Shown here: in pieces, positions 1-64,000 of the stretch
Position numbering within the stretch: the stretch's first letter is position 1
Layout of the letters: every line of letters starts with the position of its first letter
Assembly (NCBI GenBank): GCA_965243075.1
Contig: OZ251525.1
Span: forward strand, 2,144,348-2,208,347
Source of the DNA: Tepidiformaceae bacterium
Lineage (GTDB): Bacteria > Chloroflexota > Dehalococcoidia > Tepidiformales > Tepidiformaceae
Reading direction: 5' to 3'
DNA length: 64,000 nt
Position numbers and translations under genes: made by a program
Notes under the pieces: model-generated
The model's database searches: none
Seen by the model: only the letters and a program-made list of their open reading frames with translations
What the model was told of the DNA's origin: nothing

Positions 1-212
1 GCCTCGATGGCCGCGCCGTCGATGCCGAGCCGTTCGCGCAAGTAGCCCGCCAGCGCCGGAGCGCCGCCCGTGATCGCCTCCCGCAGTTCGCGCTGCCGCC
101 GTCCGATTTCCTCACGCTCCCCGCGCTCCCGCTTCTCCAGATTCTTGACGGCGAGCGACTGCTGCCACGCGCTGAAGGGCGCGCCCGCCCGCTGCAGCAG
201 CGCCTCATTCAT
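1..212 (-). CDS. hypothetical protein, N-terminal part only (gene runs off the left edge); fourth gene of the PP-loop/GHKL operon
   Basis: Hand translation of the minus strand from ATG 212..210 gives MNEALLQRAGAPFSAWQQSLAVKNLEKRERGEREEIGRRQRELREAITGG... The ATG overlaps the TGA (207..205) of the upstream gene (ATGAATGA). It is absent from the ORF track because it is open-ended. Confidence 0.45.
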   Translation of the reverse strand, partial: MNEALLQRAGAPFSAWQQSLAVKNLEKRERGEREEIGRRQRELREAITGGAPALAGYLRERLGIDGAAIE

Positions 213-999
213 CGTCGAACTCCGGCTCCAGCTCGGGGAGCGGGAAGAGTGGTTCGATGGCGGTGGCCGCGCGCGCCGGATCGTAGCCGTCGTCGTCCCA
301 AGCGCGGACGCCCGCCTCCACGAGCCGCCCGCGAATTTCCTCCGCGAGCGCGCGATGCTCCTCCGCATCATCGCCAAAGACCGTCGGGAACAGGGCGCAG
401 ACGCCGATGAGGCCGGCCACCTGCATGCTGCGGTCGCGTTCGACGGAGGGGAAGACATCGGGCGCGAGAAAGACGGTGAAGCGAATCTGGCCGCTGCCCT
501 GATCGGAGGCGACCCGCATACCGCCCTCGGGGAGCGCGCGGTCTTCGCGGAAGGACAGGATCGTCTCCCCCAGCGTCTTGACGGGGTAGGGCTGGCCACG
601 CGCCAGCCACCAGCCCCCGGGCATGTCGAGTGGAGCGCGTCCGCTCCAGAGGTCGTTCAGTCCGTCGGTTTCGAGCCGCACGTCGCGCATCGCCAGCAGC
701 CCCGGGATGAGGTAGACCTGCCCGTCGACCTCGTGCGGCTCCCAGCGCACCTCCATGCGGGGCTCGGCGCTCGTGTTGATGCGGGCCAACAGCGTCTTGG
801 GGCAGCGCAGCTCGATCGCCCAGCGGGCGGCGCCTTCCGCGAGCAGCCGCTCCAGCGCGGGGGCGCGCTCGATGCGGTGCTCGACGCGCGCGAGGCCGTC
901 GCGCAGGCGCACCTCGGGCCGGTAGGCGGCGTCGGGCCAGTCCAGCCGCGAGCCGTCCTCCACCAGCACCGGCAGCGCGTCCTCAGTCATCGTCGCCAT
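205..999 (-). CDS. hypothetical protein (third gene of PP-loop/GHKL operon), no recognisable domain
   Basis: ORF 205..1086(-) trimmed to the in-frame ATG at 999 (alternative 990), just downstream of the GHKL gene stop (985..983). Amino-acid composition is ordinary, unlike antisense ORF 70..1071(+). Confidence 0.6.
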   Translation of the reverse strand: MATMTEDALPVLVEDGSRLDWPDAAYRPEVRLRDGLARVEHRIERAPALERLLAEGAARWAIELRCPKTLLARINTSAEPRMEVRWEPHEVDGQVYLIPGLLAMRDVRLETDGLNDLWSGRAPLDMPGGWWLARGQPYPVKTLGETILSFREDRALPEGGMRVASDQGSGQIRFTVFLAPDVFPSVERDRSMQVAGLIGVCALFPTVFGDDAEEHRALAEEIRGRLVEAGVRAWDDDGYDPARAATAIEPLFPLPELEPEFDDE

Positions 1000-2917
1000 C
1001 CTTCCGCCGATTGCGGCGTCGCGCATCGATCTCCACGGCGTTGGGGTCGGCGATGGGATGCGCGAGCCTGATGGCCAGCACGCCATCGGCGGGCGGCACG
1101 AGCAGTTCGAAGGCGGCCTCCCCGCTCGCGGGAACCGTCCCCGACGGATGCGCGATCTCCTTCAGGCGCAGCCAGCGCGGGCCGAGCGGCTGCTCGCAGG
1201 TGGCATCCGAGCCGGAGGGCACGCGCACGCGCACGCCAACCATCTCCGGAAGCCCCTCGCCCTCGGGCATGCGCCAGACGACGCGCAGGGTGTCGAACTC
1301 GCCACGCCGGTTGCGTTCCGGCCGCACCGACGCCTTCACGCGGAACACCGTCCCCGCACTCGGCGAGGGGCCGCCGGTTCCGCCCCGCCGACGCGCTTTC
1401 CCCTCGTCCCGCTCGGGATGGTCCGCATCGGGGTCCGACTCCACCCTGGTTCCCGGCTCCTCGCCTTCGGGGCCCGGCGGGGGAGGCGGGGGCGGGGGCG
1501 GTTTGGGTTTCGCCTTGCGCAGCCCCACGACGAAGAAGTCGTCCGGTGTGAAGACGTTGCCGCGCTCGCGCTCGCCCGCAGCCTCGCGCAGCTGGTCGCC
1601 GATGACGCCCAGCAGCTCGCGCAGGCGCTTCCACCGGGAATCGCCCCCCCCCCCCTTGACAATAATGCGTTCACGATCCAGGCCGAGGTGCTCCGGGCCT
1701 TCGGCGTCGCGCACGAGCTCGTACAGTTCGCCCCGCTCGACCAGCACGACCGCGTCGAAGGGCCGGGAACCGCCAAAGTCGTTCACGCGCAGATGGGGCG
1801 CTTCGTTCGTGATCCACATGCCGTCGCGGTAGAGCTGGACGCGCGAGTCGTAGCCTTCGTTCTCCGTGCGCGGGCGGATGCGGATCGTGACGCCCTCGAC
1901 GCCGCTCGCGGACAGCTCGCGCCCGCTGTCGAAGCACTGCCAGGCGCGCCAGACCTGCTGGCCGGGGACGAGCGCGCCCCCACGACGGACACGCTGATCC
2001 CTGATGGAAACATGGCCCAGGATTCCCTCCAGCGCGCCACGGTCCACGACCGATTCCTCGCCGTCAGCGTCGCGCACGCGCACGACCATGCCATCCAGCG
2101 CGATGGCGGCCAGGAAGTGGGTGGCGGCCACGCGCCGGAGCGACCTGACAGCCTTCGCGGGATCGTCGCGGAAGTCGTTGAAGCCGGCGATGCAGACGAC
2201 GCTACCGGTGTCTTCGATGCGCGCCATCTCGTCCGCCAGCAGGGGCGGCGCGCGATCGGGGTACTTGTCGCCCCGCGCGAAGAGGCTCTGCTGTCCGGGG
2301 CGCAGCAGGTAGCCGTTGCCGTCGATACCCGTGTCGGGGGAATCGGGGGAACGGTGGGAGGCGAGCACGGCGTGACCGCTGGCGGCATCGTGCGGCGCTC
2401 CATTCGCGCGCGAACGGCCAGCGTAGAGCACGTAGCGCAGGTCGGAAGCGGCGAAGGCGGTGAGGTGGCCGACGCCGGTCGTGCCGCCGCCCGTCGACTT
2501 GTCCGTGTTGCCTTCGGTGAGCACGCGGTCAAGGCCCCCGGCGTCAAGGCCGACGCCGTTGTCGCGACAGAAGAGGAGGCGCACGCGCCCGCGTTCGAGC
2601 ACGCCGTTGATGCCCTCGATGGCGCGTTTCTCGCCCGCCCCGGGCGCGGAAGCGCGTTCGTCGCACACCGCCGTGAAGGCCTTCCGATAGGCGTCGATGC
2701 CGGGCAGGTCGGCCAGCGGGCGCTCGTCGATGGTGAAGCAGACCTCGGCGCGCTCGCGTTCGGCCTCGCGCGCGGCGTCGAGGCAATTCTGCAGGAGCTC
2801 GCGCACGATGGGCTCGGGCTTGCCGTCCCATTTGGACATGGCCAGCGAGGAGAAGCCCTGCGGCGATCCCGTTGCGGGGAAGATGAGGTCGGCGTCCATC
2901 TCAGTCCGTGCAGTCAC
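983..2917 (-). CDS. GHKL (Bergerat-fold, Hsp90/MutL/MORC-like) ATPase with a long uncharacterised C-terminal region
   Basis: N-terminal motifs are ELLQNCLDA (N box), CRDNGVGLD (G1) and GGTTGVGHLTAF (G2). There is a KPKPPPPPPPPPGP linker. The start is GTG 2917 (17-nt overlap with the upstream gene) or ATG 2899 (2 nt after the upstream stop). Confidence 0.75.
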   Translation of the reverse strand: MTARTEMDADLIFPATGSPQGFSSLAMSKWDGKPEPIVRELLQNCLDAAREAERERAEVCFTIDERPLADLPGIDAYRKAFTAVCDERASAPGAGEKRAIEGINGVLERGRVRLLFCRDNGVGLDAGGLDRVLTEGNTDKSTGGGTTGVGHLTAFAASDLRYVLYAGRSRANGAPHDAASGHAVLASHRSPDSPDTGIDGNGYLLRPGQQSLFARGDKYPDRAPPLLADEMARIEDTGSVVCIAGFNDFRDDPAKAVRSLRRVAATHFLAAIALDGMVVRVRDADGEESVVDRGALEGILGHVSIRDQRVRRGGALVPGQQVWRAWQCFDSGRELSASGVEGVTIRIRPRTENEGYDSRVQLYRDGMWITNEAPHLRVNDFGGSRPFDAVVLVERGELYELVRDAEGPEHLGLDRERIIVKGGGGDSRWKRLRELLGVIGDQLREAAGERERGNVFTPDDFFVVGLRKAKPKPPPPPPPPPGPEGEEPGTRVESDPDADHPERDEGKARRRGGTGGPSPSAGTVFRVKASVRPERNRRGEFDTLRVVWRMPEGEGLPEMVGVRVRVPSGSDATCEQPLGPRWLRLKEIAHPSGTVPASGEAAFELLVPPADGVLAIRLAHPIADPNAVEIDARRRNRRKDGDDD

Positions 2918-4151
2918 AGGATATCTCGCCGGTGGCGTAGCGGTTGCGCCCGGGGACGTCGCCCGTGGCGATGCGGTCGAAGCTGGGGCCGCTCAGGCCG
3001 AGGAAGCCGAAGCCGCCGCCGCTCACCGATTCGCGGCTGTAGCGGCGCTCCATGACGGCCCACCATTCGGCGTCGGAGGGAGCGCCGGGCACGCGCGCGG
3101 GGTCGGGCCGCGCGGCCAGCCGCGTGAGCGCGTTCGTGCCCTTCATGAAGCAGAACACGCAGTTGCCCGCGTTCTCGGGGATGTCGAGGTCGAAGTCGCG
3201 TTCGCGCCAGAAGGTCTCGACGGCGGCCTTGTCGAAGCCCCACTCCTCAAGGGGGAAGTAGGGGCGCTCGCCGGGGGGCTGGGTGCGGATGGAGCAGGCG
3301 CGCCCGCCCGCGCCCTCGGCGAGGAAGGAGCGCATGGCGATGCGGTCGATGCGCCTCGGCTCGTCGGCGCGCAGGCCGAGCAGGGCCACATAGCCGGCGG
3401 CGTCCGGTCCCCACAGGGGCGCGGGGCCGGGCGGGCCCGGCGGGCGCGGCGGCGGGGGCGCGTCGGTGTAGTCGCGCCAGCGCTGCGCTGCGCGGGAGGG
3501 AGGCCGCGCGGTCATGGCGGCGGCGCGGCGCAGGTAGGCGCCTTCCTCCTGGACGCCGCCGCGACGACGGTGAGCCTCCAGCGCCTGCTCCGGCCCGACG
3601 AAGGAGCGGTCCGCGTGGTGGCCGGCGTGACGCGGCCCCTCGCCCGTGCCGAACCATTCGGCGAGCAGGTCGTGGGCGGGGTAGAGCTTGAGCTTGGCGG
3701 TGCAGCTGCGCGTGTGGGGGTTGGGCAGCATCCCGTTCCAGGAGAGCATCTCCTCAAAGGCCTCGCCGCGGGAGCGGTAGCCGAGCGGGTCGTCCTCGAC
3801 GGGGTCGGCGCGCACCAGCCGGTAGGAGGCCTGGCGCACGTACATGCCACGCGAGGCGTCCTCGACGGTGCAGAACTCGTACCAGAGGACGGGCAGGCCG
3901 AAGTCGCGTTCGAGGCGGCGCTTGCATTCGCGGGCGAAGGCGTAGGTGCCGGGGTGTTCGGCGGTGGTGTTGGCGAAGAGGACGACGTCGCCGCGTTCGG
4001 GGCGCAGCAGGCCGGCTTCGGCGAGCAGGAAGGTCATGGCCGCCGAGGAGCGTCCGCCGGAGAACCTGACGACACGGGGAAGGGCCTCGTGCTCCCGATC
4101 ACGCCAGGCGATGCGCTTCATGCGCCGGTTCGGCCCGATGGGAGCGCGCAT
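2901..4151 (-). CDS. PP-loop ATP pyrophosphatase, PAPS-reductase/DndC/IbrA-like adenine-nucleotide alpha-hydrolase
   Basis: VRFSGGRSS is a variant of the SGGxDS PP-loop. RSCTAKLKL and GNCVFCFMKG motifs are typical of PAPS-reductase-family proteins. There is an internal Pro-rich insert, PPPPRPPGPPGPAP. This is the first gene of the operon. Confidence 0.75.
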   Translation of the reverse strand: MRAPIGPNRRMKRIAWRDREHEALPRVVRFSGGRSSAAMTFLLAEAGLLRPERGDVVLFANTTAEHPGTYAFARECKRRLERDFGLPVLWYEFCTVEDASRGMYVRQASYRLVRADPVEDDPLGYRSRGEAFEEMLSWNGMLPNPHTRSCTAKLKLYPAHDLLAEWFGTGEGPRHAGHHADRSFVGPEQALEAHRRRGGVQEEGAYLRRAAAMTARPPSRAAQRWRDYTDAPPPPRPPGPPGPAPLWGPDAAGYVALLGLRADEPRRIDRIAMRSFLAEGAGGRACSIRTQPPGERPYFPLEEWGFDKAAVETFWRERDFDLDIPENAGNCVFCFMKGTNALTRLAARPDPARVPGAPSDAEWWAVMERRYSRESVSGGGFGFLGLSGPSFDRIATGDVPGRNRYATGEISCDCTD

Positions 4152-4162
4152 CTCGCCGACCC

Positions 4163-4168
4163 AGTATA
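4163..4168 (-). promoter_or_regulatory. putative -10 box TATACT for the PP-loop/GHKL operon (near-leaderless)
   Basis: An AT-rich hexamer in a GC-rich intergenic region, with 11 nt between it and ATG 4151. Confidence 0.4.
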
Positions 4169-4210
4169 GGCGTCGGGCGCGCGTCGCGCCATTCGGGGCG
4201 CGGCATGGCC

Positions 4211-4216
4211 TATCAT
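4211..4216 (+). promoter_or_regulatory. putative -10 box TATCAT for Panacea-toxin pair 1
   Basis: TATCAT is followed by GGAGG 7 nt before ATG 4241. The same architecture is repeated at 5248 (CATACT) and 58277 (TATCAT) in front of the other Panacea genes. Confidence 0.4.
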
Positions 4217-4240
4217 GGACGCACGCCCGGAGGTTCCGCC

Positions 4241-4795
4241 ATGCGCTTCGTGTTCGACGAACGCCGCGCCGCCCAAGCCGCCGCGCGCCTGCTCGACCGG
4301 CACGGCGGCACGATGCCCTGGCTCAAGCTCGTCAAGCTGCTCTACCTCGCCGACCGCGTGGCCCTCGTCGAGGGCGGCCGTCCGATCACGGGCGACCGCT
4401 TCGTCTGCGTGCGCCACGGCCCCGCCCTCGCCCGCGTGCTCGACCTGATCAAGGACGACTGCCCCGCCGGGGACTCCGTCTGGCACGGCTACGTCGCGCG
4501 CAAGCGCTTCGACGCCTGCCTCGTCGGCGACACCGAATCGGAACGATTGTCGGACTTCGACCGCGACGTGCTCGACGGCATTTCCGAAACCCATGGCTGC
4601 CTGAAGGAATGGGACGTGGTCGCCCGTACGCACGCCTTGCCGGAATGGAAGGATCCCGGCGATACCATCATTCCCATCGAACCCGAGGACGTCCTGCGCT
4701 ATTCCGGCTACTCGGACGAGGAAGTCGAGTCGGTCGTGGATGACATCGGCGCCTTTTACTCGCTCCACCTCCTGCTGACCACGCCAGCCAAGTGA
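4241..4795 (+). CDS. Panacea (DUF4065, SocA-like) domain antitoxin-type protein, copy 1
   Basis: MRFVFDERRAAQAAARLL...WLKLVKLLYLADRVALVEGGRPITGDRFVCVRHGPAL matches the DUF4065/Panacea pattern (KLLYxaD...G.pitG..f....GPv). A GGAGG SD is present. The stop overlaps the next gene start (GTGA at 4792..4795). Confidence 0.8.
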   Translation: MRFVFDERRAAQAAARLLDRHGGTMPWLKLVKLLYLADRVALVEGGRPITGDRFVCVRHGPALARVLDLIKDDCPAGDSVWHGYVARKRFDACLVGDTESERLSDFDRDVLDGISETHGCLKEWDVVARTHALPEWKDPGDTIIPIEPEDVLRYSGYSDEEVESVVDDIGAFYSLHLLLTTPAK

Positions 4796-5226
4796 CGGAC
4801 CAACGCGACTTCCGCATCAGCCCGGGCGATACGTTCTTCAACCTGCTGGACCCGATCCTGAACCTGCCGAAGCCGCACCTCTGGATCGTGCTCAACGATC
4901 CCGCCGGGAGCGGGCGGGCGGCGCTGGCGAACATCACAACGCATAGCGTGGAAACCCGCCACCGGTGCAGCGCACAGTGCCTGATCGTGCGCCACGGCGA
5001 GCACCCCTTCGTGGAAGAAGGGCATGATTCGTGCGTGCGCTACGCGGAATTCCTCTATCCGCTGGCGACGATCACGCGCGCGGCGGAGCATCCCCATACC
5101 GAGCGTCGCGAGCCGCTCAACCCCGAACTGCTTGCCCGCATCCAGCTCGGCATCTTCGATGCGCCTCTCGCGCCCGACGACGTGAAGGACGCGGTACGCG
5201 CGACGCTCGGCCAAGGCGCGCCGTAG
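4792..5226 (+). CDS. putative toxin partner of Panacea antitoxin (family not recognised), copy 1
   Basis: Translationally coupled (GTGA) downstream of the Panacea gene. Ordinary composition. It is a paralog of 5859..6251, sharing HLWI, GEHP and the ELLARIQLGI...GQGAP C-terminus. Confidence 0.6.
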   Translation: MTDQRDFRISPGDTFFNLLDPILNLPKPHLWIVLNDPAGSGRAALANITTHSVETRHRCSAQCLIVRHGEHPFVEEGHDSCVRYAEFLYPLATITRAAEHPHTERREPLNPELLARIQLGIFDAPLAPDDVKDAVRATLGQGAP

Positions 5227-5278
5227 CGCTCCGGCGCGCGCTTGCGCCATACTGGACGCACGCACCGGAGGTTCCGCC

Positions 5279-5878
5279 ATGCGCTTCGTGTTCGACGAAC
5301 GCCGCGCCGCCCAAGCCGCCGCGCGCCTGCTCGACCGGCACGGCGGCACGATGCCCTGGCTCAAGCTCGTCAAGCTGCTCTACCTCGCCGACCGCGCGGC
5401 CCTCGTCGAGGGCGGCTGGCCGATTACGGGCGACCGCTTCGTCTGCGTGCGCCACGGCCCCGCCCTCGGCCGCGTGCTCGAGCTGATCAAGGACGACTGC
5501 CCCGCCGGGGACTCCATCTGGCACGGCTACGTCGCGCGCAAGCGCTTCGACGCCTGCCACGCTGGCAACACCGACGACGGGTGGCTGTCGGAGCACAACA
5601 GGGGCATTCTCGACGGCGTTTTCGAGACCTACGGCTGCCTGAAGGAATGGGACGTGGTCGCCCGTACGCACGCCTTGCCGGAATGGCAAGACCCCGGCGA
5701 TACCATCATTCCCATCGAACCCGAGGATGTCCTGCGCTATGCCGGCTACTCCGAGGAGGCCATTGGATACGTCGCGGAGCAGGCCGAAGCGTCCTACAGT
5801 CTGCACACGACGCTGGAGCGCATTGGCAGGGAGAGGAGGCAGAAGCTTGAGCACGCCCATGTCGCTGCGGCCCGGTGA
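5279..5878 (+). CDS. Panacea (DUF4065) domain antitoxin-type protein, copy 2
   Basis: Near-identical N-terminal ~165 aa to copy 1, with a different C-terminal tail (…SYSLHTTLERIGRERRQKLEHAHVAAAR). Confidence 0.8.
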   Translation: MRFVFDERRAAQAAARLLDRHGGTMPWLKLVKLLYLADRAALVEGGWPITGDRFVCVRHGPALGRVLELIKDDCPAGDSIWHGYVARKRFDACHAGNTDDGWLSEHNRGILDGVFETYGCLKEWDVVARTHALPEWQDPGDTIIPIEPEDVLRYAGYSEEAIGYVAEQAEASYSLHTTLERIGRERRQKLEHAHVAAAR

Positions 5879-6251
5879 TACCTTCTGGGGCATCGACAGA
5901 CAGCACCACCTCTGGATCGCGCTGACCGTTCCCACACCGGATGGCAGCGTTACCGTGGCCAATTTCACGAGCCACCATCCTTCCCGGAAGGCATCCTGCG
6001 GCGAGCACTGCACGGTCGTGAACCCCGGGGAACATCCCTATCCCAAACGTCCCTCCTGCATCTTCCATGAAGGCATTCGGGTCGAAACCCAGCAGGACAT
6101 CCTGGGAGGCATTGAGCGTCCGTTCCGGAGAGGCGATCCCCTCTCCCCCGAGCTGCTGGCCCGCATCCAGCTCGGCATCATCGACTCCCCCGATACGCCC
6201 CCGGCCATCAAGAACGCCATCCGCGCGGCGCTCGGTCAGGGCGCGCCGTAG
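5859..6251 (+). CDS. putative toxin partner of Panacea antitoxin, copy 2
   Basis: ORF 5727..6251 trimmed to ATG 5859 (MSLRPGDTFWG...), overlapping the Panacea 3' end by 20 nt. Homologous to 4792..5226. Confidence 0.6.
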   Translation: MSLRPGDTFWGIDRQHHLWIALTVPTPDGSVTVANFTSHHPSRKASCGEHCTVVNPGEHPYPKRPSCIFHEGIRVETQQDILGGIERPFRRGDPLSPELLARIQLGIIDSPDTPPAIKNAIRAALGQGAP

Positions 6252-6296
6252 CGCTCCAAGCACCAGCGCGCGGGGGATGCGGGCATGGCCGCCATC

Positions 6297-7367
6297 CTAC
6301 GGCAGCAGGCGCTCGACCACGTCGAGGGCGGCGGCGACGTCGGCGCGCGTGAAGTGGCCCAGGTGGCCCACGCGGAAGATGCGCCCGCGCAGGGACTGCT
6401 GCCCGCCGCCGAGGATGACGCCGTGCTCGTCGCGCGCGCGTTTGGCGATGGCCGCGCCGTCCACGCCCTCCGGCCAGCGCACCGCCGTCACCGTGTCGGA
6501 GGCGAAGCGCTCGTCGCGCGGGAACAGCTCGAGACCCATGCCGCGCACGCGCTCGCGCGTGTAGCGGGCGACCCCGGCGTGGCGCGCATGAACGCCCTCG
6601 AGGCCCTCGGCCAGCAGCGCCCGGAAGGCCGCGTCGAGGCCGTAGAAGATGGAGATCGCGGGCGTCCAGGGCGTCTGGCCGCTGGCGAGCGAAGCGCGGG
6701 CGCGCGCGGCGTCGAGGTAGAAGCGCGGCATGGACGCCTGCGCGTTGGCCGCCCAGGCGCGCTCGCCCAGCCACAGGAAGGCGAGGCCGGGCGGCACCAT
6801 CCAGCCCTTCTGCGAGCCGCTCACGAGCACGTCGACGCCCCAGCGCTCCGCCGGGCAGGGGATGGAGCCGACGCTGCTGACGCCGTCCACGATGAGGAGC
6901 GGGCCGCGTTCGCGCACGACCGCCGCGATGGCCTCCAGCGGGTTGGTCACGCCCGTGGAGGTCTCGTTGTGCGTGACCAGCACGGCCTTCACGGCGGGGT
7001 CCGCGTCGAGGCGGCGGGCGAGCTCGTCGGGGTCGGCGGCGTCCCCCCATTCCACCTCGTAGCGCGCCACCTCCGCGCCGTGAGCCTCGGCGATGGCGGC
7101 GAGGCGCTCGCCGAAGACGCCGATGGTGACGGCCAGCACGCGGTCGCCCGGGCTGAGCGTGTTCACGATGGCGGCCTCGAGCCCGCCCGTGCCCGAGGCG
7201 GTGAGCGTGAGCACGTCGCCGGAGACGCCGAAGACATGGTTGAGGCCGTCCGTGACGCGCCGCACGATGGCGGCGAATTCGGGGCCGCGATGGTTCATCA
7301 TGGGAGCGCCGACGGCCTCGAGCACGTCGTCGGGGCAGGGGGTGGGGCCGGGGATGCGCAGGTTCAT
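6297..7367 (-). CDS. class V aminotransferase (serine-glyoxylate / alanine-glyoxylate aminotransferase-like)
   Basis: ORF 6297..7754 trimmed to MNLRIPGPTPCPDDVLEA... Motifs TASGTGGLEAAI, NETSTGV and SGSQKGWMVPPGL (PLP Lys) are present. Confidence 0.85.
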   Translation of the reverse strand: MNLRIPGPTPCPDDVLEAVGAPMMNHRGPEFAAIVRRVTDGLNHVFGVSGDVLTLTASGTGGLEAAIVNTLSPGDRVLAVTIGVFGERLAAIAEAHGAEVARYEVEWGDAADPDELARRLDADPAVKAVLVTHNETSTGVTNPLEAIAAVVRERGPLLIVDGVSSVGSIPCPAERWGVDVLVSGSQKGWMVPPGLAFLWLGERAWAANAQASMPRFYLDAARARASLASGQTPWTPAISIFYGLDAAFRALLAEGLEGVHARHAGVARYTRERVRGMGLELFPRDERFASDTVTAVRWPEGVDGAAIAKRARDEHGVILGGGQQSLRGRIFRVGHLGHFTRADVAAALDVVERLLP

Positions 7368-7443
7368 GGCTCTTCCCGCCAGCGGTGGTGCGCCGATTCT
7401 CGCGCAGACGGCGGCTACGGGCATGATCGGGCATGATGGGCGC

Positions 7444-8826
7444 ATGGGCGGCGGCGACCCGGCCTCCCCGCTTCGCGCCCTCCCCGGCGTCGAAACCGTG
7501 CTCGCCGGGCTGCGCGGCGGCGGGCATCCGCACGCGCTCGCGCTGGAGGCGGCGCGCATGGCCATTGAGCGCGCCCGCGAGGCCGTGCGCGCCGGCGAAC
7601 CCGCGCCCCCGACGGTGGCCATCGCGGCGGAGGCGGAGGCGATCCTGCGCGGGCTCGCGCGGCCCTCGCTGGGGCGCGTGGTGAACGCCACGGGCGTCAT
7701 CCTGCAGACGAACCTGGGGCGCGCCCCCCTCGGCGAGCGCGCCATCGCGGCCATGGCCGAGGCCGCGCGCGGCTACTCCAACCTCGAATTCGACCTGGCC
7801 GGGGGAACGCGCGGCTCGCGCCACGAGCACGTGCGCGACCTCATCCGCCGCACGACGGGCGCGGGGGACGGCCTCGCCGTGAACAACAACGCCGCCGCCC
7901 TGCTGATGGCGCTGCGGGTGTTCGCGCGCGGGCGCGAGGTGATCGTCTCGCGCGGCGAGGCGGTGGAGATCGGCGGGCGCTTCCGCATCCCCGACGTGCT
8001 GCGCGAAAGCGGCGCGCGGCTGGTCGAGGTGGGCACGACGAACCGCACCTACGCCGCCGACTACGCCGAGGCGCTGGGCGACGAGACCGCCGCCATCCTG
8101 CGCGTGCACCGCTCCAACTTCGAGGTGACGGGCTTCACGGCGCGGCCCGAGGCGTCCGAGCTGGCGGCGCTGGCGCACGCGCACGGCGCGCTCCTGCTCG
8201 ACGACCTCGGCAGCGGCTGCCTCGTCGAAACCACGGACTACGGCATCCCCCACGAGCCCACCGTGCGCGAAAGCCTGCGCGCGGGCGCAGACCTCGTGCT
8301 GTTCAGCGGGGACAAGCTGCTGGGCGGGCCGCAGTGCGGCGTCATCGCCGGGCGGGAGGCGCTGGTGGACGAGCTGCGGCGGCATCCGCTGGCGCGCGCC
8401 CTGCGCGTGGACAAGCTCACCATCGCCGCCCTCAACGCCACGCTCGCCGCCTACCTCGCGGGCGCGGAACGCGAGGAAATCCCCGTCTGGCGCATGCTGG
8501 CGCTGGACGAGCCGCAACTGCGCCCGCGGGCGGAGGCGTGGGCGCGGGCGGCGGGCGAACGCGGGCGCGTGATCGCATCGCGCTCCGTGGTCGGCGGAGG
8601 CGCGGCGCCAGGCGCGGGACGGCCCAGCTGGTGCGCGGCCCTGCATCCCGAGGGCGGCGCGGAGCGGCTGACGCGCGCCCTGCGCGAGGCCGGCCCGCCC
8701 ATCGTCGCGCGCATGGAGAACGGCGAGACGCTGCTCGACCCGCGCACCGTGGACGAGCGCGACGACGCGCACGTGGCCGCCGCCATCGCCGCCCTCACCG
8801 CGCCCGCCACGCACGGCGGCCCGTGA
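7444..8826 (+). CDS. selA: L-seryl-tRNA(Sec) selenium transferase
   Basis: GVILQTNLGRAPL, VSRGEAVEIGGRFRIPDV, VGTTNRTY, RVHRSNF and FSGDKLLGGPQCGVIAG (PLP Lys) match SelA. An alternative in-frame ATG lies at 7423. Confidence 0.85.
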   Translation: MGGGDPASPLRALPGVETVLAGLRGGGHPHALALEAARMAIERAREAVRAGEPAPPTVAIAAEAEAILRGLARPSLGRVVNATGVILQTNLGRAPLGERAIAAMAEAARGYSNLEFDLAGGTRGSRHEHVRDLIRRTTGAGDGLAVNNNAAALLMALRVFARGREVIVSRGEAVEIGGRFRIPDVLRESGARLVEVGTTNRTYAADYAEALGDETAAILRVHRSNFEVTGFTARPEASELAALAHAHGALLLDDLGSGCLVETTDYGIPHEPTVRESLRAGADLVLFSGDKLLGGPQCGVIAGREALVDELRRHPLARALRVDKLTIAALNATLAAYLAGAEREEIPVWRMLALDEPQLRPRAEAWARAAGERGRVIASRSVVGGGAAPGAGRPSWCAALHPEGGAERLTRALREAGPPIVARMENGETLLDPRTVDERDDAHVAAAIAALTAPATHGGP

Positions 8827-8870
8827 GCGGCGGCGTGGTAGTATCGCGGCACTCAAGCGAGGAGCGGAAC

Positions 8871-9242
8871 ATGGAGCAGGAACACTGGCAGCCCGCCCGC
8901 CTCATTCCCGTGTCGGGCATTCGGGGCGACGACGAGCAGGAGCGCCGTGCAACGTCCGCGCTTCTGGCGGTGCTGACCGCGGTTCACGAATTCGAGCGCG
9001 CCGTCCTCAAGCCGCTGGGAGCGCCCTCGGGGAAACTGTCCGCGTTCTGCGAAGTTCCCTTTGAACTGGCGGACGGTCGCAATGTCCGCGTGGATGGCGT
9101 ACTCCAGGCGGTTCGCGGGAAGACGACGGGGTTGAAGGCATGGTCGCCGCCAGCCCCACGCCTTCCCGAGGCCGACGAGAGTGTGGAACCGGAACAGCCG
9201 GAACCCCAGTCCCCGCCGCCCGCCGAGCCCGCGTCGTCCTAG
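8871..9242 (+). pseudogene. likely 5' remnant of a conserved hypothetical gene
   Basis: MEQEHWQPARLIPVSGIRGDDEQERRATSALLAVLTAVHEFERAVLKPLGAP...VDGVLQAVRGKTTG resembles the N-terminus of a larger conserved actinobacterial-type protein from my memory. After about 85 aa it turns into a Pro-rich tail. A GAGGAG SD precedes the ATG. Confidence 0.4.
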
Positions 9243-9349
9243 ACCAAGCACGCCCCTCACGGCGTGGCGGGATATGGGCGTGGGGCGCGGGATGTTGACA
9301 GCATGATCGCGACGGCTCCAATCTGGTTGTGCGGAAAGGAGCGGGCGCG

Positions 9350-9661
9350 ATGGAAGCCGCACTGCTCCTCACGTCGATGCTTCTCCCCTGGACCGGGTTC
9401 ATCGCGGGCGTCCTGATCGGGCGCTGGTGGGTCATTCCGCTCACCGCAGCGGCATGGGTCGCGGTCGTCGTGGCCACTCACGGCGAGGGCGTTACTCCGT
9501 CCCTGCTGGGGTTTGGGCTCTTCATGGGCGGCAGCACCGCGGTGGGCGTGGCGCTGCACTGGCTGCTCTTCAAGCCCGAGGCGGTGATGGCGCGGGCGCG
9601 CGCGGGCGGCGGACGGCTGCGGAGCTGGGTGCGCGCCGCCCTCGCCACGCGGCGGGGCTAG
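9350..9661 (+). CDS. small hydrophobic (membrane) protein
   Basis: MEAALLLTSMLLPWTGFIAGVLIGRWWVIPLTAAAWVAVVV... contains 2-3 predicted TM segments. A GGAG lies upstream of ATG 9350. Confidence 0.4.
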   Translation: MEAALLLTSMLLPWTGFIAGVLIGRWWVIPLTAAAWVAVVVATHGEGVTPSLLGFGLFMGGSTAVGVALHWLLFKPEAVMARARAGGGRLRSWVRAALATRRG

Positions 9662-12177
9662 GCCAGCACGCCCTCCGCCAGCAGGTCCGCGATCTCGTCG
9701 CCGTCCAGTTCGAGGATGCGGCGGCACACCTCCTCCGTGTGCTCGCCGAAGAGGGGCGCGGGCGCGCGATGGCGGCCCGGCGTGAGGCCCAGCCGCGCGC
9801 AGAAGCCCTCGTAGGCGCTGCGGCCCGTCTCCGCGTGGTCGAGGTACTGGTAGTAGCCGCGCGCGCGCATGTGCGGGTCGCGTTCGAGCATGTCGCGCGC
9901 GTTCTGCACGACGCCCGCGGGCACGCCGCGCGCCTGCAGCGCCGCCATCACGTCCCCGGCGCGGCGCTCGCGCGTCCATTCGCCCACCAGCGCCTCGAGC
10001 GCGTCCTCGTTGGCCTTGCGCCCCTCGTGCGTGGCGAAGCGGGGGTCGGCGGCGGACCCGTCGTGGCCGAGCGCCTCGCAGAGCGCGGCCCACTCACCGT
10101 CGTCGCGGCAGGCGACGACCGCCCAGCGCTCCTCCGGACCATCGGGACCGTCCTCGTCGGCGCATCGGAAGGCGCCGTGGGGCGCGGCCACGGGGCTGCG
10201 GTTGCCCGCGCGCGTCTGCGTGGCGCCGTTGGCCGTGTAATCGAGGATGGCGGGCGCGAGCGCGTTCACCACGGACTCGATCTGCGGCATCTCCACCAGC
10301 TGGCCCTCGCCCGTGCGCTCGCGGTGGCGCAGCGCCGCCAGCATGGCGATGGCGAGGTGGCCGGGATTGACCACGTAGTCGGGGTAGTTGGTGCCCACGC
10401 CGATGGGCGGGCGGTGGGGGAAGCCGGAGAGCTCGCTGATGCCCGTGATGGGCGTCAGCACCGCGCCGAAGCCGAGGAAATCGCGGTGCGGCCCGGTCAT
10501 GCCCTGCATGGGCGCGTAGGCGGCCACGATGCGCGGGTTCACGGCCAGCACCTGCTCCGGCAGCAGGTTCCAGCGCGTCAGCACGCGCGGCGTGAAGTTC
10601 GTCATGAACACGTCCGAGCGCTCGATCAGGCGGCGGGCGATGGCCTGGCCGCGTTCGCGGTTCAGGTCCAGCAGCAGGCTGAGCTTGCCCGCGTTGAAGT
10701 TGTTGAAGTAGCCGGAGGCGTTGTAGCCGGTTTTGGGGGAACCGTCCTCGTTGAGCGCGACCGGCTGGACGACGCGCAGGGAGTCGATGCGCGCCTCGGA
10801 CTCCACGCGCACGACCTCCGCGCCGAAGGCGGCCAGCGTCTGCGCGGCGATGGGGCCCGCGCCGAACCAGGAGAAATCGGCCACGCGCAGCCCCTCCAGC
10901 GGCAGCGTGATCGCGCTCGACGCGACGGACGGCGATGCGGGTTCCGCGCGGGGCCTCCAGGCGGCGTCCGCGTGCTCGCCCAGGCGGGGCGGCGGGCCGA
11001 CCCGCGCGGGCGTGGCCGAGAGGCGGTAGGGCGGGCCCGGGAACTCGACCTCGCGCCCGGCCACCGCCACCGGCCGGTACCAGTCGCGCGCCCGCAGCTG
11101 CGCGCTGGCCACGAGGTCGGCGGGCGTGGACACCAGCCCCACGAGCAGGCGGCGGCGCTGCCCCTCCTCGTAGGCCTCGAGGGCCGTCATGGTGGCGAAG
11201 AAGGCGGCCACGGTCTCGCCGATGTGCGCCAGCTGCGGGCCCATGCGCTCGGCCTCGGAGGGATCGGCCATCACGCGCGCGAGGAAGCGCAGGTTCATCT
11301 CCGCCACGATGGCGGCGTACGGCTCCTCGCGGAGGTCGTGCGCGAAGCCCGCCTCGTCCATCCACGCCACCAGCTCGGGGAAATCGGCCCCGCCCGGGGC
11401 GGTGATGTAGGCCATCAGGTGGCCCGCCTTCGTCTCGTACACGCCCACGCCGGGGATGGGCGCGCGCAGCAGGCCGAGGGGGCCGGTGCGCACGCGGTTC
11501 GTGCGCTGCAGGTCCCACATCATCATGGCCGTCTCCTGCGCGGGGGAGAGCGCCTCCTGCGCGGAGACGTCGACGTGCTGGCCTTGCCCCGTGCGCTCCG
11601 CATGGCGCAGGGCAAGCAACGCGCCCAGCGCCGCCTGGATGCCCGCGCAGACGTCGGCCTGGTTCCCGTAGATGAGGTTGGGCGGATCCTCGGGCATGCC
11701 CGCCAGCGTCATCACGCCCGCCATGGCCTGCGCCACGATGTCGGCGTGGGCGAAGCCCGCGTGCGGACCGCTCTGGCCGAAGCCCGTGACCGACGCGTAG
11801 ACGAGGTCGGGCCGCTCGCCGCGCAGGTCGTCGTAGCCCAGCCCGTAGCGCGCGAGCGTCCCCGGCGGGTGGTCCTCGACGATGGCGTCGGCGTCGCGCG
11901 CCAGCGAACGCGCGCGTTCGCGGTCGGCCTCGTTCTCCAGGTCGAGGACGAGGGAGCGCTTGGAGCTGTTGCGCGCCCAGAAGGGGAGGGCGCGGTCGGG
12001 GGCGGGCGGCTCGCCCGCGAGGAAGGGCGGCATGCGGCGCAGGCGGCCCCCGCCGGGCGGCTCCACCTTGATCACGTCGGCCCCCAGGTCGGCGAGCAGC
12101 TTGCCGCAGTAGGAGCCGGGCTCGTCCGCCAGTTCGAGGACGCGCACGCCCGCGAGCGGCCCCGCGGTCTCAGGCAT
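9658..12177 (-). CDS. family III CoA-transferase (CaiB/BaiF), two fused domains
   Basis: GVRVLELADEPGSYCGKLLADLGADVIKVEPPGG at the N-terminus, and a second GLRVADFSWFGAGPIAAQTLAAFGAEVVRVES about 400 aa later. The start overlaps the upstream stop by 8 nt. Confidence 0.85.
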   Translation of the reverse strand: MPETAGPLAGVRVLELADEPGSYCGKLLADLGADVIKVEPPGGGRLRRMPPFLAGEPPAPDRALPFWARNSSKRSLVLDLENEADRERARSLARDADAIVEDHPPGTLARYGLGYDDLRGERPDLVYASVTGFGQSGPHAGFAHADIVAQAMAGVMTLAGMPEDPPNLIYGNQADVCAGIQAALGALLALRHAERTGQGQHVDVSAQEALSPAQETAMMMWDLQRTNRVRTGPLGLLRAPIPGVGVYETKAGHLMAYITAPGGADFPELVAWMDEAGFAHDLREEPYAAIVAEMNLRFLARVMADPSEAERMGPQLAHIGETVAAFFATMTALEAYEEGQRRRLLVGLVSTPADLVASAQLRARDWYRPVAVAGREVEFPGPPYRLSATPARVGPPPRLGEHADAAWRPRAEPASPSVASSAITLPLEGLRVADFSWFGAGPIAAQTLAAFGAEVVRVESEARIDSLRVVQPVALNEDGSPKTGYNASGYFNNFNAGKLSLLLDLNRERGQAIARRLIERSDVFMTNFTPRVLTRWNLLPEQVLAVNPRIVAAYAPMQGMTGPHRDFLGFGAVLTPITGISELSGFPHRPPIGVGTNYPDYVVNPGHLAIAMLAALRHRERTGEGQLVEMPQIESVVNALAPAILDYTANGATQTRAGNRSPVAAPHGAFRCADEDGPDGPEERWAVVACRDDGEWAALCEALGHDGSAADPRFATHEGRKANEDALEALVGEWTRERRAGDVMAALQARGVPAGVVQNARDMLERDPHMRARGYYQYLDHAETGRSAYEGFCARLGLTPGRHRAPAPLFGEHTEEVCRRILELDGDEIADLLAEGVLA

Positions 12178-13369
12178 GGCTCACGCTCCCCGCGCGCGCC
12201 GTGACCGTGGCGGGCAGGCGCTCGGTCAGGATGTCGACGGTTTCCGCCACGATGCCTTCGAGGATGGCGGCGGCGGGGCGCGTCTCCGTGAGCATGCCCG
12301 CGATCTGGCCGGCGGCGTTCATGAGCAGGTCGTCGCGCCCCGCCTCGCGCAGGGAGTGGACCACGTCGCGGATGGCGATGCCCTGCACGCCCATGGGCAG
12401 GGCGCGGATGCCGCTGGCCTCCCAGGCGTCGATGAGGGGGTTGCGGATGTTGCGCATCGTCTTGCCGCTGTAGAGGCGCGTGACGCGCGTGTCCTCCTCG
12501 CTGGCGGCGAGGATGCGCTCCAGCTGCGCGCGCGGCTGGTTGGCCTCCTCCGCCACGAGAAAGGCGGTGCCGCACCACACGCCCGCCGCGCCCGCCGCCA
12601 GCATGGCCGCCGCGCCGCGCCCGTCGCCGATGCCCCCGGCGGCGATGACCGGCAGCGGCGCGACCGCGCGGATGACCTGCGTGACGAGGGGCAGCGTGCC
12701 GATGCGGCCCGTGTGCCCGCCCGCCTCCGTGCCCTGCGCCACGATCGCGTCCACGCCCGCATCGGCCAGACGGCGCGCGTTCTTCACGTTGCCCACGAGC
12801 GAGAGCACGAGCGTTCCGTTGGCGCGCAGGCGGTCGAGCCAGGGCGCGGGGCTGCCGAGGCCGGAGGCGAAGACGGGCACGCGCTCCTCGATCACCACCT
12901 CCATCTGCGCGTCCGACATGCCGCCCCCGCGCCCGGCCAGGGCGGGGCGGGTGGCGGTGGAGACCGCCGGGGCCTCCACCCAGGGAACGTCCAGCGCGGC
13001 GAGCATGGCGCGCAGCCCCTCCCACGTCTCGGCGGGCACGAGCTCGCGCGGGTCGGCGGGCGGGGGCCGGTCGGCGGCCTCGCCGAGGTAGTTGGCGGGC
13101 AGCAGCAGGTCCACGCCGAAGGGGCGGTCCGTGAGGGCGCGGGCGCGGGCGATCTCCTCGCGCAGGCGCTCCGGCCCGTAGCCGCTGCCGCCGATGACGC
13201 CGAGGCCGCCCGCGTTGGAGACGGCGGCGGCCAGTTCGGCGGTGGCCACGGGCCCGACGATGCCGCCCGCCACGGGGCCCATGCCCGCGAGCGCGACCGG
13301 ATACTCGACGCCCGCGAGGTCGCAGAAGGCGGTGCGCAGGACGGGACGGGCCACGGCGACGCTCCCCAC
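12170..13369 (-). CDS. nitronate monooxygenase / FabK-like FMN oxidoreductase
   Basis: YPVALAGMGPVAGG..., IVAQGTEAGGHTG and AAGGIGDGRG motifs. GTG start. Confidence 0.85.
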   Translation of the reverse strand: MGSVAVARPVLRTAFCDLAGVEYPVALAGMGPVAGGIVGPVATAELAAAVSNAGGLGVIGGSGYGPERLREEIARARALTDRPFGVDLLLPANYLGEAADRPPPADPRELVPAETWEGLRAMLAALDVPWVEAPAVSTATRPALAGRGGGMSDAQMEVVIEERVPVFASGLGSPAPWLDRLRANGTLVLSLVGNVKNARRLADAGVDAIVAQGTEAGGHTGRIGTLPLVTQVIRAVAPLPVIAAGGIGDGRGAAAMLAAGAAGVWCGTAFLVAEEANQPRAQLERILAASEEDTRVTRLYSGKTMRNIRNPLIDAWEASGIRALPMGVQGIAIRDVVHSLREAGRDDLLMNAAGQIAGMLTETRPAAAILEGIVAETVDILTERLPATVTARAGSVSHA

Positions 13370-13383
13370 GCGATGGTGCGCCC

Positions 13384-13389
13384 AGTATA
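13384..13389 (-). promoter_or_regulatory. putative -10 box TATACT upstream of 12170..13369
   Basis: TATACT lies 14 nt upstream of the GTG at 13369. Confidence 0.35.
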
Positions 13390-13401
13390 GCCGCGCGGGG
13401 C

Positions 13402-13471
13402 GGCGGCGCGCCTATAATCGCGGCGTGTCCGCTGGCGGCGGCGCGCCTATAATCGCGGCGTGTCCGCTGGC
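13402..13471 (+). repeat. perfect 35-bp tandem duplication containing the TATAAT -10 box and the polA GTG start
   Basis: GGCGGCGCGCCTATAATCGCGGCGTGTCCGCTGGC occurs twice back to back. TATAAT is at 13413..13418 and 13448..13453. GTGTCCGCTGG is at 13425 and 13460. Confidence 0.9.
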
Positions 13472-16204
13472 GGCGCCGCGCGGCGCCTCGTCATCCTCGA
13501 TTCGCACGGCATCCTCTACCGCGCCTTCTTCGCGCTGGGGTCCGCGCCCAACCCCATGATGACCAGCCGCGGCGAACTCACCTACGCCACCTACGGCTAC
13601 GCCGAGTCGCTGCTGCGCGTGTACGACCAGCTCCGGCCCACGCACCTGTGCGCGGCCTGGGACGCGGGCGGCAAGACCTTCCGCCACGAGGCGCGCGCGG
13701 ACTACAAGGCCACGCGCCGCGAGACGCCGGAGGAGCTGCCGCCGCAGATGGAGCGCGTGCGCGAGCTGCTCGACGCCTTCGCCATCCCCGTCCACGAAGC
13801 GCCCGGCTTCGAGGCCGACGACGTGGCCGGCACCATCGCCGCGCGTACCGCCGCCGACGGCATCGAGACCTGGATCGTGACGCTGGACACCGATTTCGTG
13901 CAGCTCATCCGCCCCAACCTCAGCCTCTTCATGTTCCGCCCCTACCAGCGCGACACGGTCATGTACGACATGGCGGCGGCGAGCGAGCGCTGGGGCTTCA
14001 GCCCGCACCACATGACCGATTTCAAGGCGCTGCGCGGCGATTCCAGCGACAACATCGCCGGCATCAAGGGCATCGGCGACAAGACCGCCGCCAACCTCAT
14101 CCGCCAGTTCGGCCCCATCGAGGAGCTGTTCGCGCGGCTCGACGAGGTGGCGTCGAAGTCGGTGCGCGCGAAGCTGGAGGGCCAGCGCGAGGACGCGCTG
14201 GAGAACAAGCGCCTCATCACCATCCGCACGGACGCGCCCTGCGACTTCGACCTCGCCGCCTGCGAGGCGCGCGCCTACGACCGCGAGCGCGTGGTCGCCC
14301 TCTTCCGCGAGCTGGAGTTCCGCAGCCTCATCGACCGCCTGCCCGAACCGGCGGACGGCGACGCCGCGTCCCCCGCCGTCGCCGAGCCGCCCCCCGCGGG
14401 CGACTACGCCACCGTCACGGACGAGCGCGGGCTGCGCGCGCTGGCGGAAACGCTGCGCGCGTCGGACGGATTCGCCGTCAGCGCGCTGTCCACGGCGGGC
14501 GACGGGGCGCATCCGCTGCTGCTGGGGCTGGCCTTCGCCGACGCCCCCGGACGCGCCTGGTACGTGCCCCTCGGCCATGCGCCGCGGCTCGACGACGGCG
14601 ACGCCGGACAGGCGCCGCTGGCCGCCGTGCGCGAGACGCTGGGCCCGCTGCTGGCCGACCCCGCGCTGCCGAAGACGGCCTACGGCGCGAAGTACCTGCT
14701 GCACCAGTTCGCGCGCGCGGGCATGGCGCTCGACGGCGTCGTGGCCGAGACCAGCCTCATGGCCTTCCTGCTGGGCGAGACCTCGCAGACGCTGGCCAGC
14801 CTCGCCACCGAGCGGCTGGGCGTGGAGCTGCGCCCCGTCACGGCGCTCACGGGCACGGGGCGCAAGGCCGTCCCCCTCGCGCAGGTGGACCCCGAAGCCG
14901 CGGGCGAGCTGGCCTGCCAGCAGGCCGACTTCCTGCTGCGCCTGCGCCCGATGCTGGAGGAGCAGCTGCGCGAGCGCGGCCAGTGGGCGCTCTACGAGGA
15001 GCTGGAGCTGCCCCTCGTGCCCGTGCTGGCGGACATGGAGGCGGCGGGCGTGGCCATCGACACCGCCGTGCTGCGCGACATCTCCACCTCGCTCGCGGGC
15101 GAAATCGACATCGCCGAGCGCGCCGTGTACGAGCACGCCGGGCGCGAGTTCAACATCGGCAGCCCCCAGCAGCTGAGCGACGTCCTCTTCAAGGAGCTGG
15201 GGCTGCCGCCCACGCGCCGCATGAAGCAGGGCCACAGCACCGACCAGCGCGCCCTCGAGGGGCTGCGCGAGGCCCACCCCGTCGTCGAGGCCATCTTCGC
15301 CTGGCGCCAGCTGACCAAGCTCAAGTCCACCTACCTCGACGCCCTGCCCGGGGCCGTCTCCCCCGACGACGGGCGCATCCACACCGACTTCCAGCAGAAC
15401 GTGGCCGCCACGGGGCGGCTCAGCAGCGTCAACCCCAACCTGCAGAACATCCCCGTGCGCACCGAGCAGGGCCGCGACATCCGCCGCGCCTTCGTCGCCC
15501 AGGGCCACGACGACGCCCGCTACGTGGCCGCCGACTACTCCCAGATCGAGCTGCGCGTGCTCGCCCACCTCAGCGGCGACCGCGGCCTCATCGACGCCTT
15601 CCTCGCCGACGCCGACATCCACCAGGCCACCGCCGCCAGCGTCTACGGCGTGGCCCCCGACGCCGTCACGCGCCAGATGCGGGACACGGCCAAGATGGTC
15701 AACTTCGGCATCGCCTACGGCATGGGCGCCTTCGGCCTGAGCGAGCGCACGGGCCTCACGCGCGAGGAGGCGGGCGCCTTCATCGACGCCTACTACGCCA
15801 ACTTCCCCGGCATCAAGACCTGGCAGGACGAGGTGCTCGCCTCCACGCGCGAACGCGGCTACGCCGAAACGCTCCACGGGCGGCGGCGCTACCTGCCCGC
15901 CATCCACAGCCGCAACTTCCAGGCGCGCGCCGCCGCCGAGCGCGAGGCCGTCAACATGCCCGTACAGGGCACGGCGGCGGACATCATCAAGGTGGCCATG
16001 ATCCGAATCGCCGCCGCCGCCCGCGAGCGCGAGCTGCGCAGCCGCATGATCCTGCAGGTGCACGACGAGCTCATCTTCGAGGGCCCGGCGGACGAGGCGG
16101 ACGAGGTGGCCTCGCTGCTGGCGGAGGTGATGCCCGCGAGCCTGGAGCTGGCGGTCCCGCTGAAGGTGGACCTGAAGCGCGGCCGCAACTGGGCCGAGCT
16201 GTAG
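13460..16204 (+). CDS. polA: DNA polymerase I
   Basis: 5'-nuclease N-terminus (LVILDSHGILYRAFFA), and polymerase motifs DYSQIELRVLAHLS, RDTAKMVNFGIAYG and LQVHDELIFE. The GTG start lies only 6 nt after TATAAT, so the mRNA is probably leaderless. Confidence 0.95.
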   Translation: MSAGGAARRLVILDSHGILYRAFFALGSAPNPMMTSRGELTYATYGYAESLLRVYDQLRPTHLCAAWDAGGKTFRHEARADYKATRRETPEELPPQMERVRELLDAFAIPVHEAPGFEADDVAGTIAARTAADGIETWIVTLDTDFVQLIRPNLSLFMFRPYQRDTVMYDMAAASERWGFSPHHMTDFKALRGDSSDNIAGIKGIGDKTAANLIRQFGPIEELFARLDEVASKSVRAKLEGQREDALENKRLITIRTDAPCDFDLAACEARAYDRERVVALFRELEFRSLIDRLPEPADGDAASPAVAEPPPAGDYATVTDERGLRALAETLRASDGFAVSALSTAGDGAHPLLLGLAFADAPGRAWYVPLGHAPRLDDGDAGQAPLAAVRETLGPLLADPALPKTAYGAKYLLHQFARAGMALDGVVAETSLMAFLLGETSQTLASLATERLGVELRPVTALTGTGRKAVPLAQVDPEAAGELACQQADFLLRLRPMLEEQLRERGQWALYEELELPLVPVLADMEAAGVAIDTAVLRDISTSLAGEIDIAERAVYEHAGREFNIGSPQQLSDVLFKELGLPPTRRMKQGHSTDQRALEGLREAHPVVEAIFAWRQLTKLKSTYLDALPGAVSPDDGRIHTDFQQNVAATGRLSSVNPNLQNIPVRTEQGRDIRRAFVAQGHDDARYVAADYSQIELRVLAHLSGDRGLIDAFLADADIHQATAASVYGVAPDAVTRQMRDTAKMVNFGIAYGMGAFGLSERTGLTREEAGAFIDAYYANFPGIKTWQDEVLASTRERGYAETLHGRRRYLPAIHSRNFQARAAAEREAVNMPVQGTAADIIKVAMIRIAAAARERELRSRMILQVHDELIFEGPADEADEVASLLAEVMPASLELAVPLKVDLKRGRNWAEL

Positions 16205-16376
16205 GGGGCAGCGCGCGCCCCGCCGCCGTCACGATCACGATCTCGTCGGCGACGGGCGCGAGGGCGTCGCGCACCCACTGCAGGAGGGGGCGTCCGCGCA
16301 GCGTGGCGGCGGCCTTGTCGGAGCCGAAGCGCGTGCTGCGTCCGCCCGCCACGATGATGCCCGCGAGCGCGCCCAT
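16205..16376 (-). pseudogene. N-terminal fragment of a MobA-like molybdenum cofactor guanylyltransferase
   Basis: MGALAGIIVAGGRSTRFGSDKAAATLRGRPLLQWVRDALAPVADEIVIV is a typical MobA N-terminus. The reading frame then runs into the polA 3' end and degenerates into Pro/Ala/Arg junk. Confidence 0.55.
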
Positions 16377-16390
16377 GCCCGCAGGGTATA

Positions 16391-16876
16391 TCAGGCGCTA
16401 CGGACGCTTGGCGCCGCAATCTCCCTCACCCGCTCAAGGTCGGCGTCGCTGAGGTCGTCGTCGGAGACGCCCGCGAAGCAGTACGGGATCTCCTCGCCGT
16501 ATTCGACGGCCTTCCATCCGGCCCCGTACGACCAGTCGGGCCCCACGCTGGCGTCCAGCCGTCCGATGACTTCATCGACGAGCGCGATTTCGGGAGCGGT
16601 GAACAGGGAAACGTCGGCGACGGCGCGCCCATCCTCGCCCAGCGCATCAAGCGCTTCGTCGAACCCAGCGGGAACGGGGCCGCGCCGATCCTTGACGTAC
16701 GAGCGGCCGGTGATGGAGCGGCCGAGCCGGTCATAGGCGGCGAAGTCGCAGCGGTACAGCACCCCGGCAAGCGCGGGCGCGTCGAACGACGGACGCTGGC
16801 GGCACGCCCCGGCGACGTACAGCATGAGTTCGCGGAGACGCGCGGAATCGTCGTGTTCTTCGGACATGGCGGGCAC
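16391..16876 (-). CDS. Panacea (DUF4065)-like domain protein, divergent copy
   Basis: LRELMLYVAG...LAGVLYRCDFAAYDRLGRSITGRSYVKDRRGPVP fits the DUF4065 pattern. Start is GTG 16876 or ATG 16867. Confidence 0.7.
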   Translation of the reverse strand: MPAMSEEHDDSARLRELMLYVAGACRQRPSFDAPALAGVLYRCDFAAYDRLGRSITGRSYVKDRRGPVPAGFDEALDALGEDGRAVADVSLFTAPEIALVDEVIGRLDASVGPDWSYGAGWKAVEYGEEIPYCFAGVSDDDLSDADLERVREIAAPSVRSA

Positions 16877-16893
16877 GGTAGCACGGCTCGCGC

Positions 16894-17058
16894 CTAGGCG
16901 GGCTGCTCACTGTCCCTCGCGGGCTGGCTGGCGGCCTTGTGCGAAGGGCGCAGCACAGCGCGGGCCAACGACTCCGGCAGGTCCGCATCCCGTGCGATGT
17001 CCTTGTCCCACTCCCACAGGTCGGCGACCTTCGGCATCGGCTTCTCTCCCCGCGACAT
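16894..17058 (-). CDS. small hydrophilic protein (54 aa) carrying a DLWEWDKDI motif
   Basis: A strong SD (AGGAGGAG) lies 6 nt upstream of ATG 17058. The product is MSRGEKPMPKVADLWEWDKDIARDADLPESLARAVLRPSHK..., and the gene sits between the MTase-HNH and Panacea genes. Confidence 0.45.
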   Translation of the reverse strand: MSRGEKPMPKVADLWEWDKDIARDADLPESLARAVLRPSHKAASQPARDSEQPA

Positions 17059-17120
17059 GGCACTCCTCCTGCTGTGTGCATCCATGTTAGGCGACGACGG
17101 CGTGCTTACGCCAGCGCTCC

Positions 17121-18800
17121 CTACCGAGGCCGCTTGTCCCACTCGCTGATCGCCCACATCCGCGCGCGCTCCAGGTGCGGGCGCTTGTCCTCGCCCGGCC
17201 ACACCAGCCCCTTCAGCGCGCGGTCATCCCGCAGCTGGATCATCGTCAGGCGGTTGCCCTTCACGCCGTTGCACTTCCGGCAGGCGATACCGAGGTTGTA
17301 GAGGTTATCGTCTCCGCCTTCCTCACCATCGTCGGGCCGCTTCGCAAACAGGTGCTCGACTTCGAGCATGTCGGGGTCGGGTTCGCCGTTGGGAAGCTTC
17401 GGCTGCCAGTTACAGCCCCAGCACAAGCAGCCGAACCGAGCCAGCAGCATCTCCTTGCATTCATCCTTCGGGATGTTGCCGTTCCAGCGCGGATCGCGAC
17501 GTTGTCTTTCGGACACCTCGGGGCCGGACAGCACCTGCTCGCGCGGCTCCACGTCGTTCGGGCCGATCACCCGCCACGGCTTGACATCCAGCCCTTCGTC
17601 CCAGTTGAGCCGGGGATTGCCAAACGCGACGGCGGTGGCCGAGGTCGTGGATGCGGTACCGCCATCAAGCAGACAGCGCAGCCCCTCGTTCTGGTAGAAG
17701 CGCCGCTTGATCATCGTGAGCGAGCGGTACGACCAGTCACAGGCGATCCACTGACGCGGTTCGTGAGCGGGCATCCATCCCTCAGCAGCGACAGCCGTGG
17801 TGGCACAGCCCGCGAAGATGTCGAGCACCACGTCGCCGGGGTTGGAAGAGGCCTCGATGATGCGCCGGTACAGGGCCAACGGCTTCTGCGTCGCGTAGCC
17901 CGTGCGCTCGCGGGCCTGGCTGTTGATGATATTGATGTCGTTCCACGTATCGTGGAGTGGCGTTCCCTGTTCATCATCGCTCCGGTCCACGATCCTGTCG
18001 TAGTCGCCGCCCGCGATCACCGCAGCGGCCTTTTCCCGATCATAGATAATCAACTGCCGCACGCCACCGGGCTTGTTGACCTGGTATCCTTTTCCAATCT
18101 TCCGGCGCTTGTCTTCAGAAAGACTATAGAGCCTGTTGAAAACGTAGTCGTCCGTCTTGGAGTAGAACAGGAGCACATCATGGTTGCGCTGAAAATGGCC
18201 CGCCGTGTTACTCCACTTGCCGTAGTGCCACACGATTTCATTGCGGAAGTTCCCCGCACCAAAGATCGCGTCCAGAAGCATCCGCAGGTGCGAATTGGCC
18301 TTATCGTCGCAGTGGACGTAGATGCTGCCCGTGTCCTTCAGCACGCGATGGCACTCCACCAGCCGCTGCGCCATGAAACAGATGTACGCCGCCATGCCAT
18401 GGCCAGCCGTGGCGATCACGGCCTCGATCACGGAGTGGATGCGCTTCGGCAGACTCCCGTCTTCCGCATTCTCGATCTCGCGGTAGAAGGCCGCATGGCT
18501 CCCCTTCTCGCTGATGTCCTTGTTCCACTCCCACAAATCGCCAACCTGCGTGTACAGGCCATACTCCGGGAACTCGTCCCTCGGCCTGCCCGTGTGGGCC
18601 ATGAACAGCTCGATCTCCTCGCCCAACTCGGCCTCGGTGATGGCGGGCTTGGGGTTGCTGCGGAGGTTCTCCATCTTGCCGAACGGGGGATCGATGGCGA
18701 TGAGGTCGATACAGGCGTCGTCAAGCGAGAGCAGGAAACGCAGGTTGTCCATAAGCGCCAGCGTGCGGTTGGGGAAGTTGGGCTCGGACGAATCGGACAC
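17121..18800 (-). CDS. beta-class amino (N6A/N4C) DNA methyltransferase fused to a C-terminal HNH nuclease domain
   Basis: Motif IV IAIDPPFG comes first, then SIYVHCDD, and motif I VLDIFAGCATTAVAA later (beta order). The C-terminus CWGCNW...LEVEHLF...NLYNLGIACRKCNGVKGN is an HNH with CxxC pairs. Two hand-counted 60-nt lines gave 47-53% G+C. Confidence 0.85.
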   Translation of the reverse strand: MSDSSEPNFPNRTLALMDNLRFLLSLDDACIDLIAIDPPFGKMENLRSNPKPAITEAELGEEIELFMAHTGRPRDEFPEYGLYTQVGDLWEWNKDISEKGSHAAFYREIENAEDGSLPKRIHSVIEAVIATAGHGMAAYICFMAQRLVECHRVLKDTGSIYVHCDDKANSHLRMLLDAIFGAGNFRNEIVWHYGKWSNTAGHFQRNHDVLLFYSKTDDYVFNRLYSLSEDKRRKIGKGYQVNKPGGVRQLIIYDREKAAAVIAGGDYDRIVDRSDDEQGTPLHDTWNDINIINSQARERTGYATQKPLALYRRIIEASSNPGDVVLDIFAGCATTAVAAEGWMPAHEPRQWIACDWSYRSLTMIKRRFYQNEGLRCLLDGGTASTTSATAVAFGNPRLNWDEGLDVKPWRVIGPNDVEPREQVLSGPEVSERQRRDPRWNGNIPKDECKEMLLARFGCLCWGCNWQPKLPNGEPDPDMLEVEHLFAKRPDDGEEGGDDNLYNLGIACRKCNGVKGNRLTMIQLRDDRALKGLVWPGEDKRPHLERARMWAISEWDKRPR

Positions 18801-18869
18801 CTAGCCGCTCCTTTCCCGTACCCTACAGGCGCGCGGCCCGCGCCGCCAGGCGGGCGCGCAACCGTCCCG

Positions 18870-19949
18870 CTACTTGGGGGCGACGGTGGCGCCGGTCTCC
18901 ACGCCGATGCCCGCCAGCAGGGCGTGGATGGCGCGCGCCTTGTCCACGATGCGGCCCGCCTCCTCGCGCACCGCCTGGCGCCCGTCGCAGAGCGCCTCCG
19001 CGGGGTTGCTGTGGATGTCGAATTCGAGGCCGTTGGCGCCCGCCGCCACGAAGCCGTAGGAGACGCGCTCGACGAGGGCGCGGTCGCCGGAGCTGTGGGA
19101 GGGGTCGGCGATGAGGGGCAGGTGGGACTTGCCGCGCACGAGCGGGATCATGGAGATGTCGGCGGCGAAGCGGGTTTCGGACTCGAAGGACTTGATGCCG
19201 CGGTAGCAGAGGATGACGTTGGGGTTGCCGGAGCCGCTGGAGCGCCCCTCGCGGTCGATGCCGGACATGATGTAGGCGGCGGCGCAGAGCCACTCGTTCA
19301 TGTCGTTGCCGAAGCCGTGCTTGAGCACGACGGGGGTGCGGATGCGGGCCAGTTCCTCCAGCAGGGGGGAGTACTGGGCGCTGCGCGCGCCGATCTGGAT
19401 GACGTCCACGCCCGCCGAGAGGAAGGCGTTGAGGTGGCGCAGGTCGATCAGTTCGGAGACGACGGGCAGGCCGGTGGCCTCCTTCATGGCGCGCACGATG
19501 TCGAGGCCACGGGCGATTTCGAGGCCGCGGTAGTCGTAGGGGCTGGTGCGGGACTTGTCGACGAAGGCGCGCAGGATGTCCACGCCCGCGTCGCGCGACA
19601 TGATGGCGGATTCGACGGCCTGTTCCTCGCTTTCGATGGCGCAGGGGCCGCCGAAGATGGTGAGGTTGCCGCCGCCCACGGGCACGCCCGCCACGTTCAC
19701 GACGGTGTCCTCGCGGTGGAAGCTGCGGCTGGCGTCCTTGTACTTCTCGGTGATGCGGATGACGCGGTCGACGCCGGGCAGTTCGGTCACGCGGCCCTCG
19801 TCCACGATTGCGGCGACGCCCTTGACCCCGATCACGATGCTCCCCGTTCCCACCAGCGTCTCGCACTGGAGGCCGTAGTCGTCGCCGATGCGCTCCATGA
19901 CGCGCTCGGCCTGTTCGTCCGTGGCCCCTTCGACCATGTGGATAATCAT
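18870..19949 (-). CDS. 3-deoxy-7-phosphoheptulonate (DAHP) synthase, type I-beta with N-terminal regulatory domain
   Basis: GGPCAIES, KSRTSPYDYRGL, QIGARSAQ, VVLKHG and IADPSHSSG motifs. Confidence 0.9.
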   Translation of the reverse strand: MIIHMVEGATDEQAERVMERIGDDYGLQCETLVGTGSIVIGVKGVAAIVDEGRVTELPGVDRVIRITEKYKDASRSFHREDTVVNVAGVPVGGGNLTIFGGPCAIESEEQAVESAIMSRDAGVDILRAFVDKSRTSPYDYRGLEIARGLDIVRAMKEATGLPVVSELIDLRHLNAFLSAGVDVIQIGARSAQYSPLLEELARIRTPVVLKHGFGNDMNEWLCAAAYIMSGIDREGRSSGSGNPNVILCYRGIKSFESETRFAADISMIPLVRGKSHLPLIADPSHSSGDRALVERVSYGFVAAGANGLEFDIHSNPAEALCDGRQAVREEAGRIVDKARAIHALLAGIGVETGATVAPK

Positions 19950-20032
19950 GTGGCGGCTACTCCGTCGGCTTGGCCAGCGATCTTGCTACGTATTCCGTCA
20001 ACGGGCCAGCGCGCCCCGCGGGGGGCGGGCGC

Positions 20033-20877
20033 TCAGAACAGCAGCTGCGTGAGGCGGCGCTGGTATTCGCGCACGAGGGCGCTTTCGAGGCCGAGCAGGT
20101 CGAACACGGCGAGCGTGGCCTTGCGCGCGGCGTCGCCGCCGAAGTGGCGGTCGAGGCGCACCGATTCGAGCAGCTCGTCGAGCGCCTCCTCGTAGCGCGC
20201 GTGGGCGGCCAGCATGACGCCCCAGCGGTAGCGGGCGCGGGGGTCGTCGGGGGCCTGGCGCGCCTCCTGTTCGAGCGCGGCGGCGTCGTGCTTGCCGGAG
20301 AACTCCTCGAGGAAGAGGTGGTGGCGCAGGGCCTTGGCGCGGCGGTTGGAACCGGCGCGCTCGATCAGCTCCTCGGCCTCCTCGCGCTCGCCGCGTTCGA
20401 GCAGGATGGCGGCCAGCCCGGCGAGGGCGTCGCCGTTGTCGGCGTCCTCGGCCAGCAGTTCGCGGTAGCGGGCCTCGGCGGCGGCGAGGTCGCCCGTGGC
20501 GGCCAGCTCGTCGGCCTCGGCGGCGGCCATCTCCGCGGGCGTGGCCGTGAGCGCGGCGAAGAAGGCGCGCACGTGCTCCTCCGGCAGGGCGCCCGTGAAC
20601 TCGCTCGCCACCTCGCCGTCGATGAACGCCTTGACCGCGGGGATGGCCTGGATGCCGTAGGTCATGGCGGTGTTCGGGTTGCGGTCGGTGTCGAGCGTGG
20701 CCAGCAGCACGTCCTCGCCGAACTCGGCGGCCACGCGCTCGATGACGGGGCTGAGCACGCGGCAGGGGCCGCACCAGTCGGCCCAGAAATCGACCACCAC
20801 GGGGCGGTTGCGCGATTCCGCGACGACGGCCTCGGCGAAGGTGGCGTCGGTCACTTCGAGGACGGGCGAGGGAGCGG

Positions 20878-20881
<4 letters not shown>
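20033..20881 (-). CDS. thioredoxin-domain protein with C-terminal TPR-like region (YbbN/CnoX-like)
   Basis: ORF 20033..22864 trimmed to ATG 20881 (ATGA overlap with the upstream stop). [18 protein letters not shown] is present, followed by a helical repeat tail. Confidence 0.85.
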
Positions 20882-22938
<2,057 letters not shown>

Positions 22939-23020
22939 GCCCCCAGTGTACGGCGTGGGCGCGCTACGGCGCGGGCGACGCGGATCGAGCGCGGGGCGCG
23001 CGGCGGGTATGCTGGGCGCG

Positions 23021-23752
23021 ATGAGCGCTCCCGACCGCGTCTGCTTCGTCATCCCCACCTACAACGAGGCCGCGAACGTCGTCCCCCTGCTGGAGCGGCT
23101 GACCGCCCTGCATCCCGAGGAGGGCGCGACCTTCCTGATCGTGGACGACGAGAGCCCCGACGGCACGGGCGAACTGGTGCGCGGGTTCGCCGCACGGGAC
23201 GGGCGCGTGCGCCTGCTGGAGGGCCCCAAACGCGGGCTGGGCGCGGCCTACACGCGCGGCATCGCCCACGCCCTCGACGACGTCGGCGCGGACGCGGTCA
23301 TGCAGATGGACGGCGACCTCTCGCACGACCCCGCCGACGCGCGCCGCCTGCTGGACCGCCTCGCGGAGGGCGCGGACGTGGCCATCGGCAGCCGCTACGC
23401 CGCGGGCGCGGGCCTCGACGCGCGCTGGCCCGCGCGGCGGCGAATGCTGTCGGCGGCGGGCAACTTCCTCGCGCGGCATGTCGCCGGGCTGGGGAACGTG
23501 CGCGACTGCACCATCGCCTTCCGCGCCATCCGCGCCGAAACGCTGCGGGCCGCGAAGGTGGAGCGCATCCCCGTGCGCGGCTACGCCTACCAGGTCGCGC
23601 TGCTCCACCGCCTCGTGCGGACGGGCGCGCGCGTCGTCGAGGAGCCCATCTTCTTCCGCGAACGCGAGCGCGGAGGCTCCAAGCTGGGCGCGCGCGACGC
23701 CCTCGAGTTCCTGTACTGCGTCGGGCGGCTGCGCTTCGCCCGTCGCGCCTGA
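23021..23752 (+). CDS. GT2 polyprenol-phosphate mannosyl/glycosyltransferase
   Basis: [25 protein letters not shown] and [11 protein letters not shown] motifs. An alternative ATG lies at 23009. Confidence 0.8.
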
Positions 23753-23757
23753 CGCCC

Positions 23758-24525
23758 ATGCTGGAACGGGAGCTGGCGGCGGCAACGGAGGCGGCGAAGC
23801 GCGCCGGGCGCGAGGTAGCGCGCATGCGCGAGGAGGGGCTGCGCTTCGGGCGCAAGGGCGGGCGCGAACTCGTCTCCGAGGCCGACCTGCGCGCCGCCGA
23901 ACTGCTGCGCGAGGCGCTCACCGCCGCCTTCCCCGACGACGGCTGGCTGAGCGAGGAGGACCGCGACACGGCGGAGCGGCTCGCCCGCGAGCGCGTGTGG
24001 GTGGTCGACCCCATCGACGGCACGCGCGAGTACCTGCAGGGCGTCCCCGAATACGCCATCTCCGTGGGGCTGGCGGTGCGCGGACGGCCCGCGCTGGGCG
24101 TGGTGCACAACCCCGCGACGGGCGAGTTGCACGCCGCCGTCCACGAGCCGCCCGTTCCCGCGCCGCCCGCTCCCCTTCCGCCCGCCGCGCCCTACCTCGC
24201 GCTGGTGGGGCGCGGCGAGGAGCTGCTGGGCGAGGTGCCGCCCCTGCCCGGCGACGCGCGCGTGCGCCCCACCGGCAGCGTCGCCTGGCGGCTGGCGCTG
24301 CTGGCGGCGGGCCGCGCCGACGTGGTGACGAGCTGGCACGCGCGCCACGAGTGGGACGTGGCCGCGGGGGCCGCCCTCGCCCTCGCGCGCGGGCTGACCG
24401 TGACGGACGCGCTGGGCGAGCCGCTGGCCTTCAACCAGCCGCGACCGCTGGTGCGCGGCCTGCTGGCGGCGGAAGCGGGGCTGCACGCGCGCATCCTCGC
24501 CCACTTCCGCCGCTTCATGCGGTAG
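23758..24525 (+). CDS. inositol monophosphatase / CysQ family phosphatase
   Basis: Only the last 255 codons of ORF 20932..24525 look real. LSEEDRD, WVVDPIDGTREY and WDVAAG motifs are present. Confidence 0.8.
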   Translation: MLERELAAATEAAKRAGREVARMREEGLRFGRKGGRELVSEADLRAAELLREALTAAFPDDGWLSEEDRDTAERLARERVWVVDPIDGTREYLQGVPEYAISVGLAVRGRPALGVVHNPATGELHAAVHEPPVPAPPAPLPPAAPYLALVGRGEELLGEVPPLPGDARVRPTGSVAWRLALLAAGRADVVTSWHARHEWDVAAGAALALARGLTVTDALGEPLAFNQPRPLVRGLLAAEAGLHARILAHFRRFMR

Positions 24526-24534
24526 AACGGGGCC

Positions 24535-25455
24535 ATGAGCGTGCGCATCGGGCTGGCGGCGGGGCTGACGCCGGAAACCGCGCCCGCCGCCTTCTTCCGC
24601 TGGATCGATCTGTGCGAGGAGAGCGCGGTCGATTCCATCTGGCTGAGCGAGCGGCTCGTCTCGCGCCAGCCCACGCTCGAGCCGATGACCGCCATGGCCG
24701 CCATCGCGGGGGCCACGCGGCGGCTCAGGTTCGGCATGAACGTCGTGCTCCTGCCCCTGCGCGACCCGCTCGTGCTGGCCAAGGAGTGCGCCACCATCGA
24801 CTACCTCAGCGGCGGACGGCTGCTGCCCGCCTTCGGCGTGGGCGCGGCCACCGCGCCGGAATGGCGCGCCACGGGCCGCGAAGCGGTCGGGCGCGGCGCC
24901 GTCGCCGACGAGATGCTGGAGCTGATGACGCGCCTCTGGGCCGGGGAGACGGTCACGCACCGGGGCGCGCGGTTCCGCTACGAGGACGCGGCCATCGCGC
25001 CCCTGCCCGTCCAGCAGCCGCTGCCGCTCTGGATCGGCGGGAGCAGCGAGGCCGCCATCAGGCGCACGGCGCGGCTGGGCAGCGGCTGGCTGGCCGGCGT
25101 GCGGACGCCCGCGCAGGTCGCGCCCGTCGTGCGCCGCATCAAGGCCGCGGCGGCGGAAGCGGGCCGCGCCATCGACGACGACCACTACGGCGCGGGCTTC
25201 CCCTTCCGCTTCGGCGACTGGGAGGACGACGCCGTCGAGCGCGCCGCGCGCGCCTACGGACGGCTGGCCGCGCTCGACCCGCGCGCCCTCTTCGCCGTGG
25301 GCGGCGCGAACGAGATCGCGGCGCGCGCCCGCGAATACGTCGATTGCGGCGTGAGCAAGTTCGTGCTGCGCCCGCTGGCCGATTCCGACGCCGACGCCTT
25401 CGCCCAGACCCAACGGCTGATCGAGGAAGTGCTGCCCGTCGTTCACACGCCCTGA
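24535..25455 (+). CDS. LLM-class (luciferase-like) flavin/F420-dependent oxidoreductase
   Basis: DSIWLSERL, LAKECATIDYLSGGRLLPAFGVG and PLWIGGSS patterns. Confidence 0.8.
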   Translation: MSVRIGLAAGLTPETAPAAFFRWIDLCEESAVDSIWLSERLVSRQPTLEPMTAMAAIAGATRRLRFGMNVVLLPLRDPLVLAKECATIDYLSGGRLLPAFGVGAATAPEWRATGREAVGRGAVADEMLELMTRLWAGETVTHRGARFRYEDAAIAPLPVQQPLPLWIGGSSEAAIRRTARLGSGWLAGVRTPAQVAPVVRRIKAAAAEAGRAIDDDHYGAGFPFRFGDWEDDAVERAARAYGRLAALDPRALFAVGGANEIAARAREYVDCGVSKFVLRPLADSDADAFAQTQRLIEEVLPVVHTP

Positions 25456-26837
25456 TGCGCGGGCGGGGGCGCGAGCCGGAAGTGGAGCAGGTCGCCGTCC
25501 GCGGGGGCGTCGGCGAGCGCCACGCCGTCGCCGAGCACGGCCACCACCGTCTCGCGCCCGGCCACGGCGACGAGCCCGCGGCGCTCCCAGACGGGCACGC
25601 GCGCGGCCTTGAGGATGCCGCTCACCTTGCGGACGTGGCCGTGGTAGTCCATGCGGTCGCCGGGGCGAAGGGAGCGCAGCCGCAGCGCCCCCTCCACGCG
25701 CGCGGCGGACACGGCCACGGCCGGGGACGAGCCCGCATCGTCGGGGAACGGTTCGGTGGCGGCCTGGAGCGCACGGTCGCCCGCGAGCGTGACGCCGGGC
25801 AGGTTCACGAAGCGCTCCCCGATGGCGGCGGGCGGCTCGTCCGCGCCCGCGGAGAGGCGCACCAGCCCCGCCGAGACCTCGACCGCGAGGTTCCCGAAGG
25901 CGGCGCGCCCCGCGCCCCGTTCGAGCGTGGCGGCGAGGTTGCGCAAGCGCGTGCGGTTGGCCGTCACGTCCGCCTTCAGGAAGGCCGCCTCCCGTTCGAG
26001 CACGAGCAGGCGTGCCTCCGCGCCCAGCGCGCGCAGGGCGGCCAGCTCGAACACGCACGCGCCGGGGACGCGCGCGCGGGGCTGCGCCAGATCGGCGTCG
26101 CGCTCGACGGCGCGGAAGAGCTCGCGCGCGCTCTCCGCGAGGCCGAGCAGGGCCGCGTCCGCCGCCGGGTTCTCCGCGCGCAGGCGCGGCAGCAGGTCGT
26201 GGCGGATGCGGTTGCGCGTGGCCGCCGGGGAGTCGTTCGTCTCGTCCATGCGGGGCGCGACGGCGGCGGCCTCGCAGACGGCCAGCGCGTCGGTGCGCGT
26301 GAGCGGCAGCAGGGGCCGCACGAGGCGCAGCGCGGGCGCGCCCGGCAGCGGCGCGGCGGGCAGCATGCCGCGCGCGCCGCGCACGCCGCTCCCGCGCAGG
26401 ACGTGGTGGAGCACCGTCTCGGCGTGGTCGTTCGCCGTGTGGCCCGTGGCCACGGCCCCCGCGCCCCGCCGTTCGGCGGCGAAGGCGAGGAACTGGTAGC
26501 GCAGCCGCCGCGCCGTCTCCTCGATGCCCGCGCGCGATTCGGCGGCGGCCAGGCGCACGTCGCCCTCGCCCGTGACGCAGGGCACGCCCAGCCGCTCGCA
26601 CAGGCCGGCCACGAAGTCGCGGTCGGCGGCGGAGCCGGGCCGCAGCTGGTGGTCGAAGTGGGCGGTCGCCAGCTCGAAGCCGCCTTCTTCCGCCAGTTCG
26701 CGCAGGAGCAGGAGCGCGGCGAGCGAATCGGGGCCGCCGCTGACCGCCACCACGAGCTGGTCCAGGTGGCGGAAGAGTCGTTCGCGCGCGGCGAAACGGC
26801 GCACGCGGGCGAGGGGCGAGGGCGCGCGCGCGGTCAC
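25443..26837 (-). CDS. tilS: tRNA(Ile)-lysidine synthetase
   Basis: VVAVSGGPDSLAL PP-loop, ATGHTANDHAETVL and RPLL motifs. GTG 26837 overlaps the upstream TAG by 1 nt. Confidence 0.85.
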   Translation of the reverse strand: MTARAPSPLARVRRFAARERLFRHLDQLVVAVSGGPDSLAALLLLRELAEEGGFELATAHFDHQLRPGSAADRDFVAGLCERLGVPCVTGEGDVRLAAAESRAGIEETARRLRYQFLAFAAERRGAGAVATGHTANDHAETVLHHVLRGSGVRGARGMLPAAPLPGAPALRLVRPLLPLTRTDALAVCEAAAVAPRMDETNDSPAATRNRIRHDLLPRLRAENPAADAALLGLAESARELFRAVERDADLAQPRARVPGACVFELAALRALGAEARLLVLEREAAFLKADVTANRTRLRNLAATLERGAGRAAFGNLAVEVSAGLVRLSAGADEPPAAIGERFVNLPGVTLAGDRALQAATEPFPDDAGSSPAVAVSAARVEGALRLRSLRPGDRMDYHGHVRKVSGILKAARVPVWERRGLVAVAGRETVVAVLGDGVALADAPADGDLLHFRLAPPPAHQGV

Positions 26838-27175
26838 TAGCGGGGGAACAGCCGCTCCCACCATTCGCCCGGCGCGGGCGCTTCCTCGGGCGGCGGGCTG
26901 AGCACCACGAACGGGATCTCGCCCGCGCGCGTGTAGCCCAGCTCGCGCCGCGCCGCCTGCTCCACGTAGGCGTCGGAGGCGACGTACTGGTAGACGGCGA
27001 AGAGGTGGTCGCGCCGGTCGCGCAGCGCCTCGACCTCGGCCTGGGCGGCGGCGCGGTCCGCGTTCTGCTCCCGCTGGCGCACGGCCCCGGCTGCGGCGGT
27101 GGACACGAAGTAGCCCGCGAGCAGGACGCAAACGATCAGCACCACCTTCGTCCTCGTCAACGCGAACGCCCGCAT
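26837..27175 (-). CDS. septum formation initiator (FtsB/DivIC-like)
   Basis: A single N-terminal TM followed by a coiled coil, with ARRELGYTRAGEIPFVV. Its position upstream of tilS is typical. Confidence 0.6.
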   Translation of the reverse strand: MRAFALTRTKVVLIVCVLLAGYFVSTAAAGAVRQREQNADRAAAQAEVEALRDRRDHLFAVYQYVASDAYVEQAARRELGYTRAGEIPFVVLSPPPEEAPAPGEWWERLFPR

Positions 27176-27199
27176 GCGTTCAGACTAGCCGCCATTCCG

Positions 27200-27820
27200 T
27201 CAAGGTTCAAGCGCGCCCAGGTGGCAGCGGTCGTTCAGGCGCTCCACGACGGCGCGGCCCCGTCGCAGCGAGAGCGTCGAAAGCGAGGCCAGATCGACGG
27301 CGAAGGCGCGGAAGGCGGCGGGTTCCAGCCCCAGCAGGCGGCAGACGAGCAGGCGCAGGACGAAGTTGTGCGAGACGACCGCCACGTCGCCGCCGTCGTC
27401 GGGGAGGGCGGACAGTTCGGCGGCGAGCGGTTCGAGGCGCGCCGCCAGCTGCGCCAGACTCTCGCCGCCCGGCATGGCCGCCTCCGCCGCGTCGGGTCCG
27501 CGCCAGGCGGCGACGAAGGCGGGGAAGCGTTCGGCGATCTCCCCCAGCGGCAGGCCCTCCGTCTCGCCCACGTCCAGCTCGATCAGCTCCGCGCGCGTCT
27601 CGATGGGCGCGCCCGCGCGTTCGGCCAGCGGACGCGCGATGGCTTCGGCGCGGCCCAGCGGGCTGGTGAGCACACGCGCCAGCGGCTCCCGCGCGAGGCG
27701 CTCGACGGCGGCTTCGGCCTGCCGCCGCCCATGCTCCGTGAGCGGCACGTCGGCGCGGCCCAGCCCGAGGCCGTCGCGGTTGTGCCCCGTTTCGCCGTGG
27801 CGGACCAAGTGCAGCCTCAT
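27200..27820 (-). CDS. histidine phosphatase family protein (PGM/CobC-like)
   Basis: MRLHLVRHGETGHN (RHG motif), with VVSHNFVLR later. ORF trimmed to ATG 27820. Confidence 0.8.
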   Translation of the reverse strand: MRLHLVRHGETGHNRDGLGLGRADVPLTEHGRRQAEAAVERLAREPLARVLTSPLGRAEAIARPLAERAGAPIETRAELIELDVGETEGLPLGEIAERFPAFVAAWRGPDAAEAAMPGGESLAQLAARLEPLAAELSALPDDGGDVAVVSHNFVLRLLVCRLLGLEPAAFRAFAVDLASLSTLSLRRGRAVVERLNDRCHLGALEP

Positions 27821-27842
27821 GGCGCGGACGCGGCGCGCGGAT

Positions 27843-28541
27843 TCATTCGTACTGCCCCCGCGCGCGCCATGCCGTCCGCGCCGCCGAGGGTTCGTCGAGC
27901 ACGAGCGCGACGCGCGCGTAGCGCTCCACCTCCGCCGCCGGGAAGAGCGCGGCCACGACCTGTTCGGGGCGCACCGTGAACTCCTGCGCGGCGCCCAGCC
28001 GCGCGCGCATGACCGCGCCGCCGTCCCCCGGCTCGATGGCGAGGGCGGCGACGCCCGCGCGCAGGTCGTACTCGCGCGCCTTCTTGCCCGCGCGCTCCTG
28101 CCGCCAGGGGAAGCGGTCGGCGGCGAGGAAGGCGGCGGCGGCCTCCCGCGCATCCGCGGCGTCGAGGCCGCCGAGCGCGGCGCGGTAGTCGGCCCAGCGC
28201 ACCAGCGTGGGCAGCGCGGGCAGGCCCAGCCCGACCTCGGCGAGCGCGCCCAGTTCGAGGTCGGGCGTGGTCTGCGCGCGCAAGTCGGCGGCGAAGCGGT
28301 CGAGGGGCGTGCGCTCCTCCAGCAGCACTTCCATGATCTCGCCCTCGCCCGTGAAGCCGAGGGGCAGGGGCGCGGCGAAGGCGATCTTCGGGTGCGGGGT
28401 GAAGCCCTGGGAGTAGAGCAGGGGCAGCCCCGCGCGGCGGATGGCGCGTTCCCAGTAGCGCAGCACGTCGAGGTGGGAGATGTGGCGCACGCGCTCGCCC
28501 TTGCGGAAGCGGGCGCGGATGCGCTGGACCGCCGCGCTCAC
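27843..28541 (-). CDS. radical-SAM-linked protein, DUF2344 family
   Basis: RFRKGERVRHISHLDVLRYWERAIRRAGLPLLYSQGFTPHPKIAFAAPLPLG. The GTGA start overlaps the meaB stop. Confidence 0.7.
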   Translation of the reverse strand: MSAAVQRIRARFRKGERVRHISHLDVLRYWERAIRRAGLPLLYSQGFTPHPKIAFAAPLPLGFTGEGEIMEVLLEERTPLDRFAADLRAQTTPDLELGALAEVGLGLPALPTLVRWADYRAALGGLDAADAREAAAAFLAADRFPWRQERAGKKAREYDLRAGVAALAIEPGDGGAVMRARLGAAQEFTVRPEQVVAALFPAAEVERYARVALVLDEPSAARTAWRARGQYE

Positions 28542-29479
28542 CCCGCGTCCGCGCGTCCGGCCACGAGCCGCTCCGCCGCCGTGTGCGGGTCGAGCGAGCG
28601 CCCGGCCACCTCCGCGACGAGCCCGGCCAGCGCCTCCTCCGAGGTGCCCGCGCGGATGCGGTCGAGCAGGATGCGCTGGGCGGTGGCGAGCACCTGGTGG
28701 CGCGCCTCCCGCTGGCGCTGGCGGTCGAGTTCGCCCGTGCGTTCGAGGTGGGCGCGGTGCTCGTCGATGGCGTCCACGAGAGCGGGCACGCCCTCGCCCG
28801 TGGTGGCCACGGTGGAGAGGATGGGCGGGTCGCGGCCCTCGCCCGGGGCCAGCGCCAGCAGCGCCCGCAGCTGGCTCACGAGCACGTCCGCGCCGGGGCG
28901 GTCGGCCTTGTTCACCACGAGCACGTCGGCGATCTCGATGATGCCCGCCTTGAGCGCCTGGATGTCGTCGCCCGTGCCCGGGTTGTTGACCAGCACGGTG
29001 GTGAGGGCGGTGCCCGCGATCTCGACCTCGTCCTGCCCCGCGCCCACCGTCTCGATGAAGACGTAGGGGAAGCCGAAGGCGTCCATGACGGCCACCACGT
29101 CGTCGATGGCGGGGGCCAGTCCGCCCAATGCGCCGCGGCCCGCCATGCTACGCACGAACACGCCCTCGTCGAGCACGAGGTCCTGCATGCGGATGCGGTC
29201 GCCGAGGATGGCCCCCTGCGTGAAGGGGCTGGAGGGGTCGACGGCGATGACGCCCACCTGTTGGCCGCGCCGCCGCAGCTCGCCCGCCAGCGCGCCCGTG
29301 AGGCTGCTCTTGCCCGATCCCGCGCCGCCCGTGACGCCGACGGTGTGGGCGCGCCCGGAGCGGGGGTAGAGGCGGCGCAGGGCCTCGCGGCCCTCGCGCG
29401 TGCCGTTCTCCACGCGGGTGAGGACGCGGGAGAGCGCGCGGCGGTCCCCCGCCAGCAGGCGTTCGACGAGGTCGCTCAC
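28538..29479 (-). CDS. meaB: methylmalonyl-CoA mutase-associated GTPase
   Basis: [14 protein letters not shown]-loop, ETVGAGQDE and VNKADR motifs. Confidence 0.9.
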
Positions 29480-29910
29480 CCGGCGCGGGCGTTGTCGCGC
29501 ACGAAGGAGACGATGTCGCCGGTGTTCGTGCCGGGCCGGAAGATGGCGCTGAAGCCCAGCCCCTCCAGCGCGTCCGTGTCCTCCTCGGGGATGATGCCGC
29601 CGCAGAAGAGCAGCACGTCGTCCACGCCGCGCGAGCTCAGCTCCTCGACGATGCGGGGGAAGAGCTCGAGGTGCGCGCCGGAGAGGATGCTCAGGCCGAC
29701 CACGTCCACGTCCTCCTGCAGGGCGGCCTCGGCGATCATCTGCGGGGTCTGGCGGATGCCCGTGTAGATGACCTCGCAGCCGCCGTCGCGGAGGGCGCGG
29801 GCCACGATCTTGGCGCCGCGGTCGTGGCCGTCCAGCCCGGGCTTGGCGATGAGGACGCGAATCTTGCGGGCGGTCTCCTCCGCGCCGGAGGTTTCGTGCG
29901 TTGCGGTCAT
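29476..29910 (-). CDS. methylmalonyl-CoA mutase, B12-binding small subunit
   Basis: [25 protein letters not shown] (DxHxxG cobalamin motif). Trimmed to ATG 29910. Confidence 0.9.
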
Positions 29911-29927
29911 GGTGTTGCTCCTGTTGG

Positions 29928-30746
29928 CTATTCGGGGCGTTCGATCAGCTGCAGGTTCACGCCGAAGGACGAGCGCGGCGAGACGAAGGCCACGCCGCCG
30001 TTGGGGGCGCCCGCGCGCGCGCCCGTTTCGCGCAGGGCGGCCACGGCGGCCTCCGCGTCGGCCACGGCCAGCGACAGCAGGAAGGCGCCCTCGCCGCGCT
30101 CGGCGGCGAACGACGCCACCGGGCCCTCGTCGCCCAGCGGGCGGATGAATTCGAGGTGCGCGTTGCCCGCCAGCATGAAGGCGTTCTCGATGCCGAGCGC
30201 CTCCACGCGGCCCCCCAGCGCGGGGTCGAGCGCGAAGCCGAAGTGGCGCGCGTAGGCGGCGGCGGCGGCGGCGATGTCCGCCACCACGATGCCGATGTGG
30301 TCGATGCGCCGCGCCAGCGCGTCCGCCGACGGGCCCGCGTGCGGCTCGGCCACGGGCGTGGCGTACTCGATGAGCACGCCGTGGTTCGACCTGGGATGGA
30401 GGAAGCCGATCATGCCCGCCAAGCCCGGGCGCGGCGTCTCGTCGATGAGCTGGACGCCCGCGGCGGCGGCGGCGCGCAGGTCGGCGGCGCAGTCGTCCGA
30501 TTCGAGGCAGACGTGGTGCAGGCCCTCGCCCCGCGATTCGAGGAAGCGGGCCACGCCGGTGCCCTCGCGCACCGGCTCCAGCAGCTCGATCTCGGCGTCG
30601 CCCGCGGGCAGGAGCACGCCGCGCACGCCCTGATCGGCGATCACGCGGTCGGCGCTCACGGGCAGGCCGAGGGCGTCGCGGTAGAAGCCGAGGGCGGCGT
30701 CCGCGTCGCGCACGACGATGCCGACGTGGTGGACCTTGCTCAGCAT
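29928..30746 (-). CDS. methylmalonyl-CoA epimerase-like VOC protein (two tandem glyoxalase-fold modules)
   Basis: [16 protein letters not shown]...[10 protein letters not shown], and a second [12 protein letters not shown]... module about 140 aa later. Confidence 0.8.
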
Positions 30747-31269
30747 CAGCCTTCCTCTCCGCTGGCGGCGGCGGGCGCGCGCACGCCCGGCATGCCCGCG
30801 AGGCTGGCAGCGATGAGGCGCCAGTGCTCGCGGTCGTGCTCGATGGCGGCGCGCACGAGGCGGTTGGGCACGCGCCCCGTTTCGCCCAGCGCATCATCCC
30901 CGAAGCCGTCGAGCAGCGCGAGCAGGCGCGCGCGCCCGGCCTTCAGCTGTTCGAGCGCGCTCCAGAAGGTGAGGCTGCGCTTGCGCTCCACGTGGTCCTC
31001 GTTCCAAGCGTCGTCGTAGGTTTCCGCGCCGTCGAGCAGGGCCGGGCGGCGGCCGTCGCGCACCTCGCGCAGGGCGGCCGTGAACTCGGCCTCCCAGGTG
31101 GCCACGTGGCCGACGATGTCCTTGAGCGACCAGTCGCCGATGAAGGGGCGCTCGATGTCGCGGATGCGGCAGGTCTCGACGTTGCGCAGGAGCTGGTTGC
31201 GTTCCAGCTCGAGCTCGCCCAGCAGGCGGCGGCGCTCGTCGGCGAAGCCGCGGGTGTCCTCCTCGGCCA

Positions 31270-31270
<1 letters not shown>
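30746..31270 (-). CDS. DinB-family (four-helix bundle) protein
   Basis: [14 protein letters not shown] and EHDREHW histidine motifs. ATGA overlaps at both ends. Confidence 0.7.
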
Positions 31271-32919
<1,649 letters not shown>

Positions 32920-32996
32920 GGGCCTTACTCCGCCGTGCGTCATACGCGGCCCGCCGCCGCGCCCCATCGGGACGCACGACCGAATCCGCGCGGGGC

Positions 32997-33002
32997 AGTA
33001 TA
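32997..33002 (-). promoter_or_regulatory. putative -10 box TATACT for the mutase operon
   Basis: The only AT-rich hexamer in the 110-bp GC-rich region upstream of 32919. Confidence 0.35.
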
Positions 33003-33030
33003 GCCCAGCGCCGCGCCGGGCGGGGCGGGA

Positions 33031-33318
33031 CTACGCGCAGGCGCCGGACAGGACCACCGCCACGCCGACGGCGGCTCCGGCGAAGGCGAAGGCCGCCAGC
33101 CACGCCGCCACGGCCCAGCGACGGCGGCGCTTCGCGGCCCCGGCGAGGATGGGGGAGTAGGCCTCCGCGGGAGCCGCCGCGGAGGGCGGGTACGACTCGC
33201 CCGCGATCGCTTGCGCCCGCTCCGCCGTCCGCGACCGGTCGCGCGACGGAGGGCGCGCCAACGGCTTCCGCCGCCGCCATCTCCGATCCCGGAAGTAGTC
33301 CCTGTCCGCGAGGCCCAC
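33031..33318 (-). CDS. small protein with C-terminal TM segment
   Basis: GTG start. The product is MGLADRDYFRDRRW...WAVAAWLAAFAFAGAAVGVAVVL. Its first 4 codons are part of the higBA duplication unit. Confidence 0.35.
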   Translation of the reverse strand: MGLADRDYFRDRRWRRRKPLARPPSRDRSRTAERAQAIAGESYPPSAAAPAEAYSPILAGAAKRRRRWAVAAWLAAFAFAGAAVGVAVVLSGACA

Positions 33319-33336
33319 GGCGTTTCGTCCCGACGC

Positions 33337-33699
33337 TCAGGCGGGTTCGCGCAGGAGCACGTCGGCGGGGATGCCGAGGCGCTCGTGGAGGGCGCGCATC
33401 ATCGGCGCCGTGAGCGCGCGCTCCCCGGCGAGGACGGCGGCGACGGTGGCCTCGTCGCCCAGCCAGGGAACCAGGTCGCGCTCGCACAACCCCTGCTGGT
33501 CCAGGTGGTGAAGGAGGGCCCCCAAGGGAGTGGGCGGGCCAATGGGGTAGTGCACGTCCTCGTAGCGCTCGACCACGTCGGCGACCGCGTTCAGCTCCTC
33601 GTATTCGGGGCTGCCCTCGGGCGCATCGATCAGGTCGTCGATGCGCGCCAGCGCGGCATCGTATTCGGCCTCGGTGCGGATGGGGCTGACAGTGGCCAC
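33337..33699 (-). CDS. higA: HigA-type antitoxin (C-terminal HTH), copy 1
   Basis: PIRTEAEYDAALARIDDL... N-terminus and a C-terminal HTH-like segment. It lies immediately downstream of the HigB-like toxin. Confidence 0.8.
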   Translation of the reverse strand: MATVSPIRTEAEYDAALARIDDLIDAPEGSPEYEELNAVADVVERYEDVHYPIGPPTPLGALLHHLDQQGLCERDLVPWLGDEATVAAVLAGERALTAPMMRALHERLGIPADVLLREPA

Positions 33700-33701
33700 G
33701 G

Positions 33702-33995
33702 CTACACCTCCCGCGCGTTCACGCGATCATACTCCCCGTGCGTGCCGACGAAACGAACGTAGACGCGACGGAGCCGGTAGTCGACTTTCACGATCAGGCG
33801 GTAGGCGTTTCCCCTGATGTTGAAGACCACGCGGCCGTTGCCCACGATGCTGGCCTTCGGATGGAGCGCCTTCACGTCCGCGGGCGTGGCCCAGGTTTCC
33901 TTGCGGGTATCGTCGTACCACGCGCGCAACGCATCTTCCGCGTCACGGTGGCCTTCCCAGAACTCGCGCAGCGCCCTCCGGGAGATGATGCGCAT
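33702..33995 (-). CDS. higB: HigB-type toxin (mRNA interferase family), copy 1
   Basis: MRIISRRALREFWEGH...VFNIRGNAYRLIVKVDYRLRRVYVRFVGTHGEYDR matches the HigB (PF09907-type) pattern. Confidence 0.8.
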   Translation of the reverse strand: MRIISRRALREFWEGHRDAEDALRAWYDDTRKETWATPADVKALHPKASIVGNGRVVFNIRGNAYRLIVKVDYRLRRVYVRFVGTHGEYDRVNAREV

Positions 33996-34058
33996 GCCGA
34001 CTCAGGACAGGCCACGCGCTTGCTTCACGCGAGGCCCACGGCGCTTCGTCCCCGACGC

Positions 34059-34421
34059 TCAGGCGGGTTCGCGCAGGAGCACGTCGGCGGGGATACCGAG
34101 GCGCTCGTGGAGGGCACGCATCATCGGCGCCGTGAGCGCGCACTCCCCGGCGAGGACGGCGGCGACGGTGGCCTCGTCGCCCAGCCAGGGAACCAGGTCG
34201 CGCTCGCACAGCCCCTGCTGGTCCAGCTCGAAGCGGATGGCTTCGGCCAGACTGGGCCAGCCCATGGGGTAGTGCCGATCCTCGTAGCAAAAGACCAGAT
34301 CGGCGAGCACGTCAAGCTCGTCGTCCTCGGGGCTGCCCTCGGGGGCATCCATCAACTCCTCGATGCGCTTGAGCGCGGCCTCGTGGTCGGCCTCGGTGCG
34401 GATAGGCTTGACGTGCACCAT
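34059..34421 (-). CDS. higA: HigA-type antitoxin, copy 2
   Basis: The C-terminal 55 aa are identical to copy 1 except one residue. The N-terminal half is diverged. Confidence 0.8.
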   Translation of the reverse strand: MVHVKPIRTEADHEAALKRIEELMDAPEGSPEDDELDVLADLVFCYEDRHYPMGWPSLAEAIRFELDQQGLCERDLVPWLGDEATVAAVLAGECALTAPMMRALHERLGIPADVLLREPA

Positions 34422-34423
34422 TG

Positions 34424-34717
34424 CTACACCTCGCGAGCGTCGACGCGATCATACTCCACATGCGTACCGACGAAGCGAACGTAGACCGTACGCCACCGGT
34501 AGTTGACCAGCACGATCAGGCGATAATCGTTCCCCCGAATGTTGAAGACCACGCGGTTGCGCCCGACGATGCTGGCCGTGGGGTAGCTGGCCTTCACATC
34601 CGCGGGCGTGCTCCAGTCTTCCCGCCGGACCTTCCGGTACCAGGCATCCAGCGCGCCTTCCGCGTCACGGTGGACTTCCCAGAACTCGCGCAGCGCCCTC
34701 CGGGAGATGATTCGCAC
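34424..34717 (-). CDS. higB: HigB-type toxin, copy 2
   Basis: Roughly three-quarters identical to copy 1 by eye. Confidence 0.8.
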   Translation of the reverse strand: MRIISRRALREFWEVHRDAEGALDAWYRKVRREDWSTPADVKASYPTASIVGRNRVVFNIRGNDYRLIVLVNYRWRTVYVRFVGTHVEYDRVDAREV

Positions 34718-34723
34718 GCCGCC

Positions 34724-35311
34724 TCAGGACAGGCCGCGCGCTTCCTTCTCCTTCTCCAGACGCACGGCGTCGGAGCTCAGCATCGGGCCCTTCCTGTCGT
34801 CCGGCAGCTGGCCCGCCGTGGCCAGCCCCATCTTCACGCCGTCGAAGGTGATCCACTTCTCCGGGATCAGCTCCATGACCACGCGCAGGGGCGAATCGAG
34901 CGTCTTCTCGAAGGCGGCGGCCTGCTCCTCGGTGGCCTCCGGGCGGAAGGCGAGGGCGTGGTAGAACCAGTCCTTCGTCTCGCGGTCCTCGTGCATGACG
35001 CAGCGGCACTTGGCCGTGATCGTCTTGCCCGGGCCGAGGTGCGTGCCCGTGCTGGTGAGCACCACGGAGCAGCGCGGGTCGCGGCGCAGCGCGGCCATGC
35101 GGTGGCGGTGGGCGGCGGCGGTCATCCAGAAGGAGCCTTTGGCCCAGACGACGGCGTGCATGACGCCCACGGGCCAGCCGTCGCGCGTGGACCAGTTGAG
35201 CACGGCCTCGCGCACGGAGTCGAGCAGCTCTTCCTTCACGTCCTCGTCGATGGGATAGATGGAGACGGTCTCGTGATCCTTGGTGGGGTCGGGCTGATAG
35301 CCGTCGGACAT
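34724..35311 (-). CDS. pyridoxamine 5'-phosphate oxidase family protein
   Basis: ORF 34724..35659 trimmed to ATG 35311. The sequence pattern is typical of split-barrel PPOX-like proteins. Confidence 0.65.
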   Translation of the reverse strand: MSDGYQPDPTKDHETVSIYPIDEDVKEELLDSVREAVLNWSTRDGWPVGVMHAVVWAKGSFWMTAAAHRHRMAALRRDPRCSVVLTSTGTHLGPGKTITAKCRCVMHEDRETKDWFYHALAFRPEATEEQAAAFEKTLDSPLRVVMELIPEKWITFDGVKMGLATAGQLPDDRKGPMLSSDAVRLEKEKEARGLS

Positions 35312-35416
35312 GGCGGGCCTCCTGTGCGCGCGAACCTTGCCGCGCGGACGCGGGGCTGTCAACGGGCGGGCCGCGCAATCGGGACGGACGGACGCTCGCG
35401 GCCCCGTGCGACGGTC

Positions 35417-35422
35417 TATACT
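35417..35422 (+). promoter_or_regulatory. putative -10 box TATACT upstream of 35451
   Basis: TATACT, then a GGAGGG SD, then ATG 35451. Confidence 0.4.
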
Positions 35423-35450
35423 GCCGCGATACTGGCCCCGGAGGGACGCT

Positions 35451-36350
35451 ATGACGGCGAACGCGACGACGGACGGTTTCGCGGCGAGTTTCACGCTCGA
35501 CCGTGGCGATCCCGCTGCCGGGATCGATGAGGAGATCATCGGGCGCTGGGAGCGGGACGGGGTGGTGATGCTGCGCGGCGCGCTCGACCCCCAGTGGCTG
35601 ATGCTGCTGGAGATGGGGTTCCAGCGCGTGATGGCCAACTCGTCGATGGCCAAGCACACGTTCTACGAGGGCAGCGAGGGCGAGTTCCAGGAGACGGTGC
35701 GGAACTTCGACACGACCTTCGAGATCAGGCGGCTGCTCTACGACTCGCCCATCAAGGAAATCCTGGGCCGGTTCATGCGCACGGAGAACGTCTGGTACTA
35801 CTCGGACGAGTTCTTCATCAAGGACTCCGGCGGGGCGAAGCGCACGCCGTGGCACCAGGACACGCCCTACTACCCGCTCGAGGGGACGCAGTTCTCCTCC
35901 ATGTGGATCTCCCTCGATCCGCTCCCGCGGGCCGAGTGCCTCGAGTACGTCGTCGGGAGCCACCTGGGGACCATGTACGACGGCTTCAACCCCTCGAAGC
36001 CGGACGACCCCTCCAGCGGCTTCTACGGCGAGGGGCTGCCGATCCTGCCGAACATCGAGGAGTCGCGGGAGGACTACCCGATCGCGGGCTGGGAGGTCGC
36101 GCCCGGCGACGTCATCGTCTCCAATCCGGGCATCATCCACGGGGGCGGGCCGACGCTGCGCGAGGGGCGGCGTCGCGCCCTCGCCGTCAGGATGTTCGGC
36201 GACGATGTGGTGTTCGCGGCGAGGCCGCCGTCGCGTCCCACGGTCCCGGTGACGCCGGGGCTGGGCCTCCACCTGAAGCCGGGCGATCCGCTGCGGAGCC
36301 CCTGGTACCCGAAGCTGCGGCCTTCCCCCGAGCACGAACGGTACGGCTGA
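35451..36350 (+). CDS. phytanoyl-CoA dioxygenase (PhyH) family Fe(II)/2OG oxygenase
   Basis: TPWHQDTPYYP (HxD), with GDVIVSNPGIIHGG later. Confidence 0.8.
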   Translation: MTANATTDGFAASFTLDRGDPAAGIDEEIIGRWERDGVVMLRGALDPQWLMLLEMGFQRVMANSSMAKHTFYEGSEGEFQETVRNFDTTFEIRRLLYDSPIKEILGRFMRTENVWYYSDEFFIKDSGGAKRTPWHQDTPYYPLEGTQFSSMWISLDPLPRAECLEYVVGSHLGTMYDGFNPSKPDDPSSGFYGEGLPILPNIEESREDYPIAGWEVAPGDVIVSNPGIIHGGGPTLREGRRRALAVRMFGDDVVFAARPPSRPTVPVTPGLGLHLKPGDPLRSPWYPKLRPSPEHERYG

Positions 36351-36362
36351 CGGAGGACGGAC

Positions 36363-37331
36363 GTGGACGGAATCGCGCACCGCTTCGTGGAGACGAACGG
36401 CATCCGCATGCACGTCGCCGAGGCGGGCGAGGGGCCGCTGGTCGTGCTCTGCCACGGCTTCCCCGAATCGTGGTACTCGTGGCGGCACCAGCTGACGGCG
36501 CTGGCGGAGGCGGGCTTCCACGCCGTCGCCCCCGACCAGCGCGGCTACGGCCAGAGCGACGCCCCCGACCCCATCGAGGCCTACACGCAGCTGCACCTCA
36601 CGGGCGACGTCGTGGGGCTGCTGGACGCGCTGGGCGAGGAGCGCGCCGTCGTGGTCGGCCACGACTGGGGCGCGCCCGTGGCCTGGAACGCGGCCATGCT
36701 GCGGCCCGACCGCTTCCGCGGCGTCATCGGCCTCAGCGTGGCCCACAACGCCCATCGCGGGAAGGAGCCGCCCACGCGCGCCATGAAGCGCGTCTACGGC
36801 GACCGCTTCTTCTACCAGCTCTACTTCCAGGAGCCGGGCAAGGCCGAGGCCGAGCTGGAGGCGGACGTGCGCCGCTCCCTGCGGATGCTGCTGTACTCGG
36901 CCTCCGGCGACGCGCCCCCCGACGGCGCCTTCCGCGCCCTGCCGAAGAGCGCGGGCTTCCTCGACGGCATGTCCGAGCCCGAGGCCCTGCCCGCGTGGCT
37001 GACGGAGGCCGACCTCGACTTCCTGACGGCGGAGTTCGAGCGCTCCGGCTTCCGCGGCGGCCTCAACTGGTACCGCGCCGTGGACCGCACGTGGGAGCTG
37101 ATGGCGCCCTTCGACGGGCTGACGGTGCGGCCGCCCGCCCTCTTCGTGGCGGGCGAGCACGACGGCGTCATCACCATGATGGGGCCGGGCTACCTCGACC
37201 GCCTGCGTGAGAGCGCGCCCAACCTGCGCGACGCCGTCATCCTGCCGCGCGCCGGACACTGGACGCAGCAGGAAGCGCCCGAGGCCGTGAACGAGGCCAT
37301 GATCGCCTTCCTGCGCGCCCTGCCGGAATAG
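36363..37331 (+). CDS. alpha/beta hydrolase, epoxide-hydrolase-like
   Basis: VVLCHGFPESWYSWRHQ and VVGHDWGAPVAW (nucleophile Asp), with AGHWTQQEAPE near the C-terminus. Confidence 0.85.
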   Translation: MDGIAHRFVETNGIRMHVAEAGEGPLVVLCHGFPESWYSWRHQLTALAEAGFHAVAPDQRGYGQSDAPDPIEAYTQLHLTGDVVGLLDALGEERAVVVGHDWGAPVAWNAAMLRPDRFRGVIGLSVAHNAHRGKEPPTRAMKRVYGDRFFYQLYFQEPGKAEAELEADVRRSLRMLLYSASGDAPPDGAFRALPKSAGFLDGMSEPEALPAWLTEADLDFLTAEFERSGFRGGLNWYRAVDRTWELMAPFDGLTVRPPALFVAGEHDGVITMMGPGYLDRLRESAPNLRDAVILPRAGHWTQQEAPEAVNEAMIAFLRALPE

Positions 37332-37336
37332 CCCGC

Positions 37337-37855
37337 CTACTGCCCCGCGCGGTGGCCGTTGGCGCGCGGGCAGACATGCCCGCCGGGGTCGACGGGCGCG
37401 CCGCAGAAGGGGCAGGGCGGGCGGCCCGCGGCCACCACCTCCTCGATGCGGGCGCGCAGGCGGTGGGCGTCGTCGAAGCCGAAATCGAGGGAGATGGCCT
37501 CCGCCTCGCCCTCGGCGGGGGCCTCCGCGCAGAGGATGACGATGCGCCGCGCCTCCTCGTTCAGCCCCAGCGAGAGGCGGCCCGCGCGCACGTCCAGCTC
37601 GTGGTCGGCGCGCAGGGGGAAGACCGGATCGGGCGCGCCGGCGGCGGGGCCGGCGGGGGGCGCGCCGGCGTCCGCGAGCGTCGTTTCGATGGCCTCGCCG
37701 ATGGCGGCCAGCTGCTCCTTCTCCATCCACACGAAGGCGTAGGCGCCGTCGTCGTTGATGGCGCGCAGGCGGAAGCGGCGCTGTCCGGGCTGGCCGACGG
37801 CCTCGGCGGAGAGGTGCTGGAGCGGCCCGAACTCGGTGAGGGGCATCGCGCGCAT
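37337..37855 (-). CDS. DUF3090 family protein
   Basis: AVGQPGQRRFRL and C-terminal AGRPPCPFCGAPVDPGGHVCPRANGH. The true start may be ATG 37846 (MPLTEF), because TAGGAT at 37854..37859 looks like a -10 box. Confidence 0.75.
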   Translation of the reverse strand: MRAMPLTEFGPLQHLSAEAVGQPGQRRFRLRAINDDGAYAFVWMEKEQLAAIGEAIETTLADAGAPPAGPAAGAPDPVFPLRADHELDVRAGRLSLGLNEEARRIVILCAEAPAEGEAEAISLDFGFDDAHRLRARIEEVVAAGRPPCPFCGAPVDPGGHVCPRANGHRAGQ

Positions 37856-37906
37856 CCTACGCCAGCGCGCGGGACGGGCGCGTACGGCAGGCCAGCGGGC
37901 GCGACG
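37780..37906 (-). repeat. direct repeat copy 1 (DUF3090 5' end plus upstream region)
   Basis: Aligns by eye with 39281..39400. The cores GCGGCCCGAACTCGGTGAGGGGCATCG and GCGCATCCTACGCCAGCGCGCGGGA are identical. Confidence 0.8.
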
Positions 37907-38635
37907 CTACAGCGACAAGCTCCGCCTGAGAATCCTCTCCTGATCGGGCTTCAGCACGATGTCGGTGATCCTCATGCCGAAGCGGTCGAGGAACCAACGG
38001 GTTGCCTCACGCGCCTGCTTCGCCGCCTCGTCGTAGACGCCGGGGCCAACCACGCGCCAGTCGTACTCCAGGCAGTCACTGGTGGCACGGCGGAAATCGG
38101 GCAACTCCCACGGGAATGACGCGGACAAGGCGCGATCCTCAATGTGCTGCATGCCAATCCTGACCACGGGAGCTTCGTGCTGTGCCCCAAGCGCGCCCGT
38201 GGCCATGAGGCTTGCCGTGAACTCGAAGATCTCCGTGCACGTATAGAGCACGTTGTCCACGTCAAGGTACCCATTCGGCCTGGAGGCGGGATTCCCGTAC
38301 TTCCGATCAACTTCGGCTCGCCACGACGGCATGTCCTCCCTGAACGTGAAGTAGTGGACGAACAGCCCGCTCTGGAAGAGACGCCAGTACTCGCGCCGCT
38401 CCTCAAACGCCTCCACGCAGGACGCGATCCAGTCCTCGCCCCGCTCAAGGTTTTCGTCGAGGCAGGGGTAGGGCCGTCCGCGCAGCCAAACCTGAGAATC
38501 CCTGACGGCGGACAGGCAGTCGCCGAGCGTGGGAATGCGCTCCTGCTCGAACGACTGCGGGCGGATCACGACCTTCCAGTGCGGACCGTTGCGGATCGCG
38601 TCGAGGATGTCGGTGCTGGTGGCCGTGGCCGTCAT
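37907..38635 (-). CDS. hypothetical protein (242 aa), downstream partner of the AlbA_2 gene
   Basis: Ordinary composition. The ATG lies 1 nt after the upstream stop. I recognise no motif. Confidence 0.6.
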   Translation of the reverse strand: MTATATSTDILDAIRNGPHWKVVIRPQSFEQERIPTLGDCLSAVRDSQVWLRGRPYPCLDENLERGEDWIASCVEAFEERREYWRLFQSGLFVHYFTFREDMPSWRAEVDRKYGNPASRPNGYLDVDNVLYTCTEIFEFTASLMATGALGAQHEAPVVRIGMQHIEDRALSASFPWELPDFRRATSDCLEYDWRVVGPGVYDEAAKQAREATRWFLDRFGMRITDIVLKPDQERILRRSLSL

Positions 38636-38636
38636 C

Positions 38637-39251
38637 TCACGCCTCCCCTTCCTGCTCGATGGAGCGTTCCTGCTCGCCGAACCGATCTTCGTCGCTGGGG
38701 ATGCCAGCCGCCACCGGCGGCAGGAGACCGCGAGCGCGCAGCCTGGCCACGGACCGGTCGGTGGCCAGGTCGATCAAGGCCCGCATGTCCTCGGGGTTGT
38801 CGATGGGCGCGCTGGAGATCACCCGGCGCGAGCGCGTGTAGAGCGCCGCCTGCCGGAGATCGTCCCCCGATCCGCGCGTGCAGATCACCGGCACGTCCTC
38901 GAACGGGTCCACGGCGATCACGAAGAAGGTCTTGCCGTCGTGCTCGTGCTGCATGGCATCAAGCGACACGAAGGGAGCTGCGTGGCGGTTGACGAAGCTT
39001 TGCACATCGTCGAGCGCGTACCCGGCAAGGTGCTCGGAGGTCATCCCCTCCATCTCATAGCGGTCGTTGGCAAGCGGCTCCATGCCGATCACAATGTACC
39101 CCCCGCCCCTCGTGTTTGCGAACGCCAGCGCCGCCTTCACGATGCCGATCTGGAGATCGCGCCACGGCATGGACGGCTTGTACTCAAGGTTGGGCGCTTC
39201 CCGCCCGCGGGCGATGAGGGCGTCGATGTCCGGGCCGTCGGGCATGGGCAC
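38637..39251 (-). CDS. AlbA_2 (Schlafen/divergent AAA_4-type) putative DNA-binding domain protein
   Basis: REAPNLEYKPSMP (the E-x-x-x-E-[FY]-K signature), KAALAFANTRGGGYIVIG and GKTFFVIAV. Confidence 0.65.
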   Translation of the reverse strand: MPMPDGPDIDALIARGREAPNLEYKPSMPWRDLQIGIVKAALAFANTRGGGYIVIGMEPLANDRYEMEGMTSEHLAGYALDDVQSFVNRHAAPFVSLDAMQHEHDGKTFFVIAVDPFEDVPVICTRGSGDDLRQAALYTRSRRVISSAPIDNPEDMRALIDLATDRSVARLRARGLLPPVAAGIPSDEDRFGEQERSIEQEGEA

Positions 39252-39280
39252 GGGCGGAGTCTACCAGATGGCCACGGGCC

Positions 39281-39445
39281 GCTGTCCGGGCTGGCCGGCG
39301 ACCTCGGCGCGCGGAGGCGGCGGGGGCGGCCCGAACTCGGTGAGGGGCATCGGCGCATCCTACGCCAGCGCGCGGGAGGGCGTGAGGCGTGGGCGCGACG
39401 GACTCCGTCGAGGATGTTGGTGCTGGTTGCCAAGTCTCCTGTCAT
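39281..39445 (-). repeat. direct repeat copy 2 (decayed DUF3090 5' end) joined to a 15-codon remnant of a 37907..38635-like gene
   Basis: 39281..39400 matches 37780..37906. 39400..45 encodes MTGDLATSTNILDGV, compared with MTATATSTDILDAI at 38635. Confidence 0.75.
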
Positions 39446-39493
39446 GGGCGTACTACCGCATCGCGGGATCGTGGCAGGGAGTGCGATGCGAGG

Positions 39494-39802
39494 CTAGAGC
39501 TCGATCCGGAACGGACGCTCACGACGCCAGACAACATACCCGTGTAGCACTGCGCTATTACTGAGAACATCTTTTGCCCGGTAGTGTCTGCCTCCTGCAG
39601 CCACAAGCCATCGAGGGTCAGGATCATCGGGATGCCACTTTTCATACACAGCCTCGCCTTCGGGAAAGTGAGCAACAGCGACGGGAGAGTAAGCTGCCCT
39701 ATCCTCGATTTTCGCCCACTCGAAATCAAAGATAGGACCTTTCCAGTACCGCTCGATCGGAAACGGAAAAGGCTCGTAGATCACGGTCCACAACTCAGCC
39801 AT
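39494..39802 (-). CDS. hypothetical protein (102 aa), lower-GC orphan
   Basis: GGAG before the ATG. Ordinary composition (MAELWTVIYEPFPFPIERYWKGPIFDFEW...). Two hand-counted lines gave 48-57% G+C. Confidence 0.5.
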   Translation of the reverse strand: MAELWTVIYEPFPFPIERYWKGPIFDFEWAKIEDRAAYSPVAVAHFPEGEAVYEKWHPDDPDPRWLVAAGGRHYRAKDVLSNSAVLHGYVVWRRERPFRIEL

Positions 39803-39960
39803 CTCTCCATCCTTCAGGTCGAACTAGACCCCAAGTGTTTGGGGCGTCACCCGTCTCTCCGAGCTGCCGATCCTCATTCACGCAGCGCGGATAGTCTACC
39901 CATTCTCCCTGGTAGAGACTTTGGTGTCAAACTGCACGGCGCCCATCCCGCCACGCCCCG

Positions 39961-40998
39961 CTACTGCGTGGGCAGCGGGGATTGGCGCCAGGCGGGCAGA
40001 GCGCTCACCTCCACGCGCACGACCCACTTGACCCAGTGGTAGCCGCGACGACCGGGGGCCACCAGCCGCACGGGGAAGCCGTGGCCCGCGCTCAGCCGCT
40101 CGCCGCCCACCGCCGTGGCCAGCAGCAGGCGCGGGGCGTCGCCCAGGCCGAAGCGGCGGTCGTAGCCCGTGGCGGAGACGACGCGCACGCTGCGCGCGTT
40201 TGGGAGGGGTTCGGCGCGCGCGAGCAGGCCGGCGAGGGGCGCGCCGCTCCACTCCTGCACGGTGTACCAGCCGCCGGTGCAGTCGAGCGTGGCGCGGCGC
40301 GCGTCCGCGGCCAGCGCGAGGATGCCGTCGTAGTCGAGCGCGAGGGGCGCGCGCACGGCGCCGTCCACCACCAGCCGCCAGCGTTCGGGGGCGATGCGCT
40401 GGCGGCTGTCGGAGAGCCAGTTGGTGACGGGGTGGGCGTTGCCCGCGAAGCTGGCCTCTTCGCGCGAGCCGGTGAAGCGGCGGTCGGGGCCGGTGCGGGA
40501 GGCGGCGGCGGCGAGTCCGCGCGAGAGGGCCAGCCCGCCCGCGCCCACGGCCAGCAGGCGCAGGGCCGCGCGGCGGCTGGCGAATCCGGCGGCGCGCGGC
40601 CCCGGCCAGCGCAAGACGACGTGCAGGGCGAAGGGCGGCACGAGGGCGAGCGCGAGGATGGCATGGAGCACGAGCGGGCGCATGTCGCCGTAGAAGGGCA
40701 CGGCCAGCGCGCCCCGTCCCACGATGGCCCACCAGAGGCCGCTGAGCAGGACGCCGAGGAAGAGCGCGCCGAGCAGGGCGGGCGCGAACGACCAGAGTCC
40801 CGTGCCGCGCCGCGCGAAGGAGCGCGCCACGATGCGCCATTTCCAGCCGATGAGGAGCACGAGCGAGAGTCCGCCCGCGCCATGCAGCCAGAACACCCAG
40901 CGTCCGTCGGGCGAGCCCACGAGGAAGCTGCCGAGTCCGGATGCCAGCTCGAGCAGGAGCAGGGCGAAGATGGTGAGGTTGACGGCGCGCGCGCTCAT
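39961..40998 (-). CDS. molybdopterin-dependent oxidoreductase (sulfite-oxidase fold) with N-terminal membrane domain
   Basis: Several N-terminal TM helices, then LDCTGGWYTVQEWSGAPLAGLL and GFPVRLVAPGRRGYHWVKWV. Confidence 0.75.
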   Translation of the reverse strand: MSARAVNLTIFALLLLELASGLGSFLVGSPDGRWVFWLHGAGGLSLVLLIGWKWRIVARSFARRGTGLWSFAPALLGALFLGVLLSGLWWAIVGRGALAVPFYGDMRPLVLHAILALALVPPFALHVVLRWPGPRAAGFASRRAALRLLAVGAGGLALSRGLAAAASRTGPDRRFTGSREEASFAGNAHPVTNWLSDSRQRIAPERWRLVVDGAVRAPLALDYDGILALAADARRATLDCTGGWYTVQEWSGAPLAGLLARAEPLPNARSVRVVSATGYDRRFGLGDAPRLLLATAVGGERLSAGHGFPVRLVAPGRRGYHWVKWVVRVEVSALPAWRQSPLPTQ

Positions 40999-41540
40999 GG
41001 GACTAGCGGCCCTCTCGGTCCGGGGCACTCGCCTCCGGGGCCGATGCTGGTGTCGCATCGCGCGGAGTTGGCGATGAAATCGAAGAGCGCGTGAACGCCA
41101 GCGCCCGGATCGTCATCCGGCGTCTCGATATGTCGACAGATTTCTTCACCGGTCACTGCATCGAGACACAAGACCGATCCGGTATTGACGTCGTCGAGAA
41201 TTATAGCGTGACAACTTGCTGGCACATGTATGACTTCTCCATCGACAATTTGTTCATAAATGCATTGACTCATCTCGATGTCCTCGAATGAAATCCGCGC
41301 CCCTTCGGGAACACTGAACACAATCGGCGCTGGCTCAAGGTTGCCCCACGTTCCCTCATCGCGGACCCAATACGTTCCCGGTCCATCCGCCGTATCGCCG
41401 AAATCCAGTTCCCTCGGCGTGAAATCCGGTTCATTCGCGGAATCGCCCCGCGTTGCGACGACCACCAGCGCCGCCACGAGCGTGGCGAGGGCGGCAGCGC
41501 CCGCCACCGCCAGTCCGATTCGCCGCCGCCGGTCACGCAT
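40995..41540 (-). CDS. membrane-anchored/secreted Cys-containing hypothetical protein
   Basis: N-terminal Arg-rich segment plus a TM helix. The C-terminal domain is paralogous to the C-terminus of 41631..43064 (ALFDFIANSAR versus AIFDQIAASAR). Confidence 0.55.
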   Translation of the reverse strand: MRDRRRRIGLAVAGAAALATLVAALVVVATRGDSANEPDFTPRELDFGDTADGPGTYWVRDEGTWGNLEPAPIVFSVPEGARISFEDIEMSQCIYEQIVDGEVIHVPASCHAIILDDVNTGSVLCLDAVTGEEICRHIETPDDDPGAGVHALFDFIANSARCDTSIGPGGECPGPRGPLVP

Positions 41541-41630
41541 GGCCCGCTCCCCGCTCCATCCTACGCAGACGCGGCGCGGGGAGTGGGGCGGATTCGCACT
41601 ACACTTGGCCGAGGTTGACGGCCCGCGCGC

Positions 41631-43064
41631 TCATGGCTCCCGTCGCGCCGACGCCGCGATCTGGTCGAAGATCGCACGCAGGTCCGCAGCAGCTGGTCCA
41701 TCGCCCGGCACGCGCTTGACGAGGGGCGGCCCACCGCTCCGTCGCAGGCAGAGGCTCGAACCGGGGAGCGTCGTATCGGTCAGGCAGTAGCTGATACCCG
41801 AGATATCGTCATACGACATGTAGCGAAACACGATTCCCCGCGCATCGGCGGGAATGTCAAGGAGCAGATCGCGGAGGCCGCTGATCGAAAGCTGGTACGT
41901 CCGCCCACCGTCCAACGACGTCCCCGGCTCCACGACTGGTACGCCGCAGGTGGGGATGAGCAGTCGCGCCAGGTCGTTCCGCGCCACATGCCGCACGGGC
42001 TCCGGGACGCAGCCCGTCAGGGCGTTCCGGTCCAGCGCGAGCCTCGCGAGGGCCGACAGGTCCGCCAGTTCCGGCGGGACCGAGCCGGTGAGACCCCGCG
42101 AACGGAGCGCCAGTTCCGTCACGCGCCGGGGCGTGCCGGAGACGGTCACGCCATCCCATTGGGTAACGGGAACGCCCGCGCTCCAGTTCAGCGAACCGCC
42201 GTCGCCCGCCAGCGCGTCGCGCGCGGCCAGCAGCGTCGCGCAGTCCGCCGCCAGCGCCGCATCCGCGCAGGACGGCGGCGGGGGCGGCGTCAACGCGATC
42301 ATGGCGTCGCCGTAGCGGTAACGCCCCGTGACGCTCAAGCCGTCGTCAAGCGGCAACGGAATGGTCCCCAGTTCCCGCCAGGAACCGCCTTCGGGGCGCG
42401 CCGAAAGGTGGATGCGCCGCCCGTCGCGCACGTCCTGCCAGACGCGCACCTCGACGGGCGTCGCCCATCGCAATTCGGCGACCGGCGCGGGCGCGATACG
42501 CGTGGCGCTGGAGATGCGATCAAGGAACGCATTGACGGCGTCTTCGGTCTCCGCGTCCGTTGTCTGCATCCGTCGCTTCGTCTCCCCGCCGGTACGCGCA
42601 TCGTAGTAGACGTGGGAACCAGTCTTTGTGTCTCCGACAATGAACGCTTGCACCTTGTAATTCCCGCCCTCGACCACCGTAAACCATGACAGATTCCTGT
42701 CCGCGGGAACCCTGATGAGAAGCGGGGCGTCATACTGGCTACGGGAGTAGTAGTCATCGAGAAAATAGTATCCTTCCCCAAGCCTGTAGCCCCTGTTGGC
42801 CGCAACGGGCGCGGCTCCGAGCGTGATGTCCCCATAGCGGTAACGCCCCGCATTGCTGAGACCGTCGAGCCATAGCGGGACCGTCCCCAGCTGCGCCCAG
42901 GAGCCGCCCTCGGGGCGCGCCGAGAGCCAGAGGCGCCGTTCGTCGCGCACATCCTGCCAGACGCGCAGCTCCACCTTCAGCTTCGGCGGCGCTTCCGCGG
43001 CGGCGTCGGCCGCGACGGAGACGGCCAGCGCGACGAGAAGAAGCGCGACGACGGCGTTCTTCAC
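41631..43064 (-). CDS. secreted protein with an internal ~55-aa repeat, LRR segment and shared C-terminal domain
   Basis: Signal peptide MKNAVVALLLVALAVSVAADA. The motif RVWQDVRD.RR..LSARPEGGSW..LGT.PL occurs twice. LRR-like LTGSVPPELADLSALARLALDRNALTGCVP is present. GTG start. Confidence 0.65.
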   Translation of the reverse strand: MKNAVVALLLVALAVSVAADAAAEAPPKLKVELRVWQDVRDERRLWLSARPEGGSWAQLGTVPLWLDGLSNAGRYRYGDITLGAAPVAANRGYRLGEGYYFLDDYYSRSQYDAPLLIRVPADRNLSWFTVVEGGNYKVQAFIVGDTKTGSHVYYDARTGGETKRRMQTTDAETEDAVNAFLDRISSATRIAPAPVAELRWATPVEVRVWQDVRDGRRIHLSARPEGGSWRELGTIPLPLDDGLSVTGRYRYGDAMIALTPPPPPSCADAALAADCATLLAARDALAGDGGSLNWSAGVPVTQWDGVTVSGTPRRVTELALRSRGLTGSVPPELADLSALARLALDRNALTGCVPEPVRHVARNDLARLLIPTCGVPVVEPGTSLDGGRTYQLSISGLRDLLLDIPADARGIVFRYMSYDDISGISYCLTDTTLPGSSLCLRRSGGPPLVKRVPGDGPAAADLRAIFDQIAASARREP

Positions 43065-43110
43065 GGCATCCCCCGTCGCATCCTACACGGGGGCGGCGGC
43101 GGATTCGCGC

Positions 43111-43116
43111 TACACT
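43111..43116 (+). promoter_or_regulatory. putative -10 box TACACT, leaderless pepP-like transcript
   Basis: TACACT is followed 6 nt later by ATG 43123, with no SD. Confidence 0.4.
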
Positions 43117-43122
43117 AGGGAC

Positions 43123-44526
43123 ATGGCGGATGGCGCGGATTCGGCGGCGGCGCACGCGGCGGCGCGGCGCGAGCGGGCGGCGGCGCGCTGGGGATTGACG
43201 CGCGGCGCCGTGCTCGTGCCCGCCGGGCTGCCCCCGCCCATCGCGGGCACGGACCAGTTCCACGAGTTCCACGCCCATCCCGAACACCGCTACCTGGCGG
43301 GCACGGCGCTGGCCGGCTCGGTGCTCGCCTACGACCCGGGCGAGGGCTGGACGCTGTTCGCGCCCGTGCCCGACGCGGAGACGCGCGTGTGGACCGGCGA
43401 CGGCCCCCCGCTGGCGGCGCTGGCGCGCGAATCGGGGCTGGAGCGCGTGGCCCCCGCGTCCGCGCTGGGCGGCTGGCTCGAACGGCGGCGCGGCGAGCCC
43501 CTCGCCCTCATCGGCAACGACGACATCGCGGAGCGCGCGGCGGAGTACGGCGTCGGCTCGTGGCGCGCGCTGGAGCCCGTCGTCGACGCGGAGGCGGGCG
43601 CGCGCCTGAGCGCGGTCGTGGCGGATCTTCGGCGGGCGAAGGACGCGCGCGAGCTGGCGCTCATGCGGGAGGCGGCGGCGGCCACCCACCGCGGACACAT
43701 GGCGGGGCTGCGCAAGGCGCGCGCGGGCATGTCGGAGCGCGCCCTGCAGGTCGAGATCGAGGTCGAATTCTTCCGCGCGGGGGCGGCGCGCACGGCCTAC
43801 GGCACGATCGTGGGGGGCGGCCCGAACGCGGCCACGCTGCACTTCTCGCCCACCGCGCGCCCCTTCGCCGAGGGCGAGCTGATCCTCGTGGACGCGGGCG
43901 CGGAGGTGGGCGGCTACGCCAGCGACGTGACGCGCACCTACCCCGCGGGCGCGCGCTTCACGGGCATCCAGCGCGACCTCTACGCGCTCGTGCTGGCCGT
44001 GCAGGAGCGCGCCATCGCGGGAGCGCGGCCGGGCGTCGAATACCGCGACCTGCACCTCGCCGCCAGCCTCGACGTGGCGCGCGGGCTGGCCGACCTCGGC
44101 CTGCTGCGGGGGACGTCGCAGGCGCTCGTGGAGCGCGACGCGCAGGCGCTCTTCTTCCCCCACGGGCTGGGGCACCTGCTGGGGCTGGCCACGCACGACG
44201 CGGGCGGCTGCCTCGCCGGGCGCGAGCCGGACGGGCGCCCCACGCTGCGTTACCTGCGCGCCGACCTGCCCCTGCGGCCGGGCTACGTGGTCACCATCGA
44301 GCCCGGCGTCTACTTCATTCGCGCGCTGCTGGAGGATCCCGCCCTGCGCGAGCGCCACCGCGAGGCCGTGGACTGGGAGCGCGTGGACGGGATGCTCGAT
44401 TTCGGCGGCATCCGCATTGAGGACGACGTGCTGGTGACCGCGGACGGCGCGCATTCGCTGTCGGCGGCCACGCCCAAGGCGCTGGACGCGATCGAGGAGA
44501 TACGGCGCGAGGCGCTGGAGGCGTGA
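43123..44526 (+). CDS. Xaa-Pro aminopeptidase (M24B)
   Basis: LVDAGAEVGGYASDVTRT, HGLGHLLGLATHD and TIEPGVY metal-ligand motifs. Confidence 0.85.
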   Translation: MADGADSAAAHAAARRERAAARWGLTRGAVLVPAGLPPPIAGTDQFHEFHAHPEHRYLAGTALAGSVLAYDPGEGWTLFAPVPDAETRVWTGDGPPLAALARESGLERVAPASALGGWLERRRGEPLALIGNDDIAERAAEYGVGSWRALEPVVDAEAGARLSAVVADLRRAKDARELALMREAAAATHRGHMAGLRKARAGMSERALQVEIEVEFFRAGAARTAYGTIVGGGPNAATLHFSPTARPFAEGELILVDAGAEVGGYASDVTRTYPAGARFTGIQRDLYALVLAVQERAIAGARPGVEYRDLHLAASLDVARGLADLGLLRGTSQALVERDAQALFFPHGLGHLLGLATHDAGGCLAGREPDGRPTLRYLRADLPLRPGYVVTIEPGVYFIRALLEDPALRERHREAVDWERVDGMLDFGGIRIEDDVLVTADGAHSLSAATPKALDAIEEIRREALEA

Positions 44527-46649
44527 GCGAGCCGCTCACCATCGAACGCGTCGCGCGCTACCCGCGCCCGGGGCTGGGCGGCCCCACGCGCTGGGCCTTC
44601 ACGCCCGACGGACGCGGCGTCGTCTGTCTCGCCAGCGAGGACGGCGGGCTGGTGCGGAGCCTGCGACTGTACGACGTGGCGGGCGGCGCGTGGCGCACGC
44701 TGGCCGGTCCGGCGGCGGCGCACGGCGAACCCCCGTCGCGCGAGGAGGAGCTGCGCCGCGAGCGCGCCCGCCAGCGCGACCTCGGCGTGACCGACTACCG
44801 CTTCGCGCGCGCGGCCCCCGAACGCGCCATCCTGCTGCCCGGCGGCGAGGTTCCGCGCCTCGTCGCCGGCGACGCCGAAGCGGTGGCCGTGCGCGGCGCG
44901 GAGGGCGCCATCACGCCGCGCCCGAGCGAGGACGGCGCCCGCGTGGCCTTCGCGCGCGACGGCGAGCTGTACGTCGTGGACGCGCGGGGCGGCGCGGCGC
45001 GACGGCTCACGCACGGCGCGGAGGACGGCCTCACGCACGGCCTCGCCGACTTCATCGCGCAGGAGGAGTTCGACCAGTCGGACGGCTTCTGGTGGTCGCC
45101 CGATGGCGCGCGCCTCGCCTTCCTGCGCGTCGATGCGCGCCACGTGCCCCCCTTCCCCATCGTCCACCAGGGCCGCGCCGACGTGGAAACGGAGCACCAC
45201 CGCTACCCCTTCGCGGGCCAGGCCAACGCGCATGTGCGGCTGGGCGTGGTTCCCGTGGACGGCGGCGAGCCGGTGTGGATGGACCTCGGGCCGGAGGAGG
45301 ACGACCAGTACCTGCCGCGCGTGTGCTGGCGGCGCGACGGCCTGCTCGCGGGCCTCGTGCTCAGCCGCGACCAGACGCGCCTCTCCCTGCGCCTCTTCGA
45401 CCCCCAAACGGGCGCGGTCACGCGCGCGCTGGAGGAGCGCGGCGAACCCTGGCTCAACGTCGGCGACTTCCGCTTCCTCGATACGGGCGAGCTGCTGTGG
45501 TCGAGCGAGCGCGACGGCTTCCGCCACCTCTACCTCTACGACGCGGAGTTGGCGCGGGCGCGCGCGCTCACGTCCGGCGGCTGGGCGGTCACGCGCATCG
45601 TGGAGGTGGACGAGGGCGGGCGCGCGGCCTTCTTCACGGCCACGCGCGAGGGCGCCACCGAGCGCCACCTCTACCGCGTGGGGCTGGACGGCGGCCCCGT
45701 CGAGCGCCTCACGCACGCGCCCGGCGTCCACGCCTGCGCCGTCGCCCCCGACGGGAGCGCCTTCATCGACACCGTCTCCTCGCGCGGACGCGCGCCCATG
45801 ACCACGCTGCGCCGCGCGCGCGACGGCGCGGCCATCGCCATGCTCCACGAGCAGCCGCAAGGGGAGGCGAGCGCCGACGCGCTGGGCCTGCGCCCGCCCG
45901 AACCGCGTACGGTGGCGGCGGCGGACGGCGCGCCCCTCGACGCCGCCCTCTACCGGCCCGACGGCGCGCCCCCCTGGCCCCTCGTCGTCTCCGTCTACGG
46001 CGGGCCGCACGCCCAGCGCGTGCTCGACGACTGGGCGCTCACCGTGGACCTGCGCGCCCAGTACCTGGCGCAGCGCGGCTACGCCGTGCTGGCGGTGGAC
46101 AACCGCGGCGCGGCCAACCGCGGCCTCGCCTTCGAGGCCCACCTCCACCGCCGCATGGGCACGGTCGAAATCGACGACCAGGCGGCGGCGGTCGAGCAAC
46201 TGGCCGCCGAGGGCCTCATCGACCGCGAGCGCGTCGGCGTCTACGGCTGGAGCTACGGCGGCTACCTGACCTGCATGGCGCTCATGCGCCGCCCCGACCT
46301 CTTCCGCGCGGGCGTGGCGGGCGCGCCCGTGGCCGACTGGGACGGCTACGACACGGGCTACACCGAGCGCTATATGGGGACGCCCGCGGACAACCCCGAC
46401 GGCTACCGCGAGGGCGCGCTCGCGACGCACGCGGCCAGCCTGCGCGGCAAGCTGCTGCTGGTGCACGGGCTGGTGGACGAGAACGTGCATTTCCGGCACA
46501 CGGCGCGGCTCATCGAGGCGCTCACGGCGGCGGGCCGCGACTACGGCCTGCTGCTCTTCCCGGAGGAGCGGCACATGCCGCGCGCCGCCGCCGGGCTGGA
46601 GTACCTGGAGCGCCGCCTCGTCGCTTGGTTCGACGAGCACCTGGCGTAG
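44523..46649 (+). CDS. S9 family dipeptidyl-peptidase IV / prolyl oligopeptidase-like serine peptidase
   Basis: Beta-propeller N-terminus (FIAQEEFDQSDGFWWSPDG), with GWSYGGY (nucleophile Ser) and LLVHGLVDENVHF in the C-terminal domain. GTG start overlaps the upstream stop. Confidence 0.85.
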   Translation: MSEPLTIERVARYPRPGLGGPTRWAFTPDGRGVVCLASEDGGLVRSLRLYDVAGGAWRTLAGPAAAHGEPPSREEELRRERARQRDLGVTDYRFARAAPERAILLPGGEVPRLVAGDAEAVAVRGAEGAITPRPSEDGARVAFARDGELYVVDARGGAARRLTHGAEDGLTHGLADFIAQEEFDQSDGFWWSPDGARLAFLRVDARHVPPFPIVHQGRADVETEHHRYPFAGQANAHVRLGVVPVDGGEPVWMDLGPEEDDQYLPRVCWRRDGLLAGLVLSRDQTRLSLRLFDPQTGAVTRALEERGEPWLNVGDFRFLDTGELLWSSERDGFRHLYLYDAELARARALTSGGWAVTRIVEVDEGGRAAFFTATREGATERHLYRVGLDGGPVERLTHAPGVHACAVAPDGSAFIDTVSSRGRAPMTTLRRARDGAAIAMLHEQPQGEASADALGLRPPEPRTVAAADGAPLDAALYRPDGAPPWPLVVSVYGGPHAQRVLDDWALTVDLRAQYLAQRGYAVLAVDNRGAANRGLAFEAHLHRRMGTVEIDDQAAAVEQLAAEGLIDRERVGVYGWSYGGYLTCMALMRRPDLFRAGVAGAPVADWDGYDTGYTERYMGTPADNPDGYREGALATHAASLRGKLLLVHGLVDENVHFRHTARLIEALTAAGRDYGLLLFPEERHMPRAAAGLEYLERRLVAWFDEHLA

Positions 46650-46748
46650 GGGTTGCGAACGCCCGTGCCGCCGATGCGGTAGGGTGACCGCCCGATGGAG
46701 CAGATCATCGCTGAACTGCGTATCGAAGGCATCCGGCAGTAGATATGG

Positions 46749-48137
46749 TTACCCTACCGCAAAATGTTTTGGTAGATACGTAACTCGACCCCACACACTA
46801 ACTTTCAGTCCATCTCGGATCATCGCTTCCTCCATTTGTTTTCGCGCACCCCTTTCCCACTTGATATTCAGTTCTTCCGGGCTAATGCCAGCCACCGCGT
46901 TTGTGAAATTTCGAGAAAAATCTCCATCAGTTTCAAGCCGAGATAAAGTTTCCATGAATCGATATTTTGGTGCAATAACCCAAGTTGTGAATCGCGTAGT
47001 ATTCTCATTCATCAAATACAGCAGGTCCGAAGTAAACAGCCAGAACCCAATGAGTGCTTGCATTGTCTCAGCGTCGCCAAAGTATCGCATTGCGAAATCA
47101 TCAGTTTGCTGGTTAATAATTCTCGCCGCAATGTGTGCATTATTGTGCACAATATAAGGGTGGTAGAAACTATCAAATTGTGTGAAATCAACCCTCTGAT
47201 TTCCTCCGATGCTAACTGGGGTATGGAGCAATTGCTTTACAGCTCCCCAGTTCTCATTCTCAAGTGCATACGCTCCCCACACCACCCACGTACGGAGTGC
47301 CAACATTGGGCCGTAACTAGCAACTATATTCTGAGACTTTTCTGGAAGTCTGTAAGCCTTAGACAGAGCACGCATCAGATCGGGAATGGCACTATCTTGG
47401 TTATTCTCGATCACTTTAAATCCCAGATCATCAATGGGATTCCACGGAGAAAGAAAGGATGGCTGAATGGAAAGGACGGCTTCTTCTCGAGATAGATCTG
47501 CAGATTTCTCACCGAAAATTATAGACTGTTCCGGAATAATGCGATTGATCCACTGCTTTTCACAGTTTTCAATGGCGCGTCGTATTTCGTGCTTCATTTC
47601 CCTCAATGTCTTGGGAAATTCAACTCTCCGATAGTCGAAATAAGGTTCCGGTGGTCGATCTTTGACGATCTGAGTGAGTTGATCCGTGAGGTTAGGCAAA
47701 TCGTTCAAGCTATAGGATATATGCCGAATATGCCGGGAATCAAACGGAATGCTTTTCGTATCCTGAGTCACGAGGATAACATTCTCCTTAACGGTATGAG
47801 CGATCCCCACTTCGTAATAGACGTTCATGTTCTCCTTGCCTTCACTATCAGGGGACATGTCCGCCACAATAATTTCAGCCTCGGCAATACCTTTCAGAAT
47901 GCCTTCCATCACGGCACCGGAATGGAATTCCTTAGGCTGGTCGGCACGAACCGCTTCGTACCCTGCGGCTTCAATTGCCGCCTCAATCGCTTCGTAGACA
48001 GGGTCGAACTCCGGCGCGAAGGGCATGAGGATAAACCCGCTGTGGCGGGGCGGGACGGGCGAGCCCTGAAAGAAGAAGTGCTTCGGGTAGATGGAGCGCG
48101 CCTCGGTGGGATCAGTCACCCCCGCAGGGTAGCACAT
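46749..48137 (-). CDS. TIR-like / nucleoside 2-deoxyribosyltransferase-like N-terminal domain fused to a large unknown helical C-terminal domain
   Basis: GFILMPFAPEFDPVYEAIEAAIEAAGYEAVRADQ...IAEAEIIVADMS...NMNVYYEVGIAHTVKENVILV is a Rossmannoid pattern with a candidate catalytic Glu. Only the last 462 codons of ORF 46749..48815 look real. The start is uncertain (ATG 48137 or GTG 48119). Two hand-counted 60-nt lines gave 38-40% G+C, against 67% in the adjacent gene. Confidence 0.7.
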   Translation of the reverse strand: MCYPAGVTDPTEARSIYPKHFFFQGSPVPPRHSGFILMPFAPEFDPVYEAIEAAIEAAGYEAVRADQPKEFHSGAVMEGILKGIAEAEIIVADMSPDSEGKENMNVYYEVGIAHTVKENVILVTQDTKSIPFDSRHIRHISYSLNDLPNLTDQLTQIVKDRPPEPYFDYRRVEFPKTLREMKHEIRRAIENCEKQWINRIIPEQSIIFGEKSADLSREEAVLSIQPSFLSPWNPIDDLGFKVIENNQDSAIPDLMRALSKAYRLPEKSQNIVASYGPMLALRTWVVWGAYALENENWGAVKQLLHTPVSIGGNQRVDFTQFDSFYHPYIVHNNAHIAARIINQQTDDFAMRYFGDAETMQALIGFWLFTSDLLYLMNENTTRFTTWVIAPKYRFMETLSRLETDGDFSRNFTNAVAGISPEELNIKWERGARKQMEEAMIRDGLKVSVWGRVTYLPKHFAVG

Positions 48138-48173
48138 GCGGCGGATGTGCGCGCGCGGTTGCCTGCGACGGGC

Positions 48174-48179
48174 TAGAAT
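48174..48179 (+). promoter_or_regulatory. putative -10 box TAGAAT upstream of 48250
   Basis: TAGAAT lies in the divergent intergenic region. A GAAGGAG SD precedes ATG 48250. Confidence 0.35.
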
Positions 48180-48249
48180 CGGGGTGCATGGTGCGAGGGC
48201 GCGGGGCTTCATGGGCCGCTCACGCGCTCCGACGCGAAGGAGTGTCCCC

Positions 48250-48723
48250 ATGGCCTTGAGCAACGCCGAGCGCGCCGCGCGCTTCCACGGCCTCATGGAG
48301 ACCATCCGCGCGCAGGGGCGCACGACGTTCCTTGAAGCGGTCCGCACGGGCGACCCCGCGCCGCTGGCCGAAGCCCTCTTCTTCGCGGGCATCCGCGGCC
48401 CCGACGACATGCGCGCGTTCCGCGAGGCGAGCACCGAGGCCGAGCTGGATGCCGTCGGCGAGGCCACGTTGCGGCGCGGCAGGGACATGTGGTTCGAGGA
48501 TGCCGTCCCGTTCCTCCGCGAGCACGGCGAGGCCGCGTGGGACATGCAGCCGTGGCCCGAGGGCTTCCACGCCATCTGGTCGAGCTGGTGCATGAACGGC
48601 CAGCGCGCGCTCGAGGAGGCGGGCAAGGCCGACGGCATCGACCTCAGCATCCAGAAGGTGGGCGACAATCCCGACGGCTCGGGCGTGTGGACGCTGCCGA
48701 CCTTCGAGCGCACGGATTCGTAG
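48250..48723 (+). CDS. hypothetical protein (157 aa)
   Basis: ORF 48136..48723 trimmed to the SD-preceded ATG 48250. Ordinary composition. Confidence 0.5.
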   Translation: MALSNAERAARFHGLMETIRAQGRTTFLEAVRTGDPAPLAEALFFAGIRGPDDMRAFREASTEAELDAVGEATLRRGRDMWFEDAVPFLREHGEAAWDMQPWPEGFHAIWSSWCMNGQRALEEAGKADGIDLSIQKVGDNPDGSGVWTLPTFERTDS

Positions 48724-48813
48724 CGCCACGCCCGTGGCGGGCAGCAGCGGAAGCCCCCCGCGCCGTGCCGCACCGCCGTATGATGCGGCGCATTCCCGCG
48801 CGGGAGCGACGCC

Positions 48814-49647
48814 ATGACCTACGCCCGACCGGAGCTGCTGGCCGAACCCGACTGGCTCGCCGACCACCTCGACGACCCCGCCGTGCGCGTCATCGACTGC
48901 GCGGCGCTGGAGGCCTACCGTCGCGCCCACATCCCCGGGGCCGTGCGCCAGCCCGCGCACACCTACGTCAAGGAGGCGGGCGCGCGCGAGGGCGGCGCGG
49001 GCACGTTCGTGATGCCGCCGGACGAGTTCGCGGCGCTCATGGGCGGGCTGGGCGTGGACGCCGATACGACGGTGGTGGCCTACGACGACAACAACGGGCT
49101 GGTGGCGGCGCGCCTGTGGTGGGCGCTGGCCTACTACGGGCACGAGCGCGCGAAGGTGCTGAACGGGGGCTGGCACCGCTGGCTCACGGAGGGGCGGCCC
49201 GTCACCTTCCACGCCACGCGGGCGGAGCCGCGCGCGTTCGAGGCGCGCCCCGTGCCCGCGCGCCATGCGAGCGCGGACGACCTGCTGGCGGAGCACGGGT
49301 CGGCGTCGTGCGCGGTGCTGGACGTGCGCAGCGACGGCGAGTGGGACGGCACGAACGCGCGCGGCAACCGGCGCGTGGGGCACGTGCCGGGCGCGCGCCA
49401 CCTGGAGTGGACGCGGCTGGTGGAGCAGGCGGACACGCGCCGCTTCCTGCCCGCGGCGGAGATGCGGGCGCTGCTGGACGAGGCGGGCGTGACGGCGGGG
49501 GCGCGCGTCATCACCTACTGCCAGGGGGGCATCCGCGCGGCGCACACGGCCTTCGCGCTGGCGCTGCTGGGCCACGACGACGTGCGCGTCTACGACGGCT
49601 CCATGTACGAGTGGGCGAACCGCGACGACACGCCGCTGGAGGTCTAG
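48814..49647 (+). CDS. thiosulfate/3-mercaptopyruvate sulfurtransferase (tandem rhodanese)
   Basis: Two rhodanese modules. Active-site loop is ITYCQGGIRAAHT. Confidence 0.85.
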   Translation: MTYARPELLAEPDWLADHLDDPAVRVIDCAALEAYRRAHIPGAVRQPAHTYVKEAGAREGGAGTFVMPPDEFAALMGGLGVDADTTVVAYDDNNGLVAARLWWALAYYGHERAKVLNGGWHRWLTEGRPVTFHATRAEPRAFEARPVPARHASADDLLAEHGSASCAVLDVRSDGEWDGTNARGNRRVGHVPGARHLEWTRLVEQADTRRFLPAAEMRALLDEAGVTAGARVITYCQGGIRAAHTAFALALLGHDDVRVYDGSMYEWANRDDTPLEV

Positions 49648-49826
49648 ACGGAGGCGGCTTCCTCGGGCTCGGGCTCGGCATGGAGCAGGGCCTCGATGGT
49701 GAAGCCGAGGTCGCCCGCCTCGCAGAGGTGGCTGCAGTAGGTCATCTTCAGGGAGGCGCTGGAGGAACGGCGCCAGTCGTAGCGCAGGCCGCAGCGCACG
49801 CAGGTCTTGATGTGCTCGAGGTTCAT
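49644..49826 (-). CDS. small Cys-containing (zinc-ribbon-like) protein, 60 aa
   Basis: The product is MNLEHIKTCVRCGLRYDW...YCSHLCEAG. Weak support: short, with no clear SD. Confidence 0.35.
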   Translation of the reverse strand: MNLEHIKTCVRCGLRYDWRRSSSASLKMTYCSHLCEAGDLGFTIEALLHAEPEPEEAASV

Positions 49827-49940
49827 GCCCGCGCCGCCGGGGCCGATCACGCCGTCCATTCGCCACCATCCTCGCGGACGCGGCATCGCGTCCACCCCAC
49901 CAGCATGGGGCATGGCGGGCGCACGCGCCAGTGGCGGGCG

Positions 49941-51518
49941 TTACGGGATGTTTTCGATCCGGCGGCTGACGGGCGTGCTCGCCCAGCCGCCCAGCACGGC
50001 GGAGAACTTGCCCGCCTCGCTGCCGGCCACCGCCACGTGGATGAATTCGGGCGCGCGGAACTTGGACCAGAGGCGGTCGAGCTGCTCCTCCGAGGGGCCG
50101 TCGGGGCCGAAGGCGGAGGGCTCCATGCCGCCCGCGTCCGCCGTGGCCAGACGCTCGCGCAGGGGCATGGCCGTCACCTCCATGACGTGCGCGCGCACCT
50201 GGTCCTTGCTCCAGCCGTCGCGCCAGATGGTGTCGGCGTGTTCGGGGCAGACGACGAGCAGCACGTGGCCGGTGGGCATGAGCGCGTGGCCCACGGCGGC
50301 CATGCCCAGGCCGAGGCTGCCGGAGAGGGCGCGCGCCGTGCGCGAGGTCTGGTCGACGATCAGCTGCGGGCCGCTGGTGGCGGGGAAGACGGAGACCACG
50401 TCGTCGTCGGGGGCGAACCCCCGCTCCACGTGCAGGGGCGCCCAGGGGCTGCGCTCCTCCCATTCGGCGAAGGCGAGCGTGTACTTCATGGGCGTGCCCA
50501 GCGTGGAGCGCTCGGTGCCGCCCGGGCGGGCGCCGCCCACGTTGCGCATGACCAGCCGCAGGGCGCGCCCGATGGCGGCGTTGGCGCGGTTGCCCTGCCC
50601 CAGCGCCCCCAGCCCCATGTTCATGCCGGCGCGGTGGCGGATGGGGCCGTTCACGACCACCGCCGGGGCCGCCCCCATGGTCGTGGCCCACACGCCGTGG
50701 GCGTTGAACTCCTCCGTGCAGCACGCCTCCACGGCGGCGATGACGACGGGCAGGTGGTCGGGGCGGCAGCCCGCCATGACGGCGTTGATGGCCACTTTCT
50801 CGACCGTGGCGGGGGCGAGGTTGGGGGGAATGACGGCCACCAAATCTTGCGCGTCGCGCGTCGTGCCCGCCAGCATGCGCAGCACGCGCTCGGGCGTGGG
50901 GGGCACGACGGGCAGGCCGTCGGTGAGGCCCTGGTCGTAGAGGAATTCGTGCAGGTCGTCGCCCGCGCCCACCTCGATGCGGCGGGCGCGCAGGGGGCTG
51001 CCCTCGGCCTCGGCGGCGAGCCGCTCGGCGATGCCCGGCTCCACCGAGCGGGAGCCGCAGCCGGGCCGCGATTCGGGCCATGCGTCCCAGTCGCGCGCGG
51101 GGGTCTCGACGCCGCACAGGTCCGCCAGCTCGGCGAAGAGCGCGCGCCAGTCCTCGCGCCCGAAGCCGGCGAAGCGGCGCCGCTCGCGCCCGTCCGCGTC
51201 CGCCAGCACGACCGTGGGCACGGTGTCGAGGTCGTAGGCGAAGGAGACGCGCAGGGCGCTGTCGTCGAGCATGGGCGCGGTGAGGGCGTGGCGCTCGACG
51301 AGCAGGGCGTTGCCCGCGGCCTCCTGCCCGATGGCGAGCACGTCCGCAGCCCCGCCGAAGGCGGCGTGGGCGGCCTCGATCAGCGGCATGGAGAGGTCGC
51401 AGGTGGGGCAGTCCTCCTTGACGAAGGCGAGCAGGGCGGGGCGGTTCGCGGGGAAGGAGCGCTCGCGCCCCTCGCCGTCGGCGAGCGTGAACGGGGGAAG
51501 CTGCGTCATGCGCGCCAT
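49941..51518 (-). CDS. thioredoxin-like (TlpA/redoxin) N-terminal domain fused to an uncharacterised conserved domain
   Basis: LLAFVKEDCPTCDLSMP (CxxC), followed by about 380 aa of ordinary composition. Confidence 0.7.
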   Translation of the reverse strand: MARMTQLPPFTLADGEGRERSFPANRPALLAFVKEDCPTCDLSMPLIEAAHAAFGGAADVLAIGQEAAGNALLVERHALTAPMLDDSALRVSFAYDLDTVPTVVLADADGRERRRFAGFGREDWRALFAELADLCGVETPARDWDAWPESRPGCGSRSVEPGIAERLAAEAEGSPLRARRIEVGAGDDLHEFLYDQGLTDGLPVVPPTPERVLRMLAGTTRDAQDLVAVIPPNLAPATVEKVAINAVMAGCRPDHLPVVIAAVEACCTEEFNAHGVWATTMGAAPAVVVNGPIRHRAGMNMGLGALGQGNRANAAIGRALRLVMRNVGGARPGGTERSTLGTPMKYTLAFAEWEERSPWAPLHVERGFAPDDDVVSVFPATSGPQLIVDQTSRTARALSGSLGLGMAAVGHALMPTGHVLLVVCPEHADTIWRDGWSKDQVRAHVMEVTAMPLRERLATADAGGMEPSAFGPDGPSEEQLDRLWSKFRAPEFIHVAVAGSEAGKFSAVLGGWASTPVSRRIENIP

Positions 51519-51586
51519 TGTAGGGGGTTGCCCCGCCGTCGCGCGGGCGGGATGATGGTCGGGAAATCCAACGGGAGACGCGCCGC

Positions 51587-51847
51587 ATGTCCTCGCCGAC
51601 CCGATACGTCACCGTCGCCGAGCTCAACGACATGGCCGAGGCGATCATGGAAGAGCTGCATCAGTTCAAGGCCGTGATTGAGGCGCGCATGGACAACCTG
51701 GAGGGGCGGTTCGACCGGCTCGAGGCGCGCTTCGATGACGTGGAAACGCGGCTCGCGAACGTCGAGGGCGCGCTCTTCGTCATCGGGCAGGTGCTGCGGA
51801 AGGTGTACCCCGACGAGTTCGGCGAGGTCGAGGGTTCGGGGGCGTAG
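51587..51847 (+). CDS. small coiled-coil protein
   Basis: Heptad-like RMDNLEGRFDRLEARFDDVETRLANVEGAL. Confidence 0.45.
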   Translation: MSSPTRYVTVAELNDMAEAIMEELHQFKAVIEARMDNLEGRFDRLEARFDDVETRLANVEGALFVIGQVLRKVYPDEFGEVEGSGA

Positions 51848-51881
51848 CCCGCGTCCCGCGAGCGCGCACGGGGAGGCGTGA

Positions 51882-52289
51882 ATGATCGGCACGGAGGCGT
51901 TCGACCGGTTCGTGAGCGAGAACCGCTGGGCGGTCATCACCACGCTGCGCGCGAGCGGCCAGCCCAGCAACTCCATCGTGGCCTACGCGCGCGACGGCGA
52001 CGCGCTGGTGGTGAGCACCACCGCGCCCACGCTCAAGGCGCGCACGCTGGAGCGCGACCCGCGCGTCACCGTCACCGTCTTCAACGACGCCGCGCCCTTC
52101 AACTTCGTCACCATCGAGGGGCGCGCGGAGATCGAGCGCGAGAACCTGGAAGCGGCGACGCATCTGGTGTTCGAGAACATCAAGGGCTCCGGTTTCACCG
52201 AGCCGGAGGACCTGCCCGCCTGGCTGGAGGCGCAGCGGCGCGTCATCCTGCGCATCCACGCCGGGCGCGTCTCCGGCGTCATCCGCTAG
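51882..52289 (+). CDS. PPOX-class (probably F420-dependent) oxidoreductase
   Basis: NRWAVITTLRASGQPSNSIVAY...DPRVTVTV pattern. GGGAGG SD. Confidence 0.75.
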   Translation: MIGTEAFDRFVSENRWAVITTLRASGQPSNSIVAYARDGDALVVSTTAPTLKARTLERDPRVTVTVFNDAAPFNFVTIEGRAEIERENLEAATHLVFENIKGSGFTEPEDLPAWLEAQRRVILRIHAGRVSGVIR

Positions 52290-52299
52290 GGGGACGGCC

Positions 52300-52776
52300 A
52301 TGGCGATCACGCTCCAGGCGGGCGACCAGGCCCCGGACTTCGCGCTGCCCGACCAGGACGGCAGGGAGCACCGGCTCAGCGACTACCGCGGTTCGACCGT
52401 GGCGCTCTATTTCTACCCGCGCGACCACACGCCCGGCTGCACGAAGCAGGCCTGCGCCTTCCGCGACCGGCACGAGGCCATCGCGGCGGCGGGCGCGGTC
52501 GTGCTGGGCGTCTCCACCGACGACGCGGCCTCGCACGCCGCCTTCCGCGCCGAACACGGCCTGCCCTTCCCCCTGCTGGTGGACGAGGGCGCGACGGTGG
52601 CGAGCGCCTACGGGGCCTGGGGCGAGAAGACGCTCTACGGGCGCACCAGCATCGGCATGACGCGCTCGACCTTCGTCATCGGCCCCGACGGCGCGCTGCT
52701 CAAGGTGTGGAAGCGGGCGCGCGCGGCGGACAACGCCGAGGCCGTGCTCAAGCTGCTGCGCGAGACGCGCGCCTGA
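52300..52776 (+). CDS. bcp: thioredoxin-dependent thiol peroxidase
   Basis: VALYFYPRDHTPGCTKQAC peroxidatic Cys motif. Confidence 0.9.
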   Translation: MAITLQAGDQAPDFALPDQDGREHRLSDYRGSTVALYFYPRDHTPGCTKQACAFRDRHEAIAAAGAVVLGVSTDDAASHAAFRAEHGLPFPLLVDEGATVASAYGAWGEKTLYGRTSIGMTRSTFVIGPDGALLKVWKRARAADNAEAVLKLLRETRA

Positions 52777-52779
52777 GGC

Positions 52780-54369
52780 ATGGCGGAGCGGCTCGCGGGC
52801 GGCGGGCGCGAGGGCGTCGAGGGGGCGTCCGCCGACGGCCCCGCGCGCGGCGCGTTGCGCGGCCCCGGCACCTGCGTCATCGCCGACCACCCGCTGGCGG
52901 TGGCGGCGGGCGAGCGCATGTTGCGCGAGGGCGGGAGCGCCGCCGACGCCGCCGTGGCCATGGCCGCCGTCCTCACCGTGGTCCAGCCGCACATGAGCCA
53001 CCTGGGCGGCGACGCCTTCGCCATGACGTACGAGGCGGCGGGCGGGGCCGTGCGCGCGCTCAACGCCTCGGGGCCCGCGCCCGCCGCCGCCAGCGCGGAC
53101 GATTACCGCGCCCTCGGCGGCATCCCCGAAACGGGCGCGCGCGCCGTGACCACGCCCGGCTGCGTGGCGGGCTGGGGGGCGCTGCACGAACGGCACGGCC
53201 GCCTGCCCTGGGCGCGCGCGCTGGCGGACGCCGAGCGGCTCGCGCGCGAGGGCTTCCCCGCCTCGCGCGCGCTGGCGCGGGCCGTGGACGCGGGACGCGC
53301 GCGCGTGGCCCCGGCCTCCGCCTTCAAGGCCCTCTTCGGGCACGTGGCCGGGGACGGCGGCCAGACGGTGCGCCAGCCCGTGCTGGCGGACACGCTGCGG
53401 ACGCTGGCGGAAGAGGGCGCGGGCGCGTTCCATGAGGGGCCGCTGGCGGACGAGTGCCTGGCCGCGCTGAACGGGCTGGGCGCGGCCTTCACGCCCGACG
53501 ACTGGCGCGCCCCCGCGGAGTGGGTCGAGCCGCTGGCCGTGGACTTCGCGGGGATGCGCGTGCACACGCAACCGCCGCCCTCGCGCGGGATCGTGCTCAT
53601 GCTCGCGCTGCGGCGGCTGGAACGGACGCGGGCGACGGGCGTCGGGGCGCAGGTCGGGGCGCTGCGCGAGGCCTTCGCCGCCGTGGACGCGGAGGCGGGC
53701 GATCCGCGCGTCACCGGCTTCGACGCCGAGGCCCTGTTGCGCGCGGGCGGCGCGACGGCGCGGGCGACGGCGGGCGGCGCGGGCGACGGCGACACCACCG
53801 CGCTCGCGGCCATCGACGCGGAGGGCAACGCCGTCTCGCTCATCCAGTCCGTGTTCGCGGCCTGGGGCAGCGGCGTGCTCGCGCCCCGCGTCGGCGCGCT
53901 CTTCAACAACCGCATGCGCGGCTTCACGCTCGAACGCGGCCACCGCAACGAGCTGGCCGGGGGCAAGCGCCCCATGCACACGCTCCACGGCTACCTCGTC
54001 ACCACGCCCCCGGACCTGCTGGCGGAGGGCGCAGGCGGGGGCGCGCTGGTGGCGGTCGGGGGGACGCCGGGCGCGCACCGCCAGCCGCAGACGAACACGC
54101 AGGTGCTGGACGCCGTGCTGCGCGCGGGCGCGGACCCGCAGGACGCGCTCGACGCCCCCCGCTGGGCGCTCGACACGGACGGCTCGCTCCACGCCGAGAC
54201 GCGCGCCCCCGACCGGCTGGGCGCGGAGCTGCGCGCGGCGGGGCTCGATCCCGCCCCGCTGGCGGCGTGGGACGGCTGGACGGGGCGCGCCTGTCTGGCC
54301 GTGCGCGCGGGCGGGGGCGTGGCCGCCGCCCACGACGCGCGCGGCGAGGGGCTGGCCATCGTCGGCTGA
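52780..54369 (+). CDS. ggt: gamma-glutamyltransferase
   Basis: GGSAADAAVAMAAVLTVVQPHMSHLGGD and the autoprocessing site GDTTALAAID, with GTPGAHRQPQT later. Confidence 0.85.
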   Translation: MAERLAGGGREGVEGASADGPARGALRGPGTCVIADHPLAVAAGERMLREGGSAADAAVAMAAVLTVVQPHMSHLGGDAFAMTYEAAGGAVRALNASGPAPAAASADDYRALGGIPETGARAVTTPGCVAGWGALHERHGRLPWARALADAERLAREGFPASRALARAVDAGRARVAPASAFKALFGHVAGDGGQTVRQPVLADTLRTLAEEGAGAFHEGPLADECLAALNGLGAAFTPDDWRAPAEWVEPLAVDFAGMRVHTQPPPSRGIVLMLALRRLERTRATGVGAQVGALREAFAAVDAEAGDPRVTGFDAEALLRAGGATARATAGGAGDGDTTALAAIDAEGNAVSLIQSVFAAWGSGVLAPRVGALFNNRMRGFTLERGHRNELAGGKRPMHTLHGYLVTTPPDLLAEGAGGGALVAVGGTPGAHRQPQTNTQVLDAVLRAGADPQDALDAPRWALDTDGSLHAETRAPDRLGAELRAAGLDPAPLAAWDGWTGRACLAVRAGGGVAAAHDARGEGLAIVG

Positions 54370-54412
54370 GCGCACGGCCCCGAAGGCGTAGACTCCGCGC
54401 CGGAGGGAACCC

Positions 54413-55465
54413 ATGGAAACCCGGCTCGAGCAATTCATCCGCCAGCAGCGGCCCGACGCGAGCGCGGTGCGGATCGAGGAGTTCCGGCTGCTCGCGGGCG
54501 GCTATTCGCAGGAGACCTACCGCTGCGACTGCGTCATCGAGAGCGGCGCGGGCACGGAACGGCTGCCCCTCATCGTGCGCCGTGATCCGCCGCCCGAGAG
54601 CGACATCCTGCCCACCAGCCGCCGCCTCGAATTCGGCATCCTGCGGCGCGTGGGCGAGCGCACCTCGATCCCCGTGCCCGCGGCCCACTTCCTCGACGAG
54701 ACGGGCGCGGCGCTGGAACGCCCCGCCATGCTCATCGAGCGGCTGGCCGGAAGCGCCGACCTGACGCCGCTGTTCGCGCCGGGCAACGAGGACGAGGCCG
54801 AGGCGGTGGCCACCGAATTCTGCGAGCGGCTGGCCGAACTGCACGCCGCCCCGCTCGACGCGCTCGACCCCGACGGCGAGCTGCGCGACGCGCGCGGCGC
54901 GGGCATCGACTGCTCCGGCTGGGACGCCTACATGGCCAGCTCCATCGAATTCTTCCTGTCCAGCTACCGGAAGATCGCCTTCGACCCGCTGCCGGTCTTC
55001 TACGACATGTACGCGAGCCTGCCGAACCGCCTGCCCAAGCCCGTGCCGCTGGCCGTCTGCCACGGCGACTACCAGCCCTCGAACTTCCTCTACGAGCGGG
55101 GGCGCATCACGGGCGTGATCGACTGGGAGAACGCGCACGTGGGCGACCCGCGCGAGGACATCGGCTGGGTTCGGCAGCTCTCCACGCTCACGGGCTTCGA
55201 CCTGTTCGGCGCGGTGAAGGCGGACGGCGGCTTCCTCGGGCACTACACGAAGGTGAGCGGCATCCCCGTGACGGAGGAGGACGTGGGCTTCTTCCAGGTG
55301 TTCTCCTCGGCCTCGCTGGCCGCGCCCATCCTCGACGCCGTGCGCCGCGGGCTGGACGGCGAGAGCGACAACTTCCTCAGCACCTACATGCTCCAGCCGC
55401 TGGTGGCGGCGCAGCCCGGCTACACCGCCATCCTCGGCTACCCCGCCGCGCAGGAGGACGCCTGA
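54413..55465 (+). CDS. phosphotransferase (APH/choline-kinase-like) family protein
   Basis: VCHGDYQPSNFL (Brenner motif) and VIDWENAHVGDPREDIGW. Confidence 0.75.
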   Translation: METRLEQFIRQQRPDASAVRIEEFRLLAGGYSQETYRCDCVIESGAGTERLPLIVRRDPPPESDILPTSRRLEFGILRRVGERTSIPVPAAHFLDETGAALERPAMLIERLAGSADLTPLFAPGNEDEAEAVATEFCERLAELHAAPLDALDPDGELRDARGAGIDCSGWDAYMASSIEFFLSSYRKIAFDPLPVFYDMYASLPNRLPKPVPLAVCHGDYQPSNFLYERGRITGVIDWENAHVGDPREDIGWVRQLSTLTGFDLFGAVKADGGFLGHYTKVSGIPVTEEDVGFFQVFSSASLAAPILDAVRRGLDGESDNFLSTYMLQPLVAAQPGYTAILGYPAAQEDA

Positions 55466-55977
55466 TGTTCGCCAACCCCAGTTCGGCGCGCGTGCTGGAA
55501 CTGATCCGCGAGGCGCTCGAACGCGACGTGCTGCCCGAACTGGGCACGGACGCCGCCCGCGTCACCGTCCGCCAGATCCTGCAGATGCTGCTCTCCGTCG
55601 AGCGCCGCCTGCCGGTCGAACAGCAGTGGATGGCGGACGAGTGCGGGCGCATGGCGCGCGTGCTGCGCGAGACGGGCGAGGCCGCGGCCAGCGGCGAGGG
55701 CGAGGCGGCCGCCGCCCTGCGCGCCATCGGCGAACGCGCCGCGCGCGACCCCGAATTCCCGGCGCTGCCCGCCTTCGCCGACATCAACGAGCGCTACCGC
55801 GAGCTGAGCGCGGCGCTGACGGAGGCGCTGGGCCACCTGCACGCGCTCGACGGCGAGGGCTGGGAGGAGGCGCCGGAGCGCATCCGCGCGCTGCGCGCCT
55901 ACCTGCAGCTGCGCATCGACCGCGACATGCGCGGCATCTTCGCCATGGACGCGGGCGGGCTGGTGGGCCGCGGCTGA
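55465..55977 (+). CDS. hypothetical protein coupled to the phosphotransferase gene
   Basis: The ATG overlaps the upstream TGA by 1 nt. Helical composition. Confidence 0.5.
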   Translation: MFANPSSARVLELIREALERDVLPELGTDAARVTVRQILQMLLSVERRLPVEQQWMADECGRMARVLRETGEAAASGEGEAAAALRAIGERAARDPEFPALPAFADINERYRELSAALTEALGHLHALDGEGWEEAPERIRALRAYLQLRIDRDMRGIFAMDAGGLVGRG

Positions 55978-56038
55978 TCCGCGAGCGCCCCCCCGCCGCG
56001 CGTGCGACGATCACGCCATCGCCACCGGAGGCCGCGCC

Positions 56039-56521
56039 ATGCCCGTCACCCGCCGCGTCACCGTCGAGCGCAACCGCCTGCGCTTCGCCGCAGCCCACTT
56101 CGCCACCTTCCTCGGGGAATGCGAGCCCCTCCACGGCCACAACTACGACGTGAGCGTGGACGTGGAGGGCGACCTCACGGAGGACTCGTGGGTGTGGGAC
56201 TTCGGCGACCTGAAGCGCCTCACGAAGGCCATCGCCGACGAGCTCGACCACAAGTTCCTGCTCCAGCGCGAGAGCCGCGTCCTCACCATCGTCGAGGGCG
56301 CGGACGACTGGGAAATCTCCTACGGTGGGCGCCGCTACGTCTTCCCCAAATCGGACGTGGCCGCCCTGCCCATCGACAACTCCACGGCGGAGCGGCTGGC
56401 GGAGTGGTTCGCCGGGCGGCTGCGGGCGGCGCTGGCCGAGGGCGGCGCGGCCACCATCCGCCGCCTCACCGTCGGCATCGAGGAAATGCCCGGCCAGGCC
56501 GGGTGGTATACGGTGGAGTGA
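56039..56521 (+). CDS. queD: 6-carboxytetrahydropterin / 6-pyruvoyl-tetrahydropterin synthase family
   Basis: FAAAHF...CEPLHGHNYDV (Zn His triad) and DFGDLK. Confidence 0.8.
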   Translation: MPVTRRVTVERNRLRFAAAHFATFLGECEPLHGHNYDVSVDVEGDLTEDSWVWDFGDLKRLTKAIADELDHKFLLQRESRVLTIVEGADDWEISYGGRRYVFPKSDVAALPIDNSTAERLAEWFAGRLRAALAEGGAATIRRLTVGIEEMPGQAGWYTVE

Positions 56522-56526
56522 GCGCC

Positions 56527-57072
56527 ATGCCGGTCGACTGGGACAAGACGATCAACGAAATCCTCGCGGGCACGCTCGCCTGCCAGGCGTGCGAGGCCAT
56601 CGGCGAGGAGATGATCGTGGGCCACACGCGCAGCCCCGAGGCCGCCGCCTTCGCCAAACGCTGCGAGGACTGCGAGGACAAGTCCGACTGCGACGCGCGC
56701 AAGCTGGTCGTCGTCTGCGAACCCTGCGCGGGCCGCTTCCGCGTGAACGGCGAGCCCATGACGGAGGCGGGCTGGATGGGCGTGCAGCTGGACGAGTGCC
56801 GCCGCAACCTCGAGGAGTCGCTCGACTACCTCGCCACCTACTGGAAGGAAGAGGACGGCGTCGAGTACGCCGACATGGCGCGGCGGCTGGAGGAGGTGGA
56901 CCCGGAAACGTTCCGCGAGGAGGACGGCTGGCGCGCGCGGCTGGAGGAGGAGTACCTGGCCCTGCACCGCTGGTTCCGCGAGCGCCGCCTGCGCGTCCCC
57001 GACCCGGCCTGGCGCAGCCAGTACGTCGAGGACGTGGTGGCCCTCGGCTACACCTCCCTGCTGGGGGACTAG
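56527..57072 (+). CDS. Cys-rich hypothetical protein
   Basis: Only the last 181 codons of ORF 56002..57072 look real. CQACEA...CEDCEDKSDCD...CEPCAG are present. Confidence 0.5.
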   Translation: MPVDWDKTINEILAGTLACQACEAIGEEMIVGHTRSPEAAAFAKRCEDCEDKSDCDARKLVVVCEPCAGRFRVNGEPMTEAGWMGVQLDECRRNLEESLDYLATYWKEEDGVEYADMARRLEEVDPETFREEDGWRARLEEEYLALHRWFRERRLRVPDPAWRSQYVEDVVALGYTSLLGD

Positions 57073-57108
57073 CGGGGGGGCTGGCGCGCGCGGACGGCGC
57101 GGGCCTGC

Positions 57109-57114
57109 TATACT
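57109..57114 (+). promoter_or_regulatory. putative -10 box TATACT for tRNA-Gly
   Basis: TATACT ends 9 nt before the mature tRNA 5' end. Confidence 0.45.
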
Positions 57115-57123
57115 CCCCCGCGA

Positions 57124-57198
57124 TGCGGAAGTAGCTCAGTGGTAGAGCGCCTCCTTGCCAAGGAGGAGGTCGCGAGTTCGACCCTCGTCTTCCGCTCC
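57124..57198 (+). tRNA. tRNA-Gly (anticodon GCC), CCA encoded
   Basis: Hand-folded cloverleaf: GCGGAAG/CTTCCGC acceptor, GCTC-GAGC D stem, CCTCC-TTGCCAA-GGAGG anticodon arm, GCGAG-TTCGACC-CTCGT T arm. Confidence 0.9.
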
Positions 57199-57218
57199 AG
57201 CCTCCCCCACCGCCGCTG

Positions 57219-58205
57219 CTACGCGCCGTCCTCCGCTGCCAGCTCCTCGAGGTGCGGCTGGATGGCGTCGCGCAGGTCGCCGAGGCGCTGGATGGTCCAC
57301 TCGCGCACCTCGGGCCAGCGCTCGCGGTCGTGGATGCCAACTTCGCGATCCCGGTATCCAGCGAAAATGTACCAGCGCTTGGCATCCTCGCTATTCTCCC
57401 TCCAGTCGAGGGCCTCGCCGAAGCGCGCTTCAATCTCGGAGCGGCGTTCGTGCAATGTGCGGTAGAGACGGCTTCTCTCGCTACCCGTGGTCACGCACTC
57501 CAGTTTGAATCCATATTCGCGGCCCGTAAAACTGGCGGCGAATTCCACATCCGGCCTTGTCGAAGGGAAGATTGCCCACGCAGCCTTTCTGCCAGTCAAC
57601 TTGCCCTGTGGCGTCCAGTCAGGGTGCGCCGCTTCGAACTCGGGCCGAAACGCAGCCCAGAAATCGCGAAGGAGCCGCTGCTCTTTCGTCAGATCAGGCT
57701 TAACGATCCGCCGCACCCAGTCATCAGGACGAACGACGACGTCGAGTTTCGGCGCGGGCAACGAGTCGCCGATGCGCCACACCCTGGCCTCGACGCCAAA
57801 GAACCCCACCGCCTCCGTCGTGTGCGTGTTCAGCCACGTGAGCGCCGTGCGGTGCTCAGCGCGGACGCGCTCCGCGAGGAGCACGGCGTAGGTAGCCTCA
57901 AGCCCTTCTTCCTCATGGGCGGCCTCCAATCCCGATGCGTAGGTGATCGTCTTGCCGAGATGGTCGTGGTCCGTGGACCCCATCATGTTCTCCACCACGA
58001 CCAGCGCGTTCCGGTCGCTGGCGCGGAAGAGGATGTCGGCGCTGAACGGCCCGACGGCAACTTCCGTGCCCTCCAGTTCAAGGTCCATCCCCAGTTCCTT
58101 GCCCAGCAGGTCGGGATTCCTGGCGAGCCACGGCGTGAGGTCGGCGGCCTCGTTGGGCCACACCTCGCGGATGGGGACGCTCGTCAGGGAGCCGATTTCG
58201 GGCAT
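57219..58205 (-). CDS. DUF4268-type protein with N-terminal PD-(D/E)XK/NucS-like nuclease-fold region
   Basis: IREVWPNEAADLTPWLARNPDLLGKELGMDLE...ADILF...VVVENMMGSTDHDHLGKTITYASGL matches that family as I remember it. GGAAGGAAGG SD. ORF trimmed to ATG 58205. Confidence 0.65.
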   Translation of the reverse strand: MPEIGSLTSVPIREVWPNEAADLTPWLARNPDLLGKELGMDLELEGTEVAVGPFSADILFRASDRNALVVVENMMGSTDHDHLGKTITYASGLEAAHEEEGLEATYAVLLAERVRAEHRTALTWLNTHTTEAVGFFGVEARVWRIGDSLPAPKLDVVVRPDDWVRRIVKPDLTKEQRLLRDFWAAFRPEFEAAHPDWTPQGKLTGRKAAWAIFPSTRPDVEFAASFTGREYGFKLECVTTGSERSRLYRTLHERRSEIEARFGEALDWRENSEDAKRWYIFAGYRDREVGIHDRERWPEVREWTIQRLGDLRDAIQPHLEELAAEDGA

Positions 58206-58302
58206 CGCGACCTTCCTTCCACGGCGGTGCCGCCGGGGCGCGTCATGGTAGCACGCGGGCCGAAGCGCCCGTGCCGTATCATGGCGTGAACGGAGGCCGC
58301 CG

Positions 58303-58899
58303 ATGATGCGCTTCTTCTTCGACGAGCAACGCGCCGCACAGGCCGCCGCGCGCCTGCTGTCCCGGCACGGCGGTCCCATGCACGGCGCCATGCTCGTTCA
58401 GCTGCTCTACCTCGCCGACCGTCAGACGCTCATCGAGACCAGTACGCCCATCACGGGCGACTGCTTCATCGCCACGCGGCACGGCCCCGCCCTCGGCCGC
58501 ATCCTCGACCTGCTGACTTGGGGATGCCCCGACGGCGATTCCGAGTGGAGTATCCGCGTCTCCCCGCCGCGCGACCACGCGGTCGCCCTCGTCGGCCCCA
58601 CCGACTGCGATGCGCTCGGGGCCATCGACGCCGACGTGCTCGACGCGATCCATGCGCGCTTCGGCCAGCAGGATCCGTGGCAGCTGGCGGCGTACACGCG
58701 CACGCTGCCCGAATGGAGCGACCCGGGCGATGGCGCCGCGCGCATCGATCCGGGGGACATCCTGCGCGCCGCCGGTCTCTCCGATGCGTCCATCCGGGAA
58801 CTTGCCGAGGAAGCGGAGGCCGTCTACCTCTTCCGCGCCTCGCTGGCGAAAATCGGGGCCGAGCTGGAGGCGGAGGCGAAAGCGGCGGCCCTTCCGTGA
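58303..58899 (+). CDS. Panacea (DUF4065) domain protein, orphan copy
   Basis: MMRFFFDEQRAAQAAARLLSRHGG...LVQLLYLADRQTLIETSTPITGDCFIATRHGPAL. TATCAT -10 (58277) and GGAGG SD. No coupled downstream ORF, because tRNA-Leu starts 50 nt later. Confidence 0.8.
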   Translation: MMRFFFDEQRAAQAAARLLSRHGGPMHGAMLVQLLYLADRQTLIETSTPITGDCFIATRHGPALGRILDLLTWGCPDGDSEWSIRVSPPRDHAVALVGPTDCDALGAIDADVLDAIHARFGQQDPWQLAAYTRTLPEWSDPGDGAARIDPGDILRAAGLSDASIRELAEEAEAVYLFRASLAKIGAELEAEAKAAALP

Positions 58900-58948
58900 G
58901 GCCGTTCGCCTTGACCGCGCGCGGCTTGCGGGGCTACCGTCGCAGTGG

Positions 58949-59037
58949 GCCGAAGTGGCGGAATTGGCAGACGCGATGGTCTCAAAAACCGTTGGGCCAC
59001 CAGGCCCGTGCCGGTTCGAGTCCGGCCTTCGGCACCA
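58949..59037 (+). tRNA. tRNA-Leu (anticodon CAA), long variable arm, CCA encoded
   Basis: GCCGAAG/CTTCGGC acceptor, ATGGT-CTCAAAA-ACCGT anticodon arm, long variable arm, GCCGG-TTCGAGT-CCGGC T arm. Confidence 0.85.
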
Positions 59038-59065
59038 ACGCCCATAGCGGAGGGCGCATCGACAC

Positions 59066-59136
59066 TGCCGGGTGGTGTAACGGTAGCACACAGGCCTTTG
59101 AAGCCTCTGGTCGGGGTTCGAATCCCTGCCCGGCAA
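59066..59136 (+). tRNA. tRNA-Gln (anticodon UUG)
   Basis: U1:A72 acceptor TGCCGGG/CCCGGCA, anticodon loop CTTTGAA, CGGGG-TTCGAAT-CCCTG T arm. There is one mismatch at the top of the anticodon stem, a 4-nt variable loop and no encoded CCA. Confidence 0.75.
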
Positions 59137-59139
59137 GTC

Positions 59140-59170
59140 CCGGTGGCCAGTGATCGGTGGTTCGTGGCCA
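59140..59170 (+). repeat. left copy of imperfect direct repeat (CCGGTGG...GTGATCGGTGGTTCGTGGCCA) next to tRNA-Gln
   Basis: Matches 60171..60209 (CCGGTGGTCGGTGGTCGGTGATCGGTGGTCGGTTGGCCA) apart from an internal GGTGGTC expansion. Confidence 0.6.
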
Positions 59171-59212
59171 GTGGTGAGCGCGTTCGCGCCCACGCGGGGC
59201 CGACGCTCCATA

Positions 59213-59230
59213 CCGACCACCGACCACCGG
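59213..59230 (+). repeat. left arm of perfect 18-bp inverted repeat bracketing the cyclase gene
   Basis: CCGACCACCGACCACCGG is the exact reverse complement of 60171..60188. Confidence 0.9.
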
Positions 59231-59231
59231 C

Positions 59232-60161
59232 TCAGAACACGGCGACGGGGTTGACGGCGCCGCCCGTGCCGCCCTGCAGGCGCAGGGGCTGGATGCAGAG
59301 GAAGAACTCCCAGCGGTTGAGGCGCGAGCAGGTCTCGGCCAGCGCCTCCAGGTCGCAGTTGTCGATGAGGGGCATGCCCATGGCCACGATGGCGATGAGG
59401 TGGACGGGCATGGGCAGGGCGTCGTAGCCGGGGCCGCCCGCCTCCTGCGCCGTGTCCGCGCCGATGACGGCGGCCCCGCGCTCGTGCAGCCAAGGGAGGG
59501 AGGCCGCGTGCCAGCCGCCGGCGGAGCGGGGCGGGCGCGCCGCCTCCTCGCGCAGGATGCGGCCCTTGCCCGTGCGCAGGAGCACCGCGTCGCCCGCGCG
59601 CACGCGCACGCCCTGCCGCGCCTCGGCGGCTTCGAGGTGTTCGGGAAAGACCCCTTCGCCCGCGTCGAGCCAGGGGCGTCCGTCGAGCGCGGGGACGTCC
59701 ATGAGCACGCCGCGCGTGACGATGCCGTCGCGGAAGGCGGTGACGGCGTGGTGGCGCGCGCCCTCGGCGGCGGTGACGAGCTCGGCGGGCTTGCCGTTGT
59801 ACATGGCGCCGTCCCAGAAGATGTGGCTGAGCCCGTCGAGGTGGGTGATGGTGACGCCGTGGAAGGCGAAGCTGGCGACCTCGAGGGCGGCGCCGCCGCG
59901 CCCCACGGCGAGCGGGTCGCGGCCCGTGGCCAGCATGTAGCGCTGGGGCGTGCCGAAGAGCTGGTCGGCGCGGGGCGCGGTCTCGATGTCCCAGGCGCAG
60001 GAGACGGAGAGGCCCTCGCGCACGAGGGCGGCGGCGGCGCGGCGCGCGTCGGGCGTGATGTGGTTGAGCGCGCCGAGCTCGTCGTCCGCGCCCCAGCGGT
60101 TCCAGTTGGAGAGCGACTCGAAGTAGCCGAGCACCTCGGCCTCGGTGGGCGGCTCCGGCAT
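59232..60161 (-). CDS. putative cyclase family protein (kynurenine-formamidase-like)
   Basis: NRWGADDELGALN, THLDGLSH (HxD-type metal site) and GMPLIDNCDLEAL. Confidence 0.8.
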   Translation of the reverse strand: MPEPPTEAEVLGYFESLSNWNRWGADDELGALNHITPDARRAAAALVREGLSVSCAWDIETAPRADQLFGTPQRYMLATGRDPLAVGRGGAALEVASFAFHGVTITHLDGLSHIFWDGAMYNGKPAELVTAAEGARHHAVTAFRDGIVTRGVLMDVPALDGRPWLDAGEGVFPEHLEAAEARQGVRVRAGDAVLLRTGKGRILREEAARPPRSAGGWHAASLPWLHERGAAVIGADTAQEAGGPGYDALPMPVHLIAIVAMGMPLIDNCDLEALAETCSRLNRWEFFLCIQPLRLQGGTGGAVNPVAVF

Positions 60162-60170
60162 GGATGGCCT

Positions 60171-60209
60171 CCGGTGGTCGGTGGTCGGTGATCGGTGGTC
60201 GGTTGGCCA
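60171..60209 (+). repeat. right arm of the 18-bp inverted repeat (60171..60188) plus right copy of the direct repeat
   Basis: CCGGTGGTCGGTGGTCGG followed by GTGATCGGTGGTCGGTTGGCCA. Confidence 0.85.
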
Positions 60210-60312
60210 CCGCGCATGGCGCGAGCGTGCGCCTGCGGGCCCCGCGCGTCAAGCGGCGGCGAGCGGCGCCCAACCACTCTCCACGCTTCTCCTCTTCACT
60301 CTCCACTCTCCC

Positions 60313-61449
60313 CTACACCTGCCGGTAGGCGCGGTGGCGCATGACGATGCTCTGCACGATGCCGAGGGCGAGGAAGAGGGCGAGCAGGGAGCTGCCGCCC
60401 TGGCTCACGAAGGGCAGGGGCAGGCCCGTCACGGGGAAGACGCTGAGGTTCACGGCGATGTTGATGACGGCCTGCATGAGGATGGTGACGACCACGCCCG
60501 CGGCCACCAGCTGGCCGGGCACGTCGCCCGCGATCTGGGCCGCGCGGATGCCCCGCATGAGCAGCAGGATGAAGAGCGCGAAGAGCGCCATCGCGCCCAC
60601 GAACCCCAGCTCCTCGCCGAGCACGCTGAAGATGAAGTCGCGCGTCTTCACCTTGAGGAAATCGAGCTGCGTCTGCTCGCCGTTGGTGAGGCCCTTGCCC
60701 AGCAGCTGGCCGGAGCCCACGGCGATCTGCGACTGGATGGGGTTGTAGCCCGCGTCCAGCGGGTCCTCCTCGGCGTTGAAGAGCACGGAGATGCGCTCGA
60801 TCTGGTAGTCGGCCACGGTGAAGGTCCAGACGAAGGGCAGCACGGCGAGGAAGGCGGCGGCGAGGATGAGCATGTGGCGGCGGCGCACGCCCGCCACCAC
60901 GATCATGCCCAGCCAGATGGAGGCGAGCACGACGCTCGTGCCCAGGTCGGGCTGGACGAAGACGAGCAGGAGCACGGGCGCGACGATGGCGAAGGCCCCG
61001 CCCAGCGCGCGCAGGGTGCGGGCGTCGCCGCCCTGCCCGGCGAGGTAGCGCGCGGTGGCCAGCACGACCGCGATCTTGGCGAACTCGGAAGGCTGGAACT
61101 GGACCGGGCCGATGGCGAACCAGCGCGTCGAGCCGAACTCCGTCTGGCCCAGCGGGATGAGCGCCAGCAGCAGCACGATGGCCGCCCCGTAGAGCCACCA
61201 GGCGTAGTGCAGGAAGAGGTGGTAGTCGAGGCGCGAGACGGCGATCATGCCGCCCACGGCCACCACCGCGAAGAGCCCCTGCCGCGCCACGGGGTTGGCG
61301 AGGCTGGCCAGCGGGCCGTCGTAGGAGCGCAGGCTGCCGCTGTGGATGAGCGTCAGCCCGTAGGCCACGAGCGCCAGCGCGGCGAAGGCCAGCAGGGCGT
61401 CGAAGCGGGCCCACGCGCGCAGGGACGGCTGGCCGCGCAGGACGGTCAC
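60313..61449 (-). CDS. rodA: rod shape-determining SEDS glycosyltransferase RodA
   Basis: FQPSEFAKI, QPDLGT and FVSQGGSSL motifs. GTG 61449 overlaps the PBP2 stop (GTGA). Only the last 378 codons of ORF 60313..63660 look real. Confidence 0.9.
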   Translation of the reverse strand: MTVLRGQPSLRAWARFDALLAFAALALVAYGLTLIHSGSLRSYDGPLASLANPVARQGLFAVVAVGGMIAVSRLDYHLFLHYAWWLYGAAIVLLLALIPLGQTEFGSTRWFAIGPVQFQPSEFAKIAVVLATARYLAGQGGDARTLRALGGAFAIVAPVLLLVFVQPDLGTSVVLASIWLGMIVVAGVRRRHMLILAAAFLAVLPFVWTFTVADYQIERISVLFNAEEDPLDAGYNPIQSQIAVGSGQLLGKGLTNGEQTQLDFLKVKTRDFIFSVLGEELGFVGAMALFALFILLLMRGIRAAQIAGDVPGQLVAAGVVVTILMQAVINIAVNLSVFPVTGLPLPFVSQGGSSLLALFLALGIVQSIVMRHRAYRQV

Positions 61450-63350
61450 GGCGCCACCCGCTCCAGGAACCAGGCGATGATGTCGGCGGCCACGGGCGCG
61501 GCCTTCTCCCCGCCCACGCCGAGGTCGTAGAACACGGTGACCACCACCTGCGGGTTCGCGTGGGGCGCGAAGCCGGTGAACCAGGCGTGCTCCTTCGTCT
61601 CGCCGTCGGCGGGATCGACGAACTCCGCCGTGCCCGTCTTGCCCGCCACGGCCACGTCCGGCAGGCTCGCGCGGAAGGCCGCGCCCTCCACCACGGACTG
61701 GCGCATCCCGCCGCGGATGACGGCCAGGTGGCGCGGGTCCACGGGCAGCGTCTCCCACTCCGGTTCGGCCACCTCCACGGTCTCGCCCGCGGCGTCCACG
61801 ATCTCGCGCAGCACGCGCGGCTTGGGCAGGCGGCCGCCGTTGGCGATGGCGGCGGTGACGGAGGCGATCTGCAGGGGCGTGGCGGTCACGTCGCCCTGCC
61901 CGATGCCCATGAAGCAGGTGTCGGCCAGGTACCACTCGCGGTCCGCGTCGGTGAAGAAGTCGGCGCTGCGGCTGCGGCTCTTCCATTCCGGGCCGGGCAC
62001 CGTGCCGGAGAACTCCGTGCCCGCGATGTCGAGGCCCGTGACCTGCCCCAGCCCGAAGCTGCGGGCGTAGTAGCCGAGCACCACGGCGGACTGCTCCGGC
62101 CCGTCGCCGAGGCCGCGGATGCCCTCCTGGGGAATGCCGCAGGAGGCCATGTAGAAGTAGATGTTGGAGGACCAGGCGATGGCCCCGGTGAGGTCCAGCT
62201 CGCCGTGCACGCGCCAGTCGTAGAAGTAGTAGGGCTGGCCGTCCTCGCCGATGAATTCGAGCACGTTGCTGTCGATGACGCGGCGCGTGGCGGGCGTGAT
62301 CGCGCCCTCCTCCAGCGCGGCGGCGGCGGTCACCAGCTTGAAGGTGGAGCCCGGCGCGGCGGGGCTGAGGGCGCGGTGCAGGAGCGGGCGGCGCGGGTCG
62401 TCCAGCAGCGCCCGCCAGGCGTCGCCGGGGTCGGCCAGCGAGAAGATGTTGTTGTCGTAGGTGGGCACGGAGACGAGGGCGTAGACCTCGCCCGTCCGGG
62501 GGCTCATGACCACGGCGGCGGCGGTCTGGGCCTCGTCCATGGTGTCCACCAGCAGCTGGTGCACGTAGCGCTGCAGCCCGGCGTCGATGGAGAGGCGCAG
62601 GCCGCGGCCCGCCACCGGCTCGCGCCGTTCGAGCGTGGCGACCAGCTCGCCCTGCGCGTCGATTTCGACGACGGCGCGCCCGGGCGTGCCCCGCAGGCTG
62701 GCCTCGTAGCGCGCCTCCACGCCCACCTTGCCCACGGATTCGTTGAAGGCGTAGCCCTCGTCGCGCAGCACGGCCCACTCCTCCGGCGACTGCGGCCCCA
62801 CGTAGCCGAGGATGTGGCTGAACTCGGGCCCGGCCACGTAGGAGCGCGCCGTTTCGACCGCGAGGCTCACGCCGGGCAGGTCGGCGGCGGCCTGCTCCAG
62901 CAGCAGGGCGGTGGTGCGGTCGAGCGCGCGCGCGATGGCGAGGGGCGCGCCGCCGCCGGCCTCCGAAGCCGCCACGGCGTCCTGGATTTCGAGCGCGGGC
63001 ACGTCCAGCAGGTCCTCGAGGTGGAGGTAGAGGCGGTAGCGGTCGGCGGCGTGATCGGGCAGCAGCGCGGGCGTGATCATGGCGGCGAAGGCGCCCGTGT
63101 TCTCGACCATGGCCTCGCCGTCGCGGTCGAAGACGAGGCCGCGCACGGGCGCGATGCTCTCCACGATGATGCGGTTCCGCTCGGAGCGGGCGGCGTACTC
63201 CGCGCCGTCCACCAGCTGCATCTGCGCCAGCCGCAGCCCCAGCGCCGCGAAGAGGACGACCACGGCCACGCGCAGCACGGCCACGTTGCCGTGGGGGCGG
63301 TTGCGGCTGAGGCCGGGATCGACGCGGCGTTCGGTGAGGAAGCGGCGCAC
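61446..63350 (-). CDS. mrdA: penicillin-binding protein 2 (elongasome transpeptidase)
   Basis: PGSTFKLVTAAAAL (SxxK), SSN and KTGTAE motifs. N-terminal TM anchor. Confidence 0.9.
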   Translation of the reverse strand: MRRFLTERRVDPGLSRNRPHGNVAVLRVAVVVLFAALGLRLAQMQLVDGAEYAARSERNRIIVESIAPVRGLVFDRDGEAMVENTGAFAAMITPALLPDHAADRYRLYLHLEDLLDVPALEIQDAVAASEAGGGAPLAIARALDRTTALLLEQAAADLPGVSLAVETARSYVAGPEFSHILGYVGPQSPEEWAVLRDEGYAFNESVGKVGVEARYEASLRGTPGRAVVEIDAQGELVATLERREPVAGRGLRLSIDAGLQRYVHQLLVDTMDEAQTAAAVVMSPRTGEVYALVSVPTYDNNIFSLADPGDAWRALLDDPRRPLLHRALSPAAPGSTFKLVTAAAALEEGAITPATRRVIDSNVLEFIGEDGQPYYFYDWRVHGELDLTGAIAWSSNIYFYMASCGIPQEGIRGLGDGPEQSAVVLGYYARSFGLGQVTGLDIAGTEFSGTVPGPEWKSRSRSADFFTDADREWYLADTCFMGIGQGDVTATPLQIASVTAAIANGGRLPKPRVLREIVDAAGETVEVAEPEWETLPVDPRHLAVIRGGMRQSVVEGAAFRASLPDVAVAGKTGTAEFVDPADGETKEHAWFTGFAPHANPQVVVTVFYDLGVGGEKAAPVAADIIAWFLERVAP

Positions 63351-63353
63351 GGC

Positions 63354-63872
63354 TCAGACCCCCCAGCGGTCCGGTTCGAGGGAGCGCGTCTCGCGGCCCA
63401 GCGCGCGGCACGCGAGCCAGGCGACGGCGAAGGCCGCCCCGTCGAGCAGCATCCCCGGCAGGAGCAGGTCCGTGAGCAGGGCGACGGGGGCGGGCGCGGC
63501 CCCGGCGGAGACGGCCACGCCCGCGAGCAGGGCGCGCGCCCACAGGCCCGCCGCCATCACCGTGGCGAGCAGCGGGACGGCGGACAGGCGCGCGCCCCCG
63601 CGCAGGCGCTGGAGCCAGGCGGCGGCGGGCAGCAGCGGCAGCCAGGCGGCGATCAGCCATTCCGGCCCCGTGTTGAGGGCGAAGCCCGCGAACAGCGCCA
63701 GCGCGGGCAGCGCCGCCATCGCCGCCAGCGGCCCGGCGAAGGCCGCCAGCAGCGCCAGCAGCACGAGCGGCAGGTCGGCGACCGCGCCCGACAGGGGGAA
63801 GAGCGGCGCGACGGCGGCCTGCGCGGCGACCGTCGCCACGACCAGCGGCGCGACCAGCGCGGCGCGCGTCAT
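63354..63872 (-). CDS. mreD: rod shape-determining protein MreD
   Basis: Small polytopic hydrophobic protein between mreC and PBP2. ATGA overlap with the mreC stop. Confidence 0.7.
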   Translation of the reverse strand: MTRAALVAPLVVATVAAQAAVAPLFPLSGAVADLPLVLLALLAAFAGPLAAMAALPALALFAGFALNTGPEWLIAAWLPLLPAAAWLQRLRGGARLSAVPLLATVMAAGLWARALLAGVAVSAGAAPAPVALLTDLLLPGMLLDGAAFAVAWLACRALGRETRSLEPDRWGV

Positions 63873-64000
63873 TCGTCCAGCCCGAAGCGGTCGGGCGCGA
63901 AGCTGATCATGACGAGCACGGTGCGCGTGGTGGCGATGCGCACCGCCGTCTCCAGGCGCACCGTGGGGAAGGGGTCCTGCGCGTCGCCGCGCACCTCGAC
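63869..64000 (-). CDS. mreC: rod shape-determining protein MreC, C-terminal fragment (runs off the right edge)
   Basis: Hand translation gives ...VEVRGDAQDPFPTVRLETAVRIATTRTVLVMISFAPDRFGLDE*. The call rests on its position in the mreCD-mrdA-rodA cluster. Confidence 0.55.
   Translation of the reverse strand, partial: VEVRGDAQDPFPTVRLETAVRIATTRTVLVMISFAPDRFGLDE

Follow-up and report, generated by a model that had tools for sequence, protein, structure and literature searches.

A compact four-gene operon from a Tepidiformaceae bacterium might encode a system of two modules that modifies DNA with sulfur, the most probable product being phosphorothioate (PT) backbone linkages, and we put the probability of this reading at roughly one half, judging from homology and gene neighbourhood. 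The operon lies at the left edge of the 64,000-nucleotide stretch of DNA that was analysed (hereafter the window), and it combines a PP-loop enzyme (g1), a GHKL ATPase (g2) and two further proteins (g3 and g4). This GHKL ATPase appears to be of a type not seen before in PT-type systems, and the operon is likely to be a new system. An earlier note on this DNA had proposed, more broadly, a candidate modification or defence system. That proposal is supported, and it can be narrowed to a DNA sulfur modification hypothesis because variants of the cassette in other bacteria carry DndA/SspA, DndB and DUF262 genes. These variants, some of which also have PT-nuclease genes, are the key support for the sulfur reading, and we consider their gene content decisive for it.

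The operon and its upstream region consist of the following features, given in the direction of transcription.

4152..4204, no strand: divergent intergenic region of 53 bp between g1 and the first Panacea gene
2901..4151, minus strand: g1, a 416-aa PP-loop ATP pyrophosphatase and proposed sulfur-inserting enzyme; alternative start at 4121
983..2917, minus strand: g2, a 644-aa GHKL (Bergerat-fold) ATPase with a long C-terminal region; alternative ATG at 2899; PDC-M33A homologue
205..990, minus strand: g3, 261 aa, with a beta-rich N-terminal part and C-terminal helices; PDC-M33B homologue
1..212, minus strand: g4, the first 70 codons of a putative DUF6339-family protein of ~280 aa (PDC-M33C homologue)

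All four open reading frames are confirmed on the minus strand, and neighbouring genes overlap or nearly abut, in agreement with the tight packing of stops and starts described previously. The g1 stop codon (TGA, 2903-2901) is separated by a 1-nt spacer from an in-frame ATG at 2899 and overlapped by 17 nt if g2 starts at the GTG at 2917. The g2 stop codon (TGA, 985-983) lies close to ATGs at 990 and 999, and g3 and g4 meet in ATGAATGA at 212-205. The left window edge cuts g4 after 70 codons. In the first two relatives examined, g4 is 278-280 aa long and is the final gene of the unit, and the unit does continue beyond the window as had been anticipated. Two start sites deserve comment. Translation of g1 may begin at 4121 rather than 4151 because its closest homologue begins there, and the g3 start at 990 is supported by a database protein that is 261 aa long and 100% identical to g3 over 99% of the query. 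A longer reading of g3 from an ATG at 1086 is unsupported. The operon promoter presumably lies in the 53-bp intergenic region, which carries a TATACT hexamer at 4168-4163 on the minus strand; a scan of the g1 5' end found neither a sigma-70 consensus promoter nor a terminator.

By both motif and fold, g1 is a member of the PP-loop ATP pyrophosphatase superfamily (adenine nucleotide alpha-hydrolase fold). The SGGRSS, RSCTAKLKL and GNCVFCFMKG motifs on which the earlier note had based this assignment are present, with core residues at least 97% conserved among 91 homologues, an alignment in which 67 positions are at least 97% identical. SGGRSS (aa 31-36) directly follows the strand formed by residues 26-30 in the AF2 model (pLDDT 83, pTM 0.88), and the remaining motifs are R148-x-C150-T-x-x-L-K, C331-x-x-C334 and a C-terminal C412-D-C414-T-D. 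Among the same homologues, C150, C331 and C334 are 100% conserved and C412 and C414 are 97-98% conserved. All high-ranking Foldseek matches to the model are PP-loop enzymes, led by NcsA, TtuA, APS and PAPS reductases and the ATPPase of GMP synthetase and also including CysD and LarE, at weak scores (best E = 6.9e-3, TM 0.3-0.4). Sequence and profile searches of the PDB with g1 returned nothing meaningful.

Placing g1 in a narrower family is more difficult, since no Pfam or NCBIfam model reaches membership. The Pfam PAPS_reduct model (PF01507) gives 18.5 bits against a cut-off of 22.5, covering aa 27-81 and profile positions 3-52 of 175, and the g1 homologue of locus L002 is likewise below this cut-off at 17.4 bits. 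The top profile match among defence families is the PADLOC SspD model (1.4e-8), which covers only aa 130-170 of g1 (profile positions 64-105 of 277), and BrxP matches at E = 0.08. No DndC model in PADLOC or NCBIfam matches g1, and an hhalign comparison with DndC from a Pseudomonas aeruginosa plasmid (E = 0.0033, probability 9.7%, 113 columns) is confined to the PP-loop and RxCTxxLK motifs. On these profile comparisons, g1 fails to be assignable to any curated PT-writer model.

The motifs of g2 identify it as a GHKL ATPase, as had been recognized previously. Bergerat motifs I (ExxxNxxD; E40/N44/D47), II (DxGxG; D119/G121/G123) and III (GxxGxG; G145/G148/G150) are all present and are invariant among 35 homologues. 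A g2 profile matches the Hsp90 N-domain 3ied at E = 1e-3 and, weakly, MutL and MORC3. The NCBIfam sacsin-type ATP-binding domain reaches only 0.0065, under its cut-off, and Pfam HATPase_c does not match the window g2 and gives 15.5 bits for the L002 homologue against a gathering threshold of 26.4. The family comprises 640 clusters (50% identity) when 1.84 billion representatives are searched at E <=1e-3. Proline-rich linkers, reported earlier for both large proteins, are evident in the translations of g1 and g2.

The earlier impression that g3 and g4 resemble nothing recognizable was correct in part. It stands for g3 in that Pfam matches none of 37 family members and no fold relative was found; it does not stand with respect to PADLOC, in which g2, g3 and, through a homologue, g4 match the A, B and C models of the candidate PDC-M33 in the same gene order, or with respect to DUF6339, which is matched through homologues of g4. 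The PDC-M33A model matches g2 at 5e-16 over aa 20-450 (9e-33 for the L095 homologue), and PDC-M33B matches g3 at 0.004 in the window, 8e-6 in L002 and 6e-9 in L095. The structural check on g3 gave a confident AF2 model (pLDDT 90.7), but Foldseek retrieved only FN3/cytokine-receptor-like sandwiches from the PDB. At a TM of only 0.24 to such generic beta-sandwiches, g3 is without a real structural relative in the PDB, and no DNA-binding or nuclease fold was found there for its model. PDB sequence and profile searches with g3 and g4 returned nothing meaningful, and the 70-aa g4 fragment alone has no match in Pfam, PADLOC or the protein database. By eye, without alignment, this fragment resembles the N-terminus of full-length g4 from relatives L001-L082. 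Against Pfam DUF6339 (gathering 23.2), g4 homologues reach 32.3 bits (L104), 30.7 bits (L105) and 22.4 bits (L095, covering profile positions 8-174), several g4 clades score nothing, and PDC-M33C matches the L095 protein at 3.6e-9. There is no similarity between g4 and DndE (E = 0.13).

The composition of the cassette is well conserved. Of 111 related loci, 95 contain the complete four-gene set with 4-bp overlaps, and gene order and strand hardly ever differ among them; this answers the earlier concern that the genes might not co-localize in other genomes. Of the 16 exceptions, 11 are contig ends if the probably permuted L099 is included, and L085 is an ambiguous case. Three loci have a permuted order, and L096, L102 and L082 are examples in which the two modules have changed places as blocks. 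The g1 family is accompanied by the g2-g4 trio in 96 of 99 testable loci, with g1 alone at a single locus (L070). Even for the 150th-best g2 relative (37% identity), the two genes that follow are similar in size to g3 and g4 and the preceding one, of 427 aa, is similar in size to g1, as judged by length and order only.

Plasmids of cultured bacteria, namely Ligilactobacillus, Lactococcus, Paenarthrobacter and Deinococcus, carry the trio in the absence of g1. PDC-M33 resembles the operon in its three models, their order and its presence as the same trio on the first three of these plasmids, yet it differs in lacking a PP-loop component and is a PADLOC candidate without an assigned function. A further difference is that the gene found within a few kb of the trio in three of the four plasmids encodes a DNA methyltransferase, not a sulfurtransferase. 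On the Lactococcus plasmid, an AlwI-type restriction gene is nearby instead, and Abi genes lie alongside. Thus, the dependence is asymmetric: g1 is almost never found without the trio, whereas the trio occurs without g1. This is what would be expected of a targeting module that serves interchangeable modification enzymes. A parallel is the DndDE core, to which cytosine methylases can be recruited (PMC10853773).

The evidence that points specifically to sulfur comes from variant cassettes. A full-length DndA/SspA-type cysteine desulfurase (PADLOC DndA 2e-148; Pfam Aminotran_5 1e-88) is encoded immediately after g1 in 12 loci, and it stays behind g1 even in the permuted order g2-g3-g4-g1-desulfurase. 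A DndB gene (Pfam 7e-26) is located between g1 and g2 in L004 and adjoins the cassette in L104. The absence of DndA and DndB partners that the earlier note emphasized therefore applies to the window, but not to these variants. In 13 loci, DUF262/GmrSD_N genes are part of the operon or immediately adjoin it, and two further loci have them at a distance of up to 2.6 kb. Three of three scanned proteins exceed the cut-off of the NCBIfam model NF045808 for a ‘phosphorothioated DNA-binding restriction endonuclease’ (213-284 bits versus 180), and tblastn finds relatives no more than 6 kb away in 15 loci, including nine in which the distance is at most 500 bp. Downstream, 12 loci encode a TIGR04095 dnd_restrict_1-like enzyme (1e-95) within 4 kb; a DndD-like ATPase (1e-29) is found in nine, as a distal neighbour only. 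Altogether, 40 loci have at least one PT-linked partner. Such accessory genes are absent from the examined flanks in 60% of loci, including the window, where none of the PT-linked restriction types (DUF262/GmrSD, PT-DNA-binding HNH, dnd_restrict_1) is present. The placement of PT-dependent nucleases beside a putative PT writer needs an explanation, for example different motif specificities, and mcrA within a BREX type 4 cluster sets a precedent (PMC12914056).

From gene order, domain classes, co-occurrence and accessory genes, we infer a chemistry, a substrate and a division of labour as follows. In the first module, g1 would use ATP to activate a backbone phosphate, a step that has been reported for TdpC and is assumed to occur with DndC, SspD and BrxP, and the adenylate would then be replaced by sulfur delivered as a persulfide from a cysteine desulfurase. 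The conserved cysteines C150 (in RxCTxxLK), C331-x-x-C334 and C412-x-C414 might form a sulfur relay or hold an Fe-S cluster. The desulfurase is not part of the window operon and would here be a housekeeping IscS, SufS or NifS enzyme; a sister clade encodes its own right behind g1. Housekeeping IscS/SufS often stands in for the desulfurase in known PT systems (PMC12914056; PMC12839542). The second module (g2-g4, PDC-M33) is proposed to be an ATP-driven DNA-clamping and site-selecting machinery that g1 requires, filling the role of the P-loop ATPase partners DndD-DndE, SspB-SspC and BrxC, and in other bacteria the trio appears to serve methyltransferases. Restriction would be optional and would come from variable neighbours, namely DUF262/GmrSD-type, PT-DNA-binding HNH and dnd_restrict_1-type enzymes.

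The literature consulted recognizes four DNA phosphorothioation systems, namely Dnd, Ssp, Tdp and BREX type 4. If the cassette writes PT, it would represent a fifth architecture, one with a GHKL ATPase. It would also provide the first functional handle on the PADLOC orphan PDC-M33 and on DUF6339, and g1 would establish a PP-loop family that is new, extremely conserved and without a database model. In a recent search for further PT systems, the PAPS-reductase-type gene had to have a P-loop NTPase beside it (PMC12914056), a criterion by which this cassette would be missed. Our literature searches found no named or published system with the g1-g4 composition and nothing relevant on PDC-M33, DUF6339, PAPS reductase with GHKL or phosphorothioate with GHKL. 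The earlier remark that no described system of this composition was known is supported for all four genes together, with the qualification that g2-g4 correspond to the candidate PDC-M33.

The similarities to known systems are nevertheless instructive. Like SspABCD-SspE, the cassette has a PP-loop enzyme of the PAPS-reductase superfamily and an ATPase partner, its variants pair g1 with an SspA/DndA-type desulfurase, and the in-operon DUF262-type gene of variants occupies the position of SspE; some SspD proteins have a Cys-rich region (PMC12839542). However, the cassette lacks SspB/DUF4007 and the SspC/DUF6079 P-loop ATPase and has the GHKL ATPase and two proteins of other families instead (Pfam and PADLOC detect neither DUF4007 nor SspC in g2-g4), and g1 matches SspD over ~40 residues only and is ~130 aa longer, with its own inserts. 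Similarity to DndABCDE is seen in the alignment of the PP-loop and RxCTxxLK motifs with DndC, in the DndA-type and DndB genes of variants, in the dnd_restrict_1-like and DndD-like genes near some loci and, in the logic proposed here, in the combination of a writer with an ATP-driven DNA-scanning pair. The differences are that no DndC, DndD or DndE model matches g1-g4, that DndD and DndE are not in the cassette, and that its ATPase is GHKL rather than ABC/SMC-like. BREX type 4 likewise has a PT writer of the g1 superfamily and needs an ATPase; its desulfurase is sporadically encoded, and its cluster may include a PT-binding McrA-type nuclease (PMC12914056). Here, the differences are the BrxP match at only E = 0.08 and the lack of PglZ, BrxC, BrxL and a DUF4007 fusion, and PADLOC finds no BREX proteins in g2-g4 of the window, L002 or L095. 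The TdpABC system is compact, as is our cassette, and reportedly proceeds through an adenylated DNA intermediate of the kind that we assume for g1; it differs in that TdpC alone is said to suffice for writing. No entry described as Tdp was among the matches listed in PDB sequence and fold searches with g1.

The distribution of the cassette is unusual. It was found almost only in sponge-associated bacteria, in about a hundred genomes from at least six phyla, with hosts among the Chloroflexota, Gemmatimonadota, Acidobacteriota, Actinomycetota, Verrucomicrobiota and Proteobacteria. It is patchily distributed at different genomic sites in different phyla and has spread horizontally across them, unlike housekeeping tRNA enzymes. 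Searches of plasmids and viral contigs with g1 retrieved only distant stand-alone PAPS-reductase-family proteins of ~300 aa, and no plasmid-borne copy of the four genes was found, with g2-g4 absent from the two plasmid contexts that were inspected. Because none of the 52 viral loci with such matches carries g2-g4, the cassette is not evidently phage-borne. Enrichment in DNA phosphorothioation genes has been reported for sponge metagenomes, including those that supplied these contigs (PMC5099237), and the cassette would add to that enrichment. It could also serve to trace horizontal exchange, and possibly self/non-self discrimination, in one of the densest known microbial consortia. A bolder and rather improbable extension of our proposal is that the sulfur-containing nucleic-acid mark differs chemically or mechanistically from those of known PT pathways, or that PT is made by a new GHKL-clamp mechanism, with the PDC-M33 trio as a general ‘modification director’ that can be exchanged between sulfurtransferases and methyltransferases. 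In either form, the mark would be a horizontally spread, niche-specific epigenetic or immune marker of unrelated sponge symbionts.

Given the same observations, it is appropriate to ask whether the trio might instead act after modification. Under this alternative, for which we see perhaps a modest chance, g1 and a desulfurase would be a self-sufficient PT writer like TdpC, and the GHKL trio would be a restriction or interference arm comparable to TdpAB, DndFGH or SspE, with the sulfur mark blocking or steering its action on DNA. The trio could be such an effector because it is a stand-alone PADLOC candidate that is accompanied by Abi genes on the lactococcal plasmid, and more generally it appears without g1 in defence contexts. 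The block-wise swap of modules and the solitary g1 of L070 are also compatible with this alternative, and a complete modification and restriction unit would explain how a minimal four-gene cassette spreads by itself. However, the dependence runs in the wrong direction, in that a self-sufficient writer would be expected to occur frequently on its own or in other combinations, yet g1 is nearly always with the trio. Moreover, no nuclease or effector motif was recognized in g2-g4, and dedicated variable nucleases adjoin 40% of the cassettes, which suggests that restriction is supplied from outside.

An unlikely alternative is that g1 carries out another ATP-dependent reaction, such as base thiolation or another adenylate-mediated DNA or RNA modification, or is an ATP-consuming effector, and that its product is not PT. 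The distance of g1 from all characterized PT writers would fit this view, as would its 67 near-invariant positions, which point to a distinct and constrained active site. Structurally, the tRNA thiolases NcsA and TtuA are among the closest matches to g1, and both enzymes also work with Fe-S clusters and persulfide sulfur. The accessory genes nevertheless are DNA-PT-specific (DndB, NF045808 and dnd_restrict_1) and are not partners of tRNA modification, the patchy horizontal spread is not that of a housekeeping tRNA enzyme, and a sulfur-free role is argued against because a desulfurase adjoins g1.

Finally, the highly improbable notion that g1 is a metabolic or housekeeping PAPS/APS reductase or tRNA-thiolation enzyme with unrelated neighbours, a possibility that the earlier note had raised against its own proposal, can draw on the weak PAPS_reduct match and on the APS and PAPS reductases among the structural matches, but it is effectively refuted by the strict operon partnership of g1 with g2-g4 at different genomic sites in different phyla, and no NCBIfam CysH, APS-reductase or tRNA-thiolase model matches g1.

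The surroundings of the window cassette agree with this. Its neighbours are toxin-antitoxin genes, an aminotransferase and SelA, and there are no sulfate-assimilation genes among them, as had been stated before. The class-V aminotransferase at 6297-7754 was considered as the missing DndA and was ruled out as a desulfurase because it is BhcA-like and syntenic with SelA. The two divergent toxin-antitoxin pairs that had suggested a defence island are indeed present, and both divergent neighbours of the cassette have a SocA_Panacea antitoxin domain, but we rate the defence context itself as modest. In a close relative, an Eco57I-type gene is inserted at the position that the Panacea pairs occupy in the window.

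We put the probability at about nine in ten that the four minus-strand genes at the left edge of the window form a real, mobile and conserved nucleic-acid modification or defence unit. The ORF list places the genes where the earlier note had drawn them:

2901-4151, minus strand: g1, PP-loop enzyme, 416 aa
983-2917, minus strand: g2, GHKL ATPase, 644 aa
205 to about 990, minus strand: g3, beta-rich protein
1-212, minus strand: g4, probable DUF6339-family protein, partial ORF of 70 codons

The overlapping or abutting junctions described from the sequence are present at all three boundaries. The g1 stop codon (TGA, 2903-2901) is separated by a 1-nt spacer from an ATG at 2899, with a GTG at 2917 also in frame; g2 and g3 meet in ATGACTGA at 990-983, with a further ATG at 999; and g3 and g4 meet in ATGAATGA at 212-205. 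For g3, a start at 990 is favoured by the length (261 aa) of a database protein that matches it with 100% identity across 99% of the query. The start of g1 could lie 10 codons further in, since its closest homologue (92% identity) begins at the equivalent of 4121. The claimed Pro-rich linkers likewise appear as Pro-rich stretches in the translations of the ORFs, and GC content is 70-76% across the cassette region, with no contrast with the flanks.

The first two relatives looked up have exactly four same-strand genes with unrelated genes beyond. One is syntenic with the window and the other sits between gatB and a thiL-like gene, and thus the unit is four genes long and occupies differing chromosomal sites. 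A g1 profile scan of 185,579 species genomes returned 122 relatives, 80 of them retained, and a g2 profile scan of metagenomes gave 29 further loci. The expectation that homologues of the four genes co-localise elsewhere was borne out, as tblastn located all four in 95 of 111 loci, with 4-bp overlaps and, in almost every case, on one strand and in the order seen here. Ten of the 16 exceptions are cut by contig ends; locus L099 is probably, and L085 may be, a permuted form cut in this way, L072 has a gap of fitting size at the expected place of g3, and only L013, L055 and L070 look truly incomplete. Even the 150th-best g2 relative (37% identity) in a search of 1.84 billion representative proteins has a 427-aa gene on one side and genes of 294 and 296 aa on the other; judged by size and order alone, these fit g1, g3 and g4.

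Two loci (L096 and L102) have the permuted order g2-g3-g4-g1-desulfurase, and in L082 the genes g2, g4, g1 and g3 are scattered across 8 kb. Overall, g1 with its desulfurase and the trio g2-g4 behave as two blocks. In L001, the closest relative, the g4 stop overlaps by 4 bp (14739-14742) the start of a same-strand serA-type phosphoglycerate dehydrogenase gene, so the cassette may be co-transcribed there with a housekeeping gene; the same arrangement probably lies just past the left edge of the window.

Host MAGs span six phyla: Chloroflexota (Dehalococcoidia, Tepidiformaceae), Gemmatimonadota (Longimicrobiales), Acidobacteriota (Thermoanaerobaculia, Ca. Multivorans, Bryobacterales), Actinomycetota (Ca. 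Poriferisodalis, Aldehydirespirator, Spongiisociaceae, Hopanoidivorans cymbastelae), Verrucomicrobiota (Opitutales) and Gammaproteobacteria. Their names suggest that these taxa are sponge symbionts, and the metagenome accessions MKWU, LXNI and LXNJ are from Aplysina, Petrosia and Sarcotragus sponges (Horn et al. 2016). Identity across host phyla is 43-92% for g1 and 26-57% for g2-g4, a sequence pattern which indicates that the cassette has spread horizontally.

No g1 match reached the curated cut-offs of Pfam or NCBIfam. The score against Pfam PAPS_reduct was 18.5 bits (cut-off 22.5 bits) and involved the N-terminus only, and NCBIfam gave only two stray matches to uncharacterised PRK13795-type models (E 0.03-0.04, far under cut-offs). 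Among PADLOC models, SspD matched at 1.4e-8 across 40 residues surrounding RSCTAKLKL, and BrxP at E 0.08. Sequence and profile searches of the PDB yielded no relevant match. With a confident AlphaFold model built from 62 homologues (pLDDT 83, pTM 0.88), the leading Foldseek matches were all PP-loop proteins, although with weak scores (E 7e-3 or weaker, TM 0.3-0.4): the [4Fe-4S] tRNA thiolases NcsA and TtuA, APS/PAPS reductases, GMP synthetase ATPPase domains, CysD and LarE. An authentic plasmid-encoded DndC, compared by profile (E = 0.0033), aligned with g1 at two motifs and nowhere else, namely LPxVVxFSGGRSS with LPWIVGYSGGKDS and RSCTAKLKL with RWCTDRLKI. Together, these weak model scores, structural matches and motif alignments argue that g1 forms a remote branch of the PAPS-reductase/DndC/SspD superfamily not covered by any curated model, in keeping with the first assignment of this protein as a PP-loop enzyme of that kind. 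Conservation of g1 is striking: in an alignment of 91 homologues, 67 positions show identity of 97% or more, and the conserved cysteines include C150, C331 and C334 (100%) and C412 and C414 (97-98%). The Fe-S ligands of APS reductase form a CC...CxxC pattern, which the CxxC plus CxC of g1 recalls.

Stand-alone PAPS-reductase-family proteins of ~300 aa are 33-38% identical to the C-terminal catalytic half of g1 (aa 253-352). These occur without g2-g4 on non-mobilizable E. coli/Salmonella plasmids of ~90 kb (matches H7-H20) and on 52 IMG/VR viral contigs (L114-L165). One such gene, on a Bosea plasmid of sponge origin, is flanked by thymidylate synthase and DHFR genes.

The assignment of g2 as a GHKL ATPase also holds: all three Bergerat motifs are invariant across 35 homologues, and the g2 profile matches the Hsp90 N-domain in the PDB (E = 1e-3), with MutL and MORC3 weaker. 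The three trio proteins match PADLOC models PDC-M33A (g2, 5e-16), PDC-M33B (g3, weakly) and PDC-M33C (g4, with relatives' proteins), an uncharacterised candidate that is their only catalogue entry to date. The g4 protein was reconstructed from relatives, and probably belongs to DUF6339 because two homologues score over the gathering cut-off. Thus, the description of g3 and g4 as unrecognisable does not survive the PADLOC and DUF6339 matches, but it stands for g3 in Pfam, where no family matched, and in the PDB, where its confident model (pLDDT 90.7; predicted to be beta-rich with helices at the C-terminus) found no real structural relative. Proteins P0232-P0238 (~410-420 aa; one from the L004 genome) share 48-55% identity with about half of g3 only, and may represent a fusion or paralogue of a g3 domain in another context. 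In two Acidimicrobiia loci, g4 carries an in-frame TAG (L075, 13976-14899; L076, 5553-6491) at distinct alignment positions, in place of relatives' Q and E. These are either independent nonsense mutations or sequencing errors, and the two genomes may be losing g4 or able to do without it.

Variant cassettes provide the clearest links to sulfur chemistry. A sister clade found via g2 has g1 at 35-42% identity followed by extra DNA encoding a full-length cysteine desulfurase (Pfam Aminotran_5 1e-88; PADLOC DndA 2e-148 and SspA 3e-148; among the IscS, DndA and NifS models of NCBIfam). This gene is the immediate 3' neighbour of g1 in 12 non-redundant loci, the two permuted ones included, and is upstream and divergent in one additional locus. 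The biggest cluster of recurrent neighbours comprises DUF262 genes: a DUF262/GmrSD_N gene separates the desulfurase from g2 in L094 and L095, related genes lie immediately 3' of g4 or 5' of g1 in 12 more loci, and two other loci have them no more than 2.6 kb away. A second such neighbour is NCBIfam NF045808, 'phosphorothioated DNA-binding restriction endonuclease' (213-284 bits for the three proteins scanned, cut-off 180), with relatives within 6 kb in 15 loci, of which nine have them within 500 bp of the cassette. A third neighbour, a TIGR04095 dnd_restrict_1-like enzyme (1e-95), occurs in 12 loci, often accompanied by a DndD-like ATPase (9 loci). L004 carries a DndB gene (Pfam 7e-26, PADLOC 3e-17) between g1 and g2, and L104 has one alongside the cassette. 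At least one phosphorothioation (PT)-linked partner gene is present in 40 loci; none was found in the window, where the class-V aminotransferase 2 kb from the cassette was rejected as a desulfurase because it is BhcA-like.

Two further neighbours deserve mention. In L004, a 176-aa ORF (11291-11821) between g1 and the DndB gene matched no family and was found by tblastn in none of the loci L001-L113. A recurrent downstream protein of 610-760 aa (L032 14851-16686, L100 9177-11459, L102 and L105), which in L032 starts right at the g4 stop, has repeated DNA-binding modules like RNA-polymerase alpha-CTD and sigma-70 region-4, and may be a regulator or further accessory of the system.

The PT systems listed as established are Dnd, Ssp, Tdp and BREX type 4 (PMC12914056). 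The accessible literature on these makes no mention of a GHKL ATPase, and searches for PDC-M33, DUF6339 and PT combined with GHKL returned nothing relevant, in agreement with the earlier statement that no described system of this composition was known to its author. Membership tests placed g1 outside DndC, SspD, BrxP and CysH, the first three of which set the cassette apart from Dnd, Ssp and BREX type 4. Given these results, we file the cassette among DNA sulfur-modification systems as a putative new variant form.

We infer the mechanism as a whole. The probable chemistry, irrespective of what the trio does, is insertion of sulfur into DNA by g1. The enzyme would adenylate a backbone phosphate of DNA and then substitute sulfur delivered as a persulfide by a desulfurase, which would be a housekeeping enzyme in the window and operon-encoded in the sister clade. 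The invariant cysteines would serve this substitution, possibly with an Fe-S cluster. Replacement of a dedicated desulfurase by IscS or SufS is documented in known PT systems (PMC12914056; PMC12839542). A GHKL dimer with g3 and g4 might clamp DNA and select or present sites, standing in for DndD-DndE, SspB-SspC or BrxC, and DndDE offers a precedent for a scanning core to which different modification enzymes can be recruited (PMC10853773). We regard the chances of such a targeting role as evenly balanced.

The main rival would make the trio a PT-sensitive restriction arm, as in TdpAB. Trio-like genes are carried by plasmids of Ligilactobacillus salivarius, Lactococcus lactis and Paenarthrobacter ureafaciens, and probably of Deinococcus actinosclerus, as a ~650-aa gene (23-26% identity to g2) followed by a ~287-aa gene and a 'DUF6339 family protein' gene. 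No PP-loop gene was found at these four loci. Genes in the vicinity include a type I methylase with its S subunit; an MmeI-type fragment with a methyltransferase; Dcm with a type II endonuclease; a cytosine methyltransferase with Vsr; and AbiG with AlwI genes. Three of the four loci have a DNA methyltransferase gene close by. The trio is therefore a separable module, and dependence is asymmetric: the g1 family almost never occurs without the trio, whereas the trio occurs without g1. This is the opposite of what a modification-restriction pair should produce. For that reason, and because the trio shows no recognisable effector fold, we rank the restriction arm below the targeting partner.

Beyond the cassette, the plus strand of the window at 4205-6251 has two tandem pairs, each a SocA_Panacea-domain gene (196 and 199 aa, N-terminal halves nearly identical) followed by a small ORF (144 and 174 aa, no family matched). 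A PanA-type toxin-antitoxin pair seems to have undergone tandem duplication here recently. The interval from the Panacea pairs to the aminotransferase gene holds two insertions in the close relative L001, an Eco57I-type gene and a 247-aa gene, and thus this spot is a variable islet. At 6297-8826, about 660 bp are shared by two mechanical ORFs on opposite strands, that of the BhcA-like aminotransferase (minus) and that of SelA (plus). As the SelA domain does not begin before residue 196, the selA gene itself probably starts near 7680. Neither tRNA-Sec nor a SECIS element was found in the window. ARAGORN calls an 85-nt tRNA-Gly(tcc) at 49173-49257, where the Rfam tRNA model is under its gathering score, and the other three tRNAs of the window are called by both.

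Follow-up and report, generated by a model that had tools for sequence, protein, structure and literature searches.

A probable mobile methyltransferase-HNH gene beside an orphaned Panacea gene at an insertion hot spot in a Tepidiformaceae bacterium

Introduction

Restriction-modification (RM) enzymes of Type IIG/IIC, of the MmeI, BpuSI and Eco57I type, have an N-terminal PD-(D/E)XK nuclease, a gamma-class methylase and a C-terminal recognition domain. The Type II enzymes KpnI, MnlI and Hpy99I, which have HNH nucleases, are separate proteins with a separate methylase gene. The gene described here, which we call MTase-HNH, resembles Type IIG/IIC in that a single polypeptide holds the nuclease, the methylase and the recognition domain, which the two activities would presumably share. 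It also resembles Type IIG in being a solitary gene whose recognition domain varies between alleles, variation or swapping of this domain being known for Type IIG genes as well (PMC2853133), and in being mobile with flanking repeats, as has been reported for Type IIG genes (PMC2853133). Unlike Type IIG, MTase-HNH has a beta-class methylase, a central recognition domain and a C-terminal HNH; lacking the canonical architecture, it is best regarded as a variant architecture and not as a member of the described families. The Mod proteins of Type III systems (EcoP15I Mod, Mbo45V Mod) likewise have a methylase of the beta class whose central recognition domain is variable. In contrast to Type III, no adjoining res helicase-nuclease gene was found in the DNA analysed or at 71 other loci of the family, and the nuclease is a fused HNH. 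The same Cys4-zinc beta-beta-alpha-metal motif occurs in the HNH Type II enzymes (KpnI, MnlI, Hpy99I), IscB, Cas9 and group II intron maturases, but unlike in KpnI, MnlI and Hpy99I the HNH is here the C-terminal domain of the methylase.

A second comparison concerns the Panacea gene that follows. In the PanA-PanT systems the PanA-first order is the common arrangement (PMC8832971), and partners have been defined by a gap of no more than 100 nt and by conservation in at least two species (Kurata et al., 2022; PMC8832971). The Panacea gene described here is similar in that, in relatives, it comes first with a small conserved partner directly after it; unlike PanA-PanT, the partner has been deleted at this locus.

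Layout of the Locus

The locus lies in a stretch of 64,000 nucleotides (GCA_965243075.1 OZ251525.1:2144348-2208347), the whole of which is called the window. Its features are listed below, with positions counted from the first nucleotide of the window and, in brackets, what each assignment draws on.

4205..6251, plus strand: two tandem modules, intact, each of Panacea and a downstream partner (PF13274, 54.5 bits for each Panacea)
13460..16204, plus strand: polA, complete, 914-aa ORF; the mobA remnant adjoins it at its stop codon (junction read from the sequence itself)
16203..16376, minus strand: mobA remnant, codons 1-58 (PF12804 at 1.7e-14)
16391..16876, minus strand: Panacea (PanA-like) gene of the backbone, without partner (PF13274, phmmer, orthologues)
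16885..16906, minus strand: right copy of an imperfect direct repeat, GCAGCCCGCCTAGGCGCGAGCC, which includes the stop codon of the 54-aa ORF
16894..17058, minus strand: 54-aa ORF trailing MTase-HNH, with AGGAGGAG as ribosome-binding site upstream
16895..18837: insert, 1943 bp long and made up of leader, MTase-HNH gene and 54-aa ORF, just after the DAHP synthase gene (comparison with relatives)
17121..18800, minus strand: beta-class (Mod-like) DNA methyltransferase with C-terminal HNH nuclease, single chain, 559 aa (PF01555, Foldseek, residues)
17226..17468, minus strand: HNH nuclease domain, aa 445-525 (invariant residues, profile matches)
17910..18227, minus strand: variable target-recognition region, aa 192-297 (conservation, length, allele swap)
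18801..18837, minus strand: cassette leader, containing a -10-like TGTAGGGT and, upstream of the GTG start, the ribosome-binding site AAGGAG
18838..18859, minus strand: left copy of that imperfect direct repeat, at the other end of the insert, GCGCGCCCGCCTGGCGGCGCGG
18870..19949, minus strand: DAHP synthase gene, backbone gene bordering the insertion hot spot (PF00793 and PF18152)

The MTase-HNH ORF, the 54-aa ORF and the Panacea gene, which the initial annotation had drawn as a lower-GC islet, and the mobA remnant next to them were all recovered on the minus strand at unchanged coordinates. MTase-HNH is separated from the 54-aa ORF by 62 nt, and the 54-aa ORF from Panacea by 17-26 nt. No terminator was predicted between these three genes, so read-through co-transcription is possible. 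With respect to base composition, the lower-GC trend held while the figures first given (about 47-53% in two hand-counted lines of the gene against about 67% in the backbone) did not: G+C is 62.3% in the MTase-HNH gene, 63.1% in the insert and 72.2% in the window, and approximately 45% is reached only in the lowest 60-nt stretches. The truncated MobA-like gene does run into the 3′ end of polA, its 58 codons being cut at the polA stop codon. The remnant is 100% identical to aa 1-58 of MobA at locus L007, and the DNA match to L092, L094 and L096 breaks off at 16204, which bears out the local rearrangement that had been read from this junction. All relatives compared were metagenome-assembled.

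The MTase-HNH Protein

PF01555 scored 135 bits on MTase-HNH against a cutoff of 26.7, and the motif order is that of the beta class: DPPF (aa 37-40) precedes the variable region (aa 192-297), and FAGCATT (aa 329-335) follows it. The domain order within the one ORF is MTase, recognition domain, MTase, HNH. An AF2 model of the protein (pLDDT 83.9) matched CcrM, M.BceJIV, EcoP15I Mod, MboIIA and RsrI in Foldseek (E 1e-14 to 1e-12). The likeness to Type III Mod proteins is supported by Foldseek matches to 4zcf and 7dsu and by PADLOC MTase_III matches, which reached down to 3e-30. The methylase motifs are invariant across 97 MTase-HNH sequences, and DPPF suggests N6-adenine specificity. In the recognition region, where the G+C of the gene has its minimum (55.8%), column conservation among 97 relatives falls to 0.2-0.36 and anywhere from 74 to 169 aa separate the anchors W191 and E298. 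Moreover, the L005 and L001 alleles are otherwise 97% identical, with the recognition region replaced.

The C-terminal region carries the motifs CWGC ... EVEH ... NLYNL ... CRKCN..K. Its Pfam HNH (PF01844) score in the window protein is 18.7 bits, under the cutoff of 21.4, and a precomputed PF01844 match is present in many relatives. A profile of this region, compared with PDB sequences, found IscB (E 0.0024), a group II intron maturase (E 0.0032) and Cas9 (E 0.1); an NCBIfam IscB model also matched the HNH (5e-6), as did several PHROG HNH families. The motif residues are not degenerate, as C460, C463, H483, N502, C510, N511 and K514, seven in all, are invariant across 97 relatives at about 45% identity, while at aa 507, the first ligand of the second zinc pair, members have either Cys or His. 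The invariance of the general-base His483, the metal-binding Asn and the zinc ligands argues for retained catalysis. With the HNH residues intact and conserved, the proposal that modification and cleavage modules sit in one polypeptide is supported.

The Inserted Segment and the 54-aa ORF

The borders of the insert are visible in relatives. Between the window and L092 the backbone is 98.4% identical up to 18838 and again from 16894, and the cargo between these points differs. L006 has nothing inserted at this site, L007 and L092 have different cargo there, and the gene order at the DAHP synthase gene is unchanged in L006, L007, L092 and L094. In L009 and L096, other genes (encoding a trypsin-domain protein) lie upstream of Panacea, and the DAHP synthase gene is not visible there. 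The window ORF is 97% identical in DNA to the copy in L003, which is another locus, and 90% identical in DNA to L001, L002 and L004. In L003, L001, L002 and L004, MTase-HNH lies between a Cu-ATPase gene and gcpE, with flanks unlike those of the window, and DNA identity across different loci is limited to the MTase-HNH ORF. Horizontal acquisition, originally argued from base composition, is supported by these comparisons, given an insert that is absent or different at orthologous loci and an ORF nearly identical in DNA to a copy elsewhere.

Upstream of MTase-HNH genes in L003, L001 and L094 is a motif, GCGCGCCTGTGCTAnnnTG, related to the TGTAGGGT of the window's leader, and it may represent a promoter. 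The repeat that flanks the window insert is approximately 20 bp long and imperfect; both copies were compared with the single copy at the empty L006 site, and the repeat is possibly a target duplication. Neither an IS1595 DDE transposase in the window nor terminal inverted repeats at the ends of the insert were found, unlike in the IS1595 transposons described below, and the insert is at most a derivative of an IS1595 element. With no transposase, no inverted repeats and only this short imperfect repeat, its mode of arrival is uncertain.

The 54-aa ORF had been described as well initiated and on the same strand as MTase-HNH, and it is indeed present at 16894-17058, preceded by AGGAGGAG. It belongs to no Pfam family. 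Its one homologue among 1.84 billion representatives, P0181 (49 aa, 65% identical), sits between an MTase-HNH gene and the IS1595 right inverted repeat in L090, and there too the small ORF has its ribosome-binding site. The ORF was not found after 71 other family genes. By these neighbourhoods the 54-aa ORF travels with MTase-HNH and not with Panacea.

The same features bear on the possibility that the protein acts in effect as an orphan epigenetic methyltransferase. Its HNH would then bind DNA or serve as a structural zinc module and take no part in cleavage, and the 54-aa ORF would be a non-functional relic of a decayed transposon. Such a reading fits a gene that is solitary among housekeeping genes, with an HNH score under the Pfam threshold in the window protein, and followed by an ORF that has a single homologue, is absent after 71 family genes and has its stop codon inside the flanking repeat. 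We nevertheless give it little credence, because the catalytic and zinc-binding positions of the HNH are invariant across 97 members that share only about 45% identity, because recognition-domain swapping and mobile carriage are unusual for housekeeping orphan methylases, and because the small ORF has kept its ribosome-binding site in L090.

Spread and Mobility of the MTase-HNH Family

A total of 7333 MTase-HNH homologues were found. In GTDB species genomes there are 79 loci, nearly all in Dehalococcoidia, with no more than four copies per genome; tandem copies occur. The 79 other loci correspond to 71 non-redundant ones, at which no gene family was common to more than five, either upstream or downstream, and among the 258 flanking ORFs there was no helicase family, Res-type or other. 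The MTase-HNH gene is solitary, and the family looks uncharacterised.

Several loci carry footprints of movement. Insertion with long target duplication is recognised where the target is directly repeated over more than 30 bp on either side of the inserted unit and no other mobile element is present (Furuta et al., 2010). Target duplications flanking MTase-HNH measure 65-75 bp in L001, approximately 40 bp in L003 and 15-18 bp in L094; duplications above 30 bp were found in L001 and L003, in comparison with 15-18 bp in L094 and the imperfect repeat of about 20 bp in the window. In addition, two IS1595 transposons carry MTase-HNH. In L074-76, L083 and L090 an IS1595 transposase (NCBIfam, 178-193 bits) and 26-bp inverted repeats accompany MTase-HNH and a small ORF as passengers, the order of the element in L090 being left inverted repeat (IRL), transposase, MTase-HNH, 49-aa ORF and right inverted repeat (IRR). 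Four identical 3.4-kb copies with 26-bp inverted repeats and 8-bp target duplications were read in the L074 group.

The HNH might serve the movement of the gene itself instead of restriction, through a homing-like break that results in insertion with target duplication or in allele replacement, with the methylase only shielding the host genome from this nuclease. Double-strand breakage has been proposed for RM-gene insertion of this kind (PMC2853133), and mobile group II intron maturases have a similar HNH; DNA identity confined to the ORF at different loci, long flanking target duplications, and several copies per genome, including tandem ones, point the same way. These observations are, however, compatible with a restriction role, since RM genes do both. 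Furthermore, the copies are scattered over numerous unrelated sites instead of sharing one homing site, a hypervariable recognition domain is expected for defence or addiction and not for site-specific homing, and two elements depend on an IS1595 transposase. Movement as the purpose of the nuclease therefore seems unlikely to us. Regarding the family as a whole, we suggest with some hesitation, and as less than an even prospect, that it may form an undescribed class of self-mobile one-polypeptide RM enzymes, with a Mod-like methylase, a swappable central recognition domain and a C-terminal HNH, which is multi-copy across Dehalococcoidia, diversifies its specificity through exchange of recognition-domain cassettes, and moves by insertion with target duplication and with IS1595, together with a small ORF.

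The Panacea Gene and Its Lost Partner

The Panacea (DUF4065) gene annotated downstream is present at 16391-16876, though its PF13274 score lies just under the cutoff (24.1 bits vs 25.7), with only profile positions 4-45 matched. By phmmer it is homologous to Panacea proteins that pass the cutoff (E 3e-15 to 6e-22). Orthologues with 67-93% identity occupy the same backbone position, and in L007, L009, L092, L096, L097 and L098 an overlapping 77-aa gene lies downstream of Panacea (spacing within 0 nt) and MTase-HNH is absent. In the window the 77-aa gene has been precisely deleted, its ATG now being ATA, and it is deleted in L094 too; the Panacea gene retains its own promoter-like motif. A partner as defined for PanA-PanT is found in those six loci and not in the window, where neither MTase-HNH nor the 54-aa ORF is conserved next to Panacea beyond the orthologous locus. 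No recognised toxin domain was found in the 77-aa partner. Its model has a pLDDT of 56 and its top Foldseek matches, which are non-significant (E 0.2-5), are the HigB and ParE toxins, so that a RelE/ParE-like toxin is a possible identity. The window has three Panacea genes. The other two, in the modules at 4205-6251, are overlapped by partner ORFs (4792-5226 and 5859-6251) that belong to no Pfam family.

Panacea is directly downstream of MTase-HNH at two independent loci, namely the window together with L094, and L003. The only account that we have for this adjacency is co-location at hot spots combined with the abundance of Panacea genes.

The initial annotation had suggested that the three genes may belong together as a toxin-antitoxin-like system of MTase-HNH, 54-aa ORF and Panacea, with Panacea possibly holding in check either the nuclease or the small protein. 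The three genes do share a strand, with short gaps and no predicted terminator, and the 77-aa partner is gone in the window and L094, which leaves Panacea without another obvious partner. Outside the window, the order of MTase-HNH, small ORF and Panacea recurs in L094, and another Panacea gene follows the 98%-identical MTase-HNH of L003. However, conservation of the gene order extends only to L094, which is the orthologous locus and hence not independent; there the MTase-HNH is a different allele, and the ORF in the middle has 134 aa and no relationship to the one of 54 aa. The Panacea gene of L003 is a different one, with its own downstream 99-aa ORF. L001, L002, L004 and L005 carry close MTase-HNH relatives without Panacea, and the 6 kb around the 79 other MTase-HNH loci, of which 71 are non-redundant, contained no Panacea gene, which speaks against the system as proposed. 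That Panacea acts as its neutraliser is not supported by the orthologues, at least six loci having the separate 77-aa partner and no MTase-HNH. Moreover, Panacea keeps its own promoter-like motif, and the main text of the Panacea survey names no methyltransferase or HNH partners (PMC8832971). We consider a three-gene system highly improbable, synteny having largely refuted it; the proposed Panacea pairing is a chance neighbourhood.

Origin and Significance of the Islet

The explanation that we favour, with moderate confidence, is that the islet arose when a mobile, solitary MTase-HNH insert encoding an RM-like enzyme met a backbone Panacea gene that had been orphaned. Two unrelated things would then have come together at a hot spot between the DAHP synthase gene and the Panacea gene. 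The insert carries its own leader, the solitary MTase-HNH gene and the small trailing ORF. In the encoded protein, a single recognition domain would guide methylation of the sites in the host's DNA as well as cutting by the HNH domain at unmethylated sites or close to them, and the gene would be a defence gene and also a selfish, addictive one. We infer restriction activity from domain content and evolutionary behaviour, and the most likely function is that of a Type IIG-like restriction-modification gene using an HNH nuclease. The family spreads and diversifies by three routes: insertion after the stop codon of a resident gene with duplication of the target; exchange of whole alleles, or of the recognition domain alone, through conserved 5′ and 3′ ends; and, in some genomes, carriage inside IS1595 transposons, with the small ORF as a fellow passenger. 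Panacea is the resident, which in relatives is the first of a two-gene pair with the 77-aa protein, and deletion of the 77-aa gene in this lineage left an orphan antitoxin. A separate rearrangement truncated mobA after 58 codons, and the remnant now adjoins the polA 3′ end.

If MTase-HNH is an RM enzyme, the single-chain enzymes would gain an architecture built on a beta-class methylase and an HNH nuclease, and the family would offer a large natural set of swapped recognition domains that may be useful in specificity engineering. The enzyme would then also help to explain barriers to gene flow in Dehalococcoidia, which are hard to cultivate and to manipulate genetically. The locus itself may serve as an example of toxin loss leaving an orphan Panacea antitoxin, and of a hot spot at which unrelated mobile genes accumulate and can pass for an operon.

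Gene Layout and Base Composition of the Islet

The initial annotation had described an islet holding a gene for a fused methyltransferase and HNH nuclease (MTase-HNH), a 54-aa ORF, a Panacea gene and a mobA remnant, and all of these, with the neighboring DAHP synthase gene, were located on the minus strand.

Genes in and beside the islet, from ORF reading
18870-19949, minus strand, DAHP synthase
17121-18800, minus strand, MTase-HNH, 559-aa ORF
16894-17058, minus strand, 54-aa ORF with AGGAGGAG just 5′
16391-16876, minus strand, Panacea gene, 161-aa ORF
16203-16376, minus strand, first 58 codons of mobA, ending on the polA stop codon
13460-16204, plus strand, polA, convergent with the mobA remnant

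The drop in G+C noted earlier stands as a trend (62.3% in the MTase-HNH gene vs. 72.2% in the window), but the figures first quoted for it are not representative, 45% being reached only in the lowest 60-nt stretch; the part of the gene encoding the recognition domain has 55.8%. Truncation of mobA at the 3′ end of polA was also confirmed. Its reading frame breaks off behind codon 58, precisely where polA stops (16203/16204), and the rest of the gene is absent from the window; in three loci from relatives' genomes (L092, L094, and L096) the DNA runs on into an intact mobA and then a luciferase-like gene. Either a genuine deletion or rearrangement produced the junction, or it is an artifact of assembly. 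No Rfam families were found in 14000-21000, and a promoter and terminator scan gave nothing useful. A recurring motif, GTGCTAnnnTG / TGTAGGGT, is present at 16865-16884 and 18811-18830 and also in L003, L001, L094, L006, and L007, lying a few bases 5′ of the Panacea start codon and also 5′ of MTase-HNH genes. The motif resembles an extended -10 element, which for Panacea would mean a leaderless transcript.

A Recurrent Methyltransferase-HNH Fusion

The MTase-HNH protein matches PF01555 (135 bits, Pfam), and its motif order, with DPPF at aa 37-40 preceding FAGCATT at aa 329-335, is that of a beta-class amino-methyltransferase. An HNH motif, CxxC...EH...N...CxxCN, occupies the C-terminus; its Pfam score is sub-threshold (18.7 vs. 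a cutoff of 21.4 bits), and it is recognized by NCBIfam (IscB HNH, 5e-6) and by several PHROG HNH families. The last 130 residues, used as a profile, hit the HNH domains of IscB, a group II intron maturase and Cas9, and the AlphaFold model (pLDDT 83.9, pTM 0.70) matches CcrM, M.BceJIV, EcoP15I Mod, MboIIA, and RsrI. Homology searches matched 7333 proteins, of which the best 120 are mostly full-length (520-620 aa) and many carry PF01555 and PF01844 together; the fusion is no one-off. Aligning 26 and then 97 proteins of the family showed the methylase motifs and residues C460, C463, H483, N502, C510, N511, and K514 to be invariant, so the objection anticipated in the initial annotation, that the HNH might prove degenerate, does not apply. 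A non-catalytic HNH, which would make the enzyme an orphan methylase, is distinctly unlikely.

The conserved blocks are separated by a hypervariable segment, aa 192-297 in the window's protein, which in relatives is anywhere from 74 to 169 aa long and where column conservation drops to 0.2-0.36. Near-identical alleles differ by replacement of this segment alone: L005 and L001 are 97% identical on each side of it, with an unalignable middle, and many paralogues have only the first ~490 nt and last ~800 nt of DNA in common. In MTase-HNH a single polypeptide unites a methylase and an HNH, both intact, with a recognition domain that can be swapped. Allelic substitution of recognition domains has been reported in Type IIG genes (PMC2853133). 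Tandem pairs with common, conserved 5′ and 3′ ends occur in L032 (4047-5834 and 6001-7727) and L013 (6001-7551 and about 7765-9588), an arrangement that could promote recognition-domain exchange through recombination.

Solitary Genes With Footprints of Mobility

With each species represented by one genome, scanning detected 79 MTase-HNH loci, 78 of them in records titled Dehalococcoidia, Tepidiformaceae or Chloroflexi, with up to four copies in single genomes; all relatives compared are metagenome assemblies. The full architecture was found in 0 of 72,556 plasmids and 0 of 50,697 phage records, where matches span aa 88-377 only. When the ORFs around 71 non-redundant loci were scanned with Pfam (134 downstream, 124 upstream), no conserved neighbor, no Res-type helicase and no Panacea emerged; the most widely shared neighbor families, at 5 of the 71 loci, are orthologous housekeeping genes. 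DUF4058 (5 loci) and Uma2 (3 loci), putative PD-(D/E)XK nuclease families, recur in the flanks of these 71 loci (among L011-L089) and may merely be common in such genomes.

At the DNA level the window matches its closest relatives within the ORF only (17124-18787), with 97% identity to L003 and 90% to L001, L002, and L004; in all four, MTase-HNH has a Cu-ATPase gene on one side and gcpE on the other. Copies of the Cu-ATPase 3′ end bracket it, spanning 65-75 bp in L001 and about 40 bp in L003; in L094 the sequence repeated around MTase-HNH is the DAHP synthase stop region (15-18 bp). These duplications resemble the "insertion with long target duplication" reported for restriction-modification genes (Furuta et al., PMC2853133).

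Carriage by transposons was also found. One genome contains four identical 3.41-kb IS1595 copies (L074, L075, L076, and L083; positions 4630-8041 in each), each with a 26-bp perfect inverted repeat at both ends, an IS1595 transposase (NCBIfam, 193 bits), MTase-HNH and a 65-aa ORF. The copies have 8-bp target duplications, and those of L076 and L083 are swapped, which indicates an inversion between the two. The window insert is not an intact IS1595 transposon, having neither transposase nor inverted repeats. Its flanking 10-bp repeats, GGCGCG(G/A)GCC, were rejected as a clean transposon target duplication, as their similarity stems partly from two alike promoter-like motifs; they are retained as a possible target duplication. 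MTase-HNH genes are solitary and multi-copy, with mobility footprints. A reading in which the HNH works chiefly for the spread of its own gene is rather unlikely.

The 54-aa ORF has a single match among 1.84 billion representatives, a 65% identical protein of 49 aa (P0181). This is encoded in L090, a 3,058-bp contig taken up almost entirely by a transposon, in the order left inverted repeat, IS1595 transposase, MTase-HNH (567 aa), 49-aa ORF, right inverted repeat. Because P0181 sits behind MTase-HNH in this transposon, with the same ribosome-binding site AGGAGGAG 5′ of it, we assign the small ORF to the MTase-HNH cassette and not to Panacea. No similar small ORF follows 71 other genes of the family. 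A three-sequence profile meant to define a wider small-ORF family retrieved only L074, itself one of its three inputs, whose small ORF resembles the 54-aa ORF in position and at motif level only. The stop codon of the 54-aa ORF falls inside the flanking repeat. A 38-nt/13-aa patch (VADLWEWDKDI, 16996-17033), lacking in P0181, matches 18510-18547, a conserved N-terminal motif of the MTase-HNH family, at 33/38 nt, a DNA match that is not independent of the peptide match given strong codon bias. The patch is possibly a gene-conversion footprint; the 54-aa ORF as a relic of a second, tandem MTase-HNH copy was rejected, the family profile otherwise giving only 5.4 bits in 16200-17200.

The Panacea Gene and Its Upstream Slot

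The 161-aa Panacea protein scores 24.1 bits on PF13274 (cutoff 25.7) and is homologous to proteins above the cutoff. Its orthologues are 67-93% identical and sit in conserved surroundings, in the order thioredoxin genes, DAHP synthase, variable cargo, Panacea, a 77-aa gene, mobA, a luciferase-like gene and a PD-(D/E)XK gene. By this conservation the window gene (16391-16876) is assigned to the backbone, and the slot upstream of it behaves as an integration hot spot.

Content of the slot 5′ of the backbone Panacea gene
L006: empty
L007 (4414-5848): two genes (276 and 196 aa) directly following DAHP synthase
L092 (2189-4786): two genes (865 and 63 aa) directly following DAHP synthase; the 865-aa protein is Thr/Pro-rich, with no Pfam family on record
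L009 and L096: a trypsin-like protein (in L096 a 691-aa trypsin-domain protein, 310-2385), with no DAHP synthase gene visible upstream
Window and L094: an MTase-HNH

The start of the 77-aa gene overlaps the Panacea stop (TGATG), and the gene is found only together with the backbone Panacea genes. Its protein model is weak (pLDDT 56), and the top Foldseek matches, to HigB and ParE toxins, are non-significant. In the window and L094 this gene is precisely deleted, its ATG now reading ATA. A 39-nt shortening of the Panacea gene was rejected as decay, since L092 and L096 have forms of 159-161 aa alongside the 77-aa gene.

Three Panacea genes in total lie in the window. The other two, on the plus strand at 4205-4795 (196 aa) and 5279-5878 (199 aa), are intact, score 54.5 bits each on PF13274, and are each overlapped by a downstream ORF (144 and about 130 aa) with no Pfam family; the region 4205-6251 thus forms two tandem paralogous modules that are candidate PanA-PanT pairs of unrecognized toxin family. 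Given these overlapping downstream ORFs, Panacea first and partner downstream is the normal arrangement in this genome, and it is the common order in a published survey (PMC8832971). Adjoining the modules, a 416-aa ORF (2901-4151, minus strand) has a PP-loop-like SGGRSS motif that suggests a PAPS-reductase or DndC-like protein.

The initial annotation had proposed MTase-HNH, the 54-aa ORF and Panacea as one three-gene system in which Panacea neutralizes. We consider this highly improbable. The trio recurs in L094 only, which is the orthologous locus, and a Panacea profile matched at none of the 79 MTase-HNH loci; in relatives the backbone Panacea has another partner, the overlapping 77-aa gene. 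L094 and the window are 91% identical in the left flank and the first ~120 nt of the MTase-HNH gene, but the alleles are different (DNA 72-77% identical in patches) and the L094 middle ORF (134 aa) is unrelated to the 54-aa ORF, a pattern that fits cassette replacement at a hot spot and not a co-evolving system. The sole observation favoring a joint system is a second adjacency, in L003, where a different Panacea gene lies behind a 98%-identical MTase-HNH; that Panacea gene has its own 99-aa ORF downstream, however, and the adjacency is put down to hot-spot co-location and the abundance of Panacea genes. Searches of Pfam, NCBIfam and PADLOC found no families in the 54-aa, 77-aa, 99-aa, and 134-aa ORFs. 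The proposed system is a chance neighborhood.

Proposed Mechanism and Comparison With Known Enzymes

We infer that MTase-HNH is a putative one-polypeptide restriction-modification enzyme. In this way of working it would resemble Type IIG enzymes, but it does not fit their canonical architecture of a PD-(D/E)XK nuclease and a gamma-class methylase; it is also like Type III Mod, but without Res. Literature searches, with REBASE outside their scope, returned no paper on a methyltransferase-HNH fusion. The recognition domain would select the sites at which the enzyme methylates its own genome, presumably at N6-adenine as suggested by DPPF (motif IV), and the HNH would cut unmodified DNA. MTase-HNH may then combine protection with addiction, and this would account for its transport by IS1595 and for the way it inserts.

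Follow-up and report, generated by a model that had tools for sequence, protein, structure and literature searches.

The AT-rich gene described here probably encodes a stand-alone conflict protein of two modules, most likely a single-protein anti-phage system of the abortive-infection type. It lies in a 64-kb window (the whole stretch of 64,000 nucleotides analyzed) of a ~73% G+C Tepidiforma-like Dehalococcoidia genome. An N-terminal domain related to nucleoside 2-deoxyribosyltransferases (NDTs) and DNPH1 would act as the effector, and a variable helical C-terminal domain would act as its sensor or regulator; the defense function, the substrate, and the activation mechanism are proposed from the lines of evidence given below.

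An intact ORF of 462 codons plus a stop codon occupies positions 46749-48137 of the minus strand (ORF list and sequence), as the preliminary description of this DNA had stated, although the boundary of 46690 given there lies 59 nt past the stop codon. The motif quoted in that description is found verbatim in the translation (GFILMPFAPEFDPVYEAIEAAIEAAGYEAVRADQ...IIVADMS...NMNVYYEVGIAHTVKENVILV). The features of the region are as follows.

46675..46761, minus strand: 15-bp inverted repeat whose predicted hairpin spans the stop codon and the 3' UTR (repeat search, RNA folding)
46749..48137, minus strand: the gene; stop codon at 46749-46751, ATG start at 48137
46752..47606, minus strand: all-helical C-terminal domain, aa 178-462 (~285 aa), putative sensor/regulatory module
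47607..47657, minus strand: inter-domain linker, aa 161-177 (pLDDT about 61-64; residues 169-174 below 50)
47658..48047, minus strand: N-terminal α/β domain, aa 31-160, NDT/DNPH1-like and TIR-related, putative N-glycosidase effector
47811..47813, minus strand: GAA codon of Glu109 in NVYYEVG, candidate catalytic residue, invariant in A1 and A3
47930..47950, minus strand: intragenic breakpoint, where identity to the L082 allele changes from 90-96% to 50-70% and G+C from ~64% to ~45%
48048..48116, minus strand: N-terminal leader, aa 8-30, DPTEARSIYPKHFFFQGSPVPPR, conserved and within the GC-rich 5' segment common to the alleles
48119, minus strand: alternative in-frame GTG start, giving 456 codons
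48138..48249, no strand assigned: divergent intergenic region, presumed promoter (from the sequence), 78-91% identical to L082
48250-48723, plus strand: conserved 157-aa flank gene, the upstream neighbor, divergent from the AT-rich gene

The 24 full-length homologues can be aligned over their whole length, and for their starts (M-x-EPRxIYPKHF) the GTG at 48119 is a closer match than the ATG (48137) from which the gene had been read. In the leader, Arg14, Pro18, and Lys19 are invariant and Ile16, Tyr17, and His20 are at least 90% conserved; this segment is modeled with low confidence by AF2 and shares 90-96% nucleotide identity with L082. The upstream 157-aa gene is part of the conserved flank of one chromosomal slot only (slot A, see below). 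A sigma-70-like promoter was not found in 48138..48249, where such a scan is uninformative for this phylum, and the combined promoter and terminator scan was likewise uninformative.

The G+C content is 47.7% for the whole gene, 44.6% for its 3' two-thirds, and 64.7% for its 5' 150 nt, and the minimum 1-kb window has 44.0%, compared with 72.7 ± 3.7% in the remainder of the 64 kb (z = -7.8), where no other 1-kb window falls below 60%. The GC3 value of the gene is 0.50, versus 0.96-0.98 in the four adjacent genes, and within the gene it is 0.77 in codons 1-60 and 0.43 from codon 161 to the end. FYMINK residues make up 29% of the gene product versus 10% of the adjacent peptidase. The AT-rich island that had been noted is thus real, and two 60-nt lines with 37% and 40% G+C match the earlier count, but the island averages ~45-48% rather than 40%, and the peptidase gene measures 76% rather than 67%. 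The GC-richer 5' end also stands, and the chimeric origin suggested for it agrees with a sharp recombination breakpoint near 47940 relative to a related genome.

The AF2 model of the N-terminal domain takes the shape of a five-strand α/β fold. The top Foldseek matches in the PDB are NDTs (2a0k, 8qc0, 6qai, and 7o62) and DNPH1, which cover this domain only, with target-normalized TM-scores of 0.5-0.72 and E values that are all ≥ 8.8e-3; TIR-STING and the SPARTA TIR are further fold matches, and those in BFVD are again NDTs. The sequence of the protein itself stays below the curated thresholds: 20.3 bits over the full length and 23.1 bits for the domain alone against PF05014 (gathering threshold, 28.8), 20.9 and 23.2 bits against TIR_2 (PF13676; cutoff, 28), a sub-threshold best PADLOC match (E = 0.0047), and a weak match to CAP12-TIR. 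Pfam gave no SIR2 match in the protein, and a search of PDB sequences with the full-length profile gave no match at E ≤ 10. The kinship of the domain is nevertheless visible among its relatives. PF05014 is matched by 14 of the 21 N-module members (best E = 5.4e-8) and 7 of the 24 family members, whereas TIR_2 is matched by 2 in each set; precomputed annotation assigns PF05014 to the N-module relatives P0030, P0034, and P0037. A broadened N-domain profile reaches Rcl/DNPH1 among PDB sequences at E = 3.4e-4, and N-module relatives match PDLC00733, the model for "TIR" effectors in PADLOC, with values from 1e-9 to 3e-12. The N-module is found at either end of unrelated partner domains, and its relatives occur on plasmids and on prophage or viral contigs. 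Together, the profile and fold matches support assignment of this domain as a divergent member of the TIR-related NDT/DNPH1 fold; the fold group named in the preliminary description (TIR/NDT-like) is confirmed, with NDT/DNPH1 appearing nearer than TIR.

As anticipated there from the YYEVG motif, the invariant Glu109 falls, in the HMM alignment to Rcl/DNPH1 chains, on the Glu of their GVGYELG segment. In DNPH1, the Glu of GYELG is catalytic and equivalent to the SARM1 TIR Glu (bioRxiv 10.64898/2026.09.21.753143), and the catalytic nucleophile of NDTs is a Glu at the start of the helix following the central strand, E98 in LlNDT (bioRxiv 10.1101/2023.08.16.553469; bioRxiv 10.64898/2026.09.21.753143). 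The equivalence of Glu109 to SARM1 E642 runs via the DNPH1 Glu rather than a direct TIR-structure alignment. With DNPH1/Rcl and the NDTs of PF05014, the domain shares the α/β fold, the catalytic Glu, and the strand-loop-helix motif hhhhA(D/E)-x6-V-x-YE-x-G. However, D80 of human DNPH1, the second catalytic or ribose-binding Asp and the protonating one (bioRxiv 10.64898/2026.09.21.753143), falls on the invariant Ile80 in the HMM alignment; the invariant Glu78 is two residues upstream, and a two-residue register shift is possible. Because an invariant Ile takes the position of the protonating Asp in this alignment, the chemistry and the substrate are uncertain. The window protein further differs from DNPH1 and NDTs in its sub-threshold score, in MPF after strand 1 instead of a Gly/Ser phosphate loop, in its fusion to a large extra domain, and in being encoded by a hypervariable, sporadic gene and not a housekeeping one. 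The TIR NADase effectors (Thoeris ThsB, SPARTA TIR-APAZ, TIR-STING, and CBASS/Pycsar) have a flavodoxin-like fold related to that of the domain and a Glu that probably corresponds to Glu109, and they are without the DNPH1 protonating Asp, as the window family would be by the HMM alignment. On the other hand, the profiles favor NDT over TIR in the window family, and no Thoeris, CBASS, or pAgo partner genes were found near its copies.

The C-terminal domain is modeled with high confidence (pLDDT 89, pTM 0.90) and contains invariant Trp residues and the motif LALRTWxxWGAxAL..NW.AV..LLH. No match was found in Pfam, NCBIfam, or PDB sequences; fold searches of the PDB with the full and the C-domain models gave designed helical repeat proteins at best (E = 0.16, TM ≤ 0.33), and a BFVD search with the full model gave nothing for this domain, in agreement with the earlier remark that this helical part resembles nothing known. 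Its profile matches just 41 proteins among the 1.84 billion (1.84e9) searched, and nothing in metagenome_contigs or IMG/VR. The partners of the domain are NDT-like domains, SIR2_2 (P0071), Schlafen AlbA_2 (P0061), and a PDC-M28B-like N terminus (P0060). P0071 was found by the profile at E = 5.6e-5 in that search and by hhalign against A2 (probability 96.5%, E = 7e-10, 188 columns, 18% identity), and hhalign with the Schlafen-fused relative gave a probability of 97.2%; both links are based on single representative proteins from short contigs, and the relatives with SIR2 or Schlafen fusions, like the distant ones fused to NDT, lie on contigs too short to inform on context. A further candidate relative, P0068 (BTRD1 plus M23 peptidase), was rejected as a repeat artifact because its four short matches fall on one 28-column stretch. 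The profile comparisons and the model suggest a previously undescribed helical domain that links NDT-like, SIR2, and Schlafen fusions.

The SIR2-fused P0071 matches the HMM of PDC-S65 at E = 1e-67. PDC-S65 is a single-gene SIR2-type candidate in PADLOC whose defense function is a prediction by guilt-by-embedding (bioRxiv 10.1101/2024.01.29.577857). Its overall build is that of the window protein: in a stand-alone protein of ~465 aa, a nucleotide-glycosidase-type effector of ~130-150 aa forms the N terminus and is followed by a helical C-terminal domain, which is remotely homologous to that of the window gene by the hhalign comparison above. The effector is SIR2_2 in PDC-S65 and NDT-like in the window protein, and the representative P0071 is from a ~32% G+C organism. 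The PDC-S65 HMMs (PDLC05060/05061) gave no match for the full protein at E ≤ 10, nor for 15 isolated C-terminal domains; since the C-terminal domains of the family miss these models, PADLOC would not call the window gene.

An NDT-like domain serves as a toxic, proven phage-defense effector in Retron-Eco1 (Ec86), where it is reported to hydrolyze NAD(P)+ or to deplete adenine derivatives (PMC12673091; bioRxiv 10.1101/2023.08.16.553469). That system differs in its dependence on a reverse transcriptase plus msDNA, which serve as sensor and antitoxin, in forming filaments, and in an unrelated second lobe; no retron effector was matched in the PDB profile search with the N-terminal domain. CapRel-SJ46, DSR1/DSR2, and Avs are single-protein sensor-effector defenses in which the toxic domain is conserved and the recognition domain diversifies fast. 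By description, they resemble the window protein in carrying both domains on one polypeptide, with the variability in the sensor part, whereas the window domains are unrelated to theirs in sequence and without an NTPase/STAND module, and the window gene owes its diversity to ancient lineages of alleles in fixed slots of the chromosome.

The full-length family comprises ~24 proteins, is seemingly confined to Chloroflexota with GC-rich genomes, and has a sporadic distribution, with members in 2 of the 185,579 species genomes searched. One of ~9 distinct contexts surveyed is a mobile/defense island (L085), in which the neighbors are HEPN_AbiV, UvrD, a transposase, and a recombinase; most of the others are housekeeping surroundings, and several copies sit among metabolic genes (shikimate operon; fumarase/mutase). 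A methylase-HNH gene is inserted alongside at slot C and an IS element at slot B. The neighbors differ between slots, and there is therefore no conserved operon; conserved metabolic operons around the homologues, named in the preliminary description as contrary evidence, were not seen. Nor is there a partner gene conserved across slots: the small downstream genes of slots A, B, and C, which are convergent, were considered and rejected, being unrelated to one another.

At three fixed chromosomal slots, flanks that are 90-100% identical enclose alleles that are only 40-70% identical, and the divergence begins and ends at the 3' end of the gene and inside its conserved 5' region. One slot is also shared across genomes with flanks only ~80-85% identical. 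Compared with L082, dS is 0.16 over the first 85 codons and the remainder is saturated (pS = 0.75); more generally, dS is saturated within the gene and 0.04-0.09 in the flanks. The C-terminal domain is more variable than the N-terminal domain (mean pairwise identity, 41% versus 63%), and the two are reassorted in domain mosaics: L086 and L088 are 69% identical in the N-terminal and 95% in the C-terminal domain, with a breakpoint at around aa 140 of L086, close to where the N-domain passes into the linker, and P0010 and P0018 are 96% and 42% identical, respectively. Deep comparisons give dN/dS ratios of 0.17-0.34, and the closest (97%) allele, in L081, gives 0.19, which indicates a functional gene under purifying selection. 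All ~24 homologues have an intact ORF and share dozens of invariant residues, and the disrupted frame that had been mentioned as a possible objection is not observed among them. In situ positive selection was rejected as the source of the allele divergence, since saturation is seen at synonymous sites of the gene but not in its flanks.

We favor a defense function because the N-terminal domain is of an effector type (Rcl/DNPH1 match, aligned Glu, PDLC00733 matches in relatives, and the precedent of the Retron-Eco1 effector), because modules are swapped on both sides (partners of the N-module and of the C-terminal domain), because the alleles follow an immune-gene-like pattern of divergence and mosaicism between near-identical flanks, because the gene is under purifying selection, because its contexts show no conserved partner, one copy in a mobile/defense island, and insertions beside slots B and C, and because its distribution is sporadic. 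This reading is weakened because the protein is below every curated threshold, because its C-terminal domains miss the models of PDC-S65, which is itself a candidate, because most copies are among housekeeping genes outside recognizable defense islands, because the slots always carry the same family, unlike classical defense hotspots with varied systems, because an invariant Ile aligns with the protonating Asp of DNPH1, and because the SIR2 and Schlafen links depend on single proteins from short contigs. The earlier idea of a single-gene system with sensor and effector thus gains from the domain swaps and the hypervariable mosaic alleles, while the defense role itself is inferred. In the mechanism that we propose, the variable helical domain would recognize an infection cue and switch on the NDT/DNPH1-like N-glycosidase domain, probably by relief of autoinhibition or by oligomerization. 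NDT-fold enzymes act as dimers. Through Glu109, the domain would then split an essential nucleotide, either NAD(P)+ or a (deoxy)nucleotide, at its N-glycosidic bond, and this loss would starve phage and cell alike. In the Tepidiforma-like lineage, the locus would be a long-resident, highly polymorphic one rather than a recent import, with ancient alleles and domain mosaics traded through homologous recombination, for which the conserved flanks and the conserved 5' end of the gene would serve as anchors.

A more far-reaching version, to which we assign a rather low probability, is immune polymorphism resembling that of MHC or R genes, in which deep alleles at fixed slots reshuffle their halves, the C-terminal domain is a new fold within a wider sensor superfamily, and the AT-richness stems from the polymorphism. 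One receptor-effector protein would have been kept in its slots for a very long time, with recombination anchored in the conserved 5' segment, and NDT-like, SIR2, and Schlafen effectors would be interchangeable partners of its C-terminal superfamily. GC-biased gene conversion would no longer reach alleles that have diverged too far for recombination, and these would drift toward an AT-biased mutational equilibrium, so that persistent AT-richness (GC3 of ~0.5 in a genome of GC3 ~0.97) need not be a sign of foreign origin.

A protein of the same build may instead be directed against plasmids or mobile elements, or may serve allorecognition or kin discrimination under balancing selection. Ancient, balanced-looking alleles of one and the same family at fixed slots recall self/non-self loci as much as defense hotspots, and most copies have no defense-island context; however, no secretion signal, immunity partner, or delivery apparatus was found near the gene, and the related architectures (PDC-S65 and the PDLC00733-matching N-modules) come from catalogues of phage-defense candidates, and a non-phage target seems unlikely. 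It is quite improbable that the gene is a recent foreign acquisition, i.e., unameliorated low-GC cargo between housekeeping genes without a particular host role. The preliminary description had read the composition as a foreign-DNA signature, and the contrast in GC3 and FYMINK content, the sharp edges of the single-gene island, and the mobile-element contexts of N-module relatives agree with that reading. Although the composition is alien, a recent import is not supported: the homologues have AT-rich genes in all of the hosts examined, the searches turned up no low-GC donor, and full-length relatives are known only from GC-rich Chloroflexota and are absent from the phage, plasmid, IMG/VR, and JGI collections. 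Moreover, the same slots hold the family in genomes with flanks that have drifted apart to ~80% identity, alleles of one slot are saturated in dS under purifying selection, and the edges of the gene show no flanking direct repeats, integrase, or adjacent tRNA.

Still less probable is a housekeeping or stress enzyme, namely, a DNPH1/NDT-like hydrolase or transferase for nucleotide sanitation or salvage, in which the helical domain would be regulatory. DNPH1/Rcl and NDT enzymes as the closest sequence matches to the catalytic domain, and the metabolic surroundings of several copies, are in keeping with such an enzyme, but it fits poorly with the changing neighbors, the sporadic distribution, the divergence of alleles between near-identical flanks, the apparent replacement of the second catalytic Asp of DNPH1, and a codon usage far from that of the host genes. 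That codon usage, together with a promoter scan in which nothing recognizable was found, might also suggest a decaying or silent remnant whose ORF is unexpressed; we consider this extremely improbable given the intact homologues with their invariant residues, the dN/dS values, and the confident structure models of both domains.

If confirmed, the preferred reading of an anti-phage protein would add a single-protein defense family that current tools miss (without a Pfam or NCBIfam match and with a sub-threshold PADLOC score) and a second immune-effector use of the NDT/DNPH1-like fold beyond Retron-Eco1. The shared helical domain could provide an experimental handle on what the NDT-like, SIR2 (PDC-S65), and Schlafen fusions sense. 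Old alleles and domain mosaics inside near-identical genomes of an uncultured phylum make a clean natural example, and the locus is a test case for lasting AT-richness in GC-rich genomes, whether as a result of selection for silencing, of foreign ancestry, or of escaping biased gene conversion.

The inverted repeat at the 3' end is missing from the other alleles. An integron attC-like reading of it was rejected, as it has neither core-site motifs nor an integrase and is not shared by those alleles. The segment 46675..46761 is predicted to fold with -40.1 kcal/mol (z = -3.3), and the outer arm of the repeat coincides with position 46682, where the homology to the L082 flank resumes.

The methylmalonyl-CoA mutase encoded in the window shares 90-91% identity with 'Dehalococcoidia bacterium' MAG proteins and 77-79% identity with Tepidiforma, which places the host among the uncultured Tepidiforma-like Chloroflexota. 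The G+C content of the window is approximately 72-74%, and the gene under study (the family gene) lies in the following arrangement:

44523-46649 (+): S9/DPP-IV peptidase gene on one flank, 76% G+C
46749-48137 (-): family gene, an intact ORF of 462 codons
48250-48723 (+): conserved 157-aa gene on the other flank; the rhodanese gene comes next

The family gene as a whole has a G+C content of 47.7%; the first 150 nt reach 64.7%, and the 3' two-thirds have 44.6%. At 44.0%, the lowest 1-kb window is 7.8 sd under the rest of the window, and a sliding scan of the window revealed no other 1-kb stretch below 60%. GC3 is 0.50 versus 0.96-0.98 in the neighboring genes, and FYMINK residues account for 29% of the family protein versus 10% of the neighboring peptidase. 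The preliminary description had set the island at about 40% G+C and the flank at 67%, both of which are too low (the island mean is approximately 45-48%, and the flanks are approximately 72-76%), and its end coordinate of 46690 lies 59 nt beyond the stop codon. Homologues start with M-x-EPRxIYPKHF, which the in-frame GTG at 48119 fits slightly better than the ATG at 48137.

An AlphaFold2 model of the full protein, built with a 24-sequence alignment, is confident (pLDDT 84) and comprises the following parts:

aa ~8-30: leader, poorly modelled but highly conserved, with R14, P18, and K19 invariant
aa 31-160: alpha/beta domain with five strands (N-domain)
between the two domains: short linker
aa 178-442: all-helical C-domain (alone, pLDDT 89 and pTM 0.90)

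All Pfam scores of the N-domain are below threshold, i.e., 20.9 bits for TIR_2 (cutoff 28), 20.3 bits for Nuc_deoxyrib_tr (cutoff 28.8), and E = 0.19 for CAP12-PCTIR_TIR. PADLOC gave a single weak 'TIR effector' match to the window protein (E = 0.0047) and NCBIfam gave none; the family is undescribed, with no above-threshold match in the available family libraries. PF05014 is matched by 7 of the 24 full-length family proteins and TIR_2 by 2, and the corresponding counts among the N-modules, the N-terminal NDT-like domains also met in other proteins, are 14 and 2 of 21 (best E-value 5.4e-8). Foldseek matches are restricted to the N-domain and include nucleoside 2-deoxyribosyltransferases, DNPH1, TIR-STING, and SPARTA TIR-APAZ, all with E >= 8.8e-3, and a BFVD fold search of the model retrieved viral NDTs.

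The N-module profile matches Rcl/DNPH1 chains (E = 3.4e-4 to 6e-3) and the T. brucei NDT (E = 0.04), and in the profile alignment NpNVfYEvGiaH of the family falls on SLGVGYELGRAV of Rcl/DNPH1. The Glu of this DNPH1 motif is its catalytic glutamate and has the same position as the catalytic Glu of the SARM1 TIR (bioRxiv 10.64898/2026.09.21.753143); the NDT counterpart is E98 of LlNDT (bioRxiv 10.1101/2023.08.16.553469). The N-terminal motif read in the preliminary description is present verbatim in the family protein, and E109 in its YYEVG is a well-founded candidate catalytic residue because it is invariant across the family and aligned with the DNPH1 catalytic Glu. In the HMM alignment, the protonating Asp of DNPH1 (D80) falls on an invariant Ile (I80), with an invariant E78 two residues upstream, and in that respect the family appears more TIR-like than DNPH1-like.

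The C-domain matched nothing in Pfam, NCBIfam, or PDB sequences, and nothing meaningful among PDB folds (best E = 0.16, designed helical repeats, TM <= 0.33). When 1.84 billion representative proteins were searched exhaustively with a HMMER profile of the domain, only 41 matched at E <= 1e-3, 17 of them at <= 1e-30. Homology of the C-domain with two distant relatives, P0071 (probability 96.5%, E = 7e-10) and P0061 (97.2%, E = 2.8e-11), is confirmed by hhalign. The related proteins differ in their N-terminal part:

P0064, P0065, P0067, P0076-P0078: the same NDT-like N-module; a second subfamily of ~500 aa with distant C-domain matches
P0071 (465 aa): SIR2_2; matches the PADLOC candidate PDC-S65 over near full length, E = 1e-67
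P0061 (475 aa): Schlafen AlbA_2; distant C-domain match
P0060: resembles PDC-M28B; distant C-domain match
several short proteins: little or no N-terminal part, mostly C-domain alone

The putative sensor domain connects effectors of three types, one of which belongs to an existing PADLOC candidate. 'Guilt-by-embedding' predicted the PDC systems, a set of 145 candidates that are untested (bioRxiv 10.1101/2024.01.29.577857), and none of the papers searched mentions PDC-S65. The window family C-domains have no direct match to the PDC-S65 HMMs; therefore, the window gene falls outside PDC-S65 and would escape current tools.

The N-module (consensus MPF...PVYEAI...RADD...VVAD-x6-NVFYExGIAHT...PFD) is found N- or C-terminally on many unrelated partners across phyla. 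On plasmids it is surrounded by replication, partition, integrase, IS, and toxin-antitoxin-like genes, and relatives also occur on viral or prophage contigs and match the PADLOC 'Effector / TIR' model PDLC00733 at 1e-9 to 3e-12. Each half of the family protein is a swappable module. The N-module proteins (L003-L080, L094-L096, L097-L176; P0026-P0044) form a broad unnamed family of ~270-470 aa in many phyla, in most cases carry the annotation 'hypothetical protein', and may represent additional conflict proteins that await characterisation; a recurrent ~280-aa form has a conserved uncharacterised N-terminal half (P0026, P0028, P0029, P0032).

Approximately 24 full-length homologues, all unnamed, were found among 5.8 billion clustered proteins. 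Only 2 of 185,579 species-representative genomes carry one (both Chloroflexota, one a Tepidiformaceae MAG), and searches of phage and plasmid records, IMG/VR, and the JGI metagenome collection gave none. Three fixed chromosomal slots hold the copies, and a further one is located in a mobile island:

slot A: rhodanese and 157-aa gene / S9 peptidase (window, L081, L082/L083)
slot B: fumarase / 128-aa gene and methylmalonyl-CoA mutase (L001, L086, L088, L090, L091)
slot C: chorismate synthase / shikimate dehydrogenase (L084, L089)
mobile/defence island: UvrD, HEPN_AbiV, DDE transposase, HTH-NYN, serine recombinase (L085)

A neighborhood comparison found no conserved partner gene beside the copies. 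Extra variable DNA adjoins the family gene in L089 (a methylase-HNH gene) and L090 (an IS1595 element and small genes). In L082, a close relative with 95% identical flanks, an extra 148-aa gene (3123-3569, -) with a lipoprotein-like signal (MSRIVFTLLLVVLASAVACGGG...) lies between the family gene and the peptidase, in the region of window ~46682-46749. The window has no such gene; the slot A variable segment is therefore not always a single gene. The window mutase (31270-32967, -) has 58% aa identity to the slot-B mutase, with neither fumarase nor family gene alongside; thus, slot B synteny is absent from this stretch of the genome.

In every slot, nucleotide identity is 90-100% in the flanks and 40-70% in the gene (97-100% versus 40-65% for L084 and L089 in slot C). 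Identity drops at the gene end on the 3' side and inside the conserved first ~60 codons on the 5' side. Between the window and L082, 90-96% identity extends from the flank through the first ~60 codons, falls at ~47940, exactly at the G+C drop, and homology returns at 46682. Over the first 85 codons dS is 0.16, and for the flanking genes it is 0.04-0.09, whereas synonymous sites in the rest of the gene are saturated (pS = 0.75; dS = 1.3-1.8 in slots B and C). This identifies the alleles as old lineages swapped by recombination, and the saturation rules out rapid in-situ change as the source of their divergence. Mosaics are frequent, such as L086 versus L088 (N-domain 69%, C-domain 95%) and P0010 versus P0018 (96% and 42%); identities of the two domains correlate weakly (r = 0.38), and the C-domain is more variable (mean identity 41% versus 63%). 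The dN/dS is 0.19 in the closest pair and 0.17-0.34 in deep pairs; the gene is under purifying selection. Slot B is filled in genomes whose flanks are only ~80-85% identical, which indicates long residence in the lineage.

An inverted repeat at window 46675-46761 (15-bp arms, 93% complementary, 57-nt spacer) extends across the stop codon and covers the point where flank homology to L082 restarts. It folds as a stable hairpin (-40.1 kcal/mol, z = -3.3), is absent from 8/8 other alleles checked (L081 left out), and may act as a terminator or be left over from a recombination junction.

In all hosts examined, all alleles are AT-rich relative to their neighbors (GC3 0.49-0.72 versus 0.89-0.98), and GC3 falls along the gene to a minimum in the variable C-domain. 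The population pattern is unusual in that old alleles recombine at fixed slots and the extreme AT-richness persists. The gene may stay AT-rich because it circulates in a mobile pool that is itself AT-rich, because divergent alleles escape GC-biased gene conversion, or because of selection, either for silencing or for a slower translation of a toxic enzyme. The host of P0071 has ~32% G+C, and the wider superfamily therefore spans hosts of very different composition.

On the best-supported reading, which we consider fairly probable, the gene encodes a conflict protein that works alone and combines sensor and effector, most likely as an anti-phage system of the abortive-infection type. In this scheme, a cue from infection would be sensed by the variable C-domain, which would switch on the NDT/DNPH1-like and TIR-related N-glycosidase at the N-terminus; this enzyme would then deplete NAD(P)+, or a different nucleotide, by means of Glu109. 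The single-gene logic of a nucleotide-degrading effector with a variable sensor is familiar. In Retron-Eco1, the NDT-like domain is a validated defence effector, described either as an N-glycosidase hydrolysing NAD(P)+ (PMC12673091) or as one depleting adenine derivatives (bioRxiv 10.1101/2023.08.16.553469). The analysis shows the domain assignment, the modularity, the pattern of alleles, and the selective constraint, and we infer the defence role, substrate, and activation mode by analogy with Retron-Eco1, TIR, and SIR2 effectors and from the SIR2/Schlafen swaps. The locus offers testable hypotheses for defence biology and GC-content evolution.

A protein of this build that targets other mobile elements or serves allorecognition is unlikely. 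Recent foreign cargo is less probable again: the AT-richness in every host and the old recombining alleles argue against simple recent import from a low-GC donor, and no such donor of the full-length architecture was found. A housekeeping nucleotide enzyme is highly improbable, and a silent remnant is scarcely credible.

Other features of the window are as follows:

17121-18800 (-): 559-aa ORF with 46% identity (tblastn E = 1e-136) to a gene for an N6_N4 methyltransferase-HNH fusion, directly adjoining the family gene in L089 (slot C)
41631-43064 (-): 477-aa ORF, internally duplicated and LRR-like in its C-terminal part
49173-49257 (+): 85-nt tRNA-Gly(tcc) called by ARAGORN inside the rhodanese ORF (48814-49647)

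The 559-aa ORF lies in a second, milder low-GC patch (17-19 kb, 63-65% G+C); it, too, may be a gene of defence or of a mobile element. The 477-aa ORF, in a patch at 41-42.9 kb (local G+C 59-64%), has no Pfam match at E <= 1e-3 and is 38-40% identical to an LRR protein near slot C in L084. The tRNA-Gly(tcc) is probably a spurious call within GC-rich coding sequence. Three other tRNAs, all intergenic (Gly-gcc 57125, Leu-caa 58949, Gln-ttg 59066), are located near another lower-GC patch at 57-58 kb, and further patches of reduced G+C (64-68%) are found at 4-6 kb, 34-36 kb, and 38-40 kb.
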